NCBI GenBank assembly: GCA_008632985.1
Contig: QPGO01000067.1
Coordinates: 320,142-384,141 of the forward strand
Length of the DNA stretch: 64,000 bases
Direction of reading: 5' to 3'
From: Psammoneis japonica
Taxonomy: Eukaryota
Position numbers and translations under genes: made by a program
Notes under the pieces: generated by a model
What the model was told of the DNA's origin: nothing
Database searches by the model: none
What the model saw: only the letters and a program-made list of their open reading frames with translations
Shown here: piece after piece, positions 1 to 64,000 of the stretch
Numbering within the stretch: position 1 is the first letter of the stretch
Layout of the letters: each line of letters starts with the position of its first letter

Positions 1-3000
1 TGTGGCCACCGGCACCACAGGTGCGACTGGCATTGTTGTGGTCAGCAACTGGTGAGTTGGTCTTCTTCCTTTTTCTTGGCGGCGTGGTCAACAAGAACAC
101 CAAATGGAAAGAAAACAGGATGAGTGACATCCCAGAGAAGGCAAAAATGTGAAATCTGACAGCAAATGCAAGACGCAGTTCTCATCACCAGCATTGGACA
201 AGCACAAAATGATTGACAAGATGGCGCATGTGGACAGCACTCCTTCTTCTTCATGTCAATGTGATGTGATCATGGGACACAACTTGATGAGCAATCTTGG
301 GATCGTGCTTGATTTTGCAAATGAAGAAATCAAATGGGAAGATGCAGCTGTGCCAATGAAGGATGCACATGCACCATTTGATGCTGAGGGTGGTCTTCAA
401 GCTGATTGCCAATCACATGGAGGAATCTCACACCATGAAAAGTCTCAATGACAGGGTCAACAGGATCCTTGATGCTGACTGTCACACTGCTGACCTCAAC
501 AATGTGACTGCTGCAACAGCAACTCACCTTGCTCCAGAGGAGTGGAAGCAATTGAACTTTCTTCTAAAAAGATTCAAAAATCTTTTTGACAGTTCCTCAG
601 GTGCATGGGCTGGAAAACTGGTCAATCTTGCATTGAAGTCAGGGGCAACCCCACATCATGCAGTGCCATTTCCTGTTCCACAAGCCTTGGAGGCAACTGC
701 TTGAAAGGAAGTCAAAAGCCTCTGCAAGACAGGAATCTCAAGAAAAACAATCCACTTAGAATGGGCAGCTCCAACCTTTGTTCAACCTGAGAAAAATGTC
801 GGAGTTCAATTTTTGTCCAACTTTTGCAAGCTGAGTCAGAGGTCAATGTGCACTCCGCACCCCCCACCTGACATTCAAGACATGCCGCAGAAGCTCAAGG
901 GCTTCATGCATGCAACGTCATTTGATTTGAACATGGGATGTCATCACATTAAGTTGACACCATGCGCACATTGGTTGTGCACCATTGTGATGCCGTGGGG
1001 CAAATGTGAGCACTGCAGACTGCCTGTGGGAATTTGTGGAGCTCCAGACATTTTTCAAGAGCACATGAGTGACCTCATGGCAGGCTTAGAATTTGTCAGG
1101 ATGCACATTGACAACATGCCATGCCTGACATGTGGTGACTTGAAGGATCATCTTAAAAAGCTCAAAACAACATTTGCGCAACTTGACAAGCTGGTTTAAA
1201 GTCAATGCCAAAAAAAACCTTTTGTGAAACCCAAAGTGGATCATCTTGGGTTTCACATTTTGCAGCAAGGCATCAAACCAATCCCCCAAAATGTGGAGGC
1301 AATTCAATCTGTCGCTGCTCCCAAAATGACATTTTTTTGGCATGATCAATTGTTGTCAAGATGTGTGGCCTCAACAATCTCATGCACTTGCTCATCTGGC
1401 CAGACTCACCTCATCCAAGGTCAAGTGGCAATGGGCAAGCATGGAACAAAAAGCCTTCAAAAATGTGAAGCAAATTGTGTCAAAAGATGTGTTTTTGGCA
1501 AACCCAAATTTTGACAAACCCTTTGAGACAAGCACAGATGCAAGCAATTCTAAATTGGGTGCCGTCACATCACAAGACAAATGACCCGTTGCCTTCTTTA
1601 GCAGAAAGCCAAATGGAGCACAGATGCGACACACCACAATGGAAAAAGAGCTGCTGTCCATCATTGAAGCTCTTCTTGAGGAGTTCTGAAATGTGCTGTT
1701 TGGTGGCCAACAATTAAAAACATTTGCAGATCATGAAAACCCTGCTCATGAGAATTTTGCTGTGGACAGAGTCATGTGTTGGCATCCAACAACAAAAGAA
1801 TGCAGTCCTGAAACAATTTGCCTCATGGGCAAGGCCAATGTCATCACAGATGCAATCAGCCAACTTGCTGTGAAACAAATGTAACCCATGGAAAACCTCA
1901 GCTCTGTGAAGAATTGGCAGAAAAGACAACCCCTGAGTCCCACAACAACGTCTTTCTGTCAACACACAAAGTTCTTGACACTGAACAAAAATGGGACAAA
2001 GGCATCCTCTCCAAATTGTCGGATGCAACACATCACGCAAAGACTTTTCATGGAGGCAAGCAAGATTGAATGCTTGTGTGTCACAAGGGAAAATTGTCGC
2101 ACCCAAAGACATTGCAAAAATTGGTGACAGATTGGTGTCATGCATGCCTTCTGCAACCTGGCATGAACTGAACAGAAGAGACAATCTCACGACACTCATG
2201 GTGGTCCACCTCACCTGAACACATGCAAAAATGTGTGTCAAAATGTGAGGCATGCCAGAAATTTAAAAAGAGACAAAAGAAACATGGACATTTGCCTCTT
2301 CCAAGTGTGCAGAAGCAGTGCCACAGGAAAGATCATGTGTGGATCTCATTGACCCACACAAAATGCATCACAAAGGGAAGAAGAAACCCCTGGTCCTAAA
2401 ATGTTTGATGATGATGGACCCAGCAGCCGGTTGGTTTAAAGTTGTGGAATTTCCAAATGAGGAGTCCACAACTGTCACTGGATTTTTGGAAAGAACATGG
2501 CCAAGCAGATGCCCTTGGCCATCATCAATTGCCTGTGATCATGGAAGCAAGGTTGCTGGACATCAATTTAAAACTGTGGTCCAAGATGATTGTGGCATCA
2601 AATGCAAGCCCATGACCATGCAAATCTGCAAGCTGGTGCCATCACAGAGCATGTGCACCAAGTGCCGGGCAATGTGCTGTGCACATTTGACCTGCAAAAT
2701 GCTCCTCTAGACACAGAGGATTTGTTTTGTGGAATGCTGTTGGCAGCAGCCTTTGCAGTGCATTCAACTTGTCACACTGCACGCAAGCTGCACCAGGACA
2801 ATTGGTCTTTTGTCGAGACATGGCATTCAATGTCCAGCACATTGCTGGCTGAAAATTTGTTCAGAAATGAAACAAAACATTGCAAACAGAAACAACCCTC
2901 AAGAAAATGCTTGATGCACTCCTCACACCTGCAGGGCAGGAGAAAAAATGTTGCTCAAGAAAGACTCTAAAAAGTTGGAACAGCTCTGCGTTGGACCCTG

Positions 3001-3120
3001 CAAAATGACAATGGCACATGCACAGCACAGATCAAACACAGTGATGTCATTGATGCTGTCAACATCCATTGAATTGTGCCATTTAATGAGTGACTCTAAC
3101 GTGCAATTGGGGAGGCTGGC
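1..3120 (+). mobile_element. Degenerate Ty3/Gypsy LTR retrotransposon pol (protease-RT-RNaseH-integrase order), heavily mutated
   Basis: Fragments appear in Gypsy order: protease tail DVIMGHNLMSNLGIVLDF (149-451), RT DLNMGCHHIKL / PWGKCEHCRLPVG / FVRMHIDN (813-1199), RNase H TDASNSKLGAV..EKELLSI (1342-1884) and integrase CVDLIDPH..DPAAGWF..CDHGS (2318-2800). Many stops and frameshifts. The ends are not resolved. Confidence 0.9.
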
Positions 3121-4262
3121 GCAGCACGTGTTGTTGAGCAGAAGGAGTTGCACATGCTCACAATTGTGCGCCATCATGTGTGTCAATCGCAACACAATGG
3201 CGGATGCATGCAAAGGACAGATGAATCATGCAGATGTGATCTGATGTCAAAAATTGCAAACACGATTGAGTGACGATGATGACACATGAGATGTCAATGT
3301 TGATCATGTCTGGACAATCTGCTGCAACGATCTGATTCTCCGCACAGCAAGGCCTTTGGTCCACAGAAGCAGTGCAAAAGCTTTGGGCCATTGAGGGCTC
3401 CTTTGGAGAAACTTCAAATCTCAGCACAAAATCTGATCTCACAATTTTCCACTTTTTGTGATTTACTCTGCTTTTGTTTGCCACTCGTTCTCCGAGCACA
3501 GTGCACAAGCACTCAAAAATTGCGACAGAAAGATGGATCAAATGAGAAACTCAAAGTTCTGTCACATGCGCCCAAGCAAGAGCATGTCTTGAGCACTTGG
3601 TCAGTGTGACGGATGTCACAAAAACCTTCAGATGTGCTGTGCCTTGGTGTTTGACAGGAAAGATGATGCACCAACTTTGTTTGGCTGCTTTCATTGGAGT
3701 GGCGCGACAGTGGAATTTCTCCATGGATGCAAGGGGCCCGGCGATGCGCTTGACAACTTGCGGCTCAACATGTTGGCACATCTTTGGGAGCTGAGCTGCA
3801 ATCTCATGATTGGGCATGACCACAATCATGTCTCAGGCTTCAAAAAGCCCAGGGTGTGAAGCACGGACTTGGGGACAACCACAGAAAAACAAAGAAGGGT
3901 CAGTGTGACAAGATGCAAAAGCACACAGATTGAAACAGTGTCCAGCTAGAGACTCACTGCCAATGGAAAGGAACTGCAAGGTCAACAAGAGGTCAACACT
4001 GTCATTTCTCATGAGGCAGGTGGCGGTGGCGGGCAGGAATGTGCACGCACGCACGCTCCTGTTCTTTTCGCACCTCTTGATCTGCGAATTCCAAAAAATC
4101 GAATCCAACGCATCGTGTCTCGTACGACGTGTCAACTGCGTTCTTGCCTCGCCTGTTGTTGTTGTTGTTGTCAGCACAGCTCAGCAACGTACCGCATTGA
4201 CACTTCGCAACTGCTGTGCTTACTGTCTGTATGTCGAATACTCTTTCGGTCGTCTGCTCATC

Positions 4263-6690
4263 ATGTCTGAAGCAGAGCAGGAATTCAATGATGAGGACGA
4301 CCTGAAATTGCCTGTCCCCACCATGAACATCTGCATTCTTATTGTCGGTACACATGGTGACATAAATCCGTTTCTTGGATTGGCGGACCGTCTGGTAGAG
4401 TTGGGACACCGCGTTCGAGTCGCAACACACCAGCAGCATCGCAAACTAGTGTTGACGAGTAATCACGATTTTTATCCCCTCGCTGGAGACGCCCGTCGGC
4501 TCTCCGAATGGATGGTGCAAACAGGAGGTACTGTAATGGGCGAAGCGAAGCATTTAGATGTGGTGCCGCAGAAGACAGCCATGGCAAAAGAAATCACTGC
4601 TTCTACTTGGGGTGCAGTTACTCTCCCGTCTCCGGATGATCTTGATTCGAAACCCTTTGAAGCCGATGCTGTTATCGCCAACCCTCCGGTGTTTGGTCAT
4701 ATCCATGTGTGCGAAGCCCTGAGCATCCCTCTTCACATTATGTTTCCACAGCCTTGGTATTATGGAACAAGGGATTATCCTCACCCGCTCATGGGAATGA
4801 GCTATGAAGAAAAGTCGGACGCGAACGTTTCTTCCTACGCGTATTTTGAGGCGATTCTCTTTTCAAGCATGTCCATGTTCATCAACGGATGGCGACGAAG
4901 GACCTTGGACCTCCCAGCTGTAAGCGTCTTTTCTGGTTTATCAACCGCGATTCCTCAATGCAAGATCCCTTTCTCCGCAATGTGGTCTCCCTCTTTTGTT
5001 CCCAAACCGGAAGAGTGAGTATTCTTATTTTGAAAAGTTGTACCACGTGGTAGCCTAGAGATGTCTCACTTCCCTTTCTCCCCACAATATGCTACGCAGT
5101 TGGCCGGAACAGTGTCGAGTTGTCGGCACATTTACCAAGACAAAGATCTTGGGTGGTCGACAGAGTCTGGTCGAAATCGATACCTCTCCATTTCAGGATT
5201 TGGTGGATTGGTTGTATAAAGGCCCGACACCAATATTTGTTGGATTCGGGAGTATGGTCATACAAGATCCCTCGAAGCTAGCTACAATGATAATGAAGGC
5301 AGCCGAAAAAGCGGATTGCCGAGTCATTGTACAGAGTAGCTGGAGCAAGCTAGATGTGAGCAAAAGCGAACGCTGTCATGGTGTTGGACCCTGTCCCCAT
5401 GATTGGTTGCTCCCTCAGACAGCAGCTGTCATTCACCACGGTGGAGCTGGTACCACCGCTGCGGGATTGCGATACGGCTTGCCAACGTTTGTTTGCCCTT
5501 TCTTTGGAGATCAATTTATGTGGGCAGAAATGGTTCGCCGTGCAGGCGTGGGGCCTGCTCCGTGTCCTGTAGGAGAACTCACGGTCTCGAAACTTGCTGA
5601 CAAATTCGTCGAGCTACGGAAGCCAGAGATCAAAGCTGCAGCGAAGAAGCTTGCAGCAAAAATGAAGAAGGAAGATGGTATTGAGGCCGGTCTAGACCAT
5701 TTTCTAAGCGATCTGCCTCTTGACAACATGCTTTGCGATGTCAGCCTTATGCTCGGGGAAACTCGCCTTGCGAAATATTACTCGCCGAAAGAGGGTGTGA
5801 AGCTTTCAATTGAAATGGCTGCTATCTCAAAAACAATTGCTGATACCCCCATTGGGGCGATGACCTCCATGGATTACTTCAAAGCGTGGTTGGAGAGTAT
5901 GAATAATGTAATCACGCAGGCTGAGCTGCGCCTTGAGAGACACCATGTCACCAGATTTGCGCTTGGGAGGGTACGGACATTTCCTGGAGGCATTTTAGCT
6001 GGATTCTTTGGCTTCATCCGTCACATATTCTTGACGGTCGTGGAACCTTTCTACCGCTCAGATGCGGGCGCTCGTTCGTATGGAATGGTGGGTTGTCTCG
6101 TTGGTTTTCTTGTTTCGCCTGTGTACATTGTTATGCATGTCTTTCGCGCGGTTATTGTGCTGGTCGATCGTATCGCCGTTGGAGTTTGCAATGGCTGCTG
6201 CGGCAAGTCTTATCTTTACACCGTTGACACCCAACGTGACGATAAGGTCAATGAGAAGGGGTTTGTCCGGAGCCAGGTTGACGAGCTGGCTGCGCGGGGC
6301 TTTAGCAAGGAAAGAGAAAAGCAAGCATTCCTTGCATTTCTTTTTGTTGCCAATGCCTTAAAGATCTACAATGACGCGAAACCATTTTACCCTGAGGGGC
6401 TATGGCACTTTCAAGTCGCCAAAGCTTCTGATCTTTTGGAAGCCTTCGAAAAAGGGAAGGAAAAGCTCGGGCTATCACTTGAAGAAATGGAAGATTTGAG
6501 AGCAACGTTACAACAAAGACAAGGAACTGACTTGAGTTTCAGCATGGTGCTTCTCATTTTACGCAAAGCGATTTCTGTCTCGGGTTCTACTCGGGAGTTT
6601 GAAAAGTTGGAACGTCGGGAAGTGTTATTTACGCCACCAGCCATTGAAATGTGGCGAACAGTGTTTGACACGACGGAGGAGGCGGTATAA
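4263..6690 (+). CDS. Sterol 3-beta-glucosyltransferase-like (GT28 N-domain; UGT80/ATG26 family), 2 exons
   Basis: Motifs VGTHGDINPF, HRVRVATH, PIFVGFGSM, HHGGAGTTAAGL and PFFGDQ. Removing intron 5015-5099 (GT..AG) gives PKPEDWPEQ. Start taken at MSEAEQ (4263). Confidence 0.9.
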
Positions 6691-6847
6691 ATTATATTAT
6701 GAAATCACCTTTGCGGTTTTGAATGTTTGCGTTCGTCACTTGGTAGCCTTTAAAAAAACGCGTCTATAACTTTTCTAATTTCTCTATTTTTTCTATCATG
6801 CTTCACAATGCTCTAGCTACGTCCCCGTAACATGCAATAATATCCAC

Positions 6848-8395
6848 CTACGCACCCATACCACCAAAACTTTCTTTGCTCGTTGTTGCCATGGCCAATG
6901 GCGTCAGGATAACGCCGGCGTGCCTTTCTTTTTCCAAAATTGGTGACAAAACACCGAAATCGGGTGTTCTTGCTTCCTCATCGTGATTGCCAAAAGCCGT
7001 GTCTCGTGAATTCGAACCTCCCACGACATCACGGCGAATAGCATCGCACAATATGGATAGTCGCAACGAGCCCTGGAAGGGGTCTTCAATGCTGTATCCA
7101 ATTTGATACACTCCAAAAAGCAACCATGCAATGACTCCCATGATTGGTCCAGTCAAGAGTCCCATATCTTTAATCAAAGCAAACGGCAAGGTTACAAGCC
7201 ACAACGTTAAGCTGCGAAGCGAGTGACGAGCATAATTCAAAGGCACTGCCGTTTGATGAATCCGTTCACATTCTCCAATAGAATTGGAAAGCTTATCCAC
7301 CTGACCAAGCAAACTGAGTCGTTCCCGCGACGTAAAGTTTGGTCCATACGGAATGCTCATTACTTCTCGTCCGATACGATCACAAATCCACAGTGGTCTG
7401 TTTTCTGCCACTGCGCAACTGGAGAGTACTTTGCGTGACTCAAACAGTGACCACGGGAGGTTTCGTGTGTCGACATAACATGGCTTGTGTCCTTGTTTCT
7501 TTTGCAACTCCCCATTTCCCACTCTGTCGCCCTCATGACGAGTTTCAACCTCATAGACCGAGGTGGGTTGAGCAAGAGACGATGCGACTCGGGAATGGAA
7601 CATTCCTCAAAGATTCACATAGGCATCCCTCGCGAATGTGATGGCGGAGTAAGTATGGGAAGGCAGCAGTAAGATTCAGTATCCTGCGCTTTCGGTCAGA
7701 ACCAACCTCTTTGGAGTACAGGTTCACCATACGAGACACATTTCGTGATATTGTAAGAATGTTTTCCCAGATTTTACGGCCCTCCTACAATTTGTGTAGC
7801 AGAATGAAAAATCAAAGACGAGTTAGTGCACAGGCATAGAAAACAAACAGATCACAACATATGCTCAGCAAGGTAACTTCCAACTTACAGCGAACCGTTG
7901 ATAGGCACTATTGGTGCGAAATACCAACAGAAGACCCAAGGAGCTGACAAGGAAGGAGTGCGGCGTGGATGCAATACACATGTCTCTAGCAAGCTTCTGG
8001 AAAAAGGAGCTCCCACTGCTCGCCATGAATTTGTGTATAACAGATACCACGGTAGCCCATACTGACACGGAGATTACAGGATTAAGAATCTCTCGCAGAA
8101 CTGTCGATTGGGAAACTGATCTGATGTTGTACAACCAATCAGAGGCGGAGTGACGGTGATTGTAGTTGGAAGGCTGGCCGCCACGGATCTTGCGTTGCGC
8201 CGACGGTTGCACAGGACTCGGAAGAGAAAACGCACCAACTTGTGTTTTCCTTTGACGGTGCAGTACTTCTCTATGACCCCGAGATGCAAATTCAATCCCG
8301 CTATTTCCAATTGGATTACCTCTCACATTAAACGCCACAGAGCCCTGTAAAAGCAACAGGAAGGACGTAACTGACAATCGCTGGTTTGGCTTCAT
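6848..8395 (-). CDS. Bestrophin-like (UPF0187/VCCN-BST type) anion channel with probable plastid presequence
   Basis: LGLLLVFRTNSAYQRF|EGRKIW across intron ~7785-7888; CERIHQTAVPLNYARH; IEDPF. N-terminal signal peptide ends ..GSVAF. Apparent small indels near 7570-7610. Confidence 0.85.
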
Positions 8396-9026
8396 GGTGA
8401 TGATTGGTGTCGTTTTTATGACGCTGTCTCCAGAAGCCAGACTGGACGCACAGCAGCGATGGTATTCATGTATGTGTGGCCATTGGCGAATGAGACGTGA
8501 ATCTGGAATCTGCAGATTCGTCGGAGTCGCCTCAAATTTTAGATTCTTAACGGTCGGATACCCTCGGAGTCTCAACTGGACATGTAGTCCTACGTGAGAT
8601 TCAGTATGACATTTTCAATCGCTGCATTCTGTTTTTGGATGGTTGCATGCGTGGCGGTAGAAAAGTGACGTAAGCATGATGCTAATTGGTGGTGGCGCGG
8701 GATTTGATTTTTTCGGAAATTTGAACCTTCATCTCTCTTAGCATGATGGATGATGATTCATCGCCAATCACCAATGATTCTAAGATTCGTCTTGTCATCT
8801 CTCATCGTTTCTCTTTGTTCCACGCTGTGCCATTATCTACTTCTCAGATTCGTCTTGTAATTTTTGATACTTTCTGAACGAGAGACGTTGCTGGGACATA
8901 CCGTACAGTACCAATAAAGGTGCAAGGATTGATCATCTACGTTGTAGGTACACTGTAGTACTTTCCTGAGCCCTCAGCTGTGTAGTCATCGCAAATTTGA
9001 TATGTTGGAAAATAACAATGCCTCTA

Positions 9027-9101
9027 TAGACTTCCTTAGATTCACATTGCGCATGACACCTGACGACTAGACTTCCGTAGATTCACATTGCGCATGACAC
9101 C
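9027..9101 (+). repeat. 34-bp direct repeat, 2 copies, 41-bp period
   Basis: tagacttcc(t/g)tagattcacattgcgcatgacacc at 9027-9060 and 9068-9101, one mismatch. Confidence 0.9.
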
Positions 9102-9295
9102 CAAAGACTTACGACCCGGCTCTCGACCCTTCCACCAACGATTCAATCGACACTTTCTCTTCGTGGTGTTTAATCATCAACAATTTCAGACACAGCCAAC
9201 GAACAAACAACTTATATCTGATAAGTAGTGCAGCTGCCTGCCCACAGGACTGCTTAGAAAATTCTAATCATACCAATTAACTGCTTGTCAATCGC

Positions 9296-10288
9296 CTAGT
9301 TACAAAGAACTAAAGCCCCCACCAGCAATCCCAACTCGTTCCCATGGTGCAATCGACTAGGAGTCGGACTGCATAAAACAAGGCGGCAGATGGAGCTATC
9401 CGCTGGTTGATGGCCAGAAAGTTGAAACAATAATGACACGGCGGTGTCGTGATGCGATGAAAACACGTACAAAGACAACAAGGCACAAGCCAATGCCAAT
9501 AGTTGCAGCGGGCGGCTGCTTGGTCGCCTTTCATGGAGAGTAATCATGGCATTGCGGTGCGGTACCAAATCAAACTCAAAATCCATGATATCCGGACGAA
9601 ACTGTATCTTCTTGTTGTACATTGGGCACACCCGTGTTGCAATGAGTGGATGGATCTGTTCCCGACTGAAAAAGTCCAACCACTTGTATTTGTAAATGCC
9701 TTGCTCGAACGAAATATCTTCTTTACAGCATACGACATAGACATCCGTGATTGTAACAGCAACCGCAACATGAATGACCCACGTCAGAACGTCTCCGCCA
9801 AGAAAGAATTTCTCGTGAACCAAGGCAATGGCACTCAACAAAAACCATGGAACAACATAGATGAACCAGAGTAGCCCCAAGGGGGTTGCGATTTGAGCCG
9901 TGGCAAGGTACGCTATAGATCGACAGAGAAACCAAGTGGTCCTATCGAATTCCCCAGTAAATTCTTGAAAGAAAGATCGTTTTGCCGCCTCGAGAGACGA
10001 GAAGGTTTTGGGTTGTTGATTCGGGTATTTTCGCATATACTGTTGCAACATTGGATCCGTAATCTGTTGATACTCTTTGCGTGGTATTGCCTCGACGCCA
10101 ACGTCTTGATTGGCAATAAAGTTAATCATGGTCACTGCAGCCTGCATGGAGGGCCGGTACGCAATTCGATCTGGCTTTGCACGGCGTTTGTTCAAAGAGT
10201 TTCCCAACCAGTGAAGGATCAACTGCGCCACCTTGGCGGACGTCATGGACACATAGAACCCTGTTATTAGAGATTCCATGCTTGGCAT
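9296..10288 (-). CDS. Hypothetical membrane protein
   Basis: 330-aa ORF with several hydrophobic segments. No family recognised. Confidence 0.5.
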   Translation of the reverse strand: MPSMESLITGFYVSMTSAKVAQLILHWLGNSLNKRRAKPDRIAYRPSMQAAVTMINFIANQDVGVEAIPRKEYQQITDPMLQQYMRKYPNQQPKTFSSLEAAKRSFFQEFTGEFDRTTWFLCRSIAYLATAQIATPLGLLWFIYVVPWFLLSAIALVHEKFFLGGDVLTWVIHVAVAVTITDVYVVCCKEDISFEQGIYKYKWLDFFSREQIHPLIATRVCPMYNKKIQFRPDIMDFEFDLVPHRNAMITLHERRPSSRPLQLLALACALLSLYVFSSHHDTAVSLLFQLSGHQPADSSICRLVLCSPTPSRLHHGNELGLLVGALVLCN

Positions 10289-10921
10289 TATGAATTGCTA
10301 TGGCACCGCATGGGGCAGGAGGGACTACCGGTGTGGCAGAGAGCAAGGTGGGAGCATCATCGTCGAGCGGTGGTCGCAAAATCTTGCGCGGCAGGACCAG
10401 GTCAGAAAACAACGTGGCCCGGCGACTAACTCGACTCAAATTGATTTCTTCGGCGCACGCTCATCTTCTTTGTTCCTGCTCTTTTTACCAATGCTCTACT
10501 CTCTAGAGAGTAGGAACCTACACAGTAAAGCGAATAAGCAGCCCCATTTGCTTAGTTGCTGTCTGATGTTCGAATAGGGCTAGGCAGAACCGCTGTTGTG
10601 GGGATCGTGGGCGGAGAGAGTCGATCCTCTAAGCAGAAACGGCGGATTTCTTGCAGGAACCGACACGAAAGGGCAAGAAACGGCAGTTGCACAAGAAGTT
10701 GGAAAAGAGATATCTACTGATTATTTAATCGTGAGACAATAATCGCGCTTCACTGCGCTATAGAATCCGGAGAATCACTTTTCGGACGCGAGATAGTGCG
10801 CCATGTACTTTTCTGGCGGTTCCTTGTGCTTTCCAAACATTTTTCTAAAGCTTTTCTTCATCAAGGACTTGCGCAGCTTTTTGGATGATGCACCATTCTT
10901 GTTTTGTTTTCTTCCTTTTCT

Positions 10922-11609
10922 TCAACGTTGCCGGTGAATTTCCCGACTCTCTGGAATGGCTGCAACAATGTCCTCAGGCTCAGCTCGACAACCTGGATCA
11001 TTGTCAATAAACGACCAAACTACATTTCCGTCCGTATCAGAATATAAGTAGCTGGCAACGGATCTCCCATGAGCAGTCGCCGTTGTGTCCAGGTACATCT
11101 TCTCCCCAATCTTCAAAGGACGGTCGGCATTCTTCAGGTACCTTAAAGGTGAGTTTGTAATCTCTAGCAACCTTATTACCAAAGTCACTCAATACAGGAA
11201 ACTGCAAATCGCGTTTTGTTGCAAACGCATAGGTTCCATCCGGCAGCATGGGAGATATCGCCAATAGACTAGCACCCCGTTCTTGTATTTTGTGAAGAAT
11301 CCGTTGCATGGCCATCAAGGTAGCATTGCAGTGCGGACACCACTTTCCTCGATAAAAGACGAGAACGATGGGTCCCTTCTCCAACAATTCCTTTAGTCTT
11401 ACGGTTTCTTCGTCTTGGTCTTGCAATTCAAAGTCGGGAGCAGGGCCAAACGCCTGCACAGCACCTTCTGCAATGCGTTGCTTTTCGATGGATTCGATGT
11501 ACGTTTGATAATACTTGATATCTTCTTCCGAGATGAGTGCATAAAAGGCCTCAATGATCTCGTTCAACTCTTCCTGGAGCGACTTGGGATAGTAATCATC
11601 TTCTTCCAT
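10922..11609 (-). CDS. AhpC/TSA peroxiredoxin-like redoxin
   Basis: APDFEL, FYRGKWCPHCN, FPVLSD. The C-terminus WEIPLPATYI-DTDG..RAEPEDI needs two single-base insertions near 11040-11060. Confidence 0.85.
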
Positions 11610-12111
11610 TTTGTAGACGTGAAAATTGAAGGGATGACTGTTCGCTGGTTCTTTTTCTTATATATAAATAGGAGAGCCGAACCTTTGAGGAATCAAAACA
11701 CGCAAGTCGACACTTTCTCCTTACTTGAGCATTCCTTGCAAAGGAGAACAGAAAAGTACAGCAACGAACGCCATTGCATTGGGACTTCTGACTTCTTGGG
11801 CTGCATTGGCATTCGAATTCGGCGACTCAAAACTCAATTTTACGTTTTAGGCTGAAATGCTTTTTGATATTAAAAACCTTCAATGTCATAGAAAAGATGA
11901 TAGTACAGCACGCGTGACTAAAAATCTTCTCATCATGCGCGAACACCGCACACGGAGTCGTGCAACGTGCAACAGCAGGTAACTGGCGGCAACTCAACAG
12001 TCAGCCACCGCACGACACCATAAAAACGGTATGTTTGCTTGGGTTGCTGTCATTTTATAAGAAGAAGTACCGTTCGCAATCTCTTTCTGTGTTACTGTAA
12101 GTTAGTTCTCA

Positions 12112-13023
12112 ATGCCTCCCTCTCGAGCACCTGATATGATTGACAACGCGTCTCGAAAAGACGAGAAAGCAATGGCATCAAAATCACTCTCATCCTCAGA
12201 GGGTTCGTCCATGTCTGAAGAAGAAGACTTTGAGTATGAAGAACCCGACGCGATTCAGGCCTTTATTCCCGAATATTTGCAAAAATTCATTCTTCCCTAC
12301 CACAGTGACTTTTGTCAAACAACAATTTTCGATTACCGATTGGTGGCACAAGTCATGTCGGAGGGATTCTTGCCGATTGCGTACCGCCATGTTCTGCTTC
12401 CGAAATTACACAAGCAACGCAGTGTGATTTCGTTGCCGGATGATTTGCATATATCCAAGTCTGTGCGTAAAAAGGCCAACAAGTTCAAATTTACAGTCAA
12501 TAACGACTTTACGGGAGTAGTAAGGGGATGTCGCGAACAGCACGATCATTGCTGGTTGGTGCCGCCGCTGGTAAAAGCTTTTGAAAAGATTCATCAAGCA
12601 ACCAAATATGCACTTGGATGCCAAGTACATGTCTTTGAGAACTCTGAGCCTACAGATCGTTTGGTATCTGTGCGGCTGTACTCGTTGGAAATTTACAATG
12701 AAAATTCAGAGCTAGTTGCTGGAGAACTCGGTTATACGGTGGGAAGCATCTATACGTCTCTTACTGGTTTTTCGACTCAAGACAGCGCTGGTTCGGTACA
12801 GTTGGCTGCTCTTGGTCGATTACTGTGTACTTCTGGGTTTCATCTTTGGGACTTGGGGATGGATATGGATTACAAGCGTCGATTGGGTGCGCACCTCATG
12901 AGACGAACGGAATTCGTTGAAAACGTTGTGCGAGTCCGGGAAACCTCGTGCAAGCTACCCTCGTCATCGAAACGTGGATGGTGCGCAAGAAGTGTCATTG
13001 ATGGTGCCCCAACTCGGCCGTGA
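12112..13023 (+). CDS. Leucyl/phenylalanyl-tRNA-protein transferase-like (Aat fold)
   Basis: LHISKSVRK, FTVNNDFTGVVRGC, LVAGELGYTVGSIYTSLTGF, GSVQL, WDLGM..YKRRLGA. Confidence 0.85.
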   Translation: MPPSRAPDMIDNASRKDEKAMASKSLSSSEGSSMSEEEDFEYEEPDAIQAFIPEYLQKFILPYHSDFCQTTIFDYRLVAQVMSEGFLPIAYRHVLLPKLHKQRSVISLPDDLHISKSVRKKANKFKFTVNNDFTGVVRGCREQHDHCWLVPPLVKAFEKIHQATKYALGCQVHVFENSEPTDRLVSVRLYSLEIYNENSELVAGELGYTVGSIYTSLTGFSTQDSAGSVQLAALGRLLCTSGFHLWDLGMDMDYKRRLGAHLMRRTEFVENVVRVRETSCKLPSSSKRGWCARSVIDGAPTRP

Positions 13024-13103
13024 CAACTTTAAAGAAGATTACATAATAAATGTGCGTTAATTTTCTAATTTCTGTGTGGCCCAGTACAGGAAACTGTCTT
13101 GGT

Positions 13104-15410
13104 CTAATTAGCTACTTTTTTGTTGAAGAACGCCCAGAGCCTTGTAGATGGTGCATTGAACGCCTGGTCGTTGTGGTCGTTGATGCGCTTTGCAATATTC
13201 TCAATGTCACTTACAATGTTCGTCGTTACTTTGGAAGGCTCAAAATTCGTAACAATGCGAAGAAGATCTTCTGTCATGTCCGTGTGTCCAAGAATGTCAA
13301 CATGTTCTGAGCTCCTGGGGCCGCCCCTCATGTCCACGCTGAACTCTGGTTTGTGCATGTATTCTCGTGTAATGATCTCGGCACCAGCAGGGTTGAGCTT
13401 GGAGTTCTTTCGTCCCCAACCATCCACGCACATGTATCCCAAGGAAAGCAAGGGAACTGAGCCGTCGCCATCAACAAACCGAACTCCGTGTGAGATATCC
13501 TGCTCAGGATCGTCAATAGCAGTATCCAACACAAATGGAAGATCCAAGTCAATGGCTTGACATTGTTGCGAGTCGGTATCATCTTCATCACTGACAGTGT
13601 GCTTGTAGAAATAGGCTCGCTCGGTTTCTAGTCCAACTCCGTACATGCAGTAGATCTTGAGGAAGGTGCGTAAGGTAGAGGAGTTTCTAATGGATCGAAA
13701 CGAATCATCTCGGACTTCTTTCTGCCTCTCGTGGATGAAAAGAGTTGTGCATTTGTGAGGTGTTTCCCGTACCCTCCACCCCAGTAAGCAAGGAAATCAA
13801 GAGTTTCTTCCATGGATTTTGCTGAAGGGGAAAGAAAATCGAAACCTTTCGAATGTAATTTCTTTCCAGTCTTTGGAAGCTTGAGGTGATTGCATGTCGT
13901 GCTGCTATCTCTGTCCCGGGTTTTCGTTTGAATATGTCCAGCCATGTCGGCTTCGCTAGATGGTACGTCTTTTGACACTTCAAGAAAAGGTGTGTCTTGC
14001 GTTCCAAGTATTTCGGTCCCTTGGTCGTCCTCGACACAACGGAAGCTCCTCACAATTGCGCCAGAACTACAAAAGTCTGCGCCACTACCCCAAATGGCAT
14101 TACCTCCCGTAGGAAGCATCTCCCAGAGAGATCCCCATGTTATCCAAAGGCCTTTCCGGATGCGTCGCCCGAAAAAATGTTCAACCATCGTTCCGATCGT
14201 CCCTAGTAGCGCCGCAGTATCCTTAAATTCGCCGGAAAGAAGAGCAGGGACGGCCTTGGGGACTCTAAGTGAAAAAAAGATTGGAAAGGTTTAAAAAACT
14301 CAACGACACTGCACTTTTCTCGGCACTATTATTAACAAAAACTCACCCTAGCATTGGACCGCCGATATTGACGATCGAGTGAATGTGCTTGTCAACCCAA
14401 TCTGCTCCAGCCCCACCGCCTCCAAGCTTCTCTTCAGTTGTTACCCAAGTCAGAAAATGCATTACTAGTATACCTCCCATTGAATGTGTCGTTAAGACAA
14501 CCTTCTTCCCTCTAGTCTTGTGCATGGCTTCGATTGTGTATCGAAGCCTTGTCAAGTATCCGTCTCGCTCTTCAAGGATTGGAAACGCCAGCCTCCAGTC
14601 GTAGCTCATCATTACCATGTTTGACTGGTCATAGCCGACATCTGCAAGATTATTTATGAGCTTTTCCCACACCCAATAAGTTGCCATGAAGTAATCTGCA
14701 GCCTCGAAACCCTGGGCTGCCCGTAATCGAATGTCAGCTGGATCACCGCCTGTGAAGGGGTCGAGAGCGAGATGTCGCAAGAAGCAGTCACGGTCCGTAA
14801 AGAATGTTTTCGCTGTCCCCAATGACCCCCATAACCGTTGTCGAAAGTGTTTGCGTGCACATTCCTCTCCTTCCCACAGCTCGAGTCCGGATGTGACAAA
14901 TCCAGGAATCATAACAATGGGATACTCAGCCTTGGCACCTTCCTGGGCAAGGCGGTACCCTGGTCGCAATTCTCGTTGTGCCATGTATGCCATTGATATC
15001 GACCCGTTGATTCGAGACCACCCATCTTGTAGGATGGTGCGCGTCATTAATTCTTCTACCAGGTCAGTCTCTGTCACACCAGCTTTGTAGAGACAAGACG
15101 CCAAAAACAATTGCACGAACATAATTGTCACCGCATAGCCCACCAAGCTTCTCAGGGGTACATGGCGAACGTGCGACAGGCGCTGCAGACTGAGGCGACG
15201 CCCATAAAAGGATTGGTCTTCTCCTTCTGATACCTCTTCCTCTGTAATTTCCACAGACTCAACAGGCGGCGCATCCGCTCGAGTCGACTGAGAATCGTCC
15301 GACAACATCTGTGAGTCGTGACAACTCGAAGATTCCTCGTCGAATTTCTTATTGGTTGACGCTGATTTGTTCGAAGCATTTTCTGCAGCAGTATTATCAG
15401 GCTCTACCAT
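13104..15410 (-). CDS. PDAT: Phospholipid:diacylglycerol acyltransferase (LCAT family)
   Basis: PIVMIPGFVTSGLELW, YDWRL, THSMGG nucleophile, DGDGSVPLLSLGYMC, HVDILG. Intron 14265-14346 gives MLGVPKAVPALLSGE. One 1-nt frameshift near 13660 (APSLKIYCMYGVG). Start uncertain. Confidence 0.9.
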
Positions 15411-15895
15411 GATGTTGCGTTCTATTTCAAAGATTGGAGCTATGAAGGAGTATCGATACCGAAAAAAACAATTTCCGGTGTCCATGTTGTTCTCCTTTCT
15501 CACTTGGAATTTCTGGAGAGATTCCATGACACGCATGACATCGATTTTGTGAAAGCAGAACAACAGCAGGAACATATTATATGTATTCATGTTTGATGAT
15601 GTTGATGTTGCGTTAGATCGAACACACGATCTACCGTTAGTCCTCGGTTGAATTGTCTTTTGTTACAGATCAAAAGGCTGGAACGCTTCTACTAAACACT
15701 GGTAGATACATAGAGGCAACTCTAACTGTTTTATTCAAGCTATTCTATTGCTACTTTGCTGTCAAGATTTGGGTTTCTGCTACTTCCGGTTTGTTGCAAT
15801 GGCACACATCCAGCAGTCTGCCTAACCACAGGTTAGCATGTGAATGCACGCCGTTGACTCCTACAGACACAGCAGGAGAACAACCACATCATGAT

Positions 15896-16810
15896 CTACA
15901 CACGCCTACCATACTCGCTATGGTAGTTGACGCAAGACATCCTTGGCTTGGAGGTGTGATCTGGATCCAACCAAATCTTGCAGCTCTGAAACGGCGGGCA
16001 ATACAGATGCATCGTAACAGCTGGGACAGTCTCGTTCGGGTTGCCCACTTTGTGGTAGCCCATAGAGTCGGTAATGTAGTAGACGCGGTCGCTCTCTGAC
16101 AACAGGTTACATACAAGGACGAGAAAGTGAGCGAATTTGATGTGATCAGAACGCAATGCAGGATTACTCAGCCTCTCTGGTCTCTGGAGTGCCTTCATTG
16201 CCACTCACCATGGATACATTGTCTGAAACACAATCTAATCGATCCGACTCGGCATTCTGGACATAGCGTTGTTCTTGAATACTCCCTTCGCACAAGCGCA
16301 TCCAACACCCATCGCAGGGGTGATTGTGCACGGGACTGGCGTGCCCAGGATTCCAGCATAGCAACATGAGGGAAAACGTTTCTCCATCTGTGGCAATCAG
16401 ATTGCGAGTGTAATGCTTGGAAGGATCAAATATAGCAAACCTCTCCCATTCATGCTTGTCCAAGGCGAGTCGTCTGGACATAACGATATTTCAGAGAACA
16501 ATCAGTGTGAACGAAACGTGTGAGCGTTGGATTCGCTACAGGATGCAGGAGTAAAACAAAAGAAAGGCACAGAAATCACTCACCCAAACAAATCTCCAAT
16601 TGCATCTGTCGTGGAACCATCATCGCCTGGAACCACCGTTTCAGATTTTTCTTCTCGGATTGTCGTGGGAAGCGCCGCGACGAACTCCTCCAATGAAAGG
16701 GATTGATTCACAACATCTCGTTGCAGTTTGCTCGTCGGCTTTCTGGAAAGAGCCTCAGGTGGCGTCGCAGACGAGGTCGGAGAAGACGAAAGGATAGAAG
16801 TTGCGTCCAT
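15896..16810 (-). CDS. CDO: Cysteine dioxygenase type I, 3 exons
   Basis: YTRNLI, LMLLCWNPGHASPVHNHPCDGCW, GYHKVGNP, MHLYCPPF. The motifs are split by GT-AG introns. Confidence 0.88.
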
Positions 16811-17334
16811 TGTTGTTGTATCTCACAAAAGCGAATCAAGTTAGAGGATGCACTGTTACAGGATGCACCGAACAGAACAAATGCGGCATAAGAAGTGAAG
16901 CCCCCCCGAGATGAGAAAAAACGTGTCACGCGCTTCGCGCACACACGATTCGAATTTTGGAATTTCCCCAAATTTCCCGCCAATTCTGTTCGGTGTTCGG
17001 CAGATTCTAAGAATTTTTATTTGTTCACGATGATCTATCATAAAACTGCATCATTTCTTGACTAAGTATCCATATAATATCATTTAGATGACGTGTCTGA
17101 ACCTCAAGATTCAAAATCCAAAATCGTCTGGTCCACACACTTTCTCGTGTTGATTGAGCTGTTTGTTATGGATCTAAAACATCATCGTGATCGTTTCGTT
17201 GTATGTATCGACTACCGCAGGAGTTACTAATCTCGAAGCTTTTATTTGTTTCATGCTTTTTTGGGTGTCTGCTGCTTTCAGATAGTTTAAAAAATTGTCC
17301 GTCGCTATAGGCTGGAGCATCAATCATAAGAAGG

Positions 17335-18786
17335 ATGAAGTGCTTCGATGTAGTTGTCGTCATCATCCTTTGCGGTGTCAGACTAGCGCTTGGAAGCGAA
17401 TTGGAAGAGGTGGATCAAACAGCGCATACTTTATTTTCGTTGCCTTTGGTCCCCTATGAGTCGCATTTACAAGCTCAGAATCATGACTCAGAGCACGAAA
17501 GATCCCGCCCCAGAGTTCGCCGTCGCCGTAGACTTGCGGAAATGAATTCCTCACAACCGTAGATCCACTTTACCAAGGATACGGCACGCACTATGTAGAC
17601 TTGTGGGTCGGAACTCCACCGCAACGTCAGACTCTCATTGTTGATACTGGCAGTGCAGTGACGGCGTTTCCTTGCAGTGAGTGCAGCGGATGCGGGAAAG
17701 GTTATCATACGGACCAGCCGTTCATCGAGAGACGGTCAAGCACCTTTAGGGTTGTTTCTTGCAATGATTGCCTCCTTGGTTACTGTCCTCGTGGTACACG
17801 ATTGTGTCAACGCTCGGTAGCCTATCAGGAGGGTAGTTCGTGGCGTGCCTATGAAGGCCAGGATGTGGTTTATTCGGGTGGTCCTCACGACGAGGCCATT
17901 CGCAGCAACAACAATGCGTTTCCGTTCCGTTTTGCTTGCCAGACAGAGCTTGTGGGCTTGTTCAAAACTCAGCTGGCCGATGGTATCATGGGAATGGAAA
18001 TGGCCGATGAGGCATTCTGGCACCAAATGTATGAAAATGGTGCCTTGGCCAACAAAAAGTTTAGTTTATGCTTTGGTCGACGTCCGATTGCCGCTCGCGA
18101 CGGAACAAATGCGGGAGTAATGACATTGGGCGGGGCCAATACTCGTTTGCATGAAATGCCAATGGTGTATGCAAAACAATTAAACCGAGAAGGATGGTAT
18201 GCAGTGAACATCAAGAAGATCTATCTTAGGACACGTGGTGGTGATGGGGTTGTTTCGTCCAACGAGAAAAGTGACCATGTGGTCGGTGTGCGCATATCAG
18301 AGAGTGACCTCAATTCTAGCAAGAACATCATAGACAGCGGTACCACTGACACGTACCTTACCAATAAGCTGGCGAAGCCCTTTTCCAGTGCATGGAAACA
18401 ATTGACGGGTCGCGAATACGACAATGGGAGCCATAGATATCATGACGGAGAGCTACTGGCGCTACCCACCATTCTATTCCAGCTTTCAGGAGATCGATCT
18501 GCAAACAAGGACCACTCATTGTCTGGGCTTGCAGGAAAGCTGATGAAAGCAATCCGAGCGACATTCTGTAGCCATGCCACCGACACACTACATGGAATAC
18601 GACACCAGAACCAGAAAGTACCGAAGTCGACTGTATTTCAATCAGCGACATGGGGGAGTTTTGGGTGCAAACTTTATGATGGGCCATGATGTTTTGTTCG
18701 ACATTGACAACAATAGACTGGGTTTCGCTGAAAGCGGCTGCGACTTTTCATTGATCGCCAATGATGAGACTTCGGGAAGGAAATAG
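17335..18786 (+). CDS. Secretory A1 aspartic protease (plasmepsin V/ASP5-like), no C-terminal anchor
   Basis: Signal peptide; YQGYGTHYVDLWVGTPPQRQTLIVDTGS; IIDSGTT; VLGANFM..FDIDNNRLGFAES. Small frameshifts near 17555 and 18540-18570. Confidence 0.85.
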
Positions 18787-19457
18787 CTAGTCTTACTACA
18801 GTAGTAGAGAGTAGAATACAATTTCAAGTGAATGTGCCTTACAAAATGTTCTTGTTCGCAGACTTCTGATGTGAGAATTTACCTAAGTCTCTAGGTAGCT
18901 ACTCTTAGTAGAAAGAGAGGAGAGTGACTTACAGCCAGCAAAGACTGAAGAATCTAGCTAGACTCTAGCGACTGTCTCTAGGGAGAAAGGAGAGCGACAT
19001 ATAGCTAGTAGAGCCCCCTGGTATGACATTCTATAATAGGTGCACGCATTCATCAAAATTTGCGATTTTGAGAGTTGGGGGCTTGCGGCAGGGAGTCTTT
19101 GACGTTCTGCTCCGATTCGAAAAGCAGGCGAAAACTGGGCGAAACTTTGGCGAAAAGCCAAAAGGAAGAGAAAGATAAAAGATAGACGAGTAAATAAAGA
19201 CACCAATCAAGAAGGATTTCAGTAGTGATTTTGTCCAGAGGAGAATGTCACGGCCCTGTTTTCGCTGTTAGGGCGCGTCCCACAGCCGGGGGTGAGCGCT
19301 CTTTAGAGGAGATGCACACCAAAACGAAAATCACTTGACCAAGATGACAATCGATGCACCAAGAGAAATGAAACTATGAAACGATATCTTTTAATAATAC
19401 ATTTGATACAGAGTTGATAATGATCGCAATGGGATGACATATCGCTGCGAAAGCGCT

Positions 19458-21031
19458 CTATCCGCTTCCGTCCGAGGACGAGAGTCCGTCTTCGCTCTCA
19501 TCCTCGCTGTGCACGAGCTTCAAGCCTGTCTGCTGTTCCATTTCGTGAACATCCATGGAAGACCCCTCCCAATATTCCTCTTCGTAGTCATAATCATCCC
19601 GTTGCTCCCACCACGGTTGGAAAAGACTCTGGCACGTCTCTTGTTCCTTCCAAAGATCTAAAAGGTATTGATAAAACTCTACCAGCGTCTTTGTCTTGTC
19701 TCGCTTCGAAACCCAATTGTAAGCGCAACAGGCTCCGTAAATATGATTGCGAGCTTTCTTTTCGGCTCGACTCATTGCTTGTTCTGCCTTTTTGGACATG
19801 GCTCTGTCAGGTTCTTCCAAACCTTTCTCCTTGGCCTCTTTCATTAAATTTTCTTCAATGGAAACATCCATGCTGGGATGAAAAGTTCCCGGGCATTCCC
19901 GCCTTGATGAGTGCCATGACCACTTTCTGCTTTTCCTTGTAGCATTGTTTGGCACGGTATCGCCTTACATCCCTCATACTTGCATACCTATACATGACTT
20001 CTTCCGGGTTGTAGTGTACATCCTGCCAGCGTGGACCGTACTCGTCACCGTCTCCATCAATGTGAAATAAAAGTTTGAAAAGACGATTGAAATCGTCGGC
20101 AGAGAGCCACAGAATCGAGCACCACAGTTCACCAAGTGCTGAATCATTTCGGTTTGCTTGGAGGCAATGACCCACGCCAAGGCCAATTCACCCACCGGCT
20201 CGAGTTTCTCTTTTGTTCCGTCGGGGTTATAGGCCACAACATCTGCTTGCCAATGCGCTCGACTACTCTTGAGAGCATGACGGACCACATGATGATGACC
20301 CAAAATAGCAGCAATACCCAAGGCTGGTATCCCCACTGGTCGAACAAAACGATAGTCCTCCTCGTCGTTTGGAATCCTCAAGGGCGAGTTAATGGTCAAA
20401 TACTCTTCGTCTTCGTCGTCGCGGCCTCTTTTTTTGTTATTGTCATGATAGTTCCTCTTCAACACGTCATTCATGGCATGAGAGAGACCGTAGGTGGCAC
20501 AAAAGTACAACAATTCCGCTCGAGTACTTTTTTTCGATTCGGTCACCAGATAGCTCAAGACATTGCGGGTCAGTGTTGCCATGGGCAAGCTACGAATCTC
20601 ACCACCACCATTTTCAGAAAATGCATCATCAATGGCACTAAAAGGCGCATCACCTCGTTCGATTTCATCCTTGTAAACTTGACGACTCTGTTCTTCACGA
20701 TCTCGTCCCAAAAAGAGTCCCATCCATACATGCAAATCGGGTTTGGGACCCTTGAGCATGCGATGAAACGGGTGTTCGTAAGAATCAAAACTACGATCGT
20801 AACCGGGTGAATTGTGGTAAAACATTTCTTCACAAAACATGGCTCGTACGTGATGTGCCGCAGCATCCACGACGGCCGGATACGGACCCACGTGCTGTTC
20901 AAAGGCCGCCAGGGCTCGGCGTCGTTGGTGATTTTAGGATTGGGGCTGGAGGTGAGAGGCTGCAACAGCTGCTCGAGCTCTTTGAGAACCGCGGTTGTCG
21001 TCGTGTCGTTATCGTTGTTGCTCTGGCTCAT
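19458..21031 (-). CDS. Hypothetical protein with possible ankyrin-like segments (frameshifted across three ORFs)
   Basis: Collinear ORFs 20570-21031, 19974-20891 and 19458-19955. ALGIAAILGHHHVVRHAL and MIQHLVNCGA resemble ankyrin helices. Confidence 0.5.
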
Positions 21032-21332
21032 TGTCTTGTTTCAGCAATAGGAAGTGGTAGTTTCTTGCGCTGACTTGCTATGGATGGCTGCTATGATATG
21101 GATACAATTTGATTGTGGGTTCTCATTGCAACCTTTTATCGACAAGAAGCAAAGGGTGCGTACTGTACGTTGGAAAAGACCGTACAGACAGACCGCCACT
21201 GCGATTTTGCTTGCTTGGCTTATTGCTCAACTCCGCAATGGCCAACGCCGCTACTCCGCCGCGCTGTTGCAGAGAGACAAAAAGGCAGGTAAAGGCTCAC
21301 AGTAACCCCACATGCTTGGACGAGACACAAGC

Positions 21333-22676
21333 ATGCGCAAAAGAAAAAGAAACGATTGTCAACTTGGGGCAACATTCGTTGTGTTTCTTTTTGGGTTCAT
21401 CACAACATTGTGCACCGCCTTTACGGTTTATGATTCGATTCCTTCTTCAAGAGTAGGCATGGTCGGTAGAGAAAAAGTGGGTCTTCATCACCGCAAAAGA
21501 TCATGTACTCCAACTTTGTGGAGTACAACAGGGGCATCCAACGACGTGAAACATGTTGTCCCAGTTGGAGCTCTTGGCCCTCCCGAGATTATCCGAAACC
21601 TGAACATTGGCGAAAATCTCAGAGCTTTTCGACGAATCAATGCGCTGGGTAGTGACGACAGCTCGTTGAGAAACTTCACCATTGAACGCGTGTCGTTTAC
21701 ACCCGACTGTTTTGTAATGAGTGAGTACAAGAGACCCTGATGATGTCGAGGTAGACGAGTGCTTCAAAGAATGATTTGAAATCTCGGTTTCTAATCTCCA
21801 CATCTCTCTGACCTCTCTCATCTCATCCTCCATGTTGAAGGAGACTTTCTTTCATTGGAGGAATGCGACGTGATTATTGCAGAAGCCGCCGCTCGCAACA
21901 TGACTCCAGCCGAAACCATTACGGAGGGCGATTCAACTCACGACGATATTGTGACGTTGCATGGATTGAATCATCCAGTGGCGGCAAGAGAGAAAAGGAG
22001 TGCGTTTGGCTTGTAAACTCCTTGGTGCAGTCGACAGCAAACATTTTTCTAAGCAATTACGTCAAGTCAGATCCACAGGCCGGTGTCGAAGACTTGCAGG
22101 TGCTCAAGTATGGAATCGGCGGCGAGTTTGTTTTGCACCAAGATGGAGAACCGCGTGTTTTGACAATCATTTATTATGGTATGTGTAGATAGAAATGAGG
22201 ATTTTTCTGTCTCGTAGTCATTGCAGGGTATGTGCGCTAAATTATTGGAATTTGTTGTACAAGTGAATGGAGTAGGAGGAACATGGTTCCCTTTGGCGAG
22301 AACCAGCAACTCGGTTGATGATAGTCCATGTCGACACATGGACAACGAAGAAATGAATGACGTGTTTGCTGAGCAAAGAAAGAAGGCTATTCATGACAAG
22401 GAAGAAGCGCTAAAGATAGGAATGGACTACGAGCCTGGAAAACATGGATTGTTGGTAAAGGGGTGGTCGTCGGAAGAGAGCGAGGCACAAAATCCTCACG
22501 CAGCGTTGATAAAACGAGGTGATGCAATAGCTTTTTACAACTATCTTGATGATGGATCTGGAAGACTGGATTGGAGGGCTCTTCACACGGGCCTTCCGAC
22601 TCGGGAGGAGGACGGAGTCAAGTGGATCGCAAACCATTGGTTTCGAATGTCGTCATTAACAAGAACGCCACAATAA
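21333..22676 (+). CDS. Prolyl-4-hydroxylase-like 2OG-Fe(II) dioxygenase, multi-exon
   Basis: EDLQVLKYGIGGEFVLHQD, RVLTIIY, GGTWFP, RGDAIAFYN, ALHTGLP..KWIANHW. Hydrophobic N-terminus ending ..CTAF. Confidence 0.8.
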
Positions 22677-22915
22677 AGTCGAGTCTCGTTACCCGTAGGA
22701 TCGCCCTCAATTCCACACCTTCGATTGGGACTCCAATATCGTCAAACAAAACAAACTGAGAACTGCATGCCGCTCTCTTCTTGGCAATGGGTAAGCTGTA
22801 TGTAGAATTAGCGACATTTGTCACGTCTCTCAATACGCGACCAGCCTCGAAGATCATAAAAAATGTAGCAATTGATTTTGCAATCTATATTATTTGTTTC
22901 TTTGCTATTTCACCC

Positions 22916-24978
22916 TTAGTCAAACTTGTGCCCTTCAGGCTCGATATCATACCCCACACCTTCATCAGCAACGCCGTCGTCCGACTCCTCATCGTCTTCA
23001 TCATCAATGGCGTCCTCTTCATCAAGGTCATCGTCATAAGACCTTGGGTTGTCTCTGTATCGGACAAAGTCTTCAGAGTCCAATTCGTCATCATCATGGA
23101 AACTCAACTCGCCAACTTCGAGTTCGGCTTGTTGATAGGCAATCCTACTGCCTCGGCGCATTCTTCTCACTGCAAAGAGAATCACCAATACGGTAACCAA
23201 GACAACGGCTGCTACACCACCCTGGCAAGCCGGGGTCTTGCACGATTTGGCGGCAGCATACGGAGCAGACTTGAGCGCGTCCAGCGTCGACTTTCCCGTT
23301 TCAGGCTTCTTCGTTTTAATATCTTCAACGTCAACTTCATCATCGTTATCCTCTGCACTCGGCTCTCCTTGCGTGTCATCGTTTTCTGTAGCTCCGCCCG
23401 TATCATCATCATCCTCGTCTAGTGCTTCCTGCTGTTCTTCCTTTTTTACCTCAGTATCCTCAACTTCTTCATCTAGTGTAAACACACTGCCATTTTCATT
23501 GACAAGTCGAGTGTAGTCGCAAGTGCTCTCGGCCCACCCGATTCGGCCATTGTCCACGTCAAAGTTGACATCGTGTCCCATCATGGTATTCCCACCCAAA
23601 ACAGAGCCAGATCCCTCGTCCGTGTAGAACCGTGCCACGTACTTTTTATTCTTGCTATCCCATTCCATGTAGTGAGAAGGCGGAACCGCAACAACGATAT
23701 CATATGGGTGATCGGGATCCAAACTGCCAGCCAGACCCACAACATCATCGGGGTTTTCAGCGAGCTTTCCGTTCATTTTCATATCGCCTTCGATTTGAAT
23801 GAGAATGGTAGGGAGGTTATCAAGCTGTGCTTCCGTCAGATCCGTTGGATCGTGACCGTACTCTGCATTGGTGAAATGCTTCCAAGCATCTGAAAAGGCG
23901 CTTGCAATTCTGCGAGTAAAATACGTGTCTGTGGTACCCGAATCCACGATAATGCTGCCCTGGTTCAACACTGCCTCGCTGGCATCCAACGGGAGCACTT
24001 CCAAACTTGGATCTGTAGATTTGGCCGAGTCACCACCGCCACCCTGGCGAAGGTACATTTTTCTCACACGCACACTAAAGAATCCGCTACGGCCATTGGC
24101 CATGGGCGAGTACACGACTCCATTCTGATTATCACGATGAAGCCTTCGGTCAAATCCTCCCAAAGTGAGTGCACCGGATTCTGTTCCTTCTCTCGTCGCA
24201 GTGGGTTGACGAGAATAACAGAGAGAAAAGTTCTTCTTCTTGATGACTCCGGCGTTGTAGGCTTGCAACCAAAAGGCCGTTGCCGCATTGTCCATACCCA
24301 TGATTCCATCAGCCAACTGCGTCTTGAAAAGACCGGTAAGTTTGGTCTGACATCCAAAAGTCGCTTTAAAGGAGAAGCGGTTCGCGTGAGACGGATCAAG
24401 ATCGTTCTTTTTCTTATTCTTGTTCTGGCCTTCTTCCAAGCCCATCGTGTGCGGGCCACCAATGTAGCAAACGTCTCTGGCCTCATAAGCACTCCACGAG
24501 CTCCCCTCCTGGTAACTCATACCAATTCTACATCCTGGCTCTTGTCTCCACCACAACGTCCTCTTGTGCACTCGCCACACCCGACGCGATGAAAGGTACT
24601 CGAGTCCGCCTCGATAAAGTACTTATCGGTATGGTGCTCTTCACCGCAGTCCGTACAACCACTGCACGGAAATGCCGTTACGCCACTGCCTGTATCGACA
24701 ATGACTGTCTGACGCTGAGGAGGAGTTCCGGTCCACATGTCGACATAGTGTGTGCCATATCCCTGATAGAGAGCACCCACCTGCAACTGCAAATCCCGTT
24801 GTGACCTTAGCTGCAGAGACCGTCTCCTCCGAACAACATCATTGGTCGATTGCAACGAACGACGAGCTTTCTGAACATGATGAGGTACCAATGGGATATG
24901 ATGGAGCGTGTCGGCGGTTACGGTGCCCGCCAACACGGCAGCAAGTGTCGTCGCTGCGGTCCATAACATCATGGTCAT
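22916..24978 (-). CDS. A1 aspartic protease (plasmepsin V/ASP5-like) with C-terminal TM helix and acidic tail
   Basis: QRQTVIVDTGSGVTAFPCSGCTDCG; IVDSGTT; TM segment VAAVVLVTVLVILFAV-RRMRR; D/E-rich tail. One 1-nt frameshift near 24535. Confidence 0.88.
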
Positions 24979-25260
24979 CTCTGAAGCATAAATTCAAGAA
25001 CAATGCCGTCCGTTCGCTCAAGGGCGGACCAGCCGCCAACGGCGAACACGATTACAGATAGGTAGATTTCTACGTTGACTGGTACTGACCGAAGTCATTA
25101 TCGAATGATGTATACATTCACTCAGGTTTTATATTTCATAGTCGTTAAATGATGAAGATCCGGGTTATTCAGCGACGAAAAGATAGGTTATCGGTCCTCC
25201 TCTTCCAAAATTCCAAAAATCTGCCGCCGACCGCCGACGCAAAAAAATCTTCACGCAACC

Positions 25261-25903
25261 ATGGCATCATCGGCATATTCACCGTGGCTGTACTTTGCAG
25301 CGGGAGCATTGCTTCCCTCTCTTGCATTATTATTTTTAAGGAATCGTCCCGACTATGAAAGCGACTCGGACGATGAAGACGTGGTTGCTGGCGTAAGAGT
25401 CGCGAGTGGCGATTCCAAGAAATGGGGATTACTTGATGGACCCTACAAAGTGAGTGAGGAGTCTCTTGCATGCCAAATGAATCGAGAAAATCAAAATTTG
25501 TACTTTTATGTTGTTTGGAACTCACCATTTTTTTTTCTCCTTTCCACTTACGTTTTCAAAGATGGTATTGTGCGTCAATCAAGAACTGAGCATGGGCAAG
25601 GGCAAAATCGCCGCACAATGTTGTCACGCGGCGGTTGGTTGTTATAAGCGTTCCTTGAAACAATGTCCATCTGCGCTGAGAGCGTGGGAACGAACCGGTT
25701 GTGCCAAGATTGCCGTCAAATGTCCGAATCAGGTAGAAATGCAAGCGATTGCCGTCGAGGCGTTGGAGCGAGACATGCCCATTTATTTGGTGGAGGATGC
25801 GGGACGAACTCAAATAGCAGCAGGTTCTCAGACTGTACTGGGTATAGGACCGGCACCAGTTTCTGTTTTTGAAGGAGTCACGTCACATTTAAAGTTAATG
25901 TAA
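25261..25903 (+). CDS. PTH2: Peptidyl-tRNA hydrolase 2
   Basis: N-terminal TM anchor; intron 25450-25561; [45 protein letters not shown]. Confidence 0.93.
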
Positions 25904-26408
25904 AGCGCGACAACCAGACAGCTACTACTAGTAGATTGAAGCAAAATAGAAGTACTCGACTCACATGTCTCGTTGTCGTCACGCGGGAGACGAGAGCTGT
26001 TCGTGAATACGTGAAACGATAGAAGTGCCTTACATACCATGCTAATTGGAAAACCATGAAGTTGAAAGTAGTAGGTAGTAGGCCTCTAGCTAGAGGGCTT
26101 GTTGTCTTCTTTCTTTCAACAAGTTTGAAAGTTCTCGAGATGCGTTTTAATCGAACGAGTCATCGAACGCACCTCCACGCTCGGGCGTTTGGAAACCAAC
26201 AACGAGAAATAGTCAGACACGCGTGTTCACAGATACTTTCTACGTGGGATCAATACCAAGACTGCGTATGTACGTCATTGTTCAGTCGTACGTGTACGGT
26301 CTGTACGCACGTTGCGCACGCGTACGTGGCGATCTTTGACGGAGGCAACTTCGACATGAGTGCGGTGTGTTTGCCAACCACCACCGTCCCTCAATTTCAA
26401 GTTCAACC

Positions 26409-27194
26409 ATGGTCAAGCTCAGCCTTCTCGTCGGTGGTGAGTGAAGTGCGAATCGAAATCTGAGTCGCATGTATTCGAAATCATCGGCATGCTGCTCCTT
26501 GGGTAGAATCGCATCCAGATTTGTGTAGAGCGTTTGGTCCGCCTTTTATGTGTGACGTGCTTTTCGTGCGCAGAAAAGGGTTCGGTCTTTGTCGTTGCAG
26601 TTTCTCACCCTGTCATTTATTGTTGTGTTGTATTTAGCCCTTTTTGCTGCTTCAGCAACTGCCTTTGCCCCTCAAGGCGCACCAAGAACTATATTGACGA
26701 CACAGTCTGCTACTCTTCCTGGTGCTGAGGTTGATGAGTTGGGGAACAATGTTAAGGTGAAGAACTTGTTGTTGGATGTTGAACAATCCGGTCTTTTGAC
26801 AAAGGTTGCACAGAGTGGCCTTTTGTCCAAGGCACAAGAAGCGGGTGTTTCACTTTCCAAGCTTGAGCCCCTTTTGGAATTGGCGTCCAAGAACCCCGAT
26901 ATTTTGGTCCTTGTCGAGGCTTCGGGACCCGAGCTCTTGCCTATTCTTCCCACTGTTGTGAAGCTTGCTCCTTCCGCATTGCCTCTTTTGGCTACCCTCA
27001 TCACGATCCCGCCTTCTGCTTTGACTCTTGGTGCTGTCTTGTCAGTTGGGGCAGCTGCGGGCATTGTTGTCACTGTTCCGGATGACACTGTTGCCACTGT
27101 TGCTCTTCAAACACTGGCCGTTGGTGTTCTCGGACTTGGAGTTCCGGTTGCATCGCTTGCCGGCGCCGCTATTCTTGGACAGCTCACCAAGTAA
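26409..27194 (+). CDS. Plastid-targeted DUF1118-like membrane protein
   Basis: Removing intron 26437-26637 gives [21 protein letters not shown] (ASAFAP-type cleavage motif). Core VEQSGLLTKVAQSGLLSKAQEAGVSLSKLE. Confidence 0.8.
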
Positions 27195-27899
27195 TATGAA
27201 ATACTGTAATGCAGGCTAGGTATAAGTTTTGGCAAACTTCACTCCATATCAACTCTGTGAGCTGCTTCTGTGTCTCTCTAGGTGCTAATTCATACAAGTC
27301 AAAGCAGTACTAGGGAATAGATAGAGACATACCTAGAGATTCATTACCGGTACAAGTGAACTCTAGACTCAGTCGATAGGTAACTCGAAGTGTTTCCCAT
27401 CGTTGGAACGTCTTCGTCTCCAAAAATACCAGCACAAAGTAGTCTAGGGCCCTACCTACTAGGGCCCTACTAGATAGAGTAGAGCTATCTTTGCGAGTTA
27501 CCGTAGTGCGAACGTCACCCGCTCCACATAACTCCAGAAGGGGGGGGGGGCAAGCAAGACAAGCGATCCTCTCAACTCGCGTAGAATTTGGACTGAACAT
27601 CCCATAAAGAGGACGTATTCTCTCCTCATTTTTCTCCCCACCCTTTTCTGTTTTTTGAACTTGATCTTGCCACCTTGCGAGAAACAGCATGCCGACATGA
27701 CACTGCACGCTGCTTTTCCTATTTACGCTCAAAGCTGAAAACAAACAGTGAAACAGTACCGCCAGTCCAAAGAGAGGGTGGTTGTGTGACGCGATCTCGA
27801 TTGGTCCTTCTCCTTAGTCTCTTTGAGGAGTTGACTTATCTTACGCTGACGCGAAAATCGGCTGAGAATTAGCGTGGACTGCGTGGCAACAGCGAAAAA

Positions 27900-30800
27900 A
27901 TGTGGAAGTCCATGCTCGCTGGAATTGACTGCGTTGTAAACGTGCCAATCGCATTCTTGCTTCTTCTGCAACCCTTCAGCAGTGTCGCTTCTGGAATTGT
28001 ACAGTTCTTGCCATGGTTGCTTCCACCAGTGATTGGGCTCCTTCTTCGGCACTTTGCGTTATCAGCTCTGTTGCATGTTACAAGGTTCAAAGCGCGTGAT
28101 GTGAAACAGGGCGGACTGGCTCTAGGTGACGCTGTCCATACAGCTGTATTTGGATTCTATGCCATACGTGGAGCTGCACAAATCGATGTTCGAGAAATGC
28201 TTCTGCTTTGTTTAATGTCGGCGTTGGTCTTTACGAGGCTCGCCGTCTTGGTGGGATACGGGTTGGAGCCGATACCACTTCCCCAGAAGCCAGCGGTTGA
28301 AAAAGCTGGGGAGGTCGCTAAATCTTCTAAACATCTTCTGGATGCGACCAAAGTGGAGGCTGTGTATCTGCAAAATCCAGCGGTTGACGGGGCTGAGGAA
28401 GTCGATGCACGTCATGGACCTACTGAAAAGGCTGAACAAGTCGCTACTTCTCCCAGAGATGTCCTGGGTCCTGTCGAAAGAGGGGCTACTGTTGATCCCT
28501 CTGTGCAACCCCAGAAGCCAGCGGACGAAATGGCAAAAGAGGTCATCACTGAATCTTTCAAAGACCCGGCCGAATCCGAGTCGTCTGTGCATTCCCAGAC
28601 TACTGCGATCGAAACGGCTGAGGAAGTCGCTATCTCTTCCGATGATCCTTTAGGCCATTCTCAACAAATAGAGCTTGTGCAGTCCCAGAAACCAGTGGTC
28701 AAAAAGGCTGAGGAAGTCGCGGAATCTTCGGGAGATCTTCTGGGTCCTACCGAAAGGGAGGTGTCTAGGCTAGATCCGTCGCCGGCTACTTCTGATATCT
28801 GCGAAGCTGAGCAGAAACCAGAACAGCCATCTCATGACGATGTCGCATCACCTACTCCCAAACCGTCTCTGGATGAGGTAAAGAAATTGAAAAACAAGAC
28901 TTCCACGTACCCTTATGAATCACCTGTTCAACCGGAAAGTGGGTATAGATCGCTGCCCGTCGAAGGTACAACGACAGAGAGAGAATCTTCCTCAAGTACT
29001 TCTCCAGAAATATCTTCAAGATTCTCGGTTGAGGAAGAGGTACCGAGGGAGGAGTATGTCAATTCAGGGACACAAACGGCAACTCCAGACAACTCTTTCT
29101 CTGATGTTCTCGCGTCTTCACGCGGTGTCGGTGATGCCCCAGTTGCGAAAGCCGATGAAGCTTCACGAGAGCTTCCCAATTCGGATTCAGGCGCATCTCC
29201 AGAAGATGCTGGGGATGAAAACCGACAAGACTCAGAAAGCTCATTTTCAATCGTCGAAGAAGTGACAACTCAAGCGGAGACTGTTGTAAACTCAATGCTA
29301 GACGCGCTGACTGAAGTCTGCGCTTCTGGATCTTTTGAAGCAGGTGTCAAACAGTCTTCGATGCTTGCGTCGGACGATACCTCCAAAGTCGAGTCGGGGT
29401 CTCGAGTACTTGGCGAAAAGCGACATGATGCCGCCAAGATCAACCTAAAAGCGTCCCAAGCAATGCAGGATCCTGTAGAAAGCGGCAATTCAATCGCTCC
29501 AAACCTTACAGAGTCACATGACAGCGAAATGGAAAAGGCTGAAAATGACAAAGCGGAAAATCAAGAAGTTGACGATTATCCTTTGGTCGGATCTTGCGAT
29601 ACGAATATGACGTCCAACGCGTCATCTTCTGATAGCGTCACTGAGTTCAGCAAACGCGAATTTCGAGTTGGGCGATCTAATAAAGACGTTGATAGCGAGT
29701 CTGATCGAGCGGGTGGTAGTCCATCGCCAATGGCAAAAGACGAAATATCGAAAAGAGGCCCAAGTGTTTCTGAAACTTCAGCGAACAATTCATCGTTTCA
29801 AGAAGCAAAGCACATTATCTCAGCTCCAGACGAAGTAGCAACAATAGAAAGCGTTAACCTGTCGGGAGTTACTACCGACGATGGGAAACAGTCTATTGCA
29901 GAAGAGGAGCTCGTGTCACACCGAGTCTGTGATAATCCCATAACTTTGGCAGAAACCGAGCCTTCGGATGGAGGCTCAAATCTTGCTGATGCGAAGTCCA
30001 ACGCATCTGATAACTTCACTGCGTCAAACAGAGAGGAAATTCGAAAAGAAGATGAAAAGGAGAATATCGGCACAGCCACGGTCGAGCCAAGCCGAGTCTG
30101 TGGTAATCCTATAACTTTGGCAGAAACCGAGCCCTCGGATGGAAGCGCAAATCTTGCAGATACGAAGTCCAGCGCATCTGATAACTCCGCTGCGTCAAAC
30201 AGAGAGGAAATTATTCGAAGAGAAGATGAAAAGGAGAACATCGACACAGCCACGGTTGAAGCACCCGCAAATTGCTTGCGTTTGTCAATTGACTCGCCCG
30301 ACGATGCAAAGCTCCCTATCGAGGAACATGAGAGGGAGTCATCGGATAGAACACCTTGCAATCCAATGAATGTGACAGAAAGCGAGGCATCTAGCCCATG
30401 CCCAGCTCCTGATTTCATATCACCGAACGAGGGAATATCTCAGAGACAGGACCAAGATGATAGAGAAAGCGAGTATTCCTCCGAAGGCACCTCTGAGTTG
30501 AGCGATAACAAGGATACATTTTCGAATTCACGCATTGCATCGCTGCGAAGCGATGCTGAATCAGCCTTTGAGCAAGGGAATTATCACCGATCCGTCCTTC
30601 AGTATTCACATGCCATCAAATTGATTACTCAAGATTATTCATCCGTTTCAGCTAAGGATGATATGCATGCGTTGCTACTGGCTAAGCGATCGGGAGTACT
30701 TTCAACTCTGGGAGCTTACACAGCTGCAGCGGAAGACTGCCGAAGCGCTCTTTCTTTGGTTTCTGATGCTGATGAATCCGATGCAGGAGATGCTGAGGCG

Positions 30801-32793
30801 GGGTTGCTCTTGAAAGCTCATATTTTGGTTCGGCTTGGTGGCTTACTCGTCAAGACTGGTGACTTGGTTGACTCTGCAGAATATTTCGATGCAGCTCTTG
30901 ACGCAGCTCAGGCAGCATCGTCCCAGTGTCGGAATGCAAGTCATGAAAGCTCTGACCGGTGTCAAGCGATGGCTGCTGAGTTGACACAGAAAGTGTCTAC
31001 ACTTCAATCACAGGCAGCACAATGTCAAGAAGCACTGGGGAGGATCCCTCGGGGTAAGCCAGACTCGACTCTCGATCCATTTAAGTCCACGAGAATTGCG
31101 AATGTGAAAGCTTTGAAGTATGTTGACTTCGCTTTGAAAATTGCATCGGGTGACTTGAAGTTGCATGAGAAAAAAGTTGCTATTCTTGCGGCTTTGAAAC
31201 GTTGGCGCGAAGTAGGGAGCCATTGTGAGCGTCTTGCTGTTGAATTATCAAGACTTGACGGTGTGTTTGTGGAGGATTTGGAAGAAAAGAATCCGTTTGC
31301 TGACGTACCTCCCTCCCAGTCTCTCATTCCAACCTTCTTCGAGAAGACAAGTCGGCAGACTCCAGTGGAAAATGCAATGCTGAAGCTGGGAGCAAATGCA
31401 GTAGCAGAAGCGATTTTACGTATCCCGGAGCCCATGCTACCGTACTACTGTAAGGCGTTGCGTCTTGAAGAGAGATTCGAAGAGGCCAAAGCGGGTATAA
31501 ACGCATTAAGGCACCGCTCACTTCCGTGGATCTCCAACGAAGAGTATAAATTGCGCAAAACAATTTCAGGCAAAGCTGAAGGCGACGAATTGTTTCGTGC
31601 TGGAGACCACGAGGGTGCTGCTTCTCATTACGCCAAGGCGTTGTTGATTGATGCGGAGGACACCGCAGCTGCTTCAATGAAGCATTTAGCAAATGAAGGA
31701 GGAAGACTCAATGCTGTTCTTCACTGCAATCGCGCTTTGTGCTTGATGAAGTTGTCGAATTACCAAGAAGCTGCTATGGAATGCACCGCAGCTCTAAAGA
31801 TTCACGCCCACTACATGAAAGCAATGATCAGAAGAAGTCGCTGCTACGCACACTTAAAGAGATACGACGATTCAATTGTGCAATACAAGAGATGCCTTAG
31901 TCTTGTGAAAGAAGCGAACGATTCGGATGATGGTGCGAACTGGGTAATGCCGTGCATGTTCGATTTGCCTAAAGATGCTTCCGCTGAAGTTGTTGATGCT
32001 GTGAGGGTGGAACTCGATGAAATAATTGTTTTGAAAAATGATGCACAGAACATAAAATTCCCAGAGGCTTCTCAAACGGAAGAAGAAGACACGACATGGG
32101 TCGACGCTGAGACATTTCGTGCGCAAACGAGCAAAGCCAATTCAGGAGTCGGTCGCCGCCCTTGGGAGATATTCGAAGACCGGGAGTCAGAAGGCGCGCC
32201 ACGATCTAAACCTGGGCTTGGGAGTACACATTCATCTGAGTATGGACGTGCGAAACAAAAACCCAAACCTCGTGGATACGGCTATTCATTTGAAGCAGAG
32301 GAGGCTAGCTCCACAACAACTGACCCACCAAAAGAGGCTCGCACAAAGGATCGCGGTGCTCCACAATGGAACGCCTTTGGCGGTAGACCGAAATCGTCCA
32401 GGGCGAAAAGAGCGTATTCTGCCTATGACGAAGAGCAGTCCAACAGCGAGGCAAACCGTAACTGGAACAACGTCAGCAGCCATGATGTCCGTGATTCTGA
32501 GACACACTATGCTGTCCTTCGTGTGCACGTGAATTCGACACCCGAAGAAATCAAGAAGTCTTATCGGAAGGTGCGCTTCTACGTATTGTTGAAGGCCAAG
32601 GCGTGTGTGATACCTGTTGATCTTATGTCTCATCTTACCCGTTTCTTTCACATTGTAGCTCGCTCTTAAGTTTCACCCGGATAAGAATAAGGATGACCCA
32701 GATGCTGCAGATCTGTTCCAGCGTATCAATCAAGCATATGAGGTGCTGAGCGATGACAGAAAGAGGAGAAGATACAATAGGGAGATATGGTAA
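27900..32793 (+). CDS. Large TPR + C-terminal J-domain co-chaperone (DNAJC7-like) with long repetitive acidic N-terminal region
   Basis: TPRs ([14 protein letters not shown].., [12 protein letters not shown].., [11 protein letters not shown]). J-domain [24 protein letters not shown] across intron 32571-32658. Stop 32791-32793. Confidence 0.88.
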
Positions 32794-33172
32794 CGTGATC
32801 TGAGGCGGGGATGCATGATAGAGAAACGAGAAGATACAGCAGGGAGATGTGAGAGTGTTTTTTCCCGGTATCGCCACCGGGGGCTAAAACTTTTCATGTC
32901 GTGATACGGTCTGGAACAAGTGTTTTCCGTCGAATATCGCCTCATGTTGATTTTGCTGAGCCGTCGGGTTGCTTTTCCCTGGACGCAAACCCAGTAAAGT
33001 AAACTAGCCATTCGCTGCTTAACTTATGGTAGTTCAATTAGGTTTCTTGGATGTTGTTGCTTTACATTAAATGTCAGATCTATGGCAAACTTGAAGTGCG
33101 GGTTCGATTTCGTTTTTCCGCCTGCTGGCAACAACCTTAAGTACCCTGCTGGCGGCGGGACGTGAAGGCATT

Positions 33173-34771
33173 TCACGAAGCGTCTGTTGTGGGAAATGTG
33201 TCGTCTTTGTGCATCGTGATATCATGTCTTTCATGCCAATCTGCAATCCACCGTCTTATTGCAATTTTCTCCTCGTTGCGAACCGCCACGACCGAAGGTG
33301 GATCGAGTATGTTGGAGGCGCGAAGGTCCAAGTGGTGTGCTCCATTCTCAATGATTCGTACTATAATCGATGACGGCGATCCCTTGGGGAGTTGTTGGAT
33401 ACCCGCCGCCCTCCAGGGGTCATATTGTCCGCTGGTTAAAAAGATGTTTGATCCCGTTGAAATGTCTGCACCCATGAATGTCATTTCCTCCCAGTCTGGC
33501 CGAGGAACTACGCCCCATCGTCGGGAGCAATGCATATAGTATTCGGTTTGATTTGGAGTAAAAGGTAACTCAAAGTCCGTCACTCCATTGGTTGGCATGG
33601 GTTGATACACTTCGGTGCAGCACTGATAGCCCCAGGCCGCATTTGTCTCTTCCCACGCCATCGATGATGGCTTGCCACGTAGATTCGCCGATTTTGGCTC
33701 CCTTCTTTTATTTCTCTGGGCGAGCCACACTTGCTGCTGATTGAAACGATCCATTTGTCCTTTACGATGGTAGTGCATTGTTGCCGTCGGCGCGACCAAG
33801 CCATCAAAATCAAAGCACTTCCCAGCCTGTCCTGTATGGTTAAAATATACATTCGCCGCGGCTCGTAGGGCTCCGAGACCCGTTGTCTCCTTGAGCATGT
33901 TTTCACAGGCAACTCGAAAAGGATACGCTGGCACAGGATTGTAAAAGGCTGTGGGATAAGGATAGCCGTATTGAACCATGGTTTCGAGAGCGTCGCTAAT
34001 CCAGCCGTGAATATCGTATGCAGCCTTTTCGTCGGGTAACGACTGACACAAAGACAGAGATTGAGCAACCTTAGCTCTTCCTTGAGGAGTCTTGGCGAAT
34101 TCAAAAAGTTTTTTCCACCCAGCTCGAACCATTTCAGGGCACTGCAAAGACACGTTTCCGTACGCCTCAGTTTCAATTCTCGCAAAGCCGTTGGTTTCAC
34201 GAAGAAGGTGTTTCAGAGGCGTGGCGGAGGAGGCAATAGCACCTGCCCAAATGTTTGGATTCTTGAGACGGAGCCACATGGCAAGGTTCGCTCCATAGCT
34301 ACCTCCAAACGCGACAAAGGCATTGTTCCTTGTCATGTTCCACTTTTCTCGAATATGCACTGCCAGTGTATTGAAATCCTCCATGGCTTGCTCTACCGTC
34401 AAAAATGACACATTATAAGGCACACCCAAGGCATTATGATTGCCAAAAGGGTTGCTAAGTCCGTAGTAGCGATGCTCGGCAAACACCACCATGGCACCAA
34501 ACTCTTGAGATATTTCAAACATGAATCCAGTATTGTTGACGAATTGAAAAATATCAGCCTCGTTTCCTGCATAGAAAAAGCAGGGACCAGTTCCATTCCA
34601 GTGCTCTTGATTGACGTAGTACCGAAGAGGAAACGTTGGAACGGTCGTGGGTCGAAAATTAAAGTGGTCAACCACAGCGTCAAAAATGTACTCGTCGACG
34701 GGGTAGACAGACGGAGGCGGCGCTGCCACCACAAGGCCGCCCAAGGCGAGAATCAAAACAGACGATAGCAT
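33173..34771 (-). CDS. Prolyl carboxypeptidase / peptidase S28
   Basis: Signal peptide, VDHF, FFYAGNE, AEHRYYG, FGGSYG, AIASSA, YQCCTE, GQYDPW, GAHHLDLR. Confidence 0.93.
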   Translation of the reverse strand: MLSSVLILALGGLVVAAPPPSVYPVDEYIFDAVVDHFNFRPTTVPTFPLRYYVNQEHWNGTGPCFFYAGNEADIFQFVNNTGFMFEISQEFGAMVVFAEHRYYGLSNPFGNHNALGVPYNVSFLTVEQAMEDFNTLAVHIREKWNMTRNNAFVAFGGSYGANLAMWLRLKNPNIWAGAIASSATPLKHLLRETNGFARIETEAYGNVSLQCPEMVRAGWKKLFEFAKTPQGRAKVAQSLSLCQSLPDEKAAYDIHGWISDALETMVQYGYPYPTAFYNPVPAYPFRVACENMLKETTGLGALRAAANVYFNHTGQAGKCFDFDGLVAPTATMHYHRKGQMDRFNQQQVWLAQRNKRREPKSANLRGKPSSMAWEETNAAWGYQCCTEVYQPMPTNGVTDFELPFTPNQTEYYMHCSRRWGVVPRPDWEEMTFMGADISTGSNIFLTSGQYDPWRAAGIQQLPKGSPSSIIVRIIENGAHHLDLRASNILDPPSVVAVRNEEKIAIRRWIADWHERHDITMHKDDTFPTTDAS

Positions 34772-35300
34772 CGTAAGGACTTCAAATCTCAAACTCACAA
34801 TCACTCTGCATACTGACAACTACACAATGTTGTACAGCATGTGATGAGTGATGAGCGGATGACGAAAGATCCAGATCTGGATCAAAGATCGCGATCTTTC
34901 TCAACGCGGCGCGCGTGTTTTCTCGCGATGTTCTTCAACGGAAACAGAATGTCACAATGACTTTCACACGTAAAATCGTACGAGATACCCCATACAATCT
35001 CATCAATGACTCTTCAACTTCAACTGCATCCAACGAGAAGTGAAGTCCAAAAAAACAAACACGACACGCCACCGCGAGCGAGAGAGATTTGGGATTGGAG
35101 ATTGGAGATTGCACATGGAGATTTGCTCGTATCTTTAATCTCTCTTGTTTCTCCTCTTGGGTATCTTCACTCCTTGAACGTTCTTTAGTGGAGTTGCTGT
35201 CATAGGTAACACGTGAACCTTTAAAACGTGATAAAGCAGGTTTGTCTAGCTCAGGCTCAGACGACAGGATCAACCCTTGATATAATCTCGAAATCGAAGA

Positions 35301-36859
35301 ATGAAAGACAAAACGGCGAGTTCTGACTCTGTACTCTCGAAACGAGACACCCTTATCGGTAGCGTCCTTGTGGTGGGAGCGCAAATGGCGTGTGCATCCA
35401 CAGCCAGCTGTATTCACGCGCTTCCCGTGCAAACCCCGTCTGTCTTGAGAGGACTCTGGCGACAGACTCTTACTACACTCATTTTTACGCTCTGGTGTTG
35501 CTGGTGTTGCTTTGGAAAAAGACTCACGAATCATCACAACGTGTTGGTGTAGCGAACGGTGGTTGCTGCAGCACCACCGATGAAGAGACACCTCTTGTTG
35601 GGGAGAAATTGCAAAAAGAGAAAAAAGATGCGGATGATACCCCCAACAACAATGAAAGTCACGACGATGAAGCCACGTCCGCGGCTGGGAAAGTCACCTT
35701 TGTTGTCATGGCCATGGCTGGAGCAGCACTTTTGAATGATACAATGGTGATTGCGCTCAAATACGCATCCTCGGCCGCAGTCATGTGCCTCATCAATACG
35801 ACTCCGATTTGGCTAATTCTCTATGCGGTTGTCACGTGTAATCCTCCCGGCATTGTGACATTGTTAGGTGCGGGATTATCGATTATTGGTGCAATTGTGT
35901 GTGCTGCTGGTGGTGATTCTAAAAGCGACACGCAGGAGGGTGACACGTTCCAGGTGACTGCTTCAAATGAAGAACTTGGATCCGTCATTGCGACGGTTGG
36001 AGCACTTGGTGGTGCCATGTACATGACGGCGTGCAGAAAGCTCAGTCCCCTGGGTATTCACCCGGTCGTGTTGATTTGGACCATCAATGTCGGTATGGTG
36101 ATTGTGTCTTCTATTTTATGCTTTTCAACCATTGAGGGAGGCATATCGATTCTATCTACTGATATTACGAGGGGCGTTTTCGGCTTTCTCAACCCATCAG
36201 CCAATCCTGCAGCTTTCTTTCAGTCAGTCTTTCCGGACTGCTTTGGAAACTTTGGAATCATGCTTTCCCTTGGATACTTTGAGCCTTTGATTGTATCCAT
36301 GATTATGCTTACTGAGCCATTGAATGCGAGTATTATCGCCATGGCGGTTGTTCACGAGGCCGCTCCGTCCACAAAGACAATTGTAGGTGTTTCCATTGTT
36401 CTCGCTGGATGCGCAATTGTATTGTGGGAGTCGTCCAAGGATAGCAAGGAAGCCTGTGAACTTGAAAAGGAACTTCAAAAAGACATTGCCGTGTCGCCCA
36501 CCGAACAACTCCGCAAACGTGTCTCGACTTTGCAGCAAAGGAGGAGGGGTTCACAGGTTGTCCTTTTATCTCCTATTGGGACGGTTGCTCCCGACGTAAC
36601 AGCCAAGGCTGCTTGGAGAGACGCCTGTACAACGCGACAAAGTATGAGAATGTCGCTGACGCCGAATATTCTGCGAGAGATTAGCATGTCTGCTCGGGAG
36701 GTGCAAGAATCATCAATTTCACCAGGAGAGGATCCCAACAATCACAGTTCGAGGCGCTTTACAGTGCAGTCGGTTTCTAGTAGCCTCATGAGCAGCGTGC
36801 CAAGGCCATCGTGGCTCAGCAAGCTTAACTATGGGTCCGTAAACGAGGAAGAATATTGA
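35301..36859 (+). CDS. DMT/EamA-family transporter
   Basis: About 10 hydrophobic helices, LTEPLNASIIA. The first helices lie in ORF 35301-35552, frameshifted near 35490. Start uncertain. Confidence 0.7.
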
Positions 36860-37188
36860 GAGAGCGTAAATGAAAACGCTATACAGAAGTGGTGAAGAAG
36901 CGTATTGTGGTATCGTCACACATTACTAAAGCCAGAGCTTCTAGAGCTTTGAGAAATCTATCGTGCATGGTTCATGTTTGCGTTGCAAAACAAACTAGCT
37001 AACTCTATGTATCGTTGTGCATATTAGTATTTCGGGCTTTCTGTAATTGATGAGTCCTCTATCTGAACTACGCGAATTCAAAGTAGACTGCGACCCATGC
37101 TTTAGGCTTTGTTTCTGTCATTATGATTTAAATCAGAACGAGTCTCTCAGCAATCCGTTCTATCTTATTGGTTACATCCGTTATCGCA

Positions 37189-38388
37189 TCAGGATGTCAC
37201 CGCAGCCCCTGTTTCTATCAAACTAGACCATGTTCGCACCACATTTGTTGCGGCGTCTCTGTCAAACAAAAATGCCAGTGCATGCGATGAAGATGCCTCA
37301 ATGGAATGCACGGTACCACCAGCCTCGCTGTAGACTTGTCCAAACGCTACACCACCATCGCGCAAAAGATCTCCCTTGGCCGTAAACAATACCAAAGGTG
37401 GCAACGAAGCAGCTTTTTTCCACTCCACAGAAGACATCACACCTCCCGTCACGTTAGCGTCAGTAACGTTTGGTAGTTCGTTCAAAGGTGTACCGACATA
37501 GGCGGCAAGAGACCAATCAATCCAACGCACGGGTACAATTCGGGTGTACACGTTCCTTCGAAACGAATGGGAATCCAAGGGTGACAAGTTGCTGTCGCCG
37601 TACTTTTCTGGCAAAATCATGAGCGGTTCGTCAATGAGAAGTGAATCAACCTGATATCCAGCTTGGAGAGCACGCAAGGCCACTGTAGCTGCAATGGTAC
37701 CGCCAGCACTTATTCCCGCGATATGAACTCCACCACCACCAAGCGGTATGCCGTCCAGTTTGTACTCCAAGAGGTGCTGAAATGCGAGAAAGCAATCATC
37801 CGGAGCAGCAGGAAATGTGTGCTCTGGAGCCAAGCGGTACTCCACCGATGCCCAAATCGCATCCTCTACAACATCTGACACCTCATTATCCTCTTTTATT
37901 GCGTTTAAGTAAAACGTCAGATACATCTCCCGGGCTGCTCCTGTTGTAAAGCCACCAGAATGGACCCAAAGGATTAGCGGGGCATCAGCTAGTTCGACTG
38001 TACGTATTTTGGGTTTAAGCAGCACCACTTCCAAAGGCTCGGACGAATCATCTCGGTTAATTTTTATCGTAGTCTCGCCATGGGAAGTATCAAGCAGTTT
38101 GTTCCATGCATCAGCTGCCGTTGCGGTGGTTGCGTCCCTTCCTTTCTGCATACACTGCACATCCAACGGAGGTGTCACTGGGCATTCAATCATGTACCCG
38201 ATTGTGAGTGGGAAAGGAAGTAGATACTCTACAATCTTATTAAGAATGGACAAGTCTGAATTGGCCCAAATGGCAACAGCATCATCAGTAACGTTAATGG
38301 GGCCGCCGTCAAATCTTCCGAATGTCGCATAAAGTAGAATTCCCAAAACAACGACGACAACAGCAAAGATCTTTGTACGAAACGCCAT
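37189..38388 (-). CDS. Alpha/beta hydrolase, HSL-like esterase/lipase
   Basis: WVHSGGF oxyanion motif, EYRLAPEH, GISAGG, D-LLRDG, terminal His; N-terminal anchor. Confidence 0.9.
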   Translation of the reverse strand: MAFRTKIFAVVVVVLGILLYATFGRFDGGPINVTDDAVAIWANSDLSILNKIVEYLLPFPLTIGYMIECPVTPPLDVQCMQKGRDATTATAADAWNKLLDTSHGETTIKINRDDSSEPLEVVLLKPKIRTVELADAPLILWVHSGGFTTGAAREMYLTFYLNAIKEDNEVSDVVEDAIWASVEYRLAPEHTFPAAPDDCFLAFQHLLEYKLDGIPLGGGGVHIAGISAGGTIAATVALRALQAGYQVDSLLIDEPLMILPEKYGDSNLSPLDSHSFRRNVYTRIVPVRWIDWSLAAYVGTPLNELPNVTDANVTGGVMSSVEWKKAASLPPLVLFTAKGDLLRDGGVAFGQVYSEAGGTVHSIEASSSHALAFLFDRDAATNVVRTWSSLIETGAAVTS

Positions 38389-39028
38389 TTCCTATCGTGT
38401 ACTTGCTGTGCCTTGCAACTAGTTTAAAGGTGAACACGGCGGGTCGAAAGCGCTTTCGAGAGGAATTGAAATGAAACCTGCAAGCCGAATGCGTTGCCGA
38501 TGAACTGCGAAGAGGGAAAGATGAAAGATTGGAAGGATGATTCGTCGGTGTTCGGCACGACTTTTGCTGTTTTCGCCACCCAAACACGACTCGACGCTTT
38601 CGATTCTCTTCACAGTACTCGTACTGTACCGTTAGAGAGAGCTCTCTACTATAGCTCTAGAGAGTAGCTAGAGTAGAGTAGTAGCTACTTAGCTAGCTAG
38701 AGTAGAGAGGGCCCTACTCTCTCTACTCTAGGGCCTAGAAGTACTCTACTCTAGCTAGCTAGCTCTACTAGCTCTCTAGCTAGAGAGAGTAGAGAGCAGA
38801 GCACGCACGAGTCATTCTACTTCTTCTAGCTAGAGAGTGTTGTACAAGTTCGAGAGTAATACAGCAATATTCTCTTCTATATATGTGAACGCACTTGTCT
38901 TCCATTGTTCATCCTAAGCTTGGCGTCCGCTTGTTCTCTGTCTTCGGGGGTCTGCAGAAACTGAATGGCGATGACAGCTATCCTCGAAGGTTGCACGCAG
39001 TTCGATCTTATAACCATTTCGACCAGCA

Positions 39029-40129
39029 CTAGAGATTGTCCAGTTCGGAACTTGTCTGGAGTTTCTCGTCGAGAGTCTCCAACTCCTCCACGAGCTCGGC
39101 GTCGAGGATCTCAAGATTCTCTGAATTGGCACTGACGCCAATGGGCTCAAGCGCAAGAGCTTCCGCAGGAACAAGGTCTTCAGCTTCAGCCTCGGAGCTA
39201 TCTGCACCCTTTTCCTCGATTGCATCCAAAAGGTTCTGTGCCAAGTCTCCAAACTTATACTCGGCCTTGCCAGTGGCATCTTGGAGAGCCTTCTTGAAGA
39301 GAGTACCAACTTCAATGTCAGCATCTCCAAACAGAGCAGTCTTGGCCTGCTTGTCCATCTCGACCGCCATGACCCTCCTGGCTCGCTTGTCGAGCTCGAG
39401 TGATACGGCGCTGAGTACACCACGACCTCCCTCCTGAATAAGGGAAAAGTTGTAAAGCTGGATAAGCACATTAAGAGGAAAGATGCTCATAACAACGGGA
39501 TTCATGCCAAGTCCAAACGAGGTACAGAGGCGAAGTAGGTAAAGAGATCGCAATGCCATACTCGCGGTTCTTGAGGATGGACACGATCTCTTCCGTAGCA
39601 TGCTGCTGAATGGCTTGCATATCTTGATTGCTACCGTAGCGCTCCAACATTTCGTTGGCTCGCTTCTGGATCTCCGCACCGGCTACCTTGCTGGCTTCCT
39701 TGAGCTGGGCGACTTCATCACTCGAGACCACCGTCTCAGCGGCAGCAAAAGCCTCTCTAGCCTTGGCTTCGGCGGAAGCCACAAGCTTGCGGAAGTCAGT
39801 TTCTTCAGCCACGGAGAGATTCAGTTCCTCCAGGAGGCCCGGGCCTTCTTGTCGAGAAGGTTGGCGAGGTCTTCAAAATCCATGTCCCATTCTCTCTCGA
39901 TCAATTCGGCAACCTTGTCCTTGGCCTTGTCGGCAGCCGACTGGACGGCAGACGAGATACGATCAACGACGTCGCCCTCATCTTTGGGTGAGGATGCGAA
40001 CACCACAATATCCTTGCGGTGAGAACGAGTGCGGCAAAACGCTGGAGGTTGTTGCACAGTCCACGTTGCAAAGGCATCAGCTCCACCGACGACGGCTATG
40101 AGAAGAAAGACGGCTTTCTGTAGCATCAT
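39029..40129 (-). CDS. Hypothetical probably plastid-targeted protein
   Basis: Signal peptide ending GADAF; Ala/Glu-rich helical segments, YKFGD motif. Intron ~39438-39540 and a 1-nt frameshift near 39835. Confidence 0.6.
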
Positions 40130-40608
40130 TTTTGTGGTTTGTGGTGTCCGAAGATATTATTTGTCAAATCGCTTGTGATGACGGATGATTAATGTTTTGT
40201 TCTGTGCAGATGAAAGGTTTGGTGTCAACGATAGATGATGTGATATGTGAAAGATCTTGGATGGATCTTGATCTTCAATCGCGCAAATGATGACGTCATA
40301 TGCTCGTGAAAGATGACTGTGTATCTGTCAGCGGAAAACCGGAGCGATCGAAGCTCGCTCGAGCAACTCGACCCTTCCTCTCTAGCTACTCTCTACTCTC
40401 TAGATAGAGAGAGAGAGAAGCTACTTAGCTAGAGGCTAGCTACTCTAGCGAGAGCTATACTCTAGCTAGTCGTAGATAGTAGAGTCTACTGGCCTCGGAG
40501 CTAAGCTAGCTAACTCTCTAGCTAGAGGCGAATAGTAGAGTAGAGAAAATTTGAAGCTGTGTAACGCGCAGATATATATTGTTAATTGTGTGATTACTTT
40601 TCGGTTAA

Positions 40609-43297
40609 CTATGAAGATGAAAAAGTATTTTGCTGTTGCGTTATACATGTTTGTTGAGATGATGCTTGTGAGTTTGATGTCAGCACTTCATGGATCAAGG
40701 TCATACACGTGAGTGAGTTCTGGATCAGTTTGGGTCCCCTCTGATAAAGAATTATGACGCCTCTATGGTTCGACAGCTGCAGTGGTGAACCTCGCTGAGG
40801 TGTTCCCAGTGCCAAACCAGAAACCTTGACTTGCCCTGCGAAACCTCCACGCCTTGGCTCGGGGCGGCTGTCACTTCTTCGATGAACAGCAAAAACTTTC
40901 GGTCCAAAGATAAGCCCAAGCGTGCTCATTGGAAACGTCCAGATCAGAATCGAATAACCAATGTAGCGCCCATCCTATTTCCAAAAGGGACAAAAATTGA
41001 GAGATAATTGCAAGCAAAGATAAGAAATGACCAGCATGACTTACAGTCGACACGTCATACAGCAGTGGTATCATAGGGAGGGAAAATAAGAGCACCTCGA
41101 GTTGAATCAATACCATAACGAAGATCCAGCGTGATTCCGAGAAAGCGTCATCGACATCCTTCGTTTTCCACGCCATGTAGAAAGTTAGCAGCGTCGGAAT
41201 GAGCAGGATGAACACAAGCGGAAGGATAAAAGCGATAGCTTCGTCTGACTTGCATTGCCCAATACTCTCGCCAGTTATCACATTAGTCTCGGTGCGAACC
41301 CAAGTCAGGCTATCCAGTCCTGTCCAAAGGCATAACACTACGAGGGCAGCGGCAGCGCAAAGAGCTGAAGGCCAGGCAACGTGGACCATATCAACCCTTC
41401 TCCGCGCAAACTGAAGCACTCTGTTGACACGCCAGAGCTTGCTAAAGAGACCTCCGTAAGTAAAAATGTGACCGAGGGAGGAGAGCCACGGTGTCGCCAT
41501 GCAAGCCCTGCTGAGTTGCTCTTCTGACCACCCGTAGCTTTCATCGAACGAAATTGTAATGATAGCAGAGACAGACACAGTGGCACCGAGACATATCAAG
41601 TAGAGGAAATATGGCTGGGCTGCCTTAACGTAACGGTGCTCACGATATACGTAGACCCAGACCGTAGAAGCAAGTGCCGCAGTCACCGCGATGCCGACGA
41701 AAGTAAACCCAAGTACTCGAACGCCTTTGCTCAGATAGTTCTGTTCCGGTACGTCACGAAGAAGATCTGGAGGCACAGTGCGACCATCAGCATATTCGGT
41801 GGGGTGGATAAATAGAAATGTGCCGTTGGTGTTCGGGTCTATAGGGCGAGGAATCTCTTTATACAGGAGACTGTTGTTGGGAAAGATGAAGTCTGAGGAC
41901 ACTTCTGGGAAGTAAAATATCTCTGCCAGCTCCCATGGATCATCACTACCACTAGGAGGATAGTTATTGAGGACACCCCAGATAGAGCTTTTGGGGTGCC
42001 TTGCTCCCCTCAAGCTACATTCGGTTTCGTCACAGAAACGAACGACACCCGACGCACCTGTGAAATTGACAGAGCGAATTCCTCTTACAAACGGATCAAT
42101 CGGTATATCCTCCGTACGGTTTGTTGAGGCCCAAGCTAAGCATGCTCCGATCCCTGTTGCCATAATCGCATCATACAAAAATGCCGATCCGTATTCTGGC
42201 ATGTTCTTGTAAAAGTAGTCTCCCTCAGCCTGAAACTGTCCTGGGATGCTGGGTATTGCTCGGTTAAGCTCATTCGCTTCTGCCGGGCCTCGACTCTTCC
42301 AAGAGCGCAGGAACGGATCGTGATCTTCCCCCAGGTGATAACCTTCAAAGGGTGTGATCCACACACTTCCTGTCAAAAACTCCTTGACGATGGGTTCAGT
42401 TTTGCCATAAAAAGGATCGTAGTTACCGAACCAAATCCACATGTAATCCCCATTTGTCAGTCCCATTTCAACCGCCTCTTTAGCCAGGAGCGGGATTTCA
42501 TCGACCGGTAGCTCTGGCGCAATAACAATGGTGCGATAACCGGAATCGAGAACGCCTTGAAAAGCTTTGCGAATAGTCCTCTCGTCACTGGCGGCGGGGC
42601 TTCGTAATGGCGAGTTGTAAGCAAACGCTCGATTCTCAATTTTCGCTGAGTCCAGTAAGATCTGCACAGTTTCGCGTCTGTAGGTCCCCGTCTCTGTGAG
42701 GGCATAAACAAAGGCAATGTAGTCCGTCCGACCTTTGTGCAGCAAATAGTATGAAAGCAACGTAGCACTAGAAAGGAGTTCCGGAAATATCATTGACGTG
42801 TAAGGTGACGTTTGATCAAGGGCCCGCATACTGAAGGCGCGATGAGCCGTGATTGGAAACTTGAGGGCCGCCGCCATGGTGGAGAGCTCCAATGTCGGTT
42901 GGTCGTGAAAGGCGCCGGCTACAGCGCATGGGAGCTCAGGCTGTGCAAGCAACGTTTCGGCAGCTAAATGGCTGTAGGAGCCCGTATCAAATATCTTCGA
43001 GTTTTCAAATTGTACAGGGCAATTGCGAAACTGCGCCAATTCCGAAATAACAGATGTGTTGCGACTATTGAAATGATCAATCGCCATAAGAGCTGCAGCG
43101 GCATGAGATACGCCCAAGTTGTTGCATTTTCCACACACGAAAGAATCATATGATTCATTCCCAAAGGTGAACGGAACAAACGTGAAAAGGTTGCACGAGC
43201 CATTCGCCGGAAGATTGGCTTTTACCAAGCCGATGCCGACGGCAGCAAGCAAGAAAGTGATGGTTCGAATGCCAAGATCAAATAACCTTGTCTTCAT
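40609..43297 (-). CDS. Class C (GABA-B-like) GPCR: Venus-flytrap domain + 7TM, paralogue 1
   Basis: AALMAIDHFN, YDAIMA, FTGASG, VKAAQPYFLYLICLG, LFSKLWRV, AFSESRWI. Intron after YDVST (~40977-41044); last exon LIFGPKV. C-terminal end uncertain. Confidence 0.88.
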
Positions 43298-43750
43298 TGC
43301 AACTCAAAATGACATGATCGATGCTTTGGTGTCAAACTTGATTCGTTCATGGTTTCTGCAACTTCGAGAGGGACGACCTGGATGATGATTCGTGTGAAAA
43401 CAACACGAGCGAAAAAAATGAGAACCCGTCGATCGCTGATCGCGCGCGCAATGTGACGACTGGTGACGTCGTCAGGACTTACCACTTCGTCTGTCCGACT
43501 GCCTACACTCAGAGGTGGACCTCTTTTGGTGCCTTACTTCTCCCTACTAGTAGACCCATCGAGGGAGGATTAGGAATGGCGCTACGAGAGCCAATCAGAA
43601 TTCAGCATTTGGGATTTCTACTTATAGGGGGCCCTCGGAAAGTCGAGGACTTTCCGACTAATTAATTAACATTTTTTCGGAAAATCTGACGCAATCATTT
43701 ATAGATGAGGAGGCTGAGACAACTCTCCAAAATCAGACACAAGAATCAAA

Positions 43751-46700
43751 ATGATGCGGAGACCGAAATCATCTTCTTTTCGCGCCACGGAAAAACACAA
43801 CAACACAGACTTCTGTCGCGATGAGAAAAATTCTCTCACAAAAAAACCCACGAGAGAGAAAAGTACAATCTCTACTGGTGCTTCGATGATGACCGACGTT
43901 GAAGAAGAATCAGCTCCACTAAAAGTGGCTACACAGCAGCAGCTGCATCCTTTCTTTATCAACATGGGCATTCAATCCCAGAAGCGCAAAGGCTCCATTA
44001 AAACGAGCAAAAGTCAAGCGCAGACACGTAAGAAGCGCACGCAACAGAGCGATTTAAGTGGGCGCAAGGTGCCAAGAGTAGACGACGGAACAAAGAAATG
44101 CAAGAGGTGTGAGAATGGGCCTACATACCATCATGGTCACGATCCCACGTGCAAGTTTTCGAAACGATACATGCAAATCAATGTCACCGCGGCTACGAAA
44201 GATGCAGAGCGACGGGAAAAAGAGCTCCATGAAAAGAACAATACGATCCCAGCCGCCCCACAGAAAGGAGTTTCTACCATGGAAGACCATTTTGAAATTA
44301 AAGAATCAAACAGTCGAGCTCCATTGCCTCCTCCCGGTGATTCAAACTTTTGCAAGCCCGTGAATCTGGGAGCGTCCAGTTCTACCGTCGCAAGCAACCC
44401 GAATCTTTTTGATGCCGCAAGGAATACAAAATTCTCGGTTGAGACGTTGAAAAAAGAGATTCGAGCACGAGTGAAAAAGTATGAGAACTCGGAGGAGAAG
44501 ACAAAGTGCCCGGCTGCAGTGAGTGCTCTTATCAGTTATCTGTTGGATTCTGTCAAGCCCAGATTTGATCAGGGCAGCAACACGTATCCTGTTGCTACAG
44601 CAAAAAGCACTAAGCTCAAAGAGATTCTGGAGGTCAAGGATGGTACCTTTCCGCCTGGTACAATATCGTTTCAAGTTCCCAAGGATGACTGCACTTCACC
44701 GCCTGATTATTACTACCACCAGCTGCAGGGTATGATAATATACATCGTTTGTTGGGAGCTGAATTGTCCTAACATCTACATTTCCTGTATTGACGGAGAG
44801 TGTGACGGGGAGATGATTCATGACCGTATGGACTTTACTCGATACGGTGGGGCGACGCCAATATATTGCATCAGCGGTAAGACTCATGTGGCAGTGTCAA
44901 TGTGGTATGAGTGCAACAAATGCAAGACGCGATGCAAGGGCAACGACGGTCGACTGCTACACAAGTTACCAAAAAGCCTTCAATCATCGTATCCAACTGA
45001 GCCAAAGTATGCCAGCGCAACCAACAAATGGCACCTTACAAGGGAAACCACAAGGCTATTTGAATCCTTTCTTGTCACGTACGCAAACGGCGATAAGTTT
45101 TCTCACACGCTACACCAGATGCGAGCTGCCTATTTCGAGGATCTCCAGAAAGAGTATTATCAACGAGCCAACGATGAATCAGGTGACTGGATATCTTTCT
45201 ACGAGTGGATTGGCAGCTACAGTCCATCAGGTTCTGCGATTCTTGATCTTTATGATGAATCTGGCGCATCAGAATTGACAGCTCTTGATACGTCATCATA
45301 CTCCAGATGTACAAGATTGATCCAGATGGTGGGAGCATCAATGAGCGTGGCTTCTGACCACACTTTTCAAATTCTCAAGAATTATACAAAGAAAGGTGGT
45401 GGAGCGGCGGCAGGACTATTTACTATGTGCAACGAAAAGGGACAGGTTGGAGTTGCTTGTCTGACACCGACGTTGGAAGCAAAAGATTTTGCTCACGCAG
45501 CCGAGCAGTTCGCGAGGCGAAAGAACGTGCGTCCAAAAATCCATTACAGCGACACTTGGCCGAATAAGTCATCGTTATGGAAGGTGTTATTTGGAGGTTA
45601 CATAGTATGCCGTTTGGGTCTCTTTCACTGGATGCACCGTATTGTACAGACACTTCGAAAAGACCACGTCGACTATCATCAAGCAGTTCGGGACCTTCGA
45701 GCTACAGTTTCATACACCGAGTGGTCGGACCGCCAAGCAGTAATACAAGCCCTCAAGGATGGAACTCTCAATGGCAAAAAGCACACGGATGCAGAAATAG
45801 ATGAGATCATCCATTCTTCCAGGTGGAAGCACTACTCAGAATACATGCGCATTTGGAGGCATCCGCTGGAAAAGAGAATCAGCTTGCTTGACGATTGGCA
45901 CGCCCGATATAAGTGTACGGCTTCTGATGGATCGCGACCCGCTGGGGGACGTCTTGATCCAAACAGTGGTTTGACACTCTTTACAAGTGATACAAAGGAT
46001 GCCGTGGCAAATGGAAGAGAAACATCCAAGGGATTGGACGTTCCAGTGCCAAAGTCAGAGCAGTACTGGCCAGTGGCTCCATCGCTCCGTTCAAGAGCGA
46101 AGCTGGTGAAGTGGCGGACATTACTCGGGCCGGAGTCAAAGTTGGAAAAGGCTCATGATTCGCTGGCTCATTATGGGAACTGTGGGATGCGAGATTCATT
46201 GATGGATTTGATCACTCTGGAAGGTTTGGTTCTCTACAACGCTACAATTGAAGAAAAGGAACGCGTTGAACGAATGAATCCAGAGACTCGAGCAAAGATT
46301 CCATACGATTTTCGGGGTGTGGTTACTCATCGGAACGTGCTCAATCTAATCGAAATCAACAAGCTAGCAACAAAGAAGGGGAAGAAAGCGCCCTATCCAG
46401 ATGTAAGGGAACTCGAGGCGGACACCGGCGAGCGTTTTCTGTCCAAGTACCTGCGGGAGCAGAATGCTAGAAATGAAACAATTACTCCACACCCGGAGAC
46501 GGATCGATGTATGTGCAATATCTGTGGGACAAAGCCAGTGACAAATCCATACAAGCGAACAACAAGATCAGTTGTTGGAAACGGCAACGATGGAGAAACT
46601 ACAGCAGTGGCAAGCGTTCGACCGGCTAGTGGTTTTGTGGAAATTGTGGCGGCTCCTCAGGTGGGGGTTGAATCTATGTGTGTGAATGACACACCATTAC

Positions 46701-47014
46701 TTAACGCGGCTCACGTTCGAGTCGAGGAGCAGTTCAACATGTTGCAAGCCGTGAGAAGCGCCCTGTCACAACAAGTTGCCATTGCATCGAGCATGAGCGC
46801 ATCCCTCCCATCTGTTCCATATCAAGTGCAACCGGCTCTTTCAAATCTTAATGATCTGATACGGGATCAGAGGAAGCAAGACATTGATCCATACTGTTGT
46901 CCTGTCTTCCTACAATACAAGCTGCAGCAAAGCTACAGTGTGACGGGGTGCCGACCAAGAGGTCGACCAGCGCATTCTAAGGATTGCCCAAAGAGACAGC
47001 AGTCAAGGAGGTAG
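43751..47014 (+). mobile_element. Intact 1087-aa putative DDE transposase (MULE-like catalytic signature; family not assigned)
   Basis: Intronless ORF with Cys/His clusters (CKRC..HHGH..C; YECNKC), SDHTF..NEKGQV, YSDTWP, LGLFHWMHRI (xxH motif), LEKAH and a C-terminal CC..GRPAH..C. No TIRs or TSD found. Confidence 0.65.
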
Positions 47015-48564
47015 ATGTTATCATTACTAGGCATACTTTATGTATTACTACTTTTGTTGACATTCTCGTGAGATAGCTACTACTCGTAGAAGCGATCTAG
47101 CCTAGAGACGCACAGTAGTGTTTTCGAAACAGAGCTGAGTTTCCATGAGTTACGAATTCACTATTTTATTTCTTATCTACCACACTTCTATAACTATTGG
47201 TTGTTGTGTCCTCCACATACTTCATCACAATACCACACTCAAATGCCACCTTTCAAGGGCAGGTGAACCCTATCGCAACGGAGATTCGGGTCTGCGGCGG
47301 TTGAAGGCACTCCCGTCCTTGGAAGCACCAGTCAACGCCTCACCGGGGGGCAACCCCTTGGCTCTCGTTGGCCGTCTCAATGTTCAGAGGTGGGGCCACA
47401 TGAACATTATTGCAGAAAAAAAATTACCGAGGCGCTGCTGCAGTCAGCAACCTCGGCAGTAGCCCGTGTTATTTAAAGACGAGGGCAACCTCGTCTGCCG
47501 CTTATACACGGACTTTTCCAAAAGTGGTAGATTGTAGATTACCAGCCAAAACAAACCACACCCACAACCAACATGTGACATCCATTCCATCATATCCCGG
47601 TCAACAGCGCTTGTGGTACCGCCGCACTCAGCAATTCCAATGAACCCTGAAAAGCCACCACTCCAACAACTTCTAAAGCCTCGTCAACGAAGGGTGAACA
47701 CTCGGCTGAAGCCAAAAAGGCAACAATACAAAGCATCAGCATGAGAGACGCCATGAATGATCAATGCTTAAAGGAGGGCTCTTCAATCTGTCAAGAACGA
47801 ACAGAAATTGCAACGCAAGAGCGGTGAGAGACGAGTTCAAAAAATGGAAAAAGTACCAAGCATTTCTTATCCATTTTTCACGTTTTTCATACATCTCTTT
47901 TCGTATATTCATTCATCAGAGAGAGTTTTAATGCGTGCTTTGTTGTCACAACAGTATCACAAGTGACGGCGACAATTTCGACTACCGGCTCTTGCAGGTC
48001 TCATGGTCGATTTTTTGTGTGGTGTCGGAGGGAAACTCCTGAATTGCGTAGATTTCTACGTAAAATTCATACTAGAGATACTTCAACACTACAATGTCTC
48101 GATCTGTGTCACCACACCAAATTACTTCAACATGGGAGCACCCGGAGATCTGACACATCGGGTGGTGAAACGGGAGAAAGAATTGACGATGGCTCTTCAA
48201 ACCACTTCTGCCTTTTAGATCAAGCTCGCTGCCCTCGCAACCCCTTCCTCTCTCCTTCCTTTCTCTCCTCCTCCTCCTTCTTTCTCCTCTCCCCTCCCCC
48301 CCTCTCTTGGAGTCACTAACCCCCCCAAAATCACCCATAGTAGAGAGGGCCCTACTTTCTCTAGCACAAGAGAGTCGTCGAGAGAGAGTCCTCAGTATCT
48401 GTTTTCGTTCGACGCGACAGTGAGACCACTGCATCCACCTGCAATGAAATCACAATTAATAGCTCGACCTCCATGACAAACCAGAGAACTGCAGTAGGAG
48501 CGCGCCACATCCCTGCTATTGATCCAGTCCTGCGTGTACCGACTGTGAGTAAGAGTGCTTTGCG

Positions 48565-51189
48565 TTACATCTTTTCGGGCGCGTCAGGCTCTCTTGGATA
48601 CGTTTGGACCCCTTCTGATTGGGAATTGTGACTACTAGTATGACTGTGCCTCACAATCGAGCCTGCGGAGGTCGAACCTTGCTGAGGAGTCCCCTCGTTG
48701 GTCATTCCGGATATCTTGACGGCACCTGTGAACCCCCCTCGTTTCTTCTCGCCCTGAGCGTCATTTCTTCGATGGACAGCGAACACTTTCGGGCCAACTA
48801 TAAGGCACAATGTGCTCATTGGGAACGTCCAGATCAAAAGCGAATAACCAATGTATCGTCCGTCCTAAAGGAAACAGTTTCAAAATGAAGTCAGATCTTC
48901 AATCGAAGCACGTAGATTAAGAATATTTTGTCAACTTACGGTTGAAACGTCGTAAAGCAAAGGTATCATTGGGAGAGCAAACAAGAGGACCTCGAGTTGA
49001 ACCAGTACCATTACGAAGATCCAGCGTGATTCCGAGAAAGCGTCATCGACATCCTTCGTTTTCCACGCCATGTAGAAAGTTAGAAGTGTTGGTACGAGCA
49101 GGATGAATACAAGCGGAATGATGAAAGCGATAGCTTCGTTCGACTTGCACTGCCCAATACTCTCGCCTGTTATAAAATTAGTCTCGGTTCGAACCCAGGT
49201 GAGGCTATCGAGCCCTGTCCAAAGACCCAACACTAGGAGGGCGGCGGCTGCCAACACCGCCGAGGGCCAGGCAACGTGAATGACATCAACCTTGCGCCGA
49301 GCAAACTGCAGAACTTTGTTAACTCGCCAGAGCTTGCTAAAAAGACCTCCGTACGTTAGAATATGTCCCAGGGAGGACAGCCACGGTGTCGCCATGCAAG
49401 CTCGGCTAAGTTGCTCTTTTGACCATCCGTAGCTTTCGTCGAACGAAATTGTAATAATCGCGGAGACTGACACTGTGGCACCAAGACAGATCAAATAGAG
49501 AAAGTGCGGTTGAGCTGCCCTGACATAACGATGCTTACGGTAAATAAAAACCCAGACCGCAGACGCAACTGCCGTAGCCATTGCAATTCCGACGAAAGCT
49601 AAACCAACCGCCCGAACGCCTCGGCTGAGGTAATTCTGTTCAGGTGTGTCTCGAAGCAGATCTGGAGGCACGGTGCGACCATCAGCATATACAGTGTCAC
49701 TAATGTGCAGAAAAGTACCTTCGGGGTTTGGGTCTTTTGGAGGTGTAAAGTAATCGTACAGAGTGCCATTCGGAAAGATAAAATCTGTTGACACTTCCGG
49801 TACGTAAAAAACCTCCGCCAGAGTCCAAATGTCCTCGATATCGATCCCGGGTGGGAAGTTGTTGAGAATACCCCAGATTGATGTTGCCGGGTGCCTTGCT
49901 CCCCGCAAGCTACATTGCCTTTCGTCGCAGAAGCGAACTACGCCAGACGCACCGGTGAAGCGAGCAGAACGAATTCCTTGCACGAAGGTGTCGATAGGTA
50001 TGTCGTCCGTTCCGTTTGCAGAAGCCCAAGCCAAGCATGCACCTATCCCAGTAGATATGACGGCATCGTACACGAACGAAGTCCCCCATTCGGGATATAA
50101 CTTGACAAAAAAGTCATCCTCTGCTTCAAACTTTCCTGGAAAGTCAGGAACAGCAAGGTTGAGCTTTTCTACTTCAGCTGGGCCTTGACTCCACCAAGCT
50201 CGTAGGAATGGATCTTTCTCTTGACCCAAGTAATATCCTTGCAACGGAGTTATGAAGATACTTCCCGCCAGGAACTTTCTTATTGAGGGATCATTGTCTT
50301 CGAAATATGGATCGTAGTCTCCAAACCAAACCCACATGTAATCCCCATTTGTGAGACCCATATCCACTGCTTCCTTCGCCAGTAGCGGGATCTCAATAGT
50401 CGGAAGCTCCGTTGCAACAACAATGGTACGATATCCAGAATCAATAACACCTTGCAAAGCTCTTCGAATAGTCCTTTGGTCACTGGTTGCTGGGCTAGCT
50501 AACGAATTATACGGAAAAGCTTGGTTATCAATACCATGCTCATCCAGCAAGATTTGGACTGTCTCGCGTTTGTAAATACCAGTTTCAGTGAGCGCGAAAA
50601 CAAACGCTACAAAATCGGTTCGACCTTTGTAGAGCAGATACCTTGTCAGTACCGCGGCACTCGTGATGATTTCCGGGAAGACCTGCGAAGTGTATGGTGA
50701 CGTTCGATCAAGTGCCCGAAGACTGAAAGCCCTGTAAGCAGTGACTGGGAACTTGAGCGCCGCAGCCAAGGTAGATAGTTCCAAAGTTGGCTGGTCATGA
50801 AAGCCCCCTGCTACAGCGCATGGGGTTTCAGGCTGTGCCAGCAATGTCTCCGCAGCCTTATTTGTATAAGAACCGGTGTCGAATATCTTGGAATTCTCAA
50901 ACTGCACAGGGCAATCGCGAAACTGCGCAAGTTCTGGGACAACAGAAGTGTTGCGACTATTGAAGTGATCAATCGCCATAAGAGCTGCAGCGGCATGGGA
51001 CATACCAACATTGCCACATTCACCGCAATCAAAAGAATAATACGGTACTTTTCCGAAGGTGAAAGGTACAAATGTGTATAGGTTGCACGAACCATTTCTT
51101 GGTAAGATCGCCTCTACACCGATAAGCGTGCATATTCCGATAATCGTTCGCATCACTTGGCACCGCAACGACGACTTCATTGCCGGCAT
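48565..51189 (-). CDS. Class C (GABA-B-like) GPCR, paralogue 2
   Basis: Collinear with 40609-43297 and highly similar to it. Same intron position after YDVST (~48867-48939); last exon ends APEKM*. Confidence 0.9.
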
Positions 51190-51929
51190 TCTTTCTTTGA
51201 CAGATTGAAGATGTTTTCCTTCTCACTCTCGCCAACTTTCTTGTACCGTACTTACAGTACAGTACAGTACAGTAGGGCTACCGGTACTACTGTGCTCGAG
51301 TCGGACGAATCATTCGACTGAATGAATGACGTCTGCTGTTTTTGTCATTTTGCTTCTTTTTGTGCTTTCTTGTTTTTTGGATTTTTCGCTCTCAAATGGT
51401 CGAATTGTCACAGCTTTGACCTTCAGACTAACCAAGGGACTGACGCTTCAACAGCCCATGACATTTGGTGCTGCTGTCAAGAGCATCATTTCTTTTTAAT
51501 CACACCAAGAATGAGTGTGGCTGTGCAGGTTTTTCACCACACCACTTTTGTCTCGTCATGGCGATCATGTCTCTTGGCTCTGCTTGCTGGCAAAAAAATG
51601 TTTGGGAGAGCAGCCTGCATCTCTTTGTCTGGAGTGCCCATGTCTTCACACCTCCAGCCACTCTGGCTGCAGTGTGTCATGTCATGAACAACACAACACC
51701 ATGAGAAGATGACAATCTCTCTTGCACCAATGCAGAGAAGGCCAGCACAGCAACGAGCGGCTCTTTCTTTAGGAGGTTGCTGATCATCAGGCCGTTCGGA
51801 AAAGGCAACCCCAGTCCATGGGTGCAACAAAGTCACTGTGGCTGCTGCTGTTGCTGCAGCAGTTGAGAGTGTGTGTTTTCCAAATGATGAGCATGTTGTG
51901 TTGATTCCAAGCCGTTCCCCAGTCGCCCA

Positions 51930-52130
51930 AGTTGGCAAAACTCACGAAAGTTGACAAGTTTGCCAAAGCAGACAAAGTCACCAAATTTGACAAAGTTGCA
52001 AACTTGCCAAAGCTGACACCAAAGTCAACAATTTTGCCAAAGTCACCGAAGTTGAGAATTTTGCCAAAGTTGACAAAGTCGCCAAAGTCAACAATTCTGA
52101 CAAACTTGCCAAAGTTGACAAACTCAAAAT
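51930..52130. repeat. Degenerate ~9-bp-period tandem repeat
   Basis: Units such as aaagttgac, aaagtcaac, aaagtcacc, aaagtcgcc, aattttgcc and aaacttgcc, repeated about 20 times. Confidence 0.8.
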
Positions 52131-55100
52131 GACAGATGTGTCAACTGCCCTCTCTGTTGCTCTCTGACTGCTGCTTTCTCTGCTGTCTGCTGATGCACTC
52201 TTGGTCCAGCTCTGGTGGTTGGCTGTGGTGCAAGCCATGAGCACCAGACCTCAAACTGGAGGAGCACCAGGTCTGAGGAACATGGAGTTGGAGCTCTGGT
52301 GGCTGAAGAGCTGCAAAGGGTGGTGGCATGGGCTGCAACCAAGAACTCACTCTCTCAACTCATGAATGTGCAGTGCAACATTGATGTTGGAACATTGGGG
52401 TGAGAGGTGGTTTTCACAGGACAGACAATGTTGCAGAGCAAGACATGCCAACAATTGCAGACAATGTTGTGGTGAATTTGCACTTGCAACTCAGGTTGAG
52501 TTGCGAGTCTTGTGCTCACTTTTTAGCATCTGAACCCAGCCAACACACAGCAGTGGTCAATGGCACAGGGGATGCATTTGCAAGCAATGCAGTGAGTTCA
52601 GGGTTGGTGAGACTAAACAGGTGCCAGCTGGCAAGCTGTGAAACTCCAGTGCAGAAGCTGAAAAGTCACAGCATGACACTCAAAGGAGTGACATTGTTCT
52701 GAGGCAAAGATTGTTGGGTTGCTTCCTTTGACAAAGATTTGTGTGACAACACTGATCCAGTGTAGACTGCAGTCTGTCTCACAAATTATGGTGGACAGGA
52801 GAGGAAGTTCCCAGAGATTGTAAAAACAACACACACCAATGCACACATGTTGTGTGATGTTGGCATGTCCTTTGCTGGCAACAAGGGTGGCCAGACTTTG
52901 CAGAAAAAGCCATCTTCCAACAAGTGGTTGTGCCTTTGGGAGATGCCATGAACCCCAAACAGTGTCATGGGACATGAGCAATTGGTGGCATCTGGAGTGG
53001 CCATGTTCTTGCACTCATGTTGACTCCACAAGTGTGCAACAAACTGGGGGCACAAACACTGTGGGTTGTGGTGGTGCCAGTGGTTGGATTGGAGGAGCAA
53101 GCGCACAAGAAAGAAGCTTGCAAGAACATTGGGAATGCTGGTGGCAAACACATGTCATCAAAATGGGCTGGAAATCCTTTGTCATGTGATGGTTTTCATC
53201 TTCACAGTGTGTCATTGATTGTCAGCTACCTTCATCATCACAATTCACAGACATGAGAAAGGGCAGTTCTTCTTTGTTGAGAGAGTTCATGGCTCAGGAA
53301 ATGACACGCACAACTCAGCACACATCATTTTTTGGGGTGAGTGCATTGTTGCTGGTGCTGTCATCATGCATCACATCCATCACTGTGTGCTGGAACAAGT
53401 CATCATTTGGCGTGACAAGGACATCATGCTGCAGTGGTTGTTGTGGTCAGTTTGCAGTTGTGCGCCAATGTCTTTGTTGCAAAAATGATGGCAAAGAGTG
53501 AAAAATGACAACCTGGAAGGAAAGAAATTGATTGAAGCAAGGAGGAGGGTGTTGGTGAAAACATCTCACAAATTTTTGCAGTTTTTGTTTTGAAAGTTCA
53601 AGTCCATTCTTGACAGAATCTTTCATTGCACTTCTGACCTCTCACCCATGAGAGAACTGCATCTACAACATGTTCTCTCTCTTGAACAAATGAACAAACA
53701 AAATCTCTCTCTCTCTCTCTCTCAACAAGACAATCCATTGACAAATTTTTGCACCTGTGATTGCACTCTCCACAGGTGGCAAAATTTCTGCAAAATTGAC
53801 CATGGTGATCACTTTGGATGTGACTTTGAATGATGTTCTGATGCTGCTGGTTCACTTTCAGTCACAAATCTGGCATTGCCAAAGTTGTCATTTGAGGTTG
53901 GCAGTTGATTTTTCCAACAGTCATGAATTTGCAATGTTTTGCTTTGTGCCCTGGCATCTTGTTCAGAGCTGAGTTAGCTCATTTGTTTGTTGGAAGAACT
54001 TTGGCTTGATTGCCTGTTGCCTGTTTTCTTTTTGTGTTTCTGTTGCATTTGTCTCTTTGTTGCATTGGGCACCACACAACCCAGCCACCAACCCATTGTT
54101 TGCATGGCAACAGCGCACCACTGTTGCAACTCCCTTTGTCCTTGTTGCTTGACTGACAACAAACAACAATGAAAAGACTCTCCTTTCAAAATGAACTTCT
54201 CATTGAAAACCAACCCACTTTTGATGGACAGCACAGCTGCAAACTTCAATCCTTTCCCTTTTTCCATTGTCAATTTGTCATGCTTTGTCAGTTGATCATT
54301 TGTGCTTCTTGTTGCTGCAAATGCTCATCAACTGGTTTGACCTCATTGTCATGTCACAATTTGACAAATTCCAACATCAACCTAGATCACACCAGAATGG
54401 TTCAATCTGCACTTCATTCAATGCCACTTTCTTGAAGCTGTTGATTGGCAACAAATGTGCTGCAAGCACTTTTTGGGGTGCCAAGTCATCTGGGCCAACA
54501 TGGCTGCGATTTGATTTTGTGTTTTTGTTTTGGTCCATGCTGGCAAATTGCACTCTGTTGTGGCTGTGGGGCAGTGGATTTCTGCCAGTGAACCACCAAA
54601 TCATGTCAACTGTCTGTGCAGCTCTTCTTTGTTGCTCAGTGGATGTGCCAGCTTTGTCTCTTGCAGAAGATTGTAGAGGGTGGTTCAGAAGGTGCAATGC
54701 TTGCTCAAGTGCTGGCACCAATTTCTTGCTTGTCAGAGAGAAGGACCAGCACACTCCATGCACCTGACTCAAGGGACCCAGACTTCATGAGTGGCAGGTA
54801 CAACCAAGGCTTTGGTTGCAGAAACCTCATTTGACATTGAGACTTTGCACAAGGCCAGGCATGGATGATTGACACCACATTGCAACAACTGTGTTGTCAA
54901 TGAGATTGGCCACAAAGACTTGCTCTTGACAATGCAAAGCAAAAGCATGTGGTGTGCAATCAACAAAGCCCAATGTCACATTTCTGACTCACATGCCACC
55001 AACCAATCCTCCCACAAGATCCATTCTTGCTGCTTGAACTTTGGATCAGGGCAAATGGAAGCGGGCACTTGCCTGGTTGTTGCAGCTCTTCTTTGTTGCT

Positions 55101-55284
55101 TCCATCCAACAAAGAGAAACTTGTTTCAAAAATGCCACTGCAAATTTATCCACCATCCTCCTCAAGCCATTTTGCCGCTGCACACAAAGCAACTCAATGT
55201 TTCTGGCATTTGTCCCAGTGCATTGCTCATTGAAGTTTTGCTTGCCCGCTGCTGCTCAGCAATCAAACCTTTGAACAAGCAACC

Positions 55285-55760
55285 CTGGAGTTTGGAAATT
55301 CACATCTGCTGTTGCTGGGAACAAGGTGACAGTTGTCGCTCAGGTTGGCTGGCACAGTCATGAGGTCATTTCACTCTGGAGCTTGGAAATTCAAGTCTGC
55401 TGCTGTTGCGCACAACATGCCATGGGGCCACAACATTTTAAGACCAATCTTGCAATGCCCAACAACAGCTCTTGAAGCATCACTTGGGGTCTGCCAAAGA
55501 CCACCACAGTCCTCAGCTTGCTGTCATCAGGTTGGTTGGCACTGTCACAGGGTCTTTGGATTCTTGGGAGTTTGAAAACTCAAGTCTGCTGCTTTTGGGG
55601 ACAAGGTGACATGGGGCCAGCCACAGTGCCACATGATCAACCTCACAATGCTCAAGCACAGCTCTTGAAGTCACACCTGTCCCACCACCAACACCACCAG
55701 TGCCCCCTCAGATTGCAGCTGCCAGGTCAGATGGTGGTGTCATCATGGGGTCCATCTGGA
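55285..55760. repeat. ~190-bp repeat family, cluster 1 (2-3 degenerate copies)
   Basis: Core ctctggag(c/t)ttggaaa(t/c)tcaagtctgctgct..catggggcca..ttgcaatg..cctcagcttgc..caggttgg, shared with 60960-62110. Confidence 0.8.
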
Positions 55761-57394
55761 ACACCAATGATCTTTTCGAATTGCAGCCAGGCAAATTCTT
55801 TGTTTGATCCAAGACTGTGCTGATTTGTCCAATCTGCATTTGTGAAATGTTCAATGACAAACATCCACATTCCTGAAGTCAACATTTTATTTGCCGCATG
55901 GACAAAACTGCAATGTGGTTTGAGCTCATGTCAATCCCTGAGTGAAGTGTTGCCCACTTTCTTGGATCAAAATCTCTGCAGTCATGCATCAAGTTTGACT
56001 CTTCTTTGTTCCAATTTTTTTTCTCGCTGTCATTGCCATTGTTTGTTTTTGGGCAATGCCTCTCACCTTGTTCTTCTTCATTTCTTTTGCAGCACAGCAT
56101 CTTTTGGTCCTGCTCTTTGCCAAGTGATTGCTGCACCATGTCATTGATGTTTGCTTTCCTCATTGCATTGGCCTTGTCATTTCTCCAACATGCTTTGCCA
56201 GGGATGCAGTCTGATGGTCTTGTTTGTCCTTGGTTCAAACATTCTGGGTTTGGTTCTGTGTGTGGTCTCAGCCAGCATGTTGCTGGCAACTGCCTTCATT
56301 CCATGGGTCCAACCAAGTCTTTTAGTTGTCTGCATTGCAGACAACATGGTCTTGACTCCAAAAAGCAGGTGTGCAGCTTCTGCTGTTCTCCCTTTGCCAG
56401 GAACACAGTTGCACTCAAGAGCTGAAACATCCTCCCTGTCCCTGTCTGGTTGGACATTGGTTTCTTTGCTTCCTTGGGATGTCCAATGCTGACACAGACC
56501 CAACAACATTGCCCTGCATCTTCAGAAGCATGCTCCCCGTCACAAGAAGGAGGAAGCTTCCCTTTGATGCTCTGCTGGCATTTCAAACACTGCACCACTT
56601 CATTCTTCTCTCCAGACAATGACACATTTGGCGACAATGACAACAACTCAATGTTTGGTTTTGCCAATGACAACCCCCAGCCCCCTTCCTGAAGAGTCCA
56701 TTTGGACCCAGATCCACCTCCTCCCATGCACTTCAACAATGCTTCTCCTGTCAGCTCCCCCTCCACTGGAAATGGTCTGCAACCCCCTCTGTCAGATGCT
56801 CTGGTTGATTGCACACTGCTGCCAATCTAGCCACTGCCAATGCAGCCGCTGCAAATGCCCACCAATTTGTCTTCTTTGCCAATGATGGTGTGTCTGCCCT
56901 TGGAGAGGAAAGCCCTTTGGATGTTCCTGAGCATCATTGCAGTTGATTCTGTCAATGGCACTTTGGGTCCTCCTTTGATGCCACATCCTGCAGAAGACAC
57001 AACTTCTCCTTCTGCAAGCATTGGCTTGGCAATGCTTCCTTCCTTGTTTGATCATGAGAATCCACTGGGACCGGTGTGCAGGCATGCCCCTGATGAGGAC
57101 TTTGACATCCCTTTGGTTTGTTCTTCACCCAGCATGGCACCCATGGTTTGGCTGTTCCATCTCTGTTGTTGGTCAGGTGCTGCAATTAACTTCATCAACA
57201 AAGTCATGAGAATGGTCCATGAAGAGTGAGCATGCCAAAAAAAGATTGGATTTGACAAAGCCTCCAACTGCTGTGGCAATGAAGCAACTTCTGGAGCTGT
57301 TCCCCAATGTCCCTCTCCCCCACACTGCTGTGCAAGTGAACCCACAACAGAAGAAAAAGACAAGACCAAAGGCATTGAACAACTTGCACAAAAA

Positions 57395-57830
57395 GTGTTG
57401 GATCTCCTGCCTGACTTTCCCCTGAAAGATGCTGCTGCAAAGAGGATTGCTCTGCAGACAGCAGTCCATGCACCAGCAACATGTTCCAGATCTGCATGTT
57501 CCAGATCTAACTTCTGGTCAAAGGGGGAAATGCACCTCAATTTTCTAGAGACAGATTTGAGTCATGGATGCAAATCATTTGCAATCTTTGTTGTGTTCCT
57601 TGATGACACAACTCAGGACAATGGCACCATTGAAATTTGGCCAGACAGCTGCAATGCCCCATGTCAAGCAAGAAGGAGTGTGAAAGACAGCAGGCAAGGT
57701 TGGGTTTGAAAAAAAGCTTTTGGCAGGTGCAGCAGGTTCTGCCTTTGTTTTTGAAGCCAGGATGTTGCACTGTTTGTTGCTGAACAAAACAGAGTTGGGT
57801 TGGAAGAACATGGTGTGTCTGACTCACAAT
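57395..57830 (+). pseudogene. Decayed PhyH-like 2OG-Fe(II) dioxygenase
   Basis: GEMHLN (HLD if CpG decay is reversed), FVVFLDDTTQDNGTIEIWPDS, then after a stop and frameshift GSAFVFEARMLH. Confidence 0.55.
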
Positions 57831-59449
57831 TTTGAATCAGCCAAGGTGCAGCAGTGCATTGTTGTAAAAATCAAGGATTGATGAAGGCACTCACACTTGG
57901 CAATTGTGTCAAACAATGTTTCAACCAATGGTGACATTGTGTCACTGCAGATGACAAATGATGATTGGCGTCTGCCGCAGATTTGTGCAAAGAGAGTCAT
58001 CAATGGATCAACACAGATTGGCAGTGGCGAGCTTTGCCAGCAAAGGATGAGGAACACCACACCACTCTAACAAGATTTTGGGGGTGAGAATTTGCATTTG
58101 ATGTGCTTTGCACAGTCAATCATCATGAAATGCCTTGGTGCCATGATGCCAGCTCTTTTTTGTGTGCTTGTGCAGGAGATGCACATTGAAGCTGCCACCC
58201 CATGACAGATCCATGGGACAGGCACAGGAACAAAACAGGATTCATGGCTCCACTCATGGGCACAGCCACAAAACATCCCATCAAGTGCAATCACAATGGC
58301 TCCCTCTGGACATTTGTTTGTTGTTGGCACCTCCTCAAGGCAACTTTGTGTTGTGTTTTCATCAAACAGGAACCATCCATTGCAGTTGTTGAAAAAATCT
58401 TGGTGTCAAAACCACAGTGCAAACCATGAACTGAGTCATCTTCATCAAGAAAGGAGCTGTTGATCAAAGTGGGGCACCTTTCTGGTTCATTGGGCCAAAT
58501 GCCAGCACACCACTTGCTGCCCAACTGGTGGCAAGGATGACGCAGCTCTCAATGCTGCAGGCCCAACAGTTGGGAAAAAGCAGATGACAAGAAGCAATTG
58601 CCAAACCAGCATGACCACCACCAGCATCAATGAAACTGAAAGTGCTGTTGAGCCCACCACCAAACAGGGATGGGTGGCCCAAAACCTTGGCACCTGAGTT
58701 AAAATTGACCATCCCTCCATGTGACTCTGCATTGCCACCAGCAACATGACCAAATTGATGCTCAATCTCCAGCATGTGATGGCAGAGCACAGGGAATGTG
58801 CTTTCTGGCAGTTGTGGTGGTTTGACACAACCACATCCATTTGGATCAACAACCGTTCTTTTTGGGTGATGGTGGCAGCAGTTGGAGACAGAAGCATTTT
58901 GTTTGTTGGGACAAATGAGATTGTGGTGCATTGGTGGTGCGAGGGCATTGGAGTGTGGAGGGAACAATCAACCAGGTTGCTGAAAAAAATTGTGGGAAGA
59001 GTTGCAGATTTTAAACAAATGAAAAATGCAGACTGGCACATGCAAAAATGGCTCACATTGAAGCACAATTCAAAACAGTGGAAGGTTTTGAAAATTTTAA
59101 ATGTCAGGTTGGAAACAAGCTCAGAAATCTGATGCAGAGCCCTGCTCAAATGAACCTGGGAGAAGCAAGCAACAGCAGAATGAGAGAAGATCACCAGCAA
59201 AGTGCACTCATTTTGTGACTTCTTGTGTCACAAACCAGACAGAACACAGCAAACAGTGCAACACAAGAGCTGCCTGTTGGAAAGGGAGAGATGATGGAGG
59301 AGATGGTTGTCACAGGAGCAACAATGCAAGATGGTGGGAGTGCAACATCAAGTGGCAAGCCAGGTTGGAGAGAGCAGGACAAAGACCAACAGTTGTGTCA
59401 ACAAGTTGTGGTTGGCCATTTTGGCACATGCTGCATCACAGTTGCCATG

Positions 59450-60420
59450 AGTCCTGTGGTGGTGGGATTGTTCAACACACAAACAAATGAGCATGGGGAG
59501 CTCAACCGACTCCAGTTGGTGAGCAGAGACTCCATTTCTGTTGTGACTCCCATGGAGGAATGTCATGTGATGGATCAAGCTCCAGCAGTTGGCAGGAAAT
59601 TGATGGGGTCTATGTTGATGAGGGTGGTTAATGAAAGTGTGTGGCTGCATTGCAAGTTCATGACAATCTTCAACAGAGAACTTGCTGCAGGAGGAGAGTG
59701 CACAAAAATGGCTCTGCAGGAGTTGAGGAGCATGGCATCTGCGCTGGAGGCATTCTGTGGTGCACAGAAAGAGGCATTCAGGAAAACCTCAACCACAAAA
59801 GGAACAACATGCAGGACAACACAAGGAGGAAGATGACAGGCAAGCCAAACAGTGCAGGTGTTTGACACTCATGAACAAGATTGTTCAACGGGTCAGGTGT
59901 TGACTCCTTTGTTTTTGTCAAGGCAGCTGCTGCTTTGGAGGGGTCACTGGTTCAGTGCAAAGAGTTCATTGAGGGCAGGGCTGACAAAGACAAGTGCATG
60001 TGGTTCTTGGAAATGGCAGCACCAACTGTGGTGGGCCAAGCACAGTTTGGCAGAAGCATGATGGATTTGCTCCAAGAGTGGCTCACCAAATCATTGGAGG
60101 CCGTTTGCTCTGCTGGCACACAAACTGCTGTGACAAGGCAGTTGACATGACAGAGAAGTTGGAGAATGACACCAACATTGCATGGCAAAGAAAGTGGACA
60201 GCAGAAGATGCTAAACCTGCAAAGTGCACAGCACAGGAAAAAGGGGAATCAGCTGAGAGCAGCCAAGGATGGAGCATGGATGGGATCAAGAAGTGCAACA
60301 AACTGTGTGAGTGGGTGATGAAAGACCAAGAGGAGAATGAAGGACTTGGTGCATGCCAGCTCAAGGAACAGAGGCAAGAGAAGGCAAACTCTTTCAAGGA
60401 GGCAGAGAAGAAATGAAAAA
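59450..60420 (+). pseudogene. Decayed ORF of unknown, probably transposon-associated, protein
   Basis: Consecutive protein-like fragments ending AKCT..GWSMDGIKKCNKLC (AKYT..GWSTDGIKKYNEL if the mutations are reversed) and a Glu/Arg-rich tail. Confidence 0.35.
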
Positions 60421-60959
60421 GAGAGGAGAACAGGGAGGAGAGAGAGAGGACAGATGGGCTGCACTGGTGATGGGAGAGGACCTGCCCTTGCAGCCAGTGG
60501 CTGGTGCCAGCAATGGTGCGGAAGCAATTGCAGCCATGGCAACAACACAAACTGGTGCATGAGTGCAAATTGCAGCAAACAATGAAATCCAGCAGAACAT
60601 GGAAAAAACAATGAGGCAAACTGCAAGGCAATTGTCAGTCAAGAACAAATGGCAGTTGCAACATTTGCTTTTAACACAATGATGCAAAGAGACAAAATGC
60701 AGAAAGACATTGCAGGTGAAGATGGTGGATTGAAAGTGACAAGAGATGTGATGAAGAAACTGGGAGCAGCAAATGACAAAAAGGGTTGAGATTGAAGTTG
60801 TGGGCAAGAACATTTGCACTTCAAAGTGGGGTGCAATTTAAAATCGAAAAGAAGCTCACAAACTCAATTGGTTCTCAACTGATGTTTGAAGAAAGACTTG
60901 GCTTGCAAGTTCACAACAATCTGAAATTGGAGTCAAGAAACACCCAGATTGTGACAGGT

Positions 60960-62110
60960 GGTCAGACACAGATTGTTGGCATCCCAGATGTCCTTTCACT
61001 CTGGAGCTTGGAAGTTCAAGTCTGCTGCTGTTGGAGACAAATTGACACGGGGCTGCAACACCATGACATCAACCTTGAAATGTCCAACCACAGTTCTCAA
61101 AGTGTTGCCTGGGGTCCACCAGAGATCCCCAATGGCTGGTGCTGTCATGGTTTTTTTTCACACTCTGGAGTTTGGAAGTTCGAGTCTGCCATTGACAGGC
61201 ACACATGACATGGGGCCACAACACCTTCAAGATCAACCTTGCAATGTCCAGCCACAGTTCCCACAGTGTCACCTTGGGTCCACCAGAAATCACCAGTGCC
61301 CTCAGCTTGCAGCTGTCAGGTTGGCTGGTGCTGTCATGGGGTCCTTTCACTCTGGAGTTTGGAAACTCAAGCATGCTGTTGTTGCGCACATTGTGGCATG
61401 GGGCCACAACACTCCAAGATCAACCTTGCAATGTCCAACTGCAGTTCTTAAAGTCACACCTGGGATCTGTCAGAGATCACCAACACCCTCAGCTTGCTGT
61501 TGTTGTCAGGTTGATTGGTGCTGTCATGGGGTTCTTTTACTCTGGAGTTTGGAAAAGTTCGTGCTGCTCCTGTTGGGGACAACATGACATGGGGCCACAA
61601 CACTTCACGACCAATCTTGCAATGTCCAGCCACAGTTCTTGAGGACACACCCAGGGGGGCACCACCAGATTGGTTGGCACTGTCATGGGGCCCTTTCACT
61701 CTGGAGTTTGGCAGCTCAAGTGTCTGCTCCTGTTGGGGACAATGTGACATGATTGAGCAACAACGCCGCAACACCAACCTTGAAATGTCTGGCCACAGTT
61801 CTTTGAGCAAGTGTTGCCTGGGGTCTGCTGCCAGAGATCACAAATGCCAACAAGAGCTTGCTGTTGTCAGGTTGGTTGGCACTGCAATGAGGTCTTTTCA
61901 TTCTGCTGGAGTCTGCCTTGGAAGTTTTCAAATCTGCCCCTGTTGGGGACAAGGTTGCATGGGTCCACAGCACACTGCAACATCAACTTTTCAATGTCCA
62001 ACCACAGTTCTTAAAGCACTGCCCTCAGCCTGCTGCAACTTGTTGGGTGGGTTGGTGCCATCATGGAGCCACTTTGCTCTGAGGCTGGGAAGCTCAAGTC
62101 TGCTTTGCTG
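60960..62110. repeat. ~160-200-bp tandem repeat, cluster 2 (about 7 degenerate copies)
   Basis: A ctctggag(c/t)ttgg core recurs near 60999, 61163, 61350, 61540 and 61699, with more diverged copies near 61905 and 62078. Confidence 0.85.
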
Positions 62111-62405
62111 TCTGTGCCAGCCCACTGGAAACAAGAGTGCACTGACATGGGCAGCCATTTGTCAGGGAAAGCTGGTGTTGGCAGGAGGTGCTGCAGTTGC
62201 AGCACCCCCATGTCTCTCGGGCCTGCTGCTCTGGCTCTTTGCTGGCACATGTCCAGCACAATGGGTTGTTGTTGCAAGTGTGTGGGTTGGATTGACAGAA
62301 AATGAAGATGACTGGGTGGAAGAAAACAATGACTCCTTGCTGCTGTCTAAACAGCAGATGAGTCTCCATGCAGAGACCGTCACAGGAGCCGAAAGACTGG
62401 TGTCG

Positions 62406-62537
62406 TGACATCGGTGCTGCTGTTGTCATTCTTGTGAGCCGTGTGGCTTGAAAGCAAACCACATCGCGCGACGCGTGCGGAACTAAGAGCACACACAATT
62501 GTGTGTGACAAACTAAAATCTTGTTCAAATCCTGTCA
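62406..62537 (-). repeat. Probable 3' LTR of the Copia element
   Basis: Follows a polypurine tract GGGGAG on the minus strand (62538-62543). Termini TGACA..TGTCA form an inverted repeat. CpG-rich sequence stops close to this end. Confidence 0.6.
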
Positions 62538-64000
62538 CTCCCCAGTTTGCTTGAGGGGTCAACAGCGACAGATTCGAAGTCGGATTGGTTGAAAGCCTCG
62601 GGATCGAAGTTCCAAAACATTAGAGGACGAAGGAGGTTCCAGATTTGGGAGCAACCCCAGTGCTTGCTGAGGATGTCAGCCGGGTTGCGGGAGCCTTGGA
62701 CAAAATGAAACTCGAGGAAACCGGAGGCAATCGCCTCACGCACACGATGGAATGAGAGGGCGGTGTGTCGCGTGTGCAACTTGGAGTGCGGGATGGCAGC
62801 ACTGTCCACAACCGACTTGTTGTCCCCAAACATGCAGCATGTTTCACGAATGGGAACGCCAAGGCAATGCAAAGTGATGCGCAGATCAATGATCTGCTCG
62901 ACACACGTCCTTGCGGCAACAAACTCGGATCCATGCGTGGCAGTCTCGACTGTTGCTTGTTTCTTAGAGAACCAATCAGCCGGAAACTTGTTGAGAAAAT
63001 GGAGGATGCCGGTGACAGAGCGGCCAGTGAGCATGCAATGGAACAAGTTCGCATCGATGCAGTGCGTGGTGGTGACGAACTTGCCAAGCGGCTCGGGCGC
63101 ATCTTGTGGGAGCAGCTCTTCTACCTCCCCATGCACGGATTGAGCCCAATCGCACACGGGCTCAGGGAGGTCCGAACAGTCGGGCTCCTCGGTGTGCACT
63201 CGGAGGGTGCCATGACGCATCTTGGAGAGGAATCCGCAGATGCATTTGGCACGGTCTAGGTGGCCTTGACGGGGCACTGCACGGAAGCCAGACAGGGACA
63301 TGACAGCTGCAGCAATGTCAATGCGACCCAGAGATGTGGCCCATTGCAGGGATCCAATCAAGGATTGGAGTTGGTGGATGCCATCCGGTTTGAGTGATTC
63401 AGAGGTGTCGAGCTCAGGGTGGTCACCCTTGTCAAGGGGTGAAAGCACATCAGTGCAGGGCTTCTCCCCAAAGAGGCATGTGCAGTTGTCAACCATGTGC
63501 TCAATGCACTTGCGGGGAGCAAGGCACAGGGTGCCGTCTGGGTCACAGGTGAAGTCGCAGCCAAGATGGAACTCCAATGGTCCAGCGCCCTTGAGCTTGA
63601 ACTTGCACTTCTCCATGAGGGTGTCTGCAAAAGCCTGGGGGTCCTTCATGGTGAAGGCCAGGTCGTCCACATGCACTGCCACGTGTTCGCAGTGGTCACC
63701 ATTCCTGCGCAGCCAGATGTCGGGTTCAGCTTTGCATGGAAAGAAGCCTTTGGCACGCAAGCAATCGGCAAAGCGTTCATGCCATCTGAGGCCGGAGCTG
63801 CGGAGTCCGTACAAGGCCTTGTGGATGACAAGGATGTGTCCTTCCAGGTCGCCGAACTCGGGGCCTGCCACGATGCACAGTTTCTCCTTGGTCGCAGCTT
63901 CAAGGCAGGCATTCCCAATGTCAGTGGCCCAGGTCTCTAGTTTGTTGAGTTCGGCCAGGAAGATCATCATTGCAGGCCATGGAGAGACACCACTCCGGAA
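62525..64000 (-). mobile_element. Ty1/Copia (diatom CoDi-type) retrotransposon RT-RNaseH, truncated by window end
   Basis: DIGNA(C)L, KALYGLRSSG, AV(H)VDD, DANL, RSVTG, SKKQATVETAT(H)GSEF, GDNKSV, FHRVRE, NPADILSK. 481 aa open, with only one Tyr. Confidence 0.95.

Follow-up and report, generated by a model that had tools for sequence, protein, structure and literature searches.

In ascomycete fungi, the process known as RIP changes CpA to TpA, yields AT-rich and TpA-rich DNA with many stop codons, and inactivates transposons. A process of A:T to G:C polarity has been described in the chlorarachniophyte Bigelowiella natans, where integrated giant-virus and virophage DNA undergoes hypermutation restricted to TpA (Mettrop et al., bioRxiv 10.64898/2026.01.13.699255). 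According to that preprint, two viral inserts gained 231 new mutations, of which 230 were A:T to G:C changes, all at TpA, and TpA-poor coding sequences of this alga are enriched for reverse transcriptase. In diatoms, transposons are reported to be methylated by DNMT5, and deamination of the resulting 5-methylcytosine (5mC) leads to CpG decay (Hoguin et al. 2023, PMC9998398). Deaminases acting on nucleic acids have also been described in animals. BjADAT2, an amphioxus tRNA adenosine deaminase of the TadA/ADAT2-ADAT3 type, is reported to have a side activity on DNA, with 5'-GAA-3' as the context for A and 5'-TCG-3' as the context for C (PMC10354150), while traces of ADAR hyperediting and APOBEC editing are described as imprinted in the DNA of animal retroelements (PMC4866542).

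In this work, we describe a 64,000-nucleotide stretch of the nuclear genome of the diatom Psammoneis japonica (hereafter, the window), which carries a dead retrotransposon copy at its left end. We consider it probable that this copy was hit after its insertion by two context-specific transition processes, and that the one acting at TpA is adenine deamination serving genome defence. Claims of an earlier first-pass annotation, made from the sequence alone, are mentioned where the results bear on them.

Identity and Layout of the Element

Positions 1–4018 of the window are a dead copy of a Ty3/Gypsy LTR retrotransposon (Table 1). The relic covers the 3' two thirds of the element, in the order PR-RT-RNaseH-INT, and is collinear in tblastn with residues 92–1047 of the intact pol of its nearest relative, referred to as L001, in which Pfam recognises RVT_1, RT_RNaseH, Integrase_H2C2, and rve in this order. 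The location of the integrase downstream of RT-RNase H is that of Gypsy elements (PR-RT-RH-INT), not of Copia elements. A phmmer search with the reverse transcriptase remnant gave 19764 hits (best E = 5e-75); the direct match to Pfam RVT_1 was weak and under the cut-off (E = 0.017), which we ascribe to the mutations. The RNase H remnant was recognised as RT_RNaseH_2 with E = 3.9e-11 (1330–1581) and 3.9e-06. Direct Pfam scans of the relic gave no match for the protease piece or the integrase remnant, and 9 of the 11 pieces scanned in this way were blank.

Table 1. Features located in the window
Feature	Position	Strand	Basis and remarks
Hypermutated Ty3/Gypsy relic	1..4018	+	5' side truncated by window edge; TA O/E 0.07; CG O/E ~0.2
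Probable protease region, upstream of RT	152..364	+	tblastn with L001 pol residues 92-161
Reverse transcriptase remnant	405..1325	+	tblastn to L001 residues 174-480; phmmer homologues
RNase H remnant, directly 3' of RT	1330..1881	+	Pfam RT_RNaseH_2; tblastn to L001 residues 487-668
Integrase remnant (zinc-binding part and core)	1905..3010	+	tblastn to L001 residues 668-1047 (the section with Integrase_H2C2 and rve)
Non-coding 3' part of element, presumably including 3' LTR	3011..4018	+	Multi-copy, depth up to ~4000; equally TpA-stripped
Mutated-zone edge, then promoter region of neighbouring glycosyltransferase gene	4019..4132		CpG return, TpA return
Repeat relic of no recognisable type, 10.8 kb	51601..62400		TA O/E ~0.04; CG O/E ~0.06
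Ty1/Copia RT-RNaseH fragment	62519..64000	-	RVT_2 E = 1.1e-13; TA O/E ~0.1; CG O/E 0.41-0.94

The reading frame is broken in many places. In-frame stops lie at 702–704 and 1197–1199 inside the reverse transcriptase remnant and at 1582–1584 in the RNase H remnant, a frameshift is located near 1325–1330, at the junction of these two parts, and the integrase remnant contains several frame changes. The relic is old: it differs in 201 cases at conserved columns, and 93 of these cases are transversions or require more than one step. Its family is multi-copy, since 875 contigs of run X1 align on the relic at ≥80%, and transitions make up 782 of the 1018 variable places among the copies. The non-coding 3' part, with its putative LTR, is itself multi-copy, and of the two ends of the element only the 3' one lies within the window. 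An assembly or sequencing artefact was ruled out: 88 run X1 contigs match at ≥99%, and the changes are consistent with codons.

Loss of TpA and the Edge of the Mutated Zone

The first-pass annotation had estimated that about 20 TpA remain in the left domain and that about 18 of them are YTAR. The count in 1–4120 is exactly 20, with 18 in YTAR (binomial p = 1.6e-9 against an expectation of 25%), distributed as TTAA (8), CTAA (5), TTAG (3), and CTAG (2); the two other survivors are GTAA at 1882 and TTAC at 3464. Composition was measured in sliding 2-kb windows as observed/expected ratios (O/E) per dinucleotide. In the left domain, TA O/E is 0.07–0.09, i.e., 10–13 TpA per 2 kb, CG O/E is 0.15–0.29, TG O/E is 1.98–2.12, and CA O/E is 1.65–1.76. 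The gene core is, as had been noted before, far richer in TpA (59–115 per 2 kb, O/E 0.45–0.83), and its CG O/E is 0.81–1.10. The ATAN class is completely absent from both mutated domains, against about 90 expected occurrences in the left and about 210 in the right one. The GC content of the hypermutated DNA (0.44–0.46) is near that of the genome, and the losses and gains of dinucleotides are close to each other: the loss of TA and CG against the gain of TG and CA is 347 to 374 (left domain), 1044 to 1025 (right domain), and 79 to 87 (Copia fragment).

The hypermutation is confined to the repeat and spares the neighbouring gene, with its edge at the repeat boundary, 4018, where a single-copy contig of run X1 begins. 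CpG density climbs from 4021 (17 CG within 4001–4200), and the first TpA beyond 3947 is found at 4122. The run X2 contigs that look spliced are found on 4133–6000 only, one of them beginning at 4133.

Comparison with Related Elements

The TpA depletion is mutational and not intrinsic to the family. When the TA content of related loci was checked, all 79 showed TA O/E of 0.56–1.18 and were not TA-poor, a result that is partly due to construction, as the scan used Tyr-containing peptide patterns and was biased to intact copies. The direction of change was inferred from distant relatives, L001 being about 57% identical in DNA to the relic. At the 41 Tyr codons of L001, the relic reads Cys 16 times, His 11 times, and Tyr never; at its 187 TpA, the relic reads TG at 59, CA at 47, and TA at none. 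None of 385 relic residues is Tyr, while homologous proteins contain 3–5%. At least 8 Gypsy RT entries among these homologous proteins are Tyr-free or Tyr-poor, the Tyr-free ones being P0008, P0043, P0088, P0097, P0110, P0142, P0156, and P0191.

The earlier observation that positions occupied by Tyr in Gypsy pol read Cys or His here was borne out for MGCH (939/942), GKCEH (1005/1011), RMHIDN (1104), INCCQD (1351/1354), and GPCK (2999), all of which lie in columns with Tyr in relatives; the STCH motif is outside the conserved columns compared. The change of Met to Val behind T, also suggested previously, is seen at 1026.

Sequence Context and Strand

A to G changes are strongly enriched behind T. 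At conserved A-initial codons, they occur in 19 of 30 cases behind T and in 8 of 147 cases behind the other three bases (odds ratio 30, p = 4e-12), including 3 of 32 behind A. The first-pass annotation had named two outcomes as refuting its reading, namely intact relatives that are equally TA-poor with Cys or His at these positions, and no enrichment of A to G at TA; neither was obtained. The 475 conserved columns hold 108 single-transition changes, distributed as 47 in TA, 35 in CG, and 26 elsewhere, and the TA context accounts for 47 of the 59 A>G/T>C changes. Both strands are affected about equally, with 25 TA>TG and 22 TA>CA changes. GC-biased gene conversion was considered and ruled out, as GC is not raised and AA, CA, and GA sites are spared.

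The neighbours of TpA influence its fate. The O/E values in the relic are 0.25 for YTAR, 0.00 for RTAY, 0.01 for RTAR, and 0.02 for YTAY, compared with 0.80, 0.86, 0.58, and 1.04, respectively, in intact relatives. The ranking in the core is reversed: YTAR is the rarest class there (0.37), yet it is the sole class surviving in the relics. A 5' purine precedes 12 of 15 codons changed from Tyr to His and 10 of 26 changed from Tyr to Cys (Fisher p = 0.02). With L001 as a proxy, the strand predicted from the flanks is weakly visible, as RTAR gave CA in 15 cases and TG in 11, and YTAY gave TG in 19 and CA in 10. On these patterns, 5'-TAY-3' on either strand appears to be the target, with 3 of the 15 Tyr to His events violating such a rule. 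YTAR sites are slowed about 3-fold without being immune: of the 41 YTAR sites of L001, none is still TA in the relic. The bias had been described beforehand as strong and not absolute, with apparent exceptions. The exceptions are real, as three His codons are preceded by T (942, 1242, 1747).

The Right Domain and CpG Decay

The first-pass annotation also proposed that the left relic, as a member of an unrelated transposon family, had undergone the same targeted A:T to G:C process as the right domain. In the right domain, 27 of 28 open frames scanned with Pfam had no match, and an unrelated Copia element with the same signature was found. Its fragment retains an open frame of 491 codons, 264 of 310 conserved residues (85%), and 17 of 21 Arg, although only 8 TpA remain of 63 expected (~87% lost). 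Fifteen of its 16 conserved Tyr are lost, 13 of these to Cys or His, and 15 of its 16 A>G/T>C changes are in the TA context.

CpG decay, which had been said to be superimposed on the left relic, is evident there from the low CG O/E and from the 35 CG-context transitions at conserved columns. It is a separate and slower process than TpA loss. The two can be separated because the Copia fragment lost its TpA yet kept most of its CpG, and the argument about speed is drawn solely from this fragment because the left relic is old. A single enzyme acting on A at TA and on C at TCG was rejected, as CpG loss extends beyond TCG and the Copia fragment separates both processes.

Proposed Mechanism

We infer that the TpA process is enzymatic and targeted, that A rather than T is the attacked base, and that the process plays a role in defence. 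This process, the dominant and faster of the two, changes A:T to G:C at TpA on both strands, with 5'-T-A-Y-3' as the best description of the target; A becomes G, and the opposite strand shows T to C in R-T-A. Of about 236 TpA expected in the relic, it has removed about 215, and the resulting codon changes are Tyr to Cys or His, Ile to Val, Met, or Thr, and Leu to Ser or Pro; in an exhaustive check, no sense codon pair was convertible into a stop codon by such changes. The probable route is an enzyme that deaminates adenine in the DNA of silenced mobile elements and so yields hypoxanthine, a genome defence that would be akin to the TpA-only hypermutation measured in B. natans. The second process is ordinary decay of CpG to TpG or CpA, of the kind that 5-methylcytosine would cause on silenced transposons of diatoms, and both processes end at the repeat edge.

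In this respect, the locus resembles B. natans as described in the preprint: TpA alone is targeted, the strand decides whether it becomes TpG or CpA, only foreign or mobile DNA is affected, and the long-term trace is TpA depletion with CpA and TpG enrichment. The relic values (TA 0.07, TG and CA 1.7–2.1) pass the thresholds given there (Rho TpA ≤0.43, CpA+TpG ≥1.52; bioRxiv 10.64898/2026.01.13.699255). However, B. natans is a rhizarian, whereas P. japonica belongs to the diatoms (Stramenopila), which the homologues of a neighbouring gene in the window also indicate, and the targets are multi-copy LTR retrotransposons close to saturation. The main text of the preprint names no neighbours beyond TpA, in contrast to the 5'-TAY-3' rule with slow YTAR seen here, and CpG is absent from its text, whereas CpG decay is superimposed in the relic. 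For a per-generation rate orders of magnitude above background, as in hypermutation of the B. natans type, the argument here would be indirect and comes from the Copia fragment, with ~87% of TpA lost against 85% of conserved residues kept.

The other systems match in part. Similar to RIP, the transitions are DNA-level, dinucleotide-specific, and located on both strands, and they affect only repeated mobile DNA with sharp edges; unlike in RIP, the direction is opposite, with TpA destroyed (TA O/E 0.07) and CA and TG enriched, GC stays near the genome level (0.44–0.46), and no stop codon can arise. Decay of 5mC, as reported for diatoms (PMC9998398), accounts for the relic CG O/E of 0.15–0.29 and for Arg residues replaced by Gln, Cys, or His, but it cannot account for the TpA loss, since the Copia fragment is without TpA and has largely kept its CpG. 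Enzymes of the TadA/ADAT2-ADAT3 type share with the proposed activity a zinc deaminase capable of A to I in DNA, and their natural substrate has U33 before A34, i.e., a "TA" step, whereas the DNA contexts reported for BjADAT2 are not TAY (PMC10354150). The ADAR and APOBEC imprints are likewise deaminase-type transition clusters fixed in retrotransposon copies (PMC4866542); as described, they arise before integration, are strand-asymmetric, and in the case of APOBEC are G to A, while here both strands are equally affected and the non-coding part is as well.

Alternative Explanations

Error-prone repair is an unlikely source of the pattern. Polymerase-eta-like resynthesis of silenced or methylated transposon DNA, e.g., in non-canonical mismatch repair of 5mC-derived T:G, would misinsert G opposite T at WA, while CpG would usually be restored. 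Such a mechanism fits the domains shared by TpA loss and CpG decay, and it also predicts the state of the Copia fragment, where TpA is gone and CpG mostly kept; a WA preference of polymerase eta is known from the somatic hypermutation literature. However, a WA signature should strike AA appreciably, and the difference between changes behind A (3 of 32) and behind T (19 of 30) does not agree with this. To our knowledge, a 3' pyrimidine requirement is no described feature of polymerase eta. The hypermutable regions of B. natans, reported in the preprint to lack accompanying C to T changes, also speak against repair synthesis (bioRxiv 10.64898/2026.01.13.699255). Alternatively, thymine could be the attacked base, if an oxygenase of the TET/JBP type or another T-modifying activity marked T in R-T-A as a 5-hydroxymethyluracil-like base that mispairs with G and leads to T to C. 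As A to G in TAY equals T to C in RTA on the opposite strand, the sequence cannot separate the two, and 5-hydroxymethyluracil prefers TpA in dinoflagellate DNA. We regard this route as quite improbable, as we know of no such T modification in diatoms, and 5-hydroxymethyluracil pairs mainly with A, so that near-complete conversion would require an extra step.

An ADAR-like A-to-I hyperediting of the transcript, fixed by reverse transcription and re-insertion, would mean that the copy was mutated before landing. The 5' U of the motif is the preferred neighbour of ADAR enzymes, a point taken up in the B. natans preprint (bioRxiv 10.64898/2026.01.13.699255). Editing of sense RNA, however, can leave only A to G changes in the coding strand, and the strand symmetry found here (TA>CA 22 vs TA>TG 25, with 15 Tyr to His) refutes this explanation as far as sequence allows. 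It is also extremely unlikely given that the non-coding 3' part is affected equally, that the 3' neighbour is a pyrimidine and not G, that differences between copies are mainly transitions (782/1018), as expected of independent post-insertion decay, and that ADAR enzymes are known as a family of metazoans. A slow, neutral decay of old junk sequence, caused by a general mutational bias against TpA and by CpG methylation with no targeting, would suit the moderate TpA poverty of the gene core itself (O/E 0.45–0.83) and the age of the left relic, with its many transversions and frameshifts. We consider it very unlikely: the Copia fragment lost ~87% of its expected TpA but still has its open frame of 491 codons and 264 of the 310 conserved residues, the context ranking in the relics is opposite to that of the core, and the edge is sharp, within ~100 bp. 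As for a family intrinsically poor in TA through selection or element codon usage, no support was found, and this explanation can be taken as refuted, as relatives have normal TA O/E and 3–5% Tyr, conserved Tyr of the catalytic region is replaced in the relic, and the relic has stops and frameshifts.

Significance

Very few natural processes rewrite A:T to G:C in DNA at a short, defined motif. In the literature searched, no report of TpA-targeted mutation in diatoms was found, the matches being mainly papers on fungal RIP and the B. natans preprint. The TpA process escapes GC-content scans and RIP indices, and its independence from CpG decay is demonstrated here. As it makes no stop codons, mutated elements would stay long open frames and be annotated as Tyr-free "proteins" in public databases; 47 false frames of ≥110 codons overlap the 12.8-kb span 51200–64000. 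It also lowers the sensitivity of domain searches, as the relic pieces left blank by Pfam (9/11) illustrate. Together, the long false frames and weakened searches may distort repeat and gene annotation in such genomes.

Adenine deamination at TpA in silenced mobile DNA, the reading we prefer, leads to a more tentative idea. A deaminase dedicated to adenine in DNA may exist in diatoms and perhaps throughout the SAR protists; it would recognise 5'-T-A-Y-3' in silenced mobile elements and erase transposons in a stop-free and GC-neutral manner, as a mirror image of fungal RIP, leaving victims annotated as proteins. A TadA/ADAT2-derived enzyme would be the candidate, because the TAY motif agrees with U33-A34 in the anticodon loop of tRNA; bacterial TadA acts on U-A-C. 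The sharper motif, TAY with slow YTAR, is a constraint that any candidate enzyme must reproduce, and, if the idea is true, a natural TAY-specific DNA adenine deaminase would be of interest to the base-editing field. We know of no eukaryotic genome defence of A:T to G:C polarity beyond the one 2026 preprint on a rhizarian alga. A saturated trace on two unrelated retrotransposon superfamilies, Gypsy and Copia, in a diatom suggests that such a system is widespread among major marine phytoplankton.

Base Composition and Boundaries of the Mutated Zone

The first 4120 nucleotides hold exactly 20 TpA dinucleotides, the approximate number given in the first-pass annotation, and 18 of these survivors are YTAR, as it had also noted (TTAA 8, CTAA 5, TTAG 3, CTAG 2), leaving one GTAA at 1882 and one TTAC at 3464. 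Observed/expected ratios (O/E), computed in 2-kb windows, are 0.07-0.09 for TA, 0.15-0.29 for CG, 1.98-2.12 for TG, and 1.65-1.76 for CA in the left domain; in the gene core (~4.2-51 kb), TA stands at 0.45-0.83 and CG at 0.81-1.10. A second TA-poor domain (TA O/E 0.04-0.10) extends from ~51.6 kb to the window end. ATAN tetranucleotides are absent from both domains, with ~90 expected in the left and ~210 in the right.

The boundary of the left mutated zone is sharp: CpG density recovers from 4021, and the TpA following that at 3947 lies at 4122. When contigs of run X1 were aligned to the window, a single-copy contig was found to start at 4018, and to the left of this point 875 X1 contigs align at ≥80% likeness, so the mutated zone coincides with a multi-copy repeat, to which the changes are confined. 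The two paralogous GPCR-like genes share 75% DNA identity over 2.4 kb and have normal TpA and CpG; thus, duplicated host genes are spared. Directly adjoining the relic is a glycosyltransferase-like gene, at which an X2 contig begins at 4133, ~115 bp from the repeat edge, and skips an 85-bp intron with GT..AG ends, connecting 5014 with 5100.

Features of the window with their positions and supporting evidence
Feature	Position	Strand	Evidence
Ty3/Gypsy relic	1-4018		
Region collinear with pol of locus L001	152-3010		five frame-shifted pieces
RT_RNaseH_2 match	1330-1581		Pfam, E = 3.9e-11
RT_RNaseH_2 match	1585-1686		Pfam
Sterol/UDP-glycosyltransferase-like gene	4260-6690	+	
Class-C GPCR-like gene	40871-43303	-	ANF_receptor + 7tm_3
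Class-C GPCR-like gene, paralogue	48931-51222	-	ANF_receptor + 7tm_3
Probable older relic (10.8 kb)	51601-62400		TA O/E ~0.04, CG O/E ~0.06
Direct-repeat array	55340-55750		unit ~170-180 bp, 68-77% alike
Direct-repeat array	60990-62016		unit ~170-180 bp, 68-77% alike
Ty1/Copia RT-RNaseH fragment	62519-64000	-	RVT_2, E = 1.1e-13

Identity of the Left Element and Its Host

The left DNA belongs to a Ty3/Gypsy element, of which it covers the 3' two thirds, and carries stops and frameshifts. Its reverse transcriptase (RT) frame contains three stops (translated through as X) and gives a weak RVT_1 match (E = 0.017), and apart from the two RT_RNaseH_2 matches, the Pfam scan left 9 of 11 pieces of the relic blank; phmmer with the RT frame nevertheless matched 19764 proteins, with a best E of 5e-75. 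The collinear pol of L001, a metagenome locus and the closest DNA relative among those retrieved, spans 1078 residues with the Pfam order RVT_1, RT_RNaseH, Integrase_H2C2, rve. The host is a diatom; the best named homologues of a nearby serine carboxypeptidase gene, 59-67% identical, come from Attheya, Cylindrotheca, Nitzschia, Pseudo-nitzschia, and Ditylum.

Comparison with Intact Relatives

The TpA poverty of the relic is mutational. All 79 related Gypsy loci have a TA O/E of 0.56-1.18 and are therefore not equally TA-poor, although the scan that retrieved them used patterns including Tyr, by which converted copies could not be picked up. Homologous RT proteins contain 3-5% Tyr, ~1% Cys, and ~2% His; the relic RT frame contains 0%, 4.9%, and 6.2%, respectively. 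Of the 10 majority-Tyr columns of a 62-sequence alignment, three are Cys, five His, one Phe, and one Trp in the relic; the Phe and Trp columns lie past a frameshift near 1330, and the correct frame gives Cys-Cys there. The proposed conversion of Tyr to Cys or His was borne out over 900 codons aligned with L001 pol: none of its 41 Tyr is retained by the relic, which has Cys at 16 of them, His at 11, and something else at 14, while other residues are largely kept (Trp 14/17, Phe 23/32, Gly 28/36). A closer family member, available as protein only (P0169, 56% identical), has Tyr in ILDADYH, KPYHAKP, GFTYATS, NMGYYH, and PWGKY, at positions occupied by Cys or His in the relic.

The direction of change is from TpA to TpG and CpA: L001's 187 TpA sites are TA at 0, TG at 59, and CA at 47 in the relic. 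With the O/E of intact relatives as the starting state, TA plus CG lost and TG plus CA gained balance each other, at 347 and 374 in the left domain, 1044 and 1025 in 51.6-62.4 kb, and 79 and 87 in the Copia fragment.

Sequence Context and Strand Distribution

Among 475 conserved Gypsy columns, 201 differ in the relic: TA>TG 25, TA>CA 22, CG>CA 24, CG>TG 11, other transitions 26, transversions 41, and multi-step changes 52. The first-pass annotation would have been refuted had A to G shown no enrichment behind T. At conserved columns (≥70% agreement) with residues whose codons obligatorily begin with A (Ile, Met, Thr, Asn, Lys), the relics have G at 19 and A at one of 30 sites behind T; behind the other three bases, G occupies 8 of 147 (odds ratio 30, p = 4e-12).

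The context extends beyond TpA itself. In the relic and the pooled 79 intact relatives, O/E is 0.25 and 0.80 for YTAR, 0.00 and 0.86 for RTAY, 0.01 and 0.58 for RTAR, and 0.02 and 1.04 for YTAY, which means that loss at YTAR was slowed ~3-fold while the other classes are down at least 50-fold. YTAR is not immune, because none of L001's 41 YTAR sites is still TA in the relic; at such sites, e.g., 789 and 2438, further copies in the genome likewise depart from the window sequence. It is the sole class without 5'-TAY-3' on either strand. Under a TAY rule, a Tyr codon could always become Cys (coding-strand A to G), whereas His (T to C) would need a preceding purine. In the 41 Tyr-to-Cys/His events of both elements, codons after a 5' pyrimidine gave Cys 16 and His 3, and those after a 5' purine Cys 10 and His 12 (Fisher p = 0.02). 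With the flanks of L001, a distant proxy, the same trend is weak (RTAR: CA 15, TG 11; YTAY: TG 19, CA 10).

The near equality of TA>TG and TA>CA on the coding strand shows that both strands are affected. The non-coding 3' kilobase of the Gypsy relic is stripped of TpA to the same degree, and where X1 copies depart from the window, transitions in every direction predominate (A>G 228, G>A 190, C>T 189, T>C 175; each transversion type 13-42). Taken together, these patterns fit the independent decay of inserted copies, not pre-integration editing of the sense transcript or a single cDNA strand.

The Right Domain and Separation from CpG Decay

The same signature had been claimed for an unrelated element family on the right, and the Copia fragment bears this out. 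Its identity to the copia proteins compared is 53-67%, its frame runs for 491 codons without a stop and continues past the window end, and 264 of 310 residues at conserved columns are kept. Its 46 differences comprise 15 TA-type, 6 CG-type, 1 other transition, 14 transversions, and 10 multi-step changes; of the conserved Tyr, nine have become Cys, four His, one Leu, and one Phe, with a single Tyr left, and Arg is kept at 17 of 21 positions. With TA O/E at 0.05-0.14 and CG O/E at 0.41-0.94, the fragment is at an intermediate stage, TpA being almost gone and CpG mostly present. TpA loss thus runs far ahead of CpG decay and all other change, which favors a fast, specific process over slow drift, and the two processes are separable.

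CpG decay is indeed superimposed on the left relic, as the earlier reading had it: besides the low CG ratio, there are 35 CG-type transitions at conserved columns, and 2 of L001's 102 CpG are kept. By analogy, this decay fits the DNMT5-dependent CG methylation described for diatom transposons (PMC9998398). At 1314 and 3170, the sole covering X1 contig has A in place of the window's G within a CpG; this may be a CpG/CpA polymorphism within the relic, hinting at ongoing CpG decay. In other hosts, CpG decay that leaves TpA in place is common; six related Gypsy loci from metagenomes (L016, L043, L058, L069, L071, L075) have CG O/E of 0.04-0.17 and normal TA O/E (0.56-0.74).

The probable older relic beside the Copia fragment has no protein domain that could be recognized (27 of 28 open frames lack a Pfam match), and tblastn with Gypsy and Copia queries gave no match. 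Its two arrays, ~5.6 kb apart, may be repeats within both LTRs of one old element.

Stop-Free Inactivation and Its Consequences for Annotation

In an exhaustive check, TA>TG or TA>CA turned no sense codon pair into a stop; CG>TG/CA gave 122 cases of sense to stop. The TpA process inactivates by missense (Tyr, Ile, Leu, Met, Thr), removing TAA and TAG from all frames while GC content stays near the genomic value, and the left domain accordingly has 38 TAA plus TAG triplets and 233 TGA. Domain searches in relics therefore come out blank, and the near absence of TAA and TAG fills both strands with long open frames that mean nothing; 47 of at least 110 codons overlap 51200-64000 (12.8 kb) and constitute an annotation trap.

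For the same reason, Tyr-free or Tyr-poor Gypsy RT "proteins" are present in public collections. Eight entries from other contigs (P0008, P0043, P0088, P0097, P0110, P0142, P0156, P0191) contain 0-1% Tyr, show Cys or His in place of conserved Tyr, e.g., NMGCCH, and belong to families different from those of the window. The signature also exists beyond this locus.

Proposed Mechanism and Relation to Known Systems

The observation on window 1-4120 is confirmed, and its original interpretation as a targeted process is supported. We infer that adenine would be deaminated in DNA at 5'-TAY-3', after insertion, on silenced repeats. The process is presumably enzymatic and may serve as a defence, with silencing as the likely way in which DNA is selected. 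Untargeted decay is contradicted by the Copia fragment, and RNA editing by the strand symmetry. Errors of a polymerase-eta-like repair activity are disfavored, since AA sites are spared (A to G at 3 of 32). That the attacked base is A, not T, is the reading we prefer; modification of thymine would leave an identical trace, and sequence does not distinguish the two.

A signature of the same kind was described in Bigelowiella natans in a 2026 preprint (bioRxiv 10.64898/2026.01.13.699255), where hypermutation of integrated giant-virus and virophage DNA was measured at ~6e-7 per site per generation. Of the 231 changes there, 230 turned A into G or T into C, all of them at TpA; reverse transcriptase was enriched among TpA-poor coding sequences, and the authors propose an ADAT2-like adenine deaminase. 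Neither CpG nor the words "flanking" and "trinucleotide" occur in the preprint text as available, and "motif", used four times, comes with no neighbors past TpA. The present case lies in a lineage of another supergroup, a diatom, and, unlike B. natans, concerns LTR retrotransposons, has run to saturation, and shows an extended motif. Amphioxus ADAT2, a tRNA deaminase, is able to attack DNA, but in GAA and TCG contexts (PMC10354150), unlike the TAY found here. Fungal RIP is a functional analogue with opposite chemistry, whereas the marks that ADAR and APOBEC leave in animal retroelements arise before integration and are unequal between the strands. In the literature, we found no report of the TpA signature in diatoms. 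The finding joins a very recently described kind and adds to it the TAY motif, the stop-free nature, and the independence from CpG decay, details that make the enzyme question testable.

Follow-up and report, generated by a model that had tools for sequence, protein, structure and literature searches.

TpA-depleted repeat blocks in the diatom Psammoneis japonica, best read as a saturated, second-lineage case of the TpA hypermutation described in Bigelowiella natans

Genes and repeats of the window

The window, a stretch of 64,000 nucleotides from Psammoneis japonica, contains normal genes with a repeat-filled block, poor in TpA and CpG, at either end. The left block (1..4000) runs off the window start and was delimited by dinucleotide observed/expected ratios (rho) and by the positions of TA and CG. 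Its edge lies at approximately 4000-4024, just upstream of the ORF of a normal flanking gene, a family 28 glycosyltransferase (3909..5018, forward strand; PF03033), which has its 5′ end towards the block. Two relics of one gypsy-type element are recognised on the forward strand: a Ty3/gypsy RNase H (1330..1581; PF17919 RT_RNaseH_2, E = 3.9e-11) and an integrase zinc-binding domain (2172..2396; PF17921 Integrase_H2C2), the latter with an E-value of 8.3e-05 that falls under the curated cut-off. Next to the edge, a shoulder (2989..4000) has lost TA (4.0/kb) and half of its CpG, with 22.7 CG/kb compared to 9.0/kb in the core. From 4024 on, at the glycosyltransferase side, TA is present at 28.7/kb and CG at 64.5/kb.

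At the other end, the normal flanking gene encodes a family C GPCR with Pfam 7tm_3 and ANF receptor domains (48931..51222, reverse strand), the 5′ end of which points towards the right block at about 70 nt from its edge. TA occurs at 54.6/kb on this side (50300-51288). Ahead of the edge, normal sequence ends with a (TACAG)n-like microsatellite in which TpA is intact (51244..51288, also the span of its TA positions). Named protein matches within the window are to diatoms.

The old TA- and CG-depleted part of the right block (51289..62377), defined by its rho values, lacks recognisable coding sequence: an ORF scan gave no Pfam match for any of the 91 stop-to-stop ORFs of at least 70 aa in 51322-62598, and the 'gene relics' reported there by an earlier, sequence-only reading of this DNA were not recovered. 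It starts with a shoulder (51289..52100) in which TA is lost (3.7/kb) and CpG is partly retained (23.4/kb, compared to 3.8/kb in the core). A tandem repeat with 9-nt and 45-nt units (51947..52122) was found by TRF, as was an array of a 164-187-nt satellite (60997..61651), and a repeat search identified a dispersed copy of the same satellite (55340..55524). Between the array copies, the main difference is an exchange of CA and TG at shared sites; CA<->TG accounts for 63 of the 268 double differences and the next class for 18. A Ty1/copia reverse transcriptase (RT)-RNase H frame of 491 codons (62525..64000, reverse strand; PF07727) is open and extends past the window end, as does the right block, whose right edge lies outside the window. 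Recognisable block content is thus limited to the copia RT, the satellites and, in the left domain, the gypsy relic.

Loss of TpA by transition

The right domain (51289-64000) contains 44 TpA, of which 30 (68%) are YTAR, a context that makes up 16% of the 1897 TpA in the genes. Within 51289-62200 there are 35 TpA, compared to 762 ± 22 in 200 mononucleotide shuffles, and the density is 3.2/kb, compared to 40.4/kb in the genes. Rho values of this stretch are 0.05 for TA, 0.09 for CG, 1.81 for TG and 1.90 for CA; rho TA in the genes at 4.2-51.2 kb is 0.59. The sequence-only reading, which had given about 45 TpA, roughly 70% YTAR, a TG/CA excess and an abrupt edge, is borne out by these counts, as well as by the left edge of the right block, where the last dense TpA lies at 51288 and the next at 51429. 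Absent from that reading was the second depleted domain, at 1 to about 4000 (rho TA 0.07, CG 0.24, TG 2.00, CA 1.72). Both block edges fall within approximately 150 nt. Over the depleted regions as a whole, the ratio of observed to expected is 0.04-0.10 for TpA and 1.5-2.0 for TG/CA, the intervening genes being normal, and three sub-blocks agree (rho TA 0.05-0.10, TG/CA 1.5-2.0). No unconverted island occurs over 16.7 kb of blocks, and the longest run without TA is 754 nt in the right block compared to 243 nt in the genes. The summed share of TA, CG, TG and CA is 0.239-0.246 of dinucleotides everywhere, as expected from transitions alone, and the GC content of the blocks, 0.45-0.49, is the same as that of the genes.

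The copia RT allows this loss to be followed in DNA that once coded for protein. Fourteen Tyr columns were defined as conserved across 31 relatives, and 13 of them are lost in this copy (7 to Cys, 4 to His, 1 to Leu and 1 to Phe) and one is kept; the catalytic YVDD motif has become HVDD. The remaining conserved columns are kept in 257 of 287 cases, with Arg>Cys/His in 4 of 21 columns. Such a loss of Tyr is seen in none of the 33 relatives of that alignment, and the Tyr content is ordinary in 236 of 240 family proteins (mean 0.043, sd 0.007). When compared with 75 ordinary copies, the element is changed at 19 of 20 majority-TA sites (12 to TG, 4 to CA) against a control mean of 17%, and for its other dinucleotides the rates of change are those of the controls. 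Outside TA and CG sites there is no A>G excess, with 22 A>G plus T>C and 19 G>A plus C>T. The copy-versus-consensus spectrum, which had been proposed as a check on the supposed conversion of TA to TG/CA, thus reveals a TA-specific change, 16 of the 19 changed sites having become TG or CA.

TA has been converted to TG and CA by transition in once protein-coding DNA, on both strands, and the low TpA is a result of mutation and not of composition. Although about 95% of TA is converted, the background divergence of the copy (0.100) is no higher than that of intact relatives (control mean 0.136, sd 0.037). CpG is largely kept in the same copy (52/kb, both there and over 62378-64000, where TA is depleted), with TA at 4.9/kb. 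The conversion of TA greatly outpaces background decay and, in this copy, proceeds at about ten times the rate of CpG decay. It is self-limiting as well, as TA never becomes CG because TG and CA are no longer a target.

Flank rule and separation from CpG decay

Retention of TA in the depleted DNA varies with its flanks, being 3% for RTAR, 0.6% for RTAY, 5% for YTAY and 44% for YTAR. The product excess per kb is +19.4 for RCAR and +14.1 for YTGY, compared to +7.9 for RTGR and +6.0 for YCAY. By single bases, retention is 0.80 for TTAA, 0.44 for CTAA/TTAG, 0.16 for CTAG and at most 0.06 wherever the 3′ base is C or T. In this genome, A>G needs a 3′ pyrimidine: TAC and TAT are fully converted, TAG slowly and TAA hardly, which is why TTAA survives. 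The rule recurs within the copia copy (+18.1 vs +1.6). Tyr codons have given 9 Cys and no His after a pyrimidine, and 4 Cys and 4 His after a purine (Fisher p 0.029; p 0.077 on a stricter column set).

Four relatives in other assemblies (P0322, L071, L079 and L021) exhibit the same loss of Tyr to Cys or His. In P0322, 11 of 15 Tyr have become Cys or His and 16 of 17 Arg are kept; in L079, whose contig name we take to be SPAdes-style, 10 of 19 Tyr have become His or Cys, and in L021 6 of 20 are changed. Rho TA is 0.02 in L071, and three sister contigs carrying its accession prefix (L039, L040 and L075) fall outside the set of low-TA loci. In L071 the flank rule is not seen: Tyr codons preceded by a pyrimidine have become His in 5 cases and Cys in 5, and YTAR is gone too. 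The rule is therefore not general to the phenomenon.

The loss of CpG (rho CG 0.09) affects all four flank classes alike. It is most simply explained by a second process without a flank rule, probably 5-methylcytosine being deaminated where repeats are methylated; CpG methylation of diatom LTR elements is described in the available text of Maumus et al. (2009; PMC2806351). Such decay would account for one half of the signature, CG>TG/CA, but is unable to remove TpA. The TA process and CpG decay can be separated in both directions. The copia copy keeps CpG without TA, and L070, in which CpG has decayed and 16 of 18 Tyr are kept, is the reverse of P0322. That a second process operates beside CpG decay, as had been supposed earlier, is thus supported.

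Known systems, mechanism and alternatives

A precedent exists in Bigelowiella natans, where TpA>TpG/CpA hypermutation of integrated viruses was found by mutation accumulation, as far as the available text of the preprint goes (Mettrop et al., bioRxiv 10.64898/2026.01.13.699255). In that text, 210 of 211 and 20 of 20 de novo mutations in Illumina-sequenced lines are A>G/T>C, all at TpA; TpA-poor coding sequences are enriched for RT- and DDE-type sequences, and a defence role and an ADAT-type deaminase are proposed (10.64898/2026.01.13.699255). The belief that the signature lacked a published description has to be given up in view of this 2026 preprint, and no report of TpA hypermutation in diatoms was found in the literature. 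Like in B. natans, change in P. japonica is near-exclusively A>G/T>C at TpA and proceeds GC-ward, against the usual bias; A>G/T>C excess is found only at TpA, and foreign or mobile clusters are hit while host genes are spared. The systems differ in host, a chlorarachniophyte (rhizarian) there and a diatom (stramenopile) here, in targets, integrated NCLDV and virophage sequences there and LTR retrotransposons and satellites here, and in degree, with rho TA 0.45 in the B. natans NCLDV region and a saturated 0.05 here. Moreover, the B. natans signature was measured in culture lines, whereas ours is read from sequence, the excess in rate being implied. New compared to the preprint, the available text of which does not contain 'flanking', 'trinucleotide', 'context' or 'CpG', are the 3′ flank rule (TAY >> TAG > TAA), the retrotransposon and satellite targets and the independence from CpG loss. 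The blocks are most plausibly a saturated instance of the B. natans phenomenon in a second lineage, and we consider it probable that a targeted TpA mutation process is real and of that kind.

RIP, known from Neurospora and other fungi, is comparable in that repeats are filled with transitions at one dinucleotide, transposons are inactivated and compositional edges are sharp. However, RIP causes C>T mostly at CpA, makes TpA and lowers GC, whereas in these blocks TpA is destroyed, through A>G. Fungal RIP was rejected on the removal of TpA (rho 0.05), the enrichment of CA (1.90) and a GC content (0.45-0.49) like that of the genes. Tandem GPCR paralogs with segments that are 71-88% identical show no such loss (TA o/e 0.67-0.80), though their divergence may be too great for them to be treated as repeats.

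In the proposed mechanism, hypermutation would turn A into G (T into C on the opposite strand) at TpA in repeat-filled, presumably silenced blocks. Adenine would be deaminated enzymatically to hypoxanthine and read as G at replication, the mutation would act on chromosomal DNA after integration, and the process may serve as a defence directed against silenced or foreign DNA. From the earlier proposal of a chromatin-domain-targeted mutator, the confinement to repeat-filled, sharp-edged blocks stands; targeting of domains and of repeats are indistinguishable, because all identifiable block content is repeat DNA. A dedicated DNA editing system that erases TpA under the guidance of chromatin or repeats, common to the distant SAR lineages of diatoms and chlorarachniophytes, with lineage-specific flanks and independent of cytosine methylation, is a serious possibility that we rate just short of even. 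It would be the 'A-branch' counterpart of RIP and a natural adenine (or thymine) editor on nuclear DNA, with a flank preference for TAY here and none in the host of L071, and retrotransposons would be killed faster than ordinary decay registers.

Adenine deamination as the chemistry is a tentative choice, with a chance of being right clearly below even. The natural substrate of TadA/ADAT enzymes is U33-A34, and UAC, the sequence read by bacterial TadA, agrees with TAY. To our knowledge, nothing ties these enzymes to chromatin or repeats. The window ORFs that were scanned, including 73 of the 75 of at least 120 aa in 3900-51300, yielded no candidate enzyme, in line with the sequence-only reading. 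For the DNA-active ADAT2 of amphioxus, the available text of its description gives a preference for TCG and GAA in DNA and hairpin loops, and not for TA (PMC10354150).

Alternatively, the thymine of 5′-RTA-3′ could be modified enzymatically, for instance to a 5-hydroxymethyluracil-like base, and mispair with G to give T>C. This chemistry leaves a duplex signature identical to A>G at TAY, as the flank rule reads equally as R-T-A and the lesion strand is indistinguishable from sequence alone. In dinoflagellates, 5-hydroxymethyluracil is enriched at TpA and TpC. We nevertheless consider it unlikely, as no TET/JBP-like ORF is present among the scanned window ORFs and the matches listed for diatoms and 5-hydroxymethyluracil are all dinoflagellate-centred by title.

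Editing might also precede integration. APOBEC3 edits retroelement cDNA and ADAR edits repeat RNA, favouring a 5′ U and a 3′ G, and both drive hypermutation by deamination. If retroelement RNA or cDNA were edited in this way during retrotransposition, dead-on-arrival copies would accumulate in an unmutated chromosome. All identifiable content is indeed retroelement or repeat, partly converted copies exist (L021, L079 and P0273), each cDNA strand is single-stranded at some stage, and the CA<->TG differences of the satellite could also stem from one editing of a repeat-bearing element before insertion. This is improbable, however, since APOBEC3 and ADAR act strand-asymmetrically, whereas here the changes lie on both strands, favour a 3′ pyrimidine and extend to satellites. 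TG and CA outcomes coexist within one element; a sense-strand asymmetry was rejected on the TA>TG (12) and TA>CA (4) of the copia coding strand, an imbalance that the TAY rule explains. In addition, about 95% saturation is reached in unrelated parts, i.e., the gypsy relic, the unclassifiable block with satellites and copia, and the B. natans signature, in the preprint text available, arises during culture in DNA-virus sequence that is already integrated.

A technical origin, in which a long-read basecaller or polisher miscalls modified bases (5mC at CG, modified A or T at TA) as their transition partners, fits with both changes being transitions at potentially modified sites. In addition, the one sequencing run that contains this stretch (share 0.89) may be the source sample itself. 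Symmetric miscalls would be expected to leave mixed states, including TA and new CG, but RTAY is found at 0.07/kb and RCGY at 2.0/kb in the depleted DNA. With Tyr>Cys/His loss in four other assemblies, no sister contig of L071 among the low-TA loci and, as given in the preprint, Illumina data behind the B. natans precedent, we regard this explanation as very improbable.

Equally slight is the chance of a repair or polymerase bias in heterochromatin without a dedicated enzyme. Pol eta is known for A>G errors at WA motifs, and T:G mismatches can be repaired to C:G through thymine glycosylases. Pol eta patches, one of the candidates put forward earlier, do not hold up, as AA is not depleted (rho AA 1.22 in the blocks vs 1.14 in the genes), so that the target is TA and not WA. 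Repair of T:G towards C:G is evidently not dominant, given that the same DNA has lost CpG, and the large rate excess over background argues against either bias. Finally, selection or an ancestral composition that simply avoids TA has a negligible chance, with the composition itself in its favour, and is refuted by YVDD having become HVDD, the disappearance of 13 of 14 conserved Tyr, the ordinary Tyr content of 236 of 240 family proteins and the comparison of TA sites with 75 copies.

Composition, edges and content of the depleted blocks

Two blocks of the window have lost nearly all of their TpA dinucleotides. In 2-kb windows, the TpA observed/expected ratio (rho) is 0.07 across 1–4 kb and ranges from 0.04 to 0.10 beyond 52 kb, up to the end of the window, compared to 0.46–0.80 between them. 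TG+CA amounts to 1.6–1.9 in the blocks versus 1.0–1.3 in the middle. The CpG ratio is 0.06–0.09 at 52–62 kb, 0.19–0.29 at 1–4 kb and 0.57 at 62–64 kb. In 51289–62200, 35 TpA are found versus 762 ± 22 in mononucleotide shuffles. An earlier reading, made from the sequence only, had described the right block, and its figures hold: 51289–64000 contains 44 TpA, 30 of which are flanked as YTAR (Y, pyrimidine; R, purine). The abrupt edge that it reported is equally real, as a (TACAG)n-like run with intact TpA stops at 51288 and the following TpA occurs only at 51429. That reading overlooked the second block, 1–4000, with its edge at about 4000–4024. Each edge lies just upstream of the 5′ end of a normal gene, encoding a GT28 glycosyltransferase (3909–5018, plus strand) on the left and a family C GPCR (48931–51222, minus strand) on the right.

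GC content is unchanged across the regions (0.45–0.49), and the summed frequency of TA, CG, TG and CA is constant in all four regions (0.239–0.246), as predicted for transitions within pyrimidine–purine steps. Next to the genes, the blocks have shoulders of 0.8–1.0 kb (2989–4000 and 51289–52100), each adjoining a gene's 5′ end. Here TpA is fully depleted (about 4/kb) and CpG is half lost (23/kb, compared to 3.8–9/kb in the cores and 55–65/kb in the genes). Either methylation tapers towards the promoters without the TA process tapering, or the shoulders consist of younger DNA. A search for tRNA and Rfam families, as possible barrier elements at the edges, found none anywhere in the window.

In the left block lies a Ty3/gypsy relic, with Pfam matches to RT_RNaseH_2 (1330–1581) and Integrase_H2C2 (2172–2396), and the right block ends in a Ty1/copia RT–RNase H frame (62525–64000, minus strand, PF07727). 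Between 51.3 and 62.4 kb lie a 9/45-nt tandem repeat and a 164–187-nt satellite, which forms an array at 60997–61651 and recurs as a dispersed copy at 55340. Recognisable coding sequence is absent from these 11 kb by Pfam (matches in 0 of 91 ORFs of at least 70 aa), which leaves the gene relics previously proposed for the right block unsupported. Because TAA and TAG vanish, the blocks nonetheless contain long spurious ORFs. In six frames of 51290–64000 and 1–4100, about 15 kb, 120 stop-to-stop ORFs of at least 70 aa are present; the longest measures 297 aa, and they overlap on both strands. Automatic annotation would report proteins in such TA-free blocks, and relics of this kind, which keep long open reading frames, invite mis-annotation as genes while GC content gives no warning.

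Flanking context of the lost TpA

In this genome, TpA loss depends on the flanking bases. In the parts of the two blocks depleted of both TA and CG (the old blocks), retention relative to the genes is 3% for RTAR, 0.6% for RTAY, 5% for YTAY and 44% for YTAR. The products are equally uneven, with gains of RCAR (+19.4/kb) and YTGY (+14.1) larger than those of RTGR (+7.9) and YCAY (+6.0). All eight product classes are reproduced within about 2.5/kb by a simple bookkeeping in which CG is split evenly and TA becomes TG on whichever strand carries the A that is followed by a pyrimidine. At single-base resolution, retention is 0.80 for TTAA, 0.44 for CTAA/TTAG and 0.16 for CTAG, and at most 0.06 wherever a C or T follows either adenine on its 3′ side. 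The resulting rule is A>G in TAY >> TAG > TAA, which can be read just as well as T>C in RTA; it also explains the mild ApT loss and GpC gain in the blocks. CpG loss follows no flank rule. A WA spectrum, as produced by Pol eta, is ruled out, since AA is not depleted (1.22 vs 1.14). Any candidate enzyme must reproduce the order TAY >> TAG > TAA in vitro. The closest match to TAY is the U-A-C read by bacterial TadA.

The rule recurs in the copia copy (RCAR+YTGY +18.1 vs RTGR+YCAY +1.6). It follows that a Tyr codon (TAY) preceded by a pyrimidine can become only Cys; the observed outcomes are 9 Cys and 0 His after a pyrimidine versus 4 Cys and 4 His after a purine (Fisher p 0.029; 0.077 with a stricter column set). 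The rule is not reproduced in L071 (1–2766), an environmental copia copy with a TA rho of 0.02, where YTAR is gone too and Tyr codons after a pyrimidine have become 5 His and 5 Cys; in two other environmental loci, L021 and L059, the numbers are too small. From these sequences, the flank preference of the TA process appears to differ between hosts.

Mutation in the copia frame and its separation from CpG decay

Every Tyr codon contains TA, so sequence without TA encodes no Tyr. The 491 residues of the copia frame include 1 Tyr alongside 24 Cys and 25 His, with HVDD as the catalytic box. At 14 Tyr columns conserved among 31 relatives of 61–69% identity, the copy has 1 Tyr, 7 Cys, 4 His, 1 Leu and 1 Phe, and 257 of the 287 remaining conserved columns are kept. 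Comparable Tyr loss occurs in none of 33 aligned relatives. A codon alignment of 79 usable metagenome and window copies, 75 of which served as controls, gives the same picture at the DNA level: 19 of 20 family-majority TA sites are changed in the window copy (12 to TG, 4 to CA), compared to a control mean of 17%, and no other dinucleotide departs from the control rates. With TA and CG sites set aside, A>G plus T>C (22) does not exceed G>A plus C>T (19). At majority sites other than TA and CG, the copy has diverged by 0.100, less than the controls on average (0.136, sd 0.037), which implies that roughly 95% of the TA sites were converted before ordinary decay could leave a mark. The frame has stayed open since TA>TG/CA destroys TAA and TAG and makes no stop except from TAA. 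The TA loss is mutation and not composition.

The process is separable from CpG decay. In the copia copy, TA is down to 4.9/kb and CpG still stands at 52/kb; in the old core both are at 3–4/kb. By a rough estimate (about 95% vs about 25% conversion), the TA process in this copy is about ten times faster than the CpG process. In P0322, a copia-family protein from another assembly, Tyr has become Cys or His in 11 of 15 columns and Arg is kept in 16 of 17; the environmental locus L021 has lost Tyr in 6 of 20 columns, with CGN in 13 of 15. The reverse is seen in L070, which keeps Tyr in 16 of 18 columns and has CGN turned into TG/CA in 5 of 15, with CG remaining in only 2. Together with L004 (Tyr in 18 of 20) and L080, which lies outside the alignment, L070 combines strong CpG loss (CG rho 0.19–0.23) with near-normal Tyr. 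In these hosts or copies, decay is of the methylation type and the TA process is absent. CpG methylation of diatom LTR elements, as described by Maumus (2009), fits the CpG half of the signature. The earlier proposal of a TA-specific A:T>G:C mutator that acts on repeat blocks apart from CpG decay is well supported.

Several observations favour action on the chromosome rather than before insertion. Firstly, TG and CA outcomes both occur within one element, and an editor acting on one strand of cDNA or RNA would not suffice to explain this. Secondly, satellite copies differ as CA versus TG at the same site in 63 of 268 double differences (next class, 18), indicating that ancestral TA or CG sites were converted independently in copies already formed. 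Thirdly, three unrelated parts are saturated, and 16.7 kb are without an unconverted island.

It is very improbable that the TA loss is a sequencing artefact, for instance of modified bases that are misread. One read run contains 0.89 of the sampled words of a half-block, half-gene stretch, but it may be the source sample; the three runs listed all come from one study, and no RNA run with the stretch is among them. Symmetric miscalls at modified sites should leave mixed states, whereas RTAY remains at 0.07/kb and no CG is created. Moreover, the signature is found outside this assembly. Three Tyr-poor outliers occur among 240 family proteins from many assemblies, with the full signature in P0322. 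A set of 80 metagenome loci includes L071, which is TA-free, and L021 and L079, where conversion is about half complete; contigs sharing the accession prefix of L071 are absent from the low-TA loci. The published precedent rests on Illumina data.

Published precedent and the genes between the blocks

The claim that such a process was undescribed has been overtaken by a 2026 preprint on mutation accumulation in Bigelowiella natans (10.64898/2026.01.13.699255). There, integrated NCLDV and virophage DNA mutates at about 6e-7/site/generation versus 3.5e-10 elsewhere. A>G/T>C changes account for 210 of 211 and 20 of 20 mutations, and every one of them falls at TpA. It further describes 124 TpA-poor/CpA+TpG-rich clusters and TpA-poor CDS enriched in RT and DDE domains, and its authors suggest an ADAT2-like enzyme as candidate and interpret the process as defence. 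By context, ADAT2 gains no support, as the amphioxus enzyme edits DNA with a preference for TCG and GAA and for hairpin loops. CpG, diatoms and flanking context go unmentioned in the preprint's text; its supplements may hold flank data. Literature searches, with term look-ups in Maumus (2009) and a 2025 diatom TE preprint, found no diatom report of TpA hypermutation.

The present case is best filed as a second lineage, in a saturated state, of this newly described hypermutation. What is new is the TAY >> TAG > TAA rule, the retrotransposon and satellite targets, the independence from CpG loss and the several environmental copia relatives. If real, the finding would place TpA-directed A:T>G:C hypermutation of mobile DNA in a second eukaryotic lineage and, for the first time, in a diatom; what looked like a curiosity of one species would become a possibly widespread means of genome defence among marine algae. 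Motifs that include Tyr are lost to homology searches on TA-free relics. For base-editing research, a natural nuclear editor of DNA adenine would be of interest as well.

Ordinary genes occupy the middle 47 kb. No deaminase, glycosylase or TET/JBP-like family was found in 73 of the 75 ORFs of at least 120 aa in 3900–51300. The best named relatives listed for an S28 peptidase encoded here are from diatoms (Attheya 67%, Cylindrotheca 62%, Nitzschia 59%), which makes the host a diatom, with no close relative among the named ones listed. Two tandem family C GPCR genes (7tm_3 and ANF receptor ligand-binding domain; 40871–43303 and 48931–51222, both minus strand) lie about 7.9 kb apart, with segments that are 71–88% identical. 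Both have normal TpA, though one abuts a depleted block. The paralog cannot serve as an unmutated reference for the block start, as homology stops in the coding region (43204 to 51096) with no diagonal upstream. A 1098-codon ORF (43718–47014, plus strand) has a normal composition and is without a Pfam family at E 1e-4. A 1598-codon TPR-containing ORF (27873–32669, plus strand) includes a 171-nt tandem repeat (29921–30256; 1.9 copies, 90% match). On the minus strand, three domains are split over neighbouring ORFs: bestrophin (6851–7606 and 7868–8614), LCAT (13107–13796 and 14346–15662) and aspartyl protease (22919–24622 and 24520–24993). These splits are consistent with short introns in otherwise intron-poor genes.

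Follow-up and report, generated by a model that had tools for sequence, protein, structure and literature searches.

Motif-specific A:T to G:C change in repeat domains of the diatom Psammoneis japonica runs ahead of CpG decay and independently of it

To our knowledge, hypermutation of repeats as a genome defence is known only in fungi, and there only for cytosine. RIP, which is found in Neurospora and other fungi, acts mostly on CpA and creates TpA and stop codons. The fungal change is described as C to T (PMC7882544). Relatives of the RIP enzyme (RID, DNMT4 family) are reported to occur in diatoms with function unknown, DNMT4 having been recorded in 31 of the 60 species surveyed, and diatom transposons are described as CpG-methylated (PMC9998398). 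In the hyper-editing of retroelements and viruses by APOBEC3 and ADAR, deaminase-driven, context-specific transitions cripple retroelements (PMC4866542).

Among these systems, fungal RIP is the closest to what is seen at the locus described here: the change acts on DNA and on repeats, it consists of transitions only, in a fixed neighbour context and on both strands, it goes to near saturation, it kills transposons and it ends close to where the domain of repeats ends. It differs from RIP in that A appears to be changed to G within 5′-TAY-3′, so that TpA is destroyed, no stops arise, the GC content rises, and the host is a diatom. The hallmark of RIP, i.e., C-to-T change with gain of TpA, was not found, and the three depleted blocks each have a TpA o/e between 0.05 and 0.10. 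APOBEC3 and ADAR work on single-stranded cDNA or RNA before integration and leave strand-biased G-to-A or A-to-G changes, whereas the pattern in the window is strand-symmetric, extends to repeats that are not retroelements and is bounded by chromosomal domain borders; neither strand asymmetry nor a restriction to retroelements was observed. A full-text literature search, with most subscription journals outside its reach, returned no description of TpA erasure or of A-to-G hypermutation of repeats in diatoms. This fast, sequence-specific mutation process of repeats appears to be undescribed so far.

The window, i.e., the whole stretch of DNA that was analysed, comprises 64,000 nt of P. japonica (assembly GCA_008632985.1, contig QPGO01000067.1, positions 320,142-384,141, forward strand). 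A gene block is flanked on both sides by domains that are nearly free of TpA and CpG, with TG/CA doubled. The blocks and the features that lie outside the Copia copy are:

1..4000 (no strand): left depleted domain, a decayed Ty3/gypsy element; TA o/e 0.068, CG o/e 0.24 (0.19-0.29)
1330-1581 (+): RT_RNaseH_2 (Pfam), gypsy remnant, in a frame other than that of Integrase_H2C2
2172-2396 (+): Integrase_H2C2 (Pfam), gypsy remnant, in a frame other than that of RT_RNaseH_2
~4000-51290: gene-dense block with ordinary dinucleotide content; TA o/e ~0.5-0.8, CG ~0.9-1.1
51243..51292 (no strand): GTAC-rich short repeat, intact, with several GTACA-like units, upstream of the GPCR gene, which starts at 51222
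51293..62291 (no strand): older repeated DNA, TAY and CpG both lost; TA o/e 0.046, CG o/e 0.073
60997-61696, with similar units to ~62100 (no strand): tandem array of 159-190-bp units (TRF)

The borders of the depletion coincide with gene edges and not with element ends. The left border falls within 3947-4123. At the right border the last TAY is at 51288 and the next one at 52763, i.e., 1475 nt are free of TAY, and the change is sharp to ~10 nt. The GTAC-rich repeat at 51243-51292 may be a promoter or a boundary element. No TAY-free island was found inside the gene block, the longest TAY gap there being 274 nt.

The older DNA on the right had been described at the outset as poor in both dinucleotides, and this was borne out: positions 52001-62389 hold 33 TpA (o/e 0.046) and 42 CpG (o/e 0.073), with TG and CA at 1.8-1.9. 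None of the 90 ORFs of at least 70 aa within 51293..62291 matched Pfam. Sample sequence was available as k-mer contigs (Logan, run X1). All three runs belong to one sample and one study, with the library type not on record, so that they cannot count as independent evidence on the assembly. Over 60001-62278 the summed depth is 374-5020, as against ~35-74 for the single contigs listed (16 of 5223 pieces), so that this part is repeated in the genome. The tandem array at 60997-61696 is likewise repeated elsewhere in the genome, and the sample contigs hold many unit-unit joints. No protein domain was found in the array, which may be a satellite of a heterochromatic domain. Positions 51400-62524 and 1-4000 contain 118 frames of at least 70 aa on both strands, the longest being of 297 aa, with a Pfam match in 2 only. 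Open frames are cheap in TA-free DNA because TAA and TAG cannot occur there, and gene callers will over-predict in such DNA (long spurious ORFs).

The right end of the window is occupied by a Ty1/copia copy, hereafter the Copia copy, with the following features:

62292..62510 (-): 3′ LTR, its outer end approximate (within 62292-62354), CpG-rich from 62378 inward
62525..64000 (-): RT-RNase H C-terminal part of Ty1/copia pol, 491 codons open to the window end, stop TGA at 62525-62527
63662..63673 (-): RT catalytic motif HVDD, YVDD in relatives; TAY to CAT after a purine

The preliminary description had recognized a Copia block with an unbroken frame of 481 codons; the frame indeed has 481 codons counted from the ATG, and it matches RVT_2 (PF07727) with an E value of 1.1e-13 (51.9 bits, cut-off 31.6). 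It has 2715 protein relatives at E ≤ 1e-10, with PF07727 in all of the 120 listed, and is 62-71% identical to copia pol proteins, some of them named from Cylindrotheca, and 66-71% identical to diatom ones. No relatives were found among viral contigs. Metagenome contigs provided two relative loci only, both unconverted, which served as baseline; to one of them, L001, the frame aligns by tblastn without gaps over 439 codons (residues 1412-1850 of an intact 1852-aa pol). The copy resembles the diatom Ty1/copia elements, presumably those called CoDi-type, in having an RVT_2 reverse transcriptase, an RNase H, a stop codon and then the LTR, but it is a mutated corpse. The probability of 491 codons without a stop is ~3e-5. 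The frame thus exceeds chance length, and it has no indels, which together indicate that the copy is young. Its openness is no sign of function, because the change makes no stop codon and TA-free DNA has TGA as its only stop. At the catalytic column (110), where 98% of 60 homologs have Tyr, the copy has His (CAT, preceded by GTG). With HVDD in place of the catalytic motif and 16 Tyr lost, the protein is predicted to be dead although the frame is open, and on the same grounds a working element was rejected.

The outer end of the LTR is marked by a leap of the summed depth from 374 (bin 62145-62278) to 216,351 (bin 62279-62412). A contig of the flank reaches to 62321, LTR contigs begin at 62354, and the segment of extreme copy number (~62292-62510) follows the Copia stop at 62525. 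Summed depth is 8,000-57,000 over the Copia part and 116,000-216,000 over the LTR, as against 35-74 for the single contigs listed (16 of 5223 pieces). The CGs that come after 62218 stand at 62378, 62390 and 62404 onward. A CpG step near the LTR end had been noted before, which is roughly right: the jump in copy number and the contig ends place the step, at 62378, 25-85 nt inside the LTR. The TAs left in the LTR are all YTAR (62348, 62484, 62514). No further fragment of this family was found elsewhere in the 64-kb window. We read the Copia copy as a young but dead member of a diatom Ty1/copia family with very high copy number, lying beside older repeat DNA. It had been called a nested insertion; one junction is visible, and the element runs off the window. 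The copy may also have arisen by DNA-level duplication of one that had already been converted.

Within 62521-64000, where about six TpA and many CpGs had first been reported, there are exactly 6 TpA (o/e 0.084) and 74 CpG (o/e 0.644, ~3 per 60 nt), and ~71 TpA would be expected from the base composition (Poisson P ~2e-23). Over 1317 homologous bases, L001 has 48 targetable TA, 7 YTAR and 105 CG, and the Copia copy has 2, 3 and 67, respectively, i.e., relative to L001 a loss of 96% of the targetable TA and of 36% of the CG. The loss can be followed in the protein. Tyr makes up 0.2% of the residues of the Copia copy and 4.6% of those of 120 homologs, and Cys 4.9% versus 1.2%; in each of the 120 longer homologs the Tyr content is normal (minimum 3.1%). 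At the 20 Tyr columns, defined by Tyr in at least half of 60 homologs, the Copia copy has TGY for Cys at 12, CAY for His at 4, Phe at 2, and Tyr and Leu at 1 each. When converted public copies were paired with their nearest relatives, reverse changes (Cys or His to Tyr) numbered 0-1 per pairing. Selection on codon usage was rejected as the cause of the TA loss, since conserved Tyr, including the catalytic one, were replaced.

The TAs that are left define the motif. In depleted DNA 47 of the 63 remaining TAs are YTAR, as against 295 of 1909 (15%) in genes (P 3e-24), and this share is 24/36 in the old right-hand DNA, 17/19 in the left domain and 6/8 in the Copia block. Relative to genes, all tetranucleotides that contain TAY on either strand survive at 0-0.07, whereas CTAG survives at 0.18, TTAG at 0.47, CTAA at 0.55 and TTAA at 0.73. 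The trinucleotide ratios are 0.01 for TAT, 0.03 for TAC, 0.11 for TAG and 0.26 for TAA, so that the 3′ neighbours rank C,T >> G > A; YTAR sites survive because the change is far slower at TAG and TAA. AA steps are intact relative to genes (AAC 1.23, AAT 1.06; AAY and AAR ratios 1.0-1.24). GC-biased gene conversion was also rejected, because AA, AT and YTAR are spared. The preceding base governs the outcome at Tyr codons: after a pyrimidine 9 of 9 became TGY, and after a purine (n = 7) 3 became TGY and 4 CAY (Fisher P 0.019), i.e., all four His replacements follow a purine. Judged by sequence context, it is the A of 5′-TAY-3′ that is changed to G on whichever strand has the motif or, equivalently, the T of 5′-RTA-3′ that is changed to C.

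This equivalence leaves room for a route through thymine, in which T in 5′-RTA-3′ would be modified (e.g., to 5-hydroxymethyluracil by a JBP/TET-type enzyme) or damaged, and then read or repaired as C, with the same change in the duplex. The motif, strand and symmetry data are explained equally well by T to C in RTA and by A to G in TAY, nothing in the data separates this route from deamination of adenine, and in dinoflagellate DNA 5hmU is known to favour TpA steps. We know of no case, however, in which 5hmU:A pairs yield clean T-to-C transitions near 100%, and we consider the thymine route unlikely.

The Copia copy also shows in which order TpA and CpG are lost. It has lost 16 of 17 Tyr (94%) and 5 of 20 CGN Arg (25%; Fisher P 3e-5), its 22 Arg columns being CGN in 15 cases, AGR in 2, TGY in 3 and CAY in 2. 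The ratio of the rates of TAY change and CpG transition decay is ~7-10. Over 306 conserved columns compared with 120 homologs, there are 44 differences: 15 are of the TAY type, 6 of the CpG type, 1 is another transition, 13 are transversions and 9 are multi-step, the last two groups being mostly divergence of the lineage. The preliminary description proposed that TA conversion is nearly saturated before CpG decay has gone far; the order holds (16/17 versus 5/20), but CpG decay has already reached 25-36% and is not negligible. That the conversion is fast is supported by the 15 TAY-type differences, as against 6 of the CpG type and 1 other transition, and by the existence of Tyr-converted copies with 0/19 Arg lost.

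The same order is seen between blocks: TA is saturated throughout, and the CG o/e is 0.64 in the Copia copy, 0.24 in the gypsy domain and 0.07 in the old right-hand DNA. With TA saturated and CpG intermediate, the gypsy domain (1-4000) represents a third stage, which stands between those of the Copia block and of the old DNA. Furthermore, among the 40 of 896 variants listed, CG is present in 65-98% of the depth at 63058, 63195 and 63241, where the Copia copy has TG, and at 62714, 62732 and 63050 the Copia copy has kept a CG that is lost in 79-86% of the depth. This agrees with CpG decay in progress in both directions between the Copia copy and the other copies in the sample.

In public sequence data the two losses come apart. 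A total of 389 relatives were aligned to the profile, and 370 of them cover at least 6 Tyr and at least 6 Arg columns; a loss threshold of 25% was applied. Neither loss was found in 347/370, the Arg (CpG-type) loss only in 13/370, the Tyr-type loss only in 6/370 and both losses in 4/370; these relatives being ORF predictions, copies with a change of CGA to TGA are too rarely sampled, and the Tyr-only class is inflated. Of the 23 decayed relatives, 19 have one loss without the other. The occurrence of both single-loss classes indicates that the two decays are independent. Examples of the Arg-only class, picked after seeing the table, are P0089 (Tyr 0/14, Arg 10/19) and P0307 (Tyr 0/9, Arg 9/13). 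In these two and in P0266, P0268, P0095 and P0079, 6-10 conserved Arg are replaced by Cys, His, Gln or Trp, with Tyr unchanged. Such relatives represent CpG decay without TA erasure, presumably in diatoms without the TAY process, and part of the decoupling may be due to a difference between species that have this process and species that do not. Examples of the Tyr-only class, picked in the same way, are P0081 (10/14), P0032 (5/14) and P0052 (4/14), all with Arg 0/19; in P0012, Tyr is converted at 2/14 and Arg lost at 0/19. Along this graded series (2, 4, 5 and 10 of 14 Tyr), other changes number 11-20/241, with no excess over the median of ~6%, which shows a stepwise process that is well advanced before anything else happens.

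These data bear on a different origin of the TA loss, i.e., as collateral of the repair of deaminated 5mC, in which a T:G mismatch would be patch-repaired and an error-prone polymerase would miscopy T in TA. Both losses share the same domains; polymerase eta, which acts in antibody hypermutation, has a WA hotspot and an A-to-G bias; and repaired deaminations leave no trace, so that timing alone cannot exclude this origin. Set against it are the AA steps, which are not depleted, the 13/370 relatives with heavy CpG-type loss and no Tyr loss (e.g., Arg 10/19 with Tyr 0/14), the four copies with 2-10 of 14 Tyr lost and Arg 0/19, and the strict 3′ pyrimidine rule, which differs from the WA motif. 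The pattern of polymerase eta, with A mutated after W and a link to cytosine deamination, is not what was found, as AAY and AAR are kept and 19/23 decayed relatives are decoupled. A repair by-product is thus distinctly improbable in our judgement, in line with the preliminary description, which had argued against it: the decoupling (13/370 of the CpG type only) and the untouched AA steps support this point. Deamination of 5mC itself is the likely cause of the CpG loss in the window. It gives the same products (TG/CA) in the same domains, but it cannot remove TA, it is ~7-10 times slower, and it is seen in 13/370 relatives without TAY change.

Several observations place the TAY change on DNA, in situ. 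In the Copia block the products are balanced between strands (TGY 85 versus RCA 87). Among four units of the array 60997-61696, CA-versus-TG alternatives occur at 14 columns, as against 5, 4 and 2 columns for the control double transitions; the units therefore were converted on DNA, after the array had been formed. Over 60001-64000, all 30 of 30 bins have a summed depth of at least 216, as compared with the ~35-74 of the single contigs listed; all of the DNA covered there is repeated, and the change may be confined to duplicated DNA. In addition, less-converted copies of the Copia element exist in the same sample: at 62935 (among the 40 of 896 variants listed) 35% of the summed depth has A, which gives ATAC in place of the ATGC of the Copia copy, and at 62397 the consensus of 10 loose-end contigs reads CTAC where the LTR of the Copia copy has CTGC.

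A deaminase of the ADAR, ADAT or APOBEC type might instead have edited the RNA or cDNA of the element before integration, so that the TA-free state would have been inherited. The element is a retrotransposon, and at its very high copy number a converted copy could have spread in trans. This is difficult to reconcile with strand-symmetric changes in which Cys and His both occur, with the same signature in the decayed Ty3/gypsy remains and in array units that were converted independently in place, and with a domain that stops at gene borders and not at element ends; moreover, the 3′ neighbour preference of ADAR differs from one with Y far above G and A. We therefore regard editing before integration as very unlikely. 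Finally, systematic miscalls at modified motifs are known from nanopore data, and the runs found are of one sample with no library type on record, but it is scarcely credible that modified bases of heterochromatin were misread by sequencer or polisher and that TA and CG are real in the cell, because the X1 contigs (depth 35-74 for those listed) differ from the depleted flank at 2/466 and 4/980 letters only, 0.89 of the sampled 31-mers of 46001-56000 are present in that run, a share too high for noisy reads, Tyr is replaced by Cys or His in the same way in copia ORFs of unrelated assemblies and metagenomes in public data, and miscalls would not choose between TG and CA by the neighbouring base, and never CG.

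The results show that A:T is changed to G:C at the DNA level, in a specific motif and within limited domains, faster than CpG decays and independently of that decay. As the preliminary description had suggested, the agent is probably enzymatic, given the trinucleotide specificity and the sharpness with which the domains end. For the reading as a whole, i.e., conversion of TAY in a young Copia copy after its integration together with a separate, slower loss of CpG, we have good though not full confidence. After integration, a mutation process restricted to the domain of repeats, which is probably heterochromatic, would act on DNA and change A to G in nearly every 5′-TAY-3′ of either strand, so that in the duplex TA would become TG, or CA when the motif is on the other strand. 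The rate of this change would be ~7-10 times that of CpG transition decay and far above that of other transitions, and owing to this speed the change would saturate while most CpGs are still present. As no stop codon can arise from it, the frame would stay open while Tyr is replaced by Cys or His. The loss of CpG would be a second, independent and slower process, presumably deamination of 5mC. The chemistry that we favour would be deamination of adenine to hypoxanthine, which pairs as G, in DNA, as part of a genome defence similar to RIP. It is conceivable, and we propose it tentatively, that in some diatoms a natural enzyme deaminates adenine of chromosomal dsDNA at 5′-TAY-3′ in a RIP-like defence, rewriting new repeats within a few generations. 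If so, it would be the first case, in any organism, of DNA hypermutation directed at adenine, with the laboratory adenine base editors as its artificial counterpart, and its phyletic pattern could be traced through the Tyr-to-Cys/His scars in transposon ORFs.

The Copia copy beside older DNA thus provides evidence that orders the two decays in time and shows them to be separate processes. If a major algal lineage has a second system of this kind, with adenine (or thymine) of a three-base motif as its target, diatom genome evolution would have to be read differently, and this would suggest where natural DNA adenine deaminases may be sought. Dating of transposons in diatoms by CpG or by identity would be wrong, and the annotation of repeat ORFs would be affected, both by long spurious ORFs and by dead polyproteins that look 'intact'.

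Some minor observations concern the gene block. The host genes of the window have few or no introns. The S28 peptidase has its best named relatives in Attheya sp. (67%), Cylindrotheca closterium (62%) and Nitzschia, Pseudo-nitzschia and Ditylum (59%), which places the host among the diatoms. Two class-C GPCR paralogues, with an ANF receptor ligand-binding domain and 7tm_3, lie at 40871-43303 (-) and 48931-51222 (-), near the domain border. A 171-bp unit is repeated 1.9 times with 90% identity at 29921-30256, within a TPR-bearing frame of 1598 aa at 27873-32669 (+).

Follow-up and report, generated by a model that had tools for sequence, protein, structure and literature searches.

Nearly all TpA dinucleotides have been stripped from the transposon and repeat domains of a 64,000-nucleotide stretch of the Psammoneis japonica genome (QPGO01000067.1:320142-384141; hereafter, the window), where CpG has also been lost to TpG/CpA, and we consider a context-dependent A:T-to-G:C transition process to be, on balance, the probable cause. 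The data show that the change is A to G where the A follows T, with a 3′ pyrimidine strongly favoured and with either strand hit independently.

Depleted domains flanking a gene domain

Sliding dinucleotide ratios set positions 1-3,950 and 51,300-64,000, in which the observed/expected ratio (o/e) of TA is 0.03-0.11, apart from an intervening gene domain (3,951-51,299) with a TA o/e of 0.35-0.94 and a CG o/e of about 0.8-1.2. The gene domain contains intron-poor genes and served as an internal control. One of these genes encodes an S28 peptidase whose best named relatives are from the diatoms Attheya (67%) and Cylindrotheca (62%), followed by Nitzschia, Pseudo-nitzschia and Ditylum; the protein collection searched contains no close relative of the host. 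Domain A (1-3,950) has a TA o/e of 0.04-0.09 and a CG o/e of 0.13-0.41. Over most of domain B (51,300-62,524), TA o/e is 0.03-0.11 and CG o/e 0.04-0.13, both being higher at the 51,300-52,000 edge and from 62,001 onwards, and TG and CA stand at about 1.5-2.1. Across the depleted domains, CG o/e spans 0.04-0.4 (0.56-0.59 in the Copia part described below), and TG and CA reach about 1.4-2.1 times expectation. For comparison, three loci of unmutated relatives, identified by a scan of metagenome contigs, have a TA o/e of 0.72-0.84 and a CG o/e of 0.89-1.16. The nucleotide comparison with relatives consists of these three loci and its spectrum is accordingly thin; so few were recovered probably because the peptide patterns used in the scan were derived from the mutated query.

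The edges of the depleted domains are sharp. On the right, TAs are dense up to position 51,288, within a short repeat (51,244-51,288) that carries several intact GTAC (RTAY) sites, and sparse immediately beyond it; on the left, TAs return at about 4,120. The footprint ends within about 100-200 bp of the adjoining genes. Domain B yielded no recognizable protein family, with Pfam matches in 0 of the 90 stop-to-stop frames of 51,300-62,524. It does contain a tandem repeat of about 187 bp, present as six units at 60,965-62,040 and as two further units plus a fragment at 55,282-55,700. This satellite occupies only about 1.5 kb and is ruled out as the whole explanation of domain B.

Gains of TG and CA are even on the two strands. 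The first-pass annotation of this DNA had predicted an absence of strand bias, and TG and CA counts are indeed balanced in domain B (1286/1265), domain A (428/460) and the Copia part (132/144). Among the NA steps in 62,525-64,000, TA is the only one depleted; AA (o/e 1.09), CA and GA (1.01) are not, and TC stands at 1.26. The CpG deficit (o/e 0.04-0.2) is accompanied by a matching TpG/CpA excess and by copies that differ at CpG, as CpG decay predicts, and the CpG loss in the window has no flank preference. The Copia part and the outermost 600-1,000 bp or so of either domain have already lost their TA but only about half of their CpG, which implies that TA loss was quicker than CpG decay or occurred in one burst.

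Tyrosine loss in two retroelement relics

The minus-strand frame at 62,525-63,970 is a Copia-type pseudogene frame that is open for 481 codons and represents the C-terminal reverse transcriptase (RT)/RNase H part of a Ty1/Copia polyprotein. It matches the Pfam family RVT_2 (PF07727; E 1.1e-13; 51.9 bits, cutoff 31.6), is 65-70% identical to polyproteins of about 1,900 residues from marine metagenomes and is colinear with residues 1391-1850 of one of these (P0001, 1859 residues) at 70% identity. The 30 bases upstream (63,971-64,000, minus-strand frame +1) match a conserved segment of the relatives, carrying the protein on in another frame and thus placing a frameshift near 63,970. The element extends past the end of the window.

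At 292 conserved columns, the Copia frame differs at 44. Twelve of these differences are Tyr to Cys or His and four are Arg to Cys or His, the latter being a CpG signature; more than 20 are changes of other kinds. The frame is not an intact gene. Its openness, which might be taken for a sign of function, was rejected as such given the frameshift and given that A:T-to-G:C changes cannot make stop codons and that the loss of TA removes TAA and TAG. Other reading frames in this region are likewise open, over 160-233 codons.

Tyrosine loss was assessed in an alignment of the frame with 118 of the 120 relatives listed. The two dropped relatives (P0002 and P0084, each with a best local match of fewer than 420 residues) have a normal Tyr content. 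All 16 codons that the first-pass annotation had read as ancestral Tyr from Copia motifs fall at Tyr-majority columns of this alignment (58-100% Tyr). Its codon table is likewise borne out. The eight codons preceded by a pyrimidine all read Cys (GCC TGC, CAC TGC twice, AAC TGC, GAC TGT, CAT TGC, TGC TGC and GGT TGC), and the eight preceded by a purine are split between four Cys (CTG TGC, AAG TGC twice and GTG TGC) and four His (GAA CAC, GTG CAT twice and ACG CAT). The alignment adds a ninth pyrimidine-preceded Cys, ATC TGC, at a column that is 64% Tyr in the relatives. Tyr is thus replaced by Cys at 13 sites and by His at 4, with totals of 9 Cys and no His after a pyrimidine and 4 of each after a purine. 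Of the other Tyr-majority columns, two now read Phe (97% and 71% Tyr) and one Leu, and a single Tyr remains (TTG TAC GGA, 63,811-63,809).

This loss is far beyond chance. Of the 15 columns that are at least 80% Tyr, the Copia frame retains Tyr at 1, and no relative among the 118 retains it at fewer than 12. Tyr makes up 0.2% of the frame versus 4.5% in the relatives, Cys 4.9% versus 1.2% and His 5.1% versus 3.5%, and a comparable loss of Tyr or gain of Cys is found in none of the 120 relatives listed. At the nucleotide level, 6 TAs are left where about 68 would be expected at the density of the unmutated relatives, a loss of about 90%. In a coding frame, a hit on the sense strand turns Tyr into Cys and a hit on the antisense strand turns Tyr into His. 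The dependence of the Cys/His split on the preceding base is, taken by itself, only suggestive in the Copia frame (Fisher p = 0.077 two-sided and 0.038 one-sided for 16 sites; p = 0.029 with ATC TGC as the seventeenth).

A second relic occupies 113-3,090 of domain A on the plus strand, in the opposite orientation to the Copia relic. Pfam, comparison with relatives and tblastn identify it as a degenerate Ty3/Gypsy pol region, interrupted by stops and frameshifts, that comprises protease, RT, RNase H and integrase. Pfam matched RT_RNaseH_2 and Integrase_H2C2 in this relic and gave no match to its RT frame at E 0.01. A word-indexed protein search with the 84-residue RNase H frame found nothing, and an exhaustive protein search with the 164-residue RT frame recovered relatives. 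Tyr is kept at 0 of 10 Tyr-majority columns, four of which now read Cys and six His. Here the Cys/His split shows no dependence on the preceding base (2 Cys and 2 His after a pyrimidine, 2 and 4 after a purine; p = 1.0), and the two His codons that follow a pyrimidine sit at columns that are only 64-72% Tyr. Both strands have thus been hit in the Copia and in the Gypsy relic, which excludes editing of the sense transcript alone.

Sequence context of the change and variation among repeat copies

The TAs that survive in depleted DNA define the context of the change. We found 61 TAs in 16.4 kb, 45 of them in YTAR, a class that accounts for 15.6% of gene-domain TAs and for 14.9% of those in the unmutated relatives (binomial p = 8e-24 against the gene domain). 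Relative to the gene domain, survivor density is 0.69 for TTAA, 0.49 for CTAA/TTAG and 0.18 for CTAG, and it lies between 0 and 0.058 in the seven tetramer classes that present TAY on at least one strand. A two-strand multiplicative model, in which hits on the two strands are independent and the hazard depends on the base 3′ of the A, describes all 10 tetramer classes (likelihood-ratio statistic 119.8 with 3 degrees of freedom against a uniform hazard). Fitted hazards are 3.45 for a 3′ T, 2.27 for C, 0.74 for G and 0.16 for A, and the corresponding per-strand survival is 0.03 for TAT, 0.10 for TAC, 0.48 for TAG and 0.85 for TAA. The context preference is graded (T > C >> G > A), and this graded survival rules out an absolute dichotomy between TAY and TAR. 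YTAR, which had been described as the main survivor and as free of targets, is the main survivor but is not target-free, as its density of 0.18-0.69 of that in the gene domain and a variable YTAR site in the satellite attest.

Under this rule, RTAR becomes RCAR, YTAY becomes YTGY, RTAY takes either course and YTAR mostly survives. The products were compared with this expectation in a model that takes the composition of the gene domain as its assumed baseline and converts half of the lost CpG to TG and half to CA. For domains A and B together, the misfit to the YTGY/RCAR excess is 1.2 under the TAY rule, rises to 47.8 when flanks are given no role and reaches 208 when the rule is reversed; in domain A alone, the TAY rule is not separable from no rule (14.8 versus 13.9). 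In the Copia frame, a pyrimidine comes next after 20 of the 23 TGs that occupy the position of a relative's TA, versus 18 of 34 controls. A CA at a relative's TA shows no enrichment of 5′ purines (12 of 25 versus 26 of 42 controls); these are mostly noisy third positions, for which the relatives offer little guidance. Survivors, YTGY/RCAR gains and Copia TG outcomes thus all support the initial proposal that the A of TAY is changed to G on either strand. Where that proposal had held that codon evidence fixes the target, the codon table alone does not do so (p of 0.04-0.08 in Copia, 1.0 in Gypsy), and it is the domain-wide data that carry the rule: the TAY rule is strongly supported by the surrounding DNA rather than by codons.

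Copies of the satellite differ from one another. Across its 8 units, TG and CA both occur at 12 sites, and TA is retained at two sites in some units and replaced by TG or CA in others. A YTAR site reads TA, TG or CA depending on the unit, which corresponds to slow decay in both directions. The alternation of TG and CA between units indicates that copies within one array were hit independently. On its own, alternation of this kind could have arisen in chromosomal DNA or in one edited molecule.

The Copia copies present another picture. Contigs from a public sequencing run (X1) match the single-copy parts of the window at a depth of about 56-67x, with 0-4 differences per contig of 0.7-1.9 kb; coverage of the window by two further runs, X2 and X3, is slight. 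Over the Copia frame, contigs that are at least 90% alike sum to a depth of about 7,500-30,000, or 100-500 times the single-copy depth. In a stretch just downstream (62,143-62,524), the sum is about 96,000. These values, which are summed depths and not copy numbers, suggest a high-copy family, and the downstream stretch is probably the 3′ LTR of the Copia element. Among the 40 of 108 entries listed, 14 variable places fall in 62,476-63,923: 12 are CpG versus TpG/CpA, one is CA versus TA and one is a transversion. None of these 14 listed places alternates between TG and CA. Were each copy mutated separately in the chromosome, sites derived from RTAY should alternate, and the Copia TA loss may therefore predate amplification of the family, whose copies seem to share it. 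Loss before amplification, near-deterministic outcomes or alternation outside the listed entries are each possible readings.

Candidate processes and known hypermutation systems

From this footprint we infer that the process acts on the DNA of silenced repeats and not on transcripts. A DNA-level process is favoured because two retroelement superfamilies, a satellite and about 11 kb of unclassified DNA are all hit, because the boundaries with genes are sharp and because both strands are affected. The chemistry could be enzymatic deamination of adenine to hypoxanthine, which would pair with C, and the enzyme might be a nucleic-acid deaminase recruited to heterochromatin, an adenine counterpart of the RIP or APOBEC enzymes. 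More specifically, we tentatively suggest, as a possibility against which we would still lean, that a natural DNA-directed adenine mutator, a deaminase or other base converter, acts at silenced repeats, turning the A of TAY on either strand into a base read as G and killing transposons. Among possible leads are deaminases specific to the stramenopile lineage that carry SAM and Tudor domains as fusions (PMC3239186).

A process that edits RNA or cDNA can be set against this reading. An adenosine or deoxyadenosine deaminase that recognizes T-A-pyrimidine could edit element RNA or single-stranded cDNA, with the edited lineages then amplifying and the depleted domains being piles of copies; we think this unlikely. 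Both classifiable elements are LTR retroelements, as such a process would predict, and the differences at CpG rather than TA among the listed places of copies at least 90% alike fit a loss before amplification. In addition, the TadA deaminase of E. coli edits the A of TACG in mRNA, so that a Tyr codon (TAC) is read as Cys (TGC) (PMC5630033). Several observations weigh against editing at retrotransposition, including hits on both strands (four His in Copia and six in Gypsy) and the fact that His at the invariant Tyr positions of RT would require mobilization in trans. The survivor rule also applies to the satellite and to about 11 kb that lacks a recognizable retroelement protein, and TG/CA alternation between satellite units points the same way, though one edited molecule could yield it. 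Editing of the ADAR type fits poorly, since the fitted hazard favours a 3′ pyrimidine over G three- to five-fold; ADARs prefer a 3′ G. The earlier preference for double-stranded DNA over RNA or cDNA thus remains the better reading, given that both strands are hit, but is unproven in view of possible both-strand editing during reverse transcription and the apparently shared TA loss of the Copia copies.

Alternatives that leave the DNA-level reading in place but change its chemistry or pace were also weighed against the TAY data. A modified thymine in purine-T-A, such as 5-hydroxymethyluracil (5hmU) made by a dioxygenase of the TET/JBP type, could mispair with G and yield T to C. A-to-G at TAY and T-to-C at RTA are the same footprint, which cannot tell an altered thymine from an altered adenine, and the 5hmU of dinoflagellates, which is concentrated in repeats and contributes to transposon silencing, preferentially takes the place of T in TA and TC (PMC11572971). 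We nevertheless regard a modified thymine as improbable: diatoms have 0 occurrences in that paper, and the TC/GA steps of 62,525-64,000 are not depleted. We give a similarly small chance to the absence of any dedicated system, in which late-replicating, poorly repaired heterochromatin would accumulate a slow regional bias, for example through error-prone repair that misreads TA. DNA polymerase eta makes A-to-G errors at WA motifs, and slow bias would accommodate the slow, two-way decay of YTAR sites and a depletion that extends from the DNA that looks oldest (CG o/e 0.04-0.13) to the Copia, which is younger. It accords less well with the state of the Copia part, where TA loss is about 90% complete and CpG only about half lost, with AA steps at expectation, which is against a WA rule, and with the sharpness of the domain edges. 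Finally, the pattern could be an artefact of a modified base miscalled in sequencing or assembly, or could reflect selection on elements to avoid TA adaptively, both of which we consider highly improbable. In their favour, depletion is confined to DNA that is probably modified and silenced, and the Copia frame is open for 481 codons. The agreement of the X1 contigs with the window at about 60x argues against a base-calling artefact, though X1 is probably the source sample of the assembly. Selection sits poorly with changes at invariant Tyr positions of the catalytic region, the frameshift and some 20-odd further substitutions at conserved positions, as well as with equal depletion of the non-coding satellite, and the mutation type itself accounts for the open frame.

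We return to the DNA-level, TAY-directed process to compare it with known systems. Repeat-directed hypermutation is known to target cytosine, as in RIP and APOBEC, and, on RNA, adenosine, as in ADAR. Fungal RIP provides a close general likeness in its near-erasure of one dinucleotide from repeats and transposons, on both strands and with adjoining genes spared, and in its reduction of elements to unrecognizable relics. RIP, however, is C-to-T mainly at CpA and creates TpA, whereas the A-to-G change here destroys it; the TpA gain that RIP would bring is absent (TpA o/e 0.03-0.11). RIP is moreover a premeiotic process that targets only duplicated sequence and depends on a RID-type enzyme. ADAR, an animal enzyme family that acts on double-stranded RNA, hyper-edits retroelements with dense A-to-G changes. 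Unlike ADAR editing, the footprint favours a 3′ pyrimidine, with the fitted hazards running counter to a 3′ G preference, lies in a diatom host and extends to satellite DNA. APOBEC3 acting on retroviral or retrotransposon cDNA similarly makes many transitions by context-specific deamination and leaves motif depletion, but its change is C-to-U, read as G-to-A on one strand, in contrast to A-to-G without strand bias. CpG decay of methylated DNA also converts a self-complementary pyrimidine-purine step to TG/CA in silenced DNA and coexists with TpA loss in the window, but it leaves TpA alone and, here, has no flank preference. The reported relationship of diatom DNMT4, an enzyme with no known function, to the RIP enzyme RID (PMC9998398) could bear on the CpG half of the footprint only.

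The TadA/ADAT family offers a likeness at the level of context. The A that TadA deaminates lies between T/U and C; the enzyme works on RNA loops, requires TACG and leaves TAT unedited (PMC5630033). An A preceded by T is also the target here, TA being the only NA step depleted in 62,525-64,000, but TAT is no less affected than TAC (survival 0.03 versus 0.10), which differs from strict TACG recognition, and the changes lie on both DNA strands and are fixed in the genome.

The full-text literature searched, with subscription-only papers and preprint supplements lying outside it, did not describe hypermutation of transposons from TpA to TpG/CpA, whether in diatoms or in other organisms, and a term search of the CoDi paper (PMC2806351) gave no mention of RIP, deamination or dinucleotides. 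Nor did the literature searched report an A:T-to-G:C footprint that is fixed, falls on both strands, depends on context and is limited to transposon domains. If an enzyme stands behind the footprint, it would bring a new chemistry to genome defence and might be a naturally occurring editor of adenine in DNA; an adenine mutator, if real, would be an enzyme that does in nature what base editors had to be evolved to do. The footprint also has consequences for annotation. Relics such as the Gypsy RT escape domain searches while keeping long false open frames, and blocks that are rich in TG and CA and free of TA and CG could be misread as something else.

Surviving and variable TA sites

The proposed mutational process, an A-to-G change mainly in 5'-TA-pyrimidine on either strand, has left only two GTAC sites in the 16.4 kb of depleted DNA, at positions 54799 and 63810. 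Both lie within the wider sequence GTACAA, and one of them is the sole Tyr codon left in the Copia reverse transcriptase/RNase H frame (62525–63970, minus strand), in a column that is Tyr in 100% of the 118 relatives compared. The survival of GTACAA could reflect chance, a broader context effect or former selection. Among the variable places listed, position 63869 is the sole one at which the majority of other copies carry TA: the window reads CA, whereas most other copies read TA (as CTAC). CA is the less favoured strand choice according to the fitted hazards, the per-strand A-to-G rates by 3' base.

Contigs from the public sequencing run X3 are very short (31–59 letters), cover both strands and are confined to 62351–62397, within the probable Copia LTR, and 62516–62561, close to where the Copia frame ends. 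These could be small RNAs.

Edges of the depleted domains

Two transition zones (3100–4100 and 51300–52080) already show TA depletion but have an intermediate CpG density, a state shared by the Copia element itself. Either these zones stem from more recent insertions, or the process acting on TA extends beyond CpG loss. A 9-bp-period array of CAAAGTYGM-like repeats (51928–52139) on the inner margin of domain B, the second depleted domain, falls where TA is absent and CpG partly retained. Two paralogous family-C GPCR-like genes (40871–43297 and 48931–51189, both minus strand; ANF_receptor and 7tm_3 domains) are spaced ~5.6 kb apart, and ~100 bp separate the start of the latter gene from the boundary of the depleted domain that it adjoins.

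Annotation of the Gypsy relic

Relics of the TA process escape routine domain annotation because of the mutation itself. This is exemplified by the degenerate Ty3/Gypsy pol at 113–3090 (plus strand), whose reverse transcriptase frame (705–1196) has no Pfam match at E 0.01 and 7970 relatives in an exhaustive protein search.
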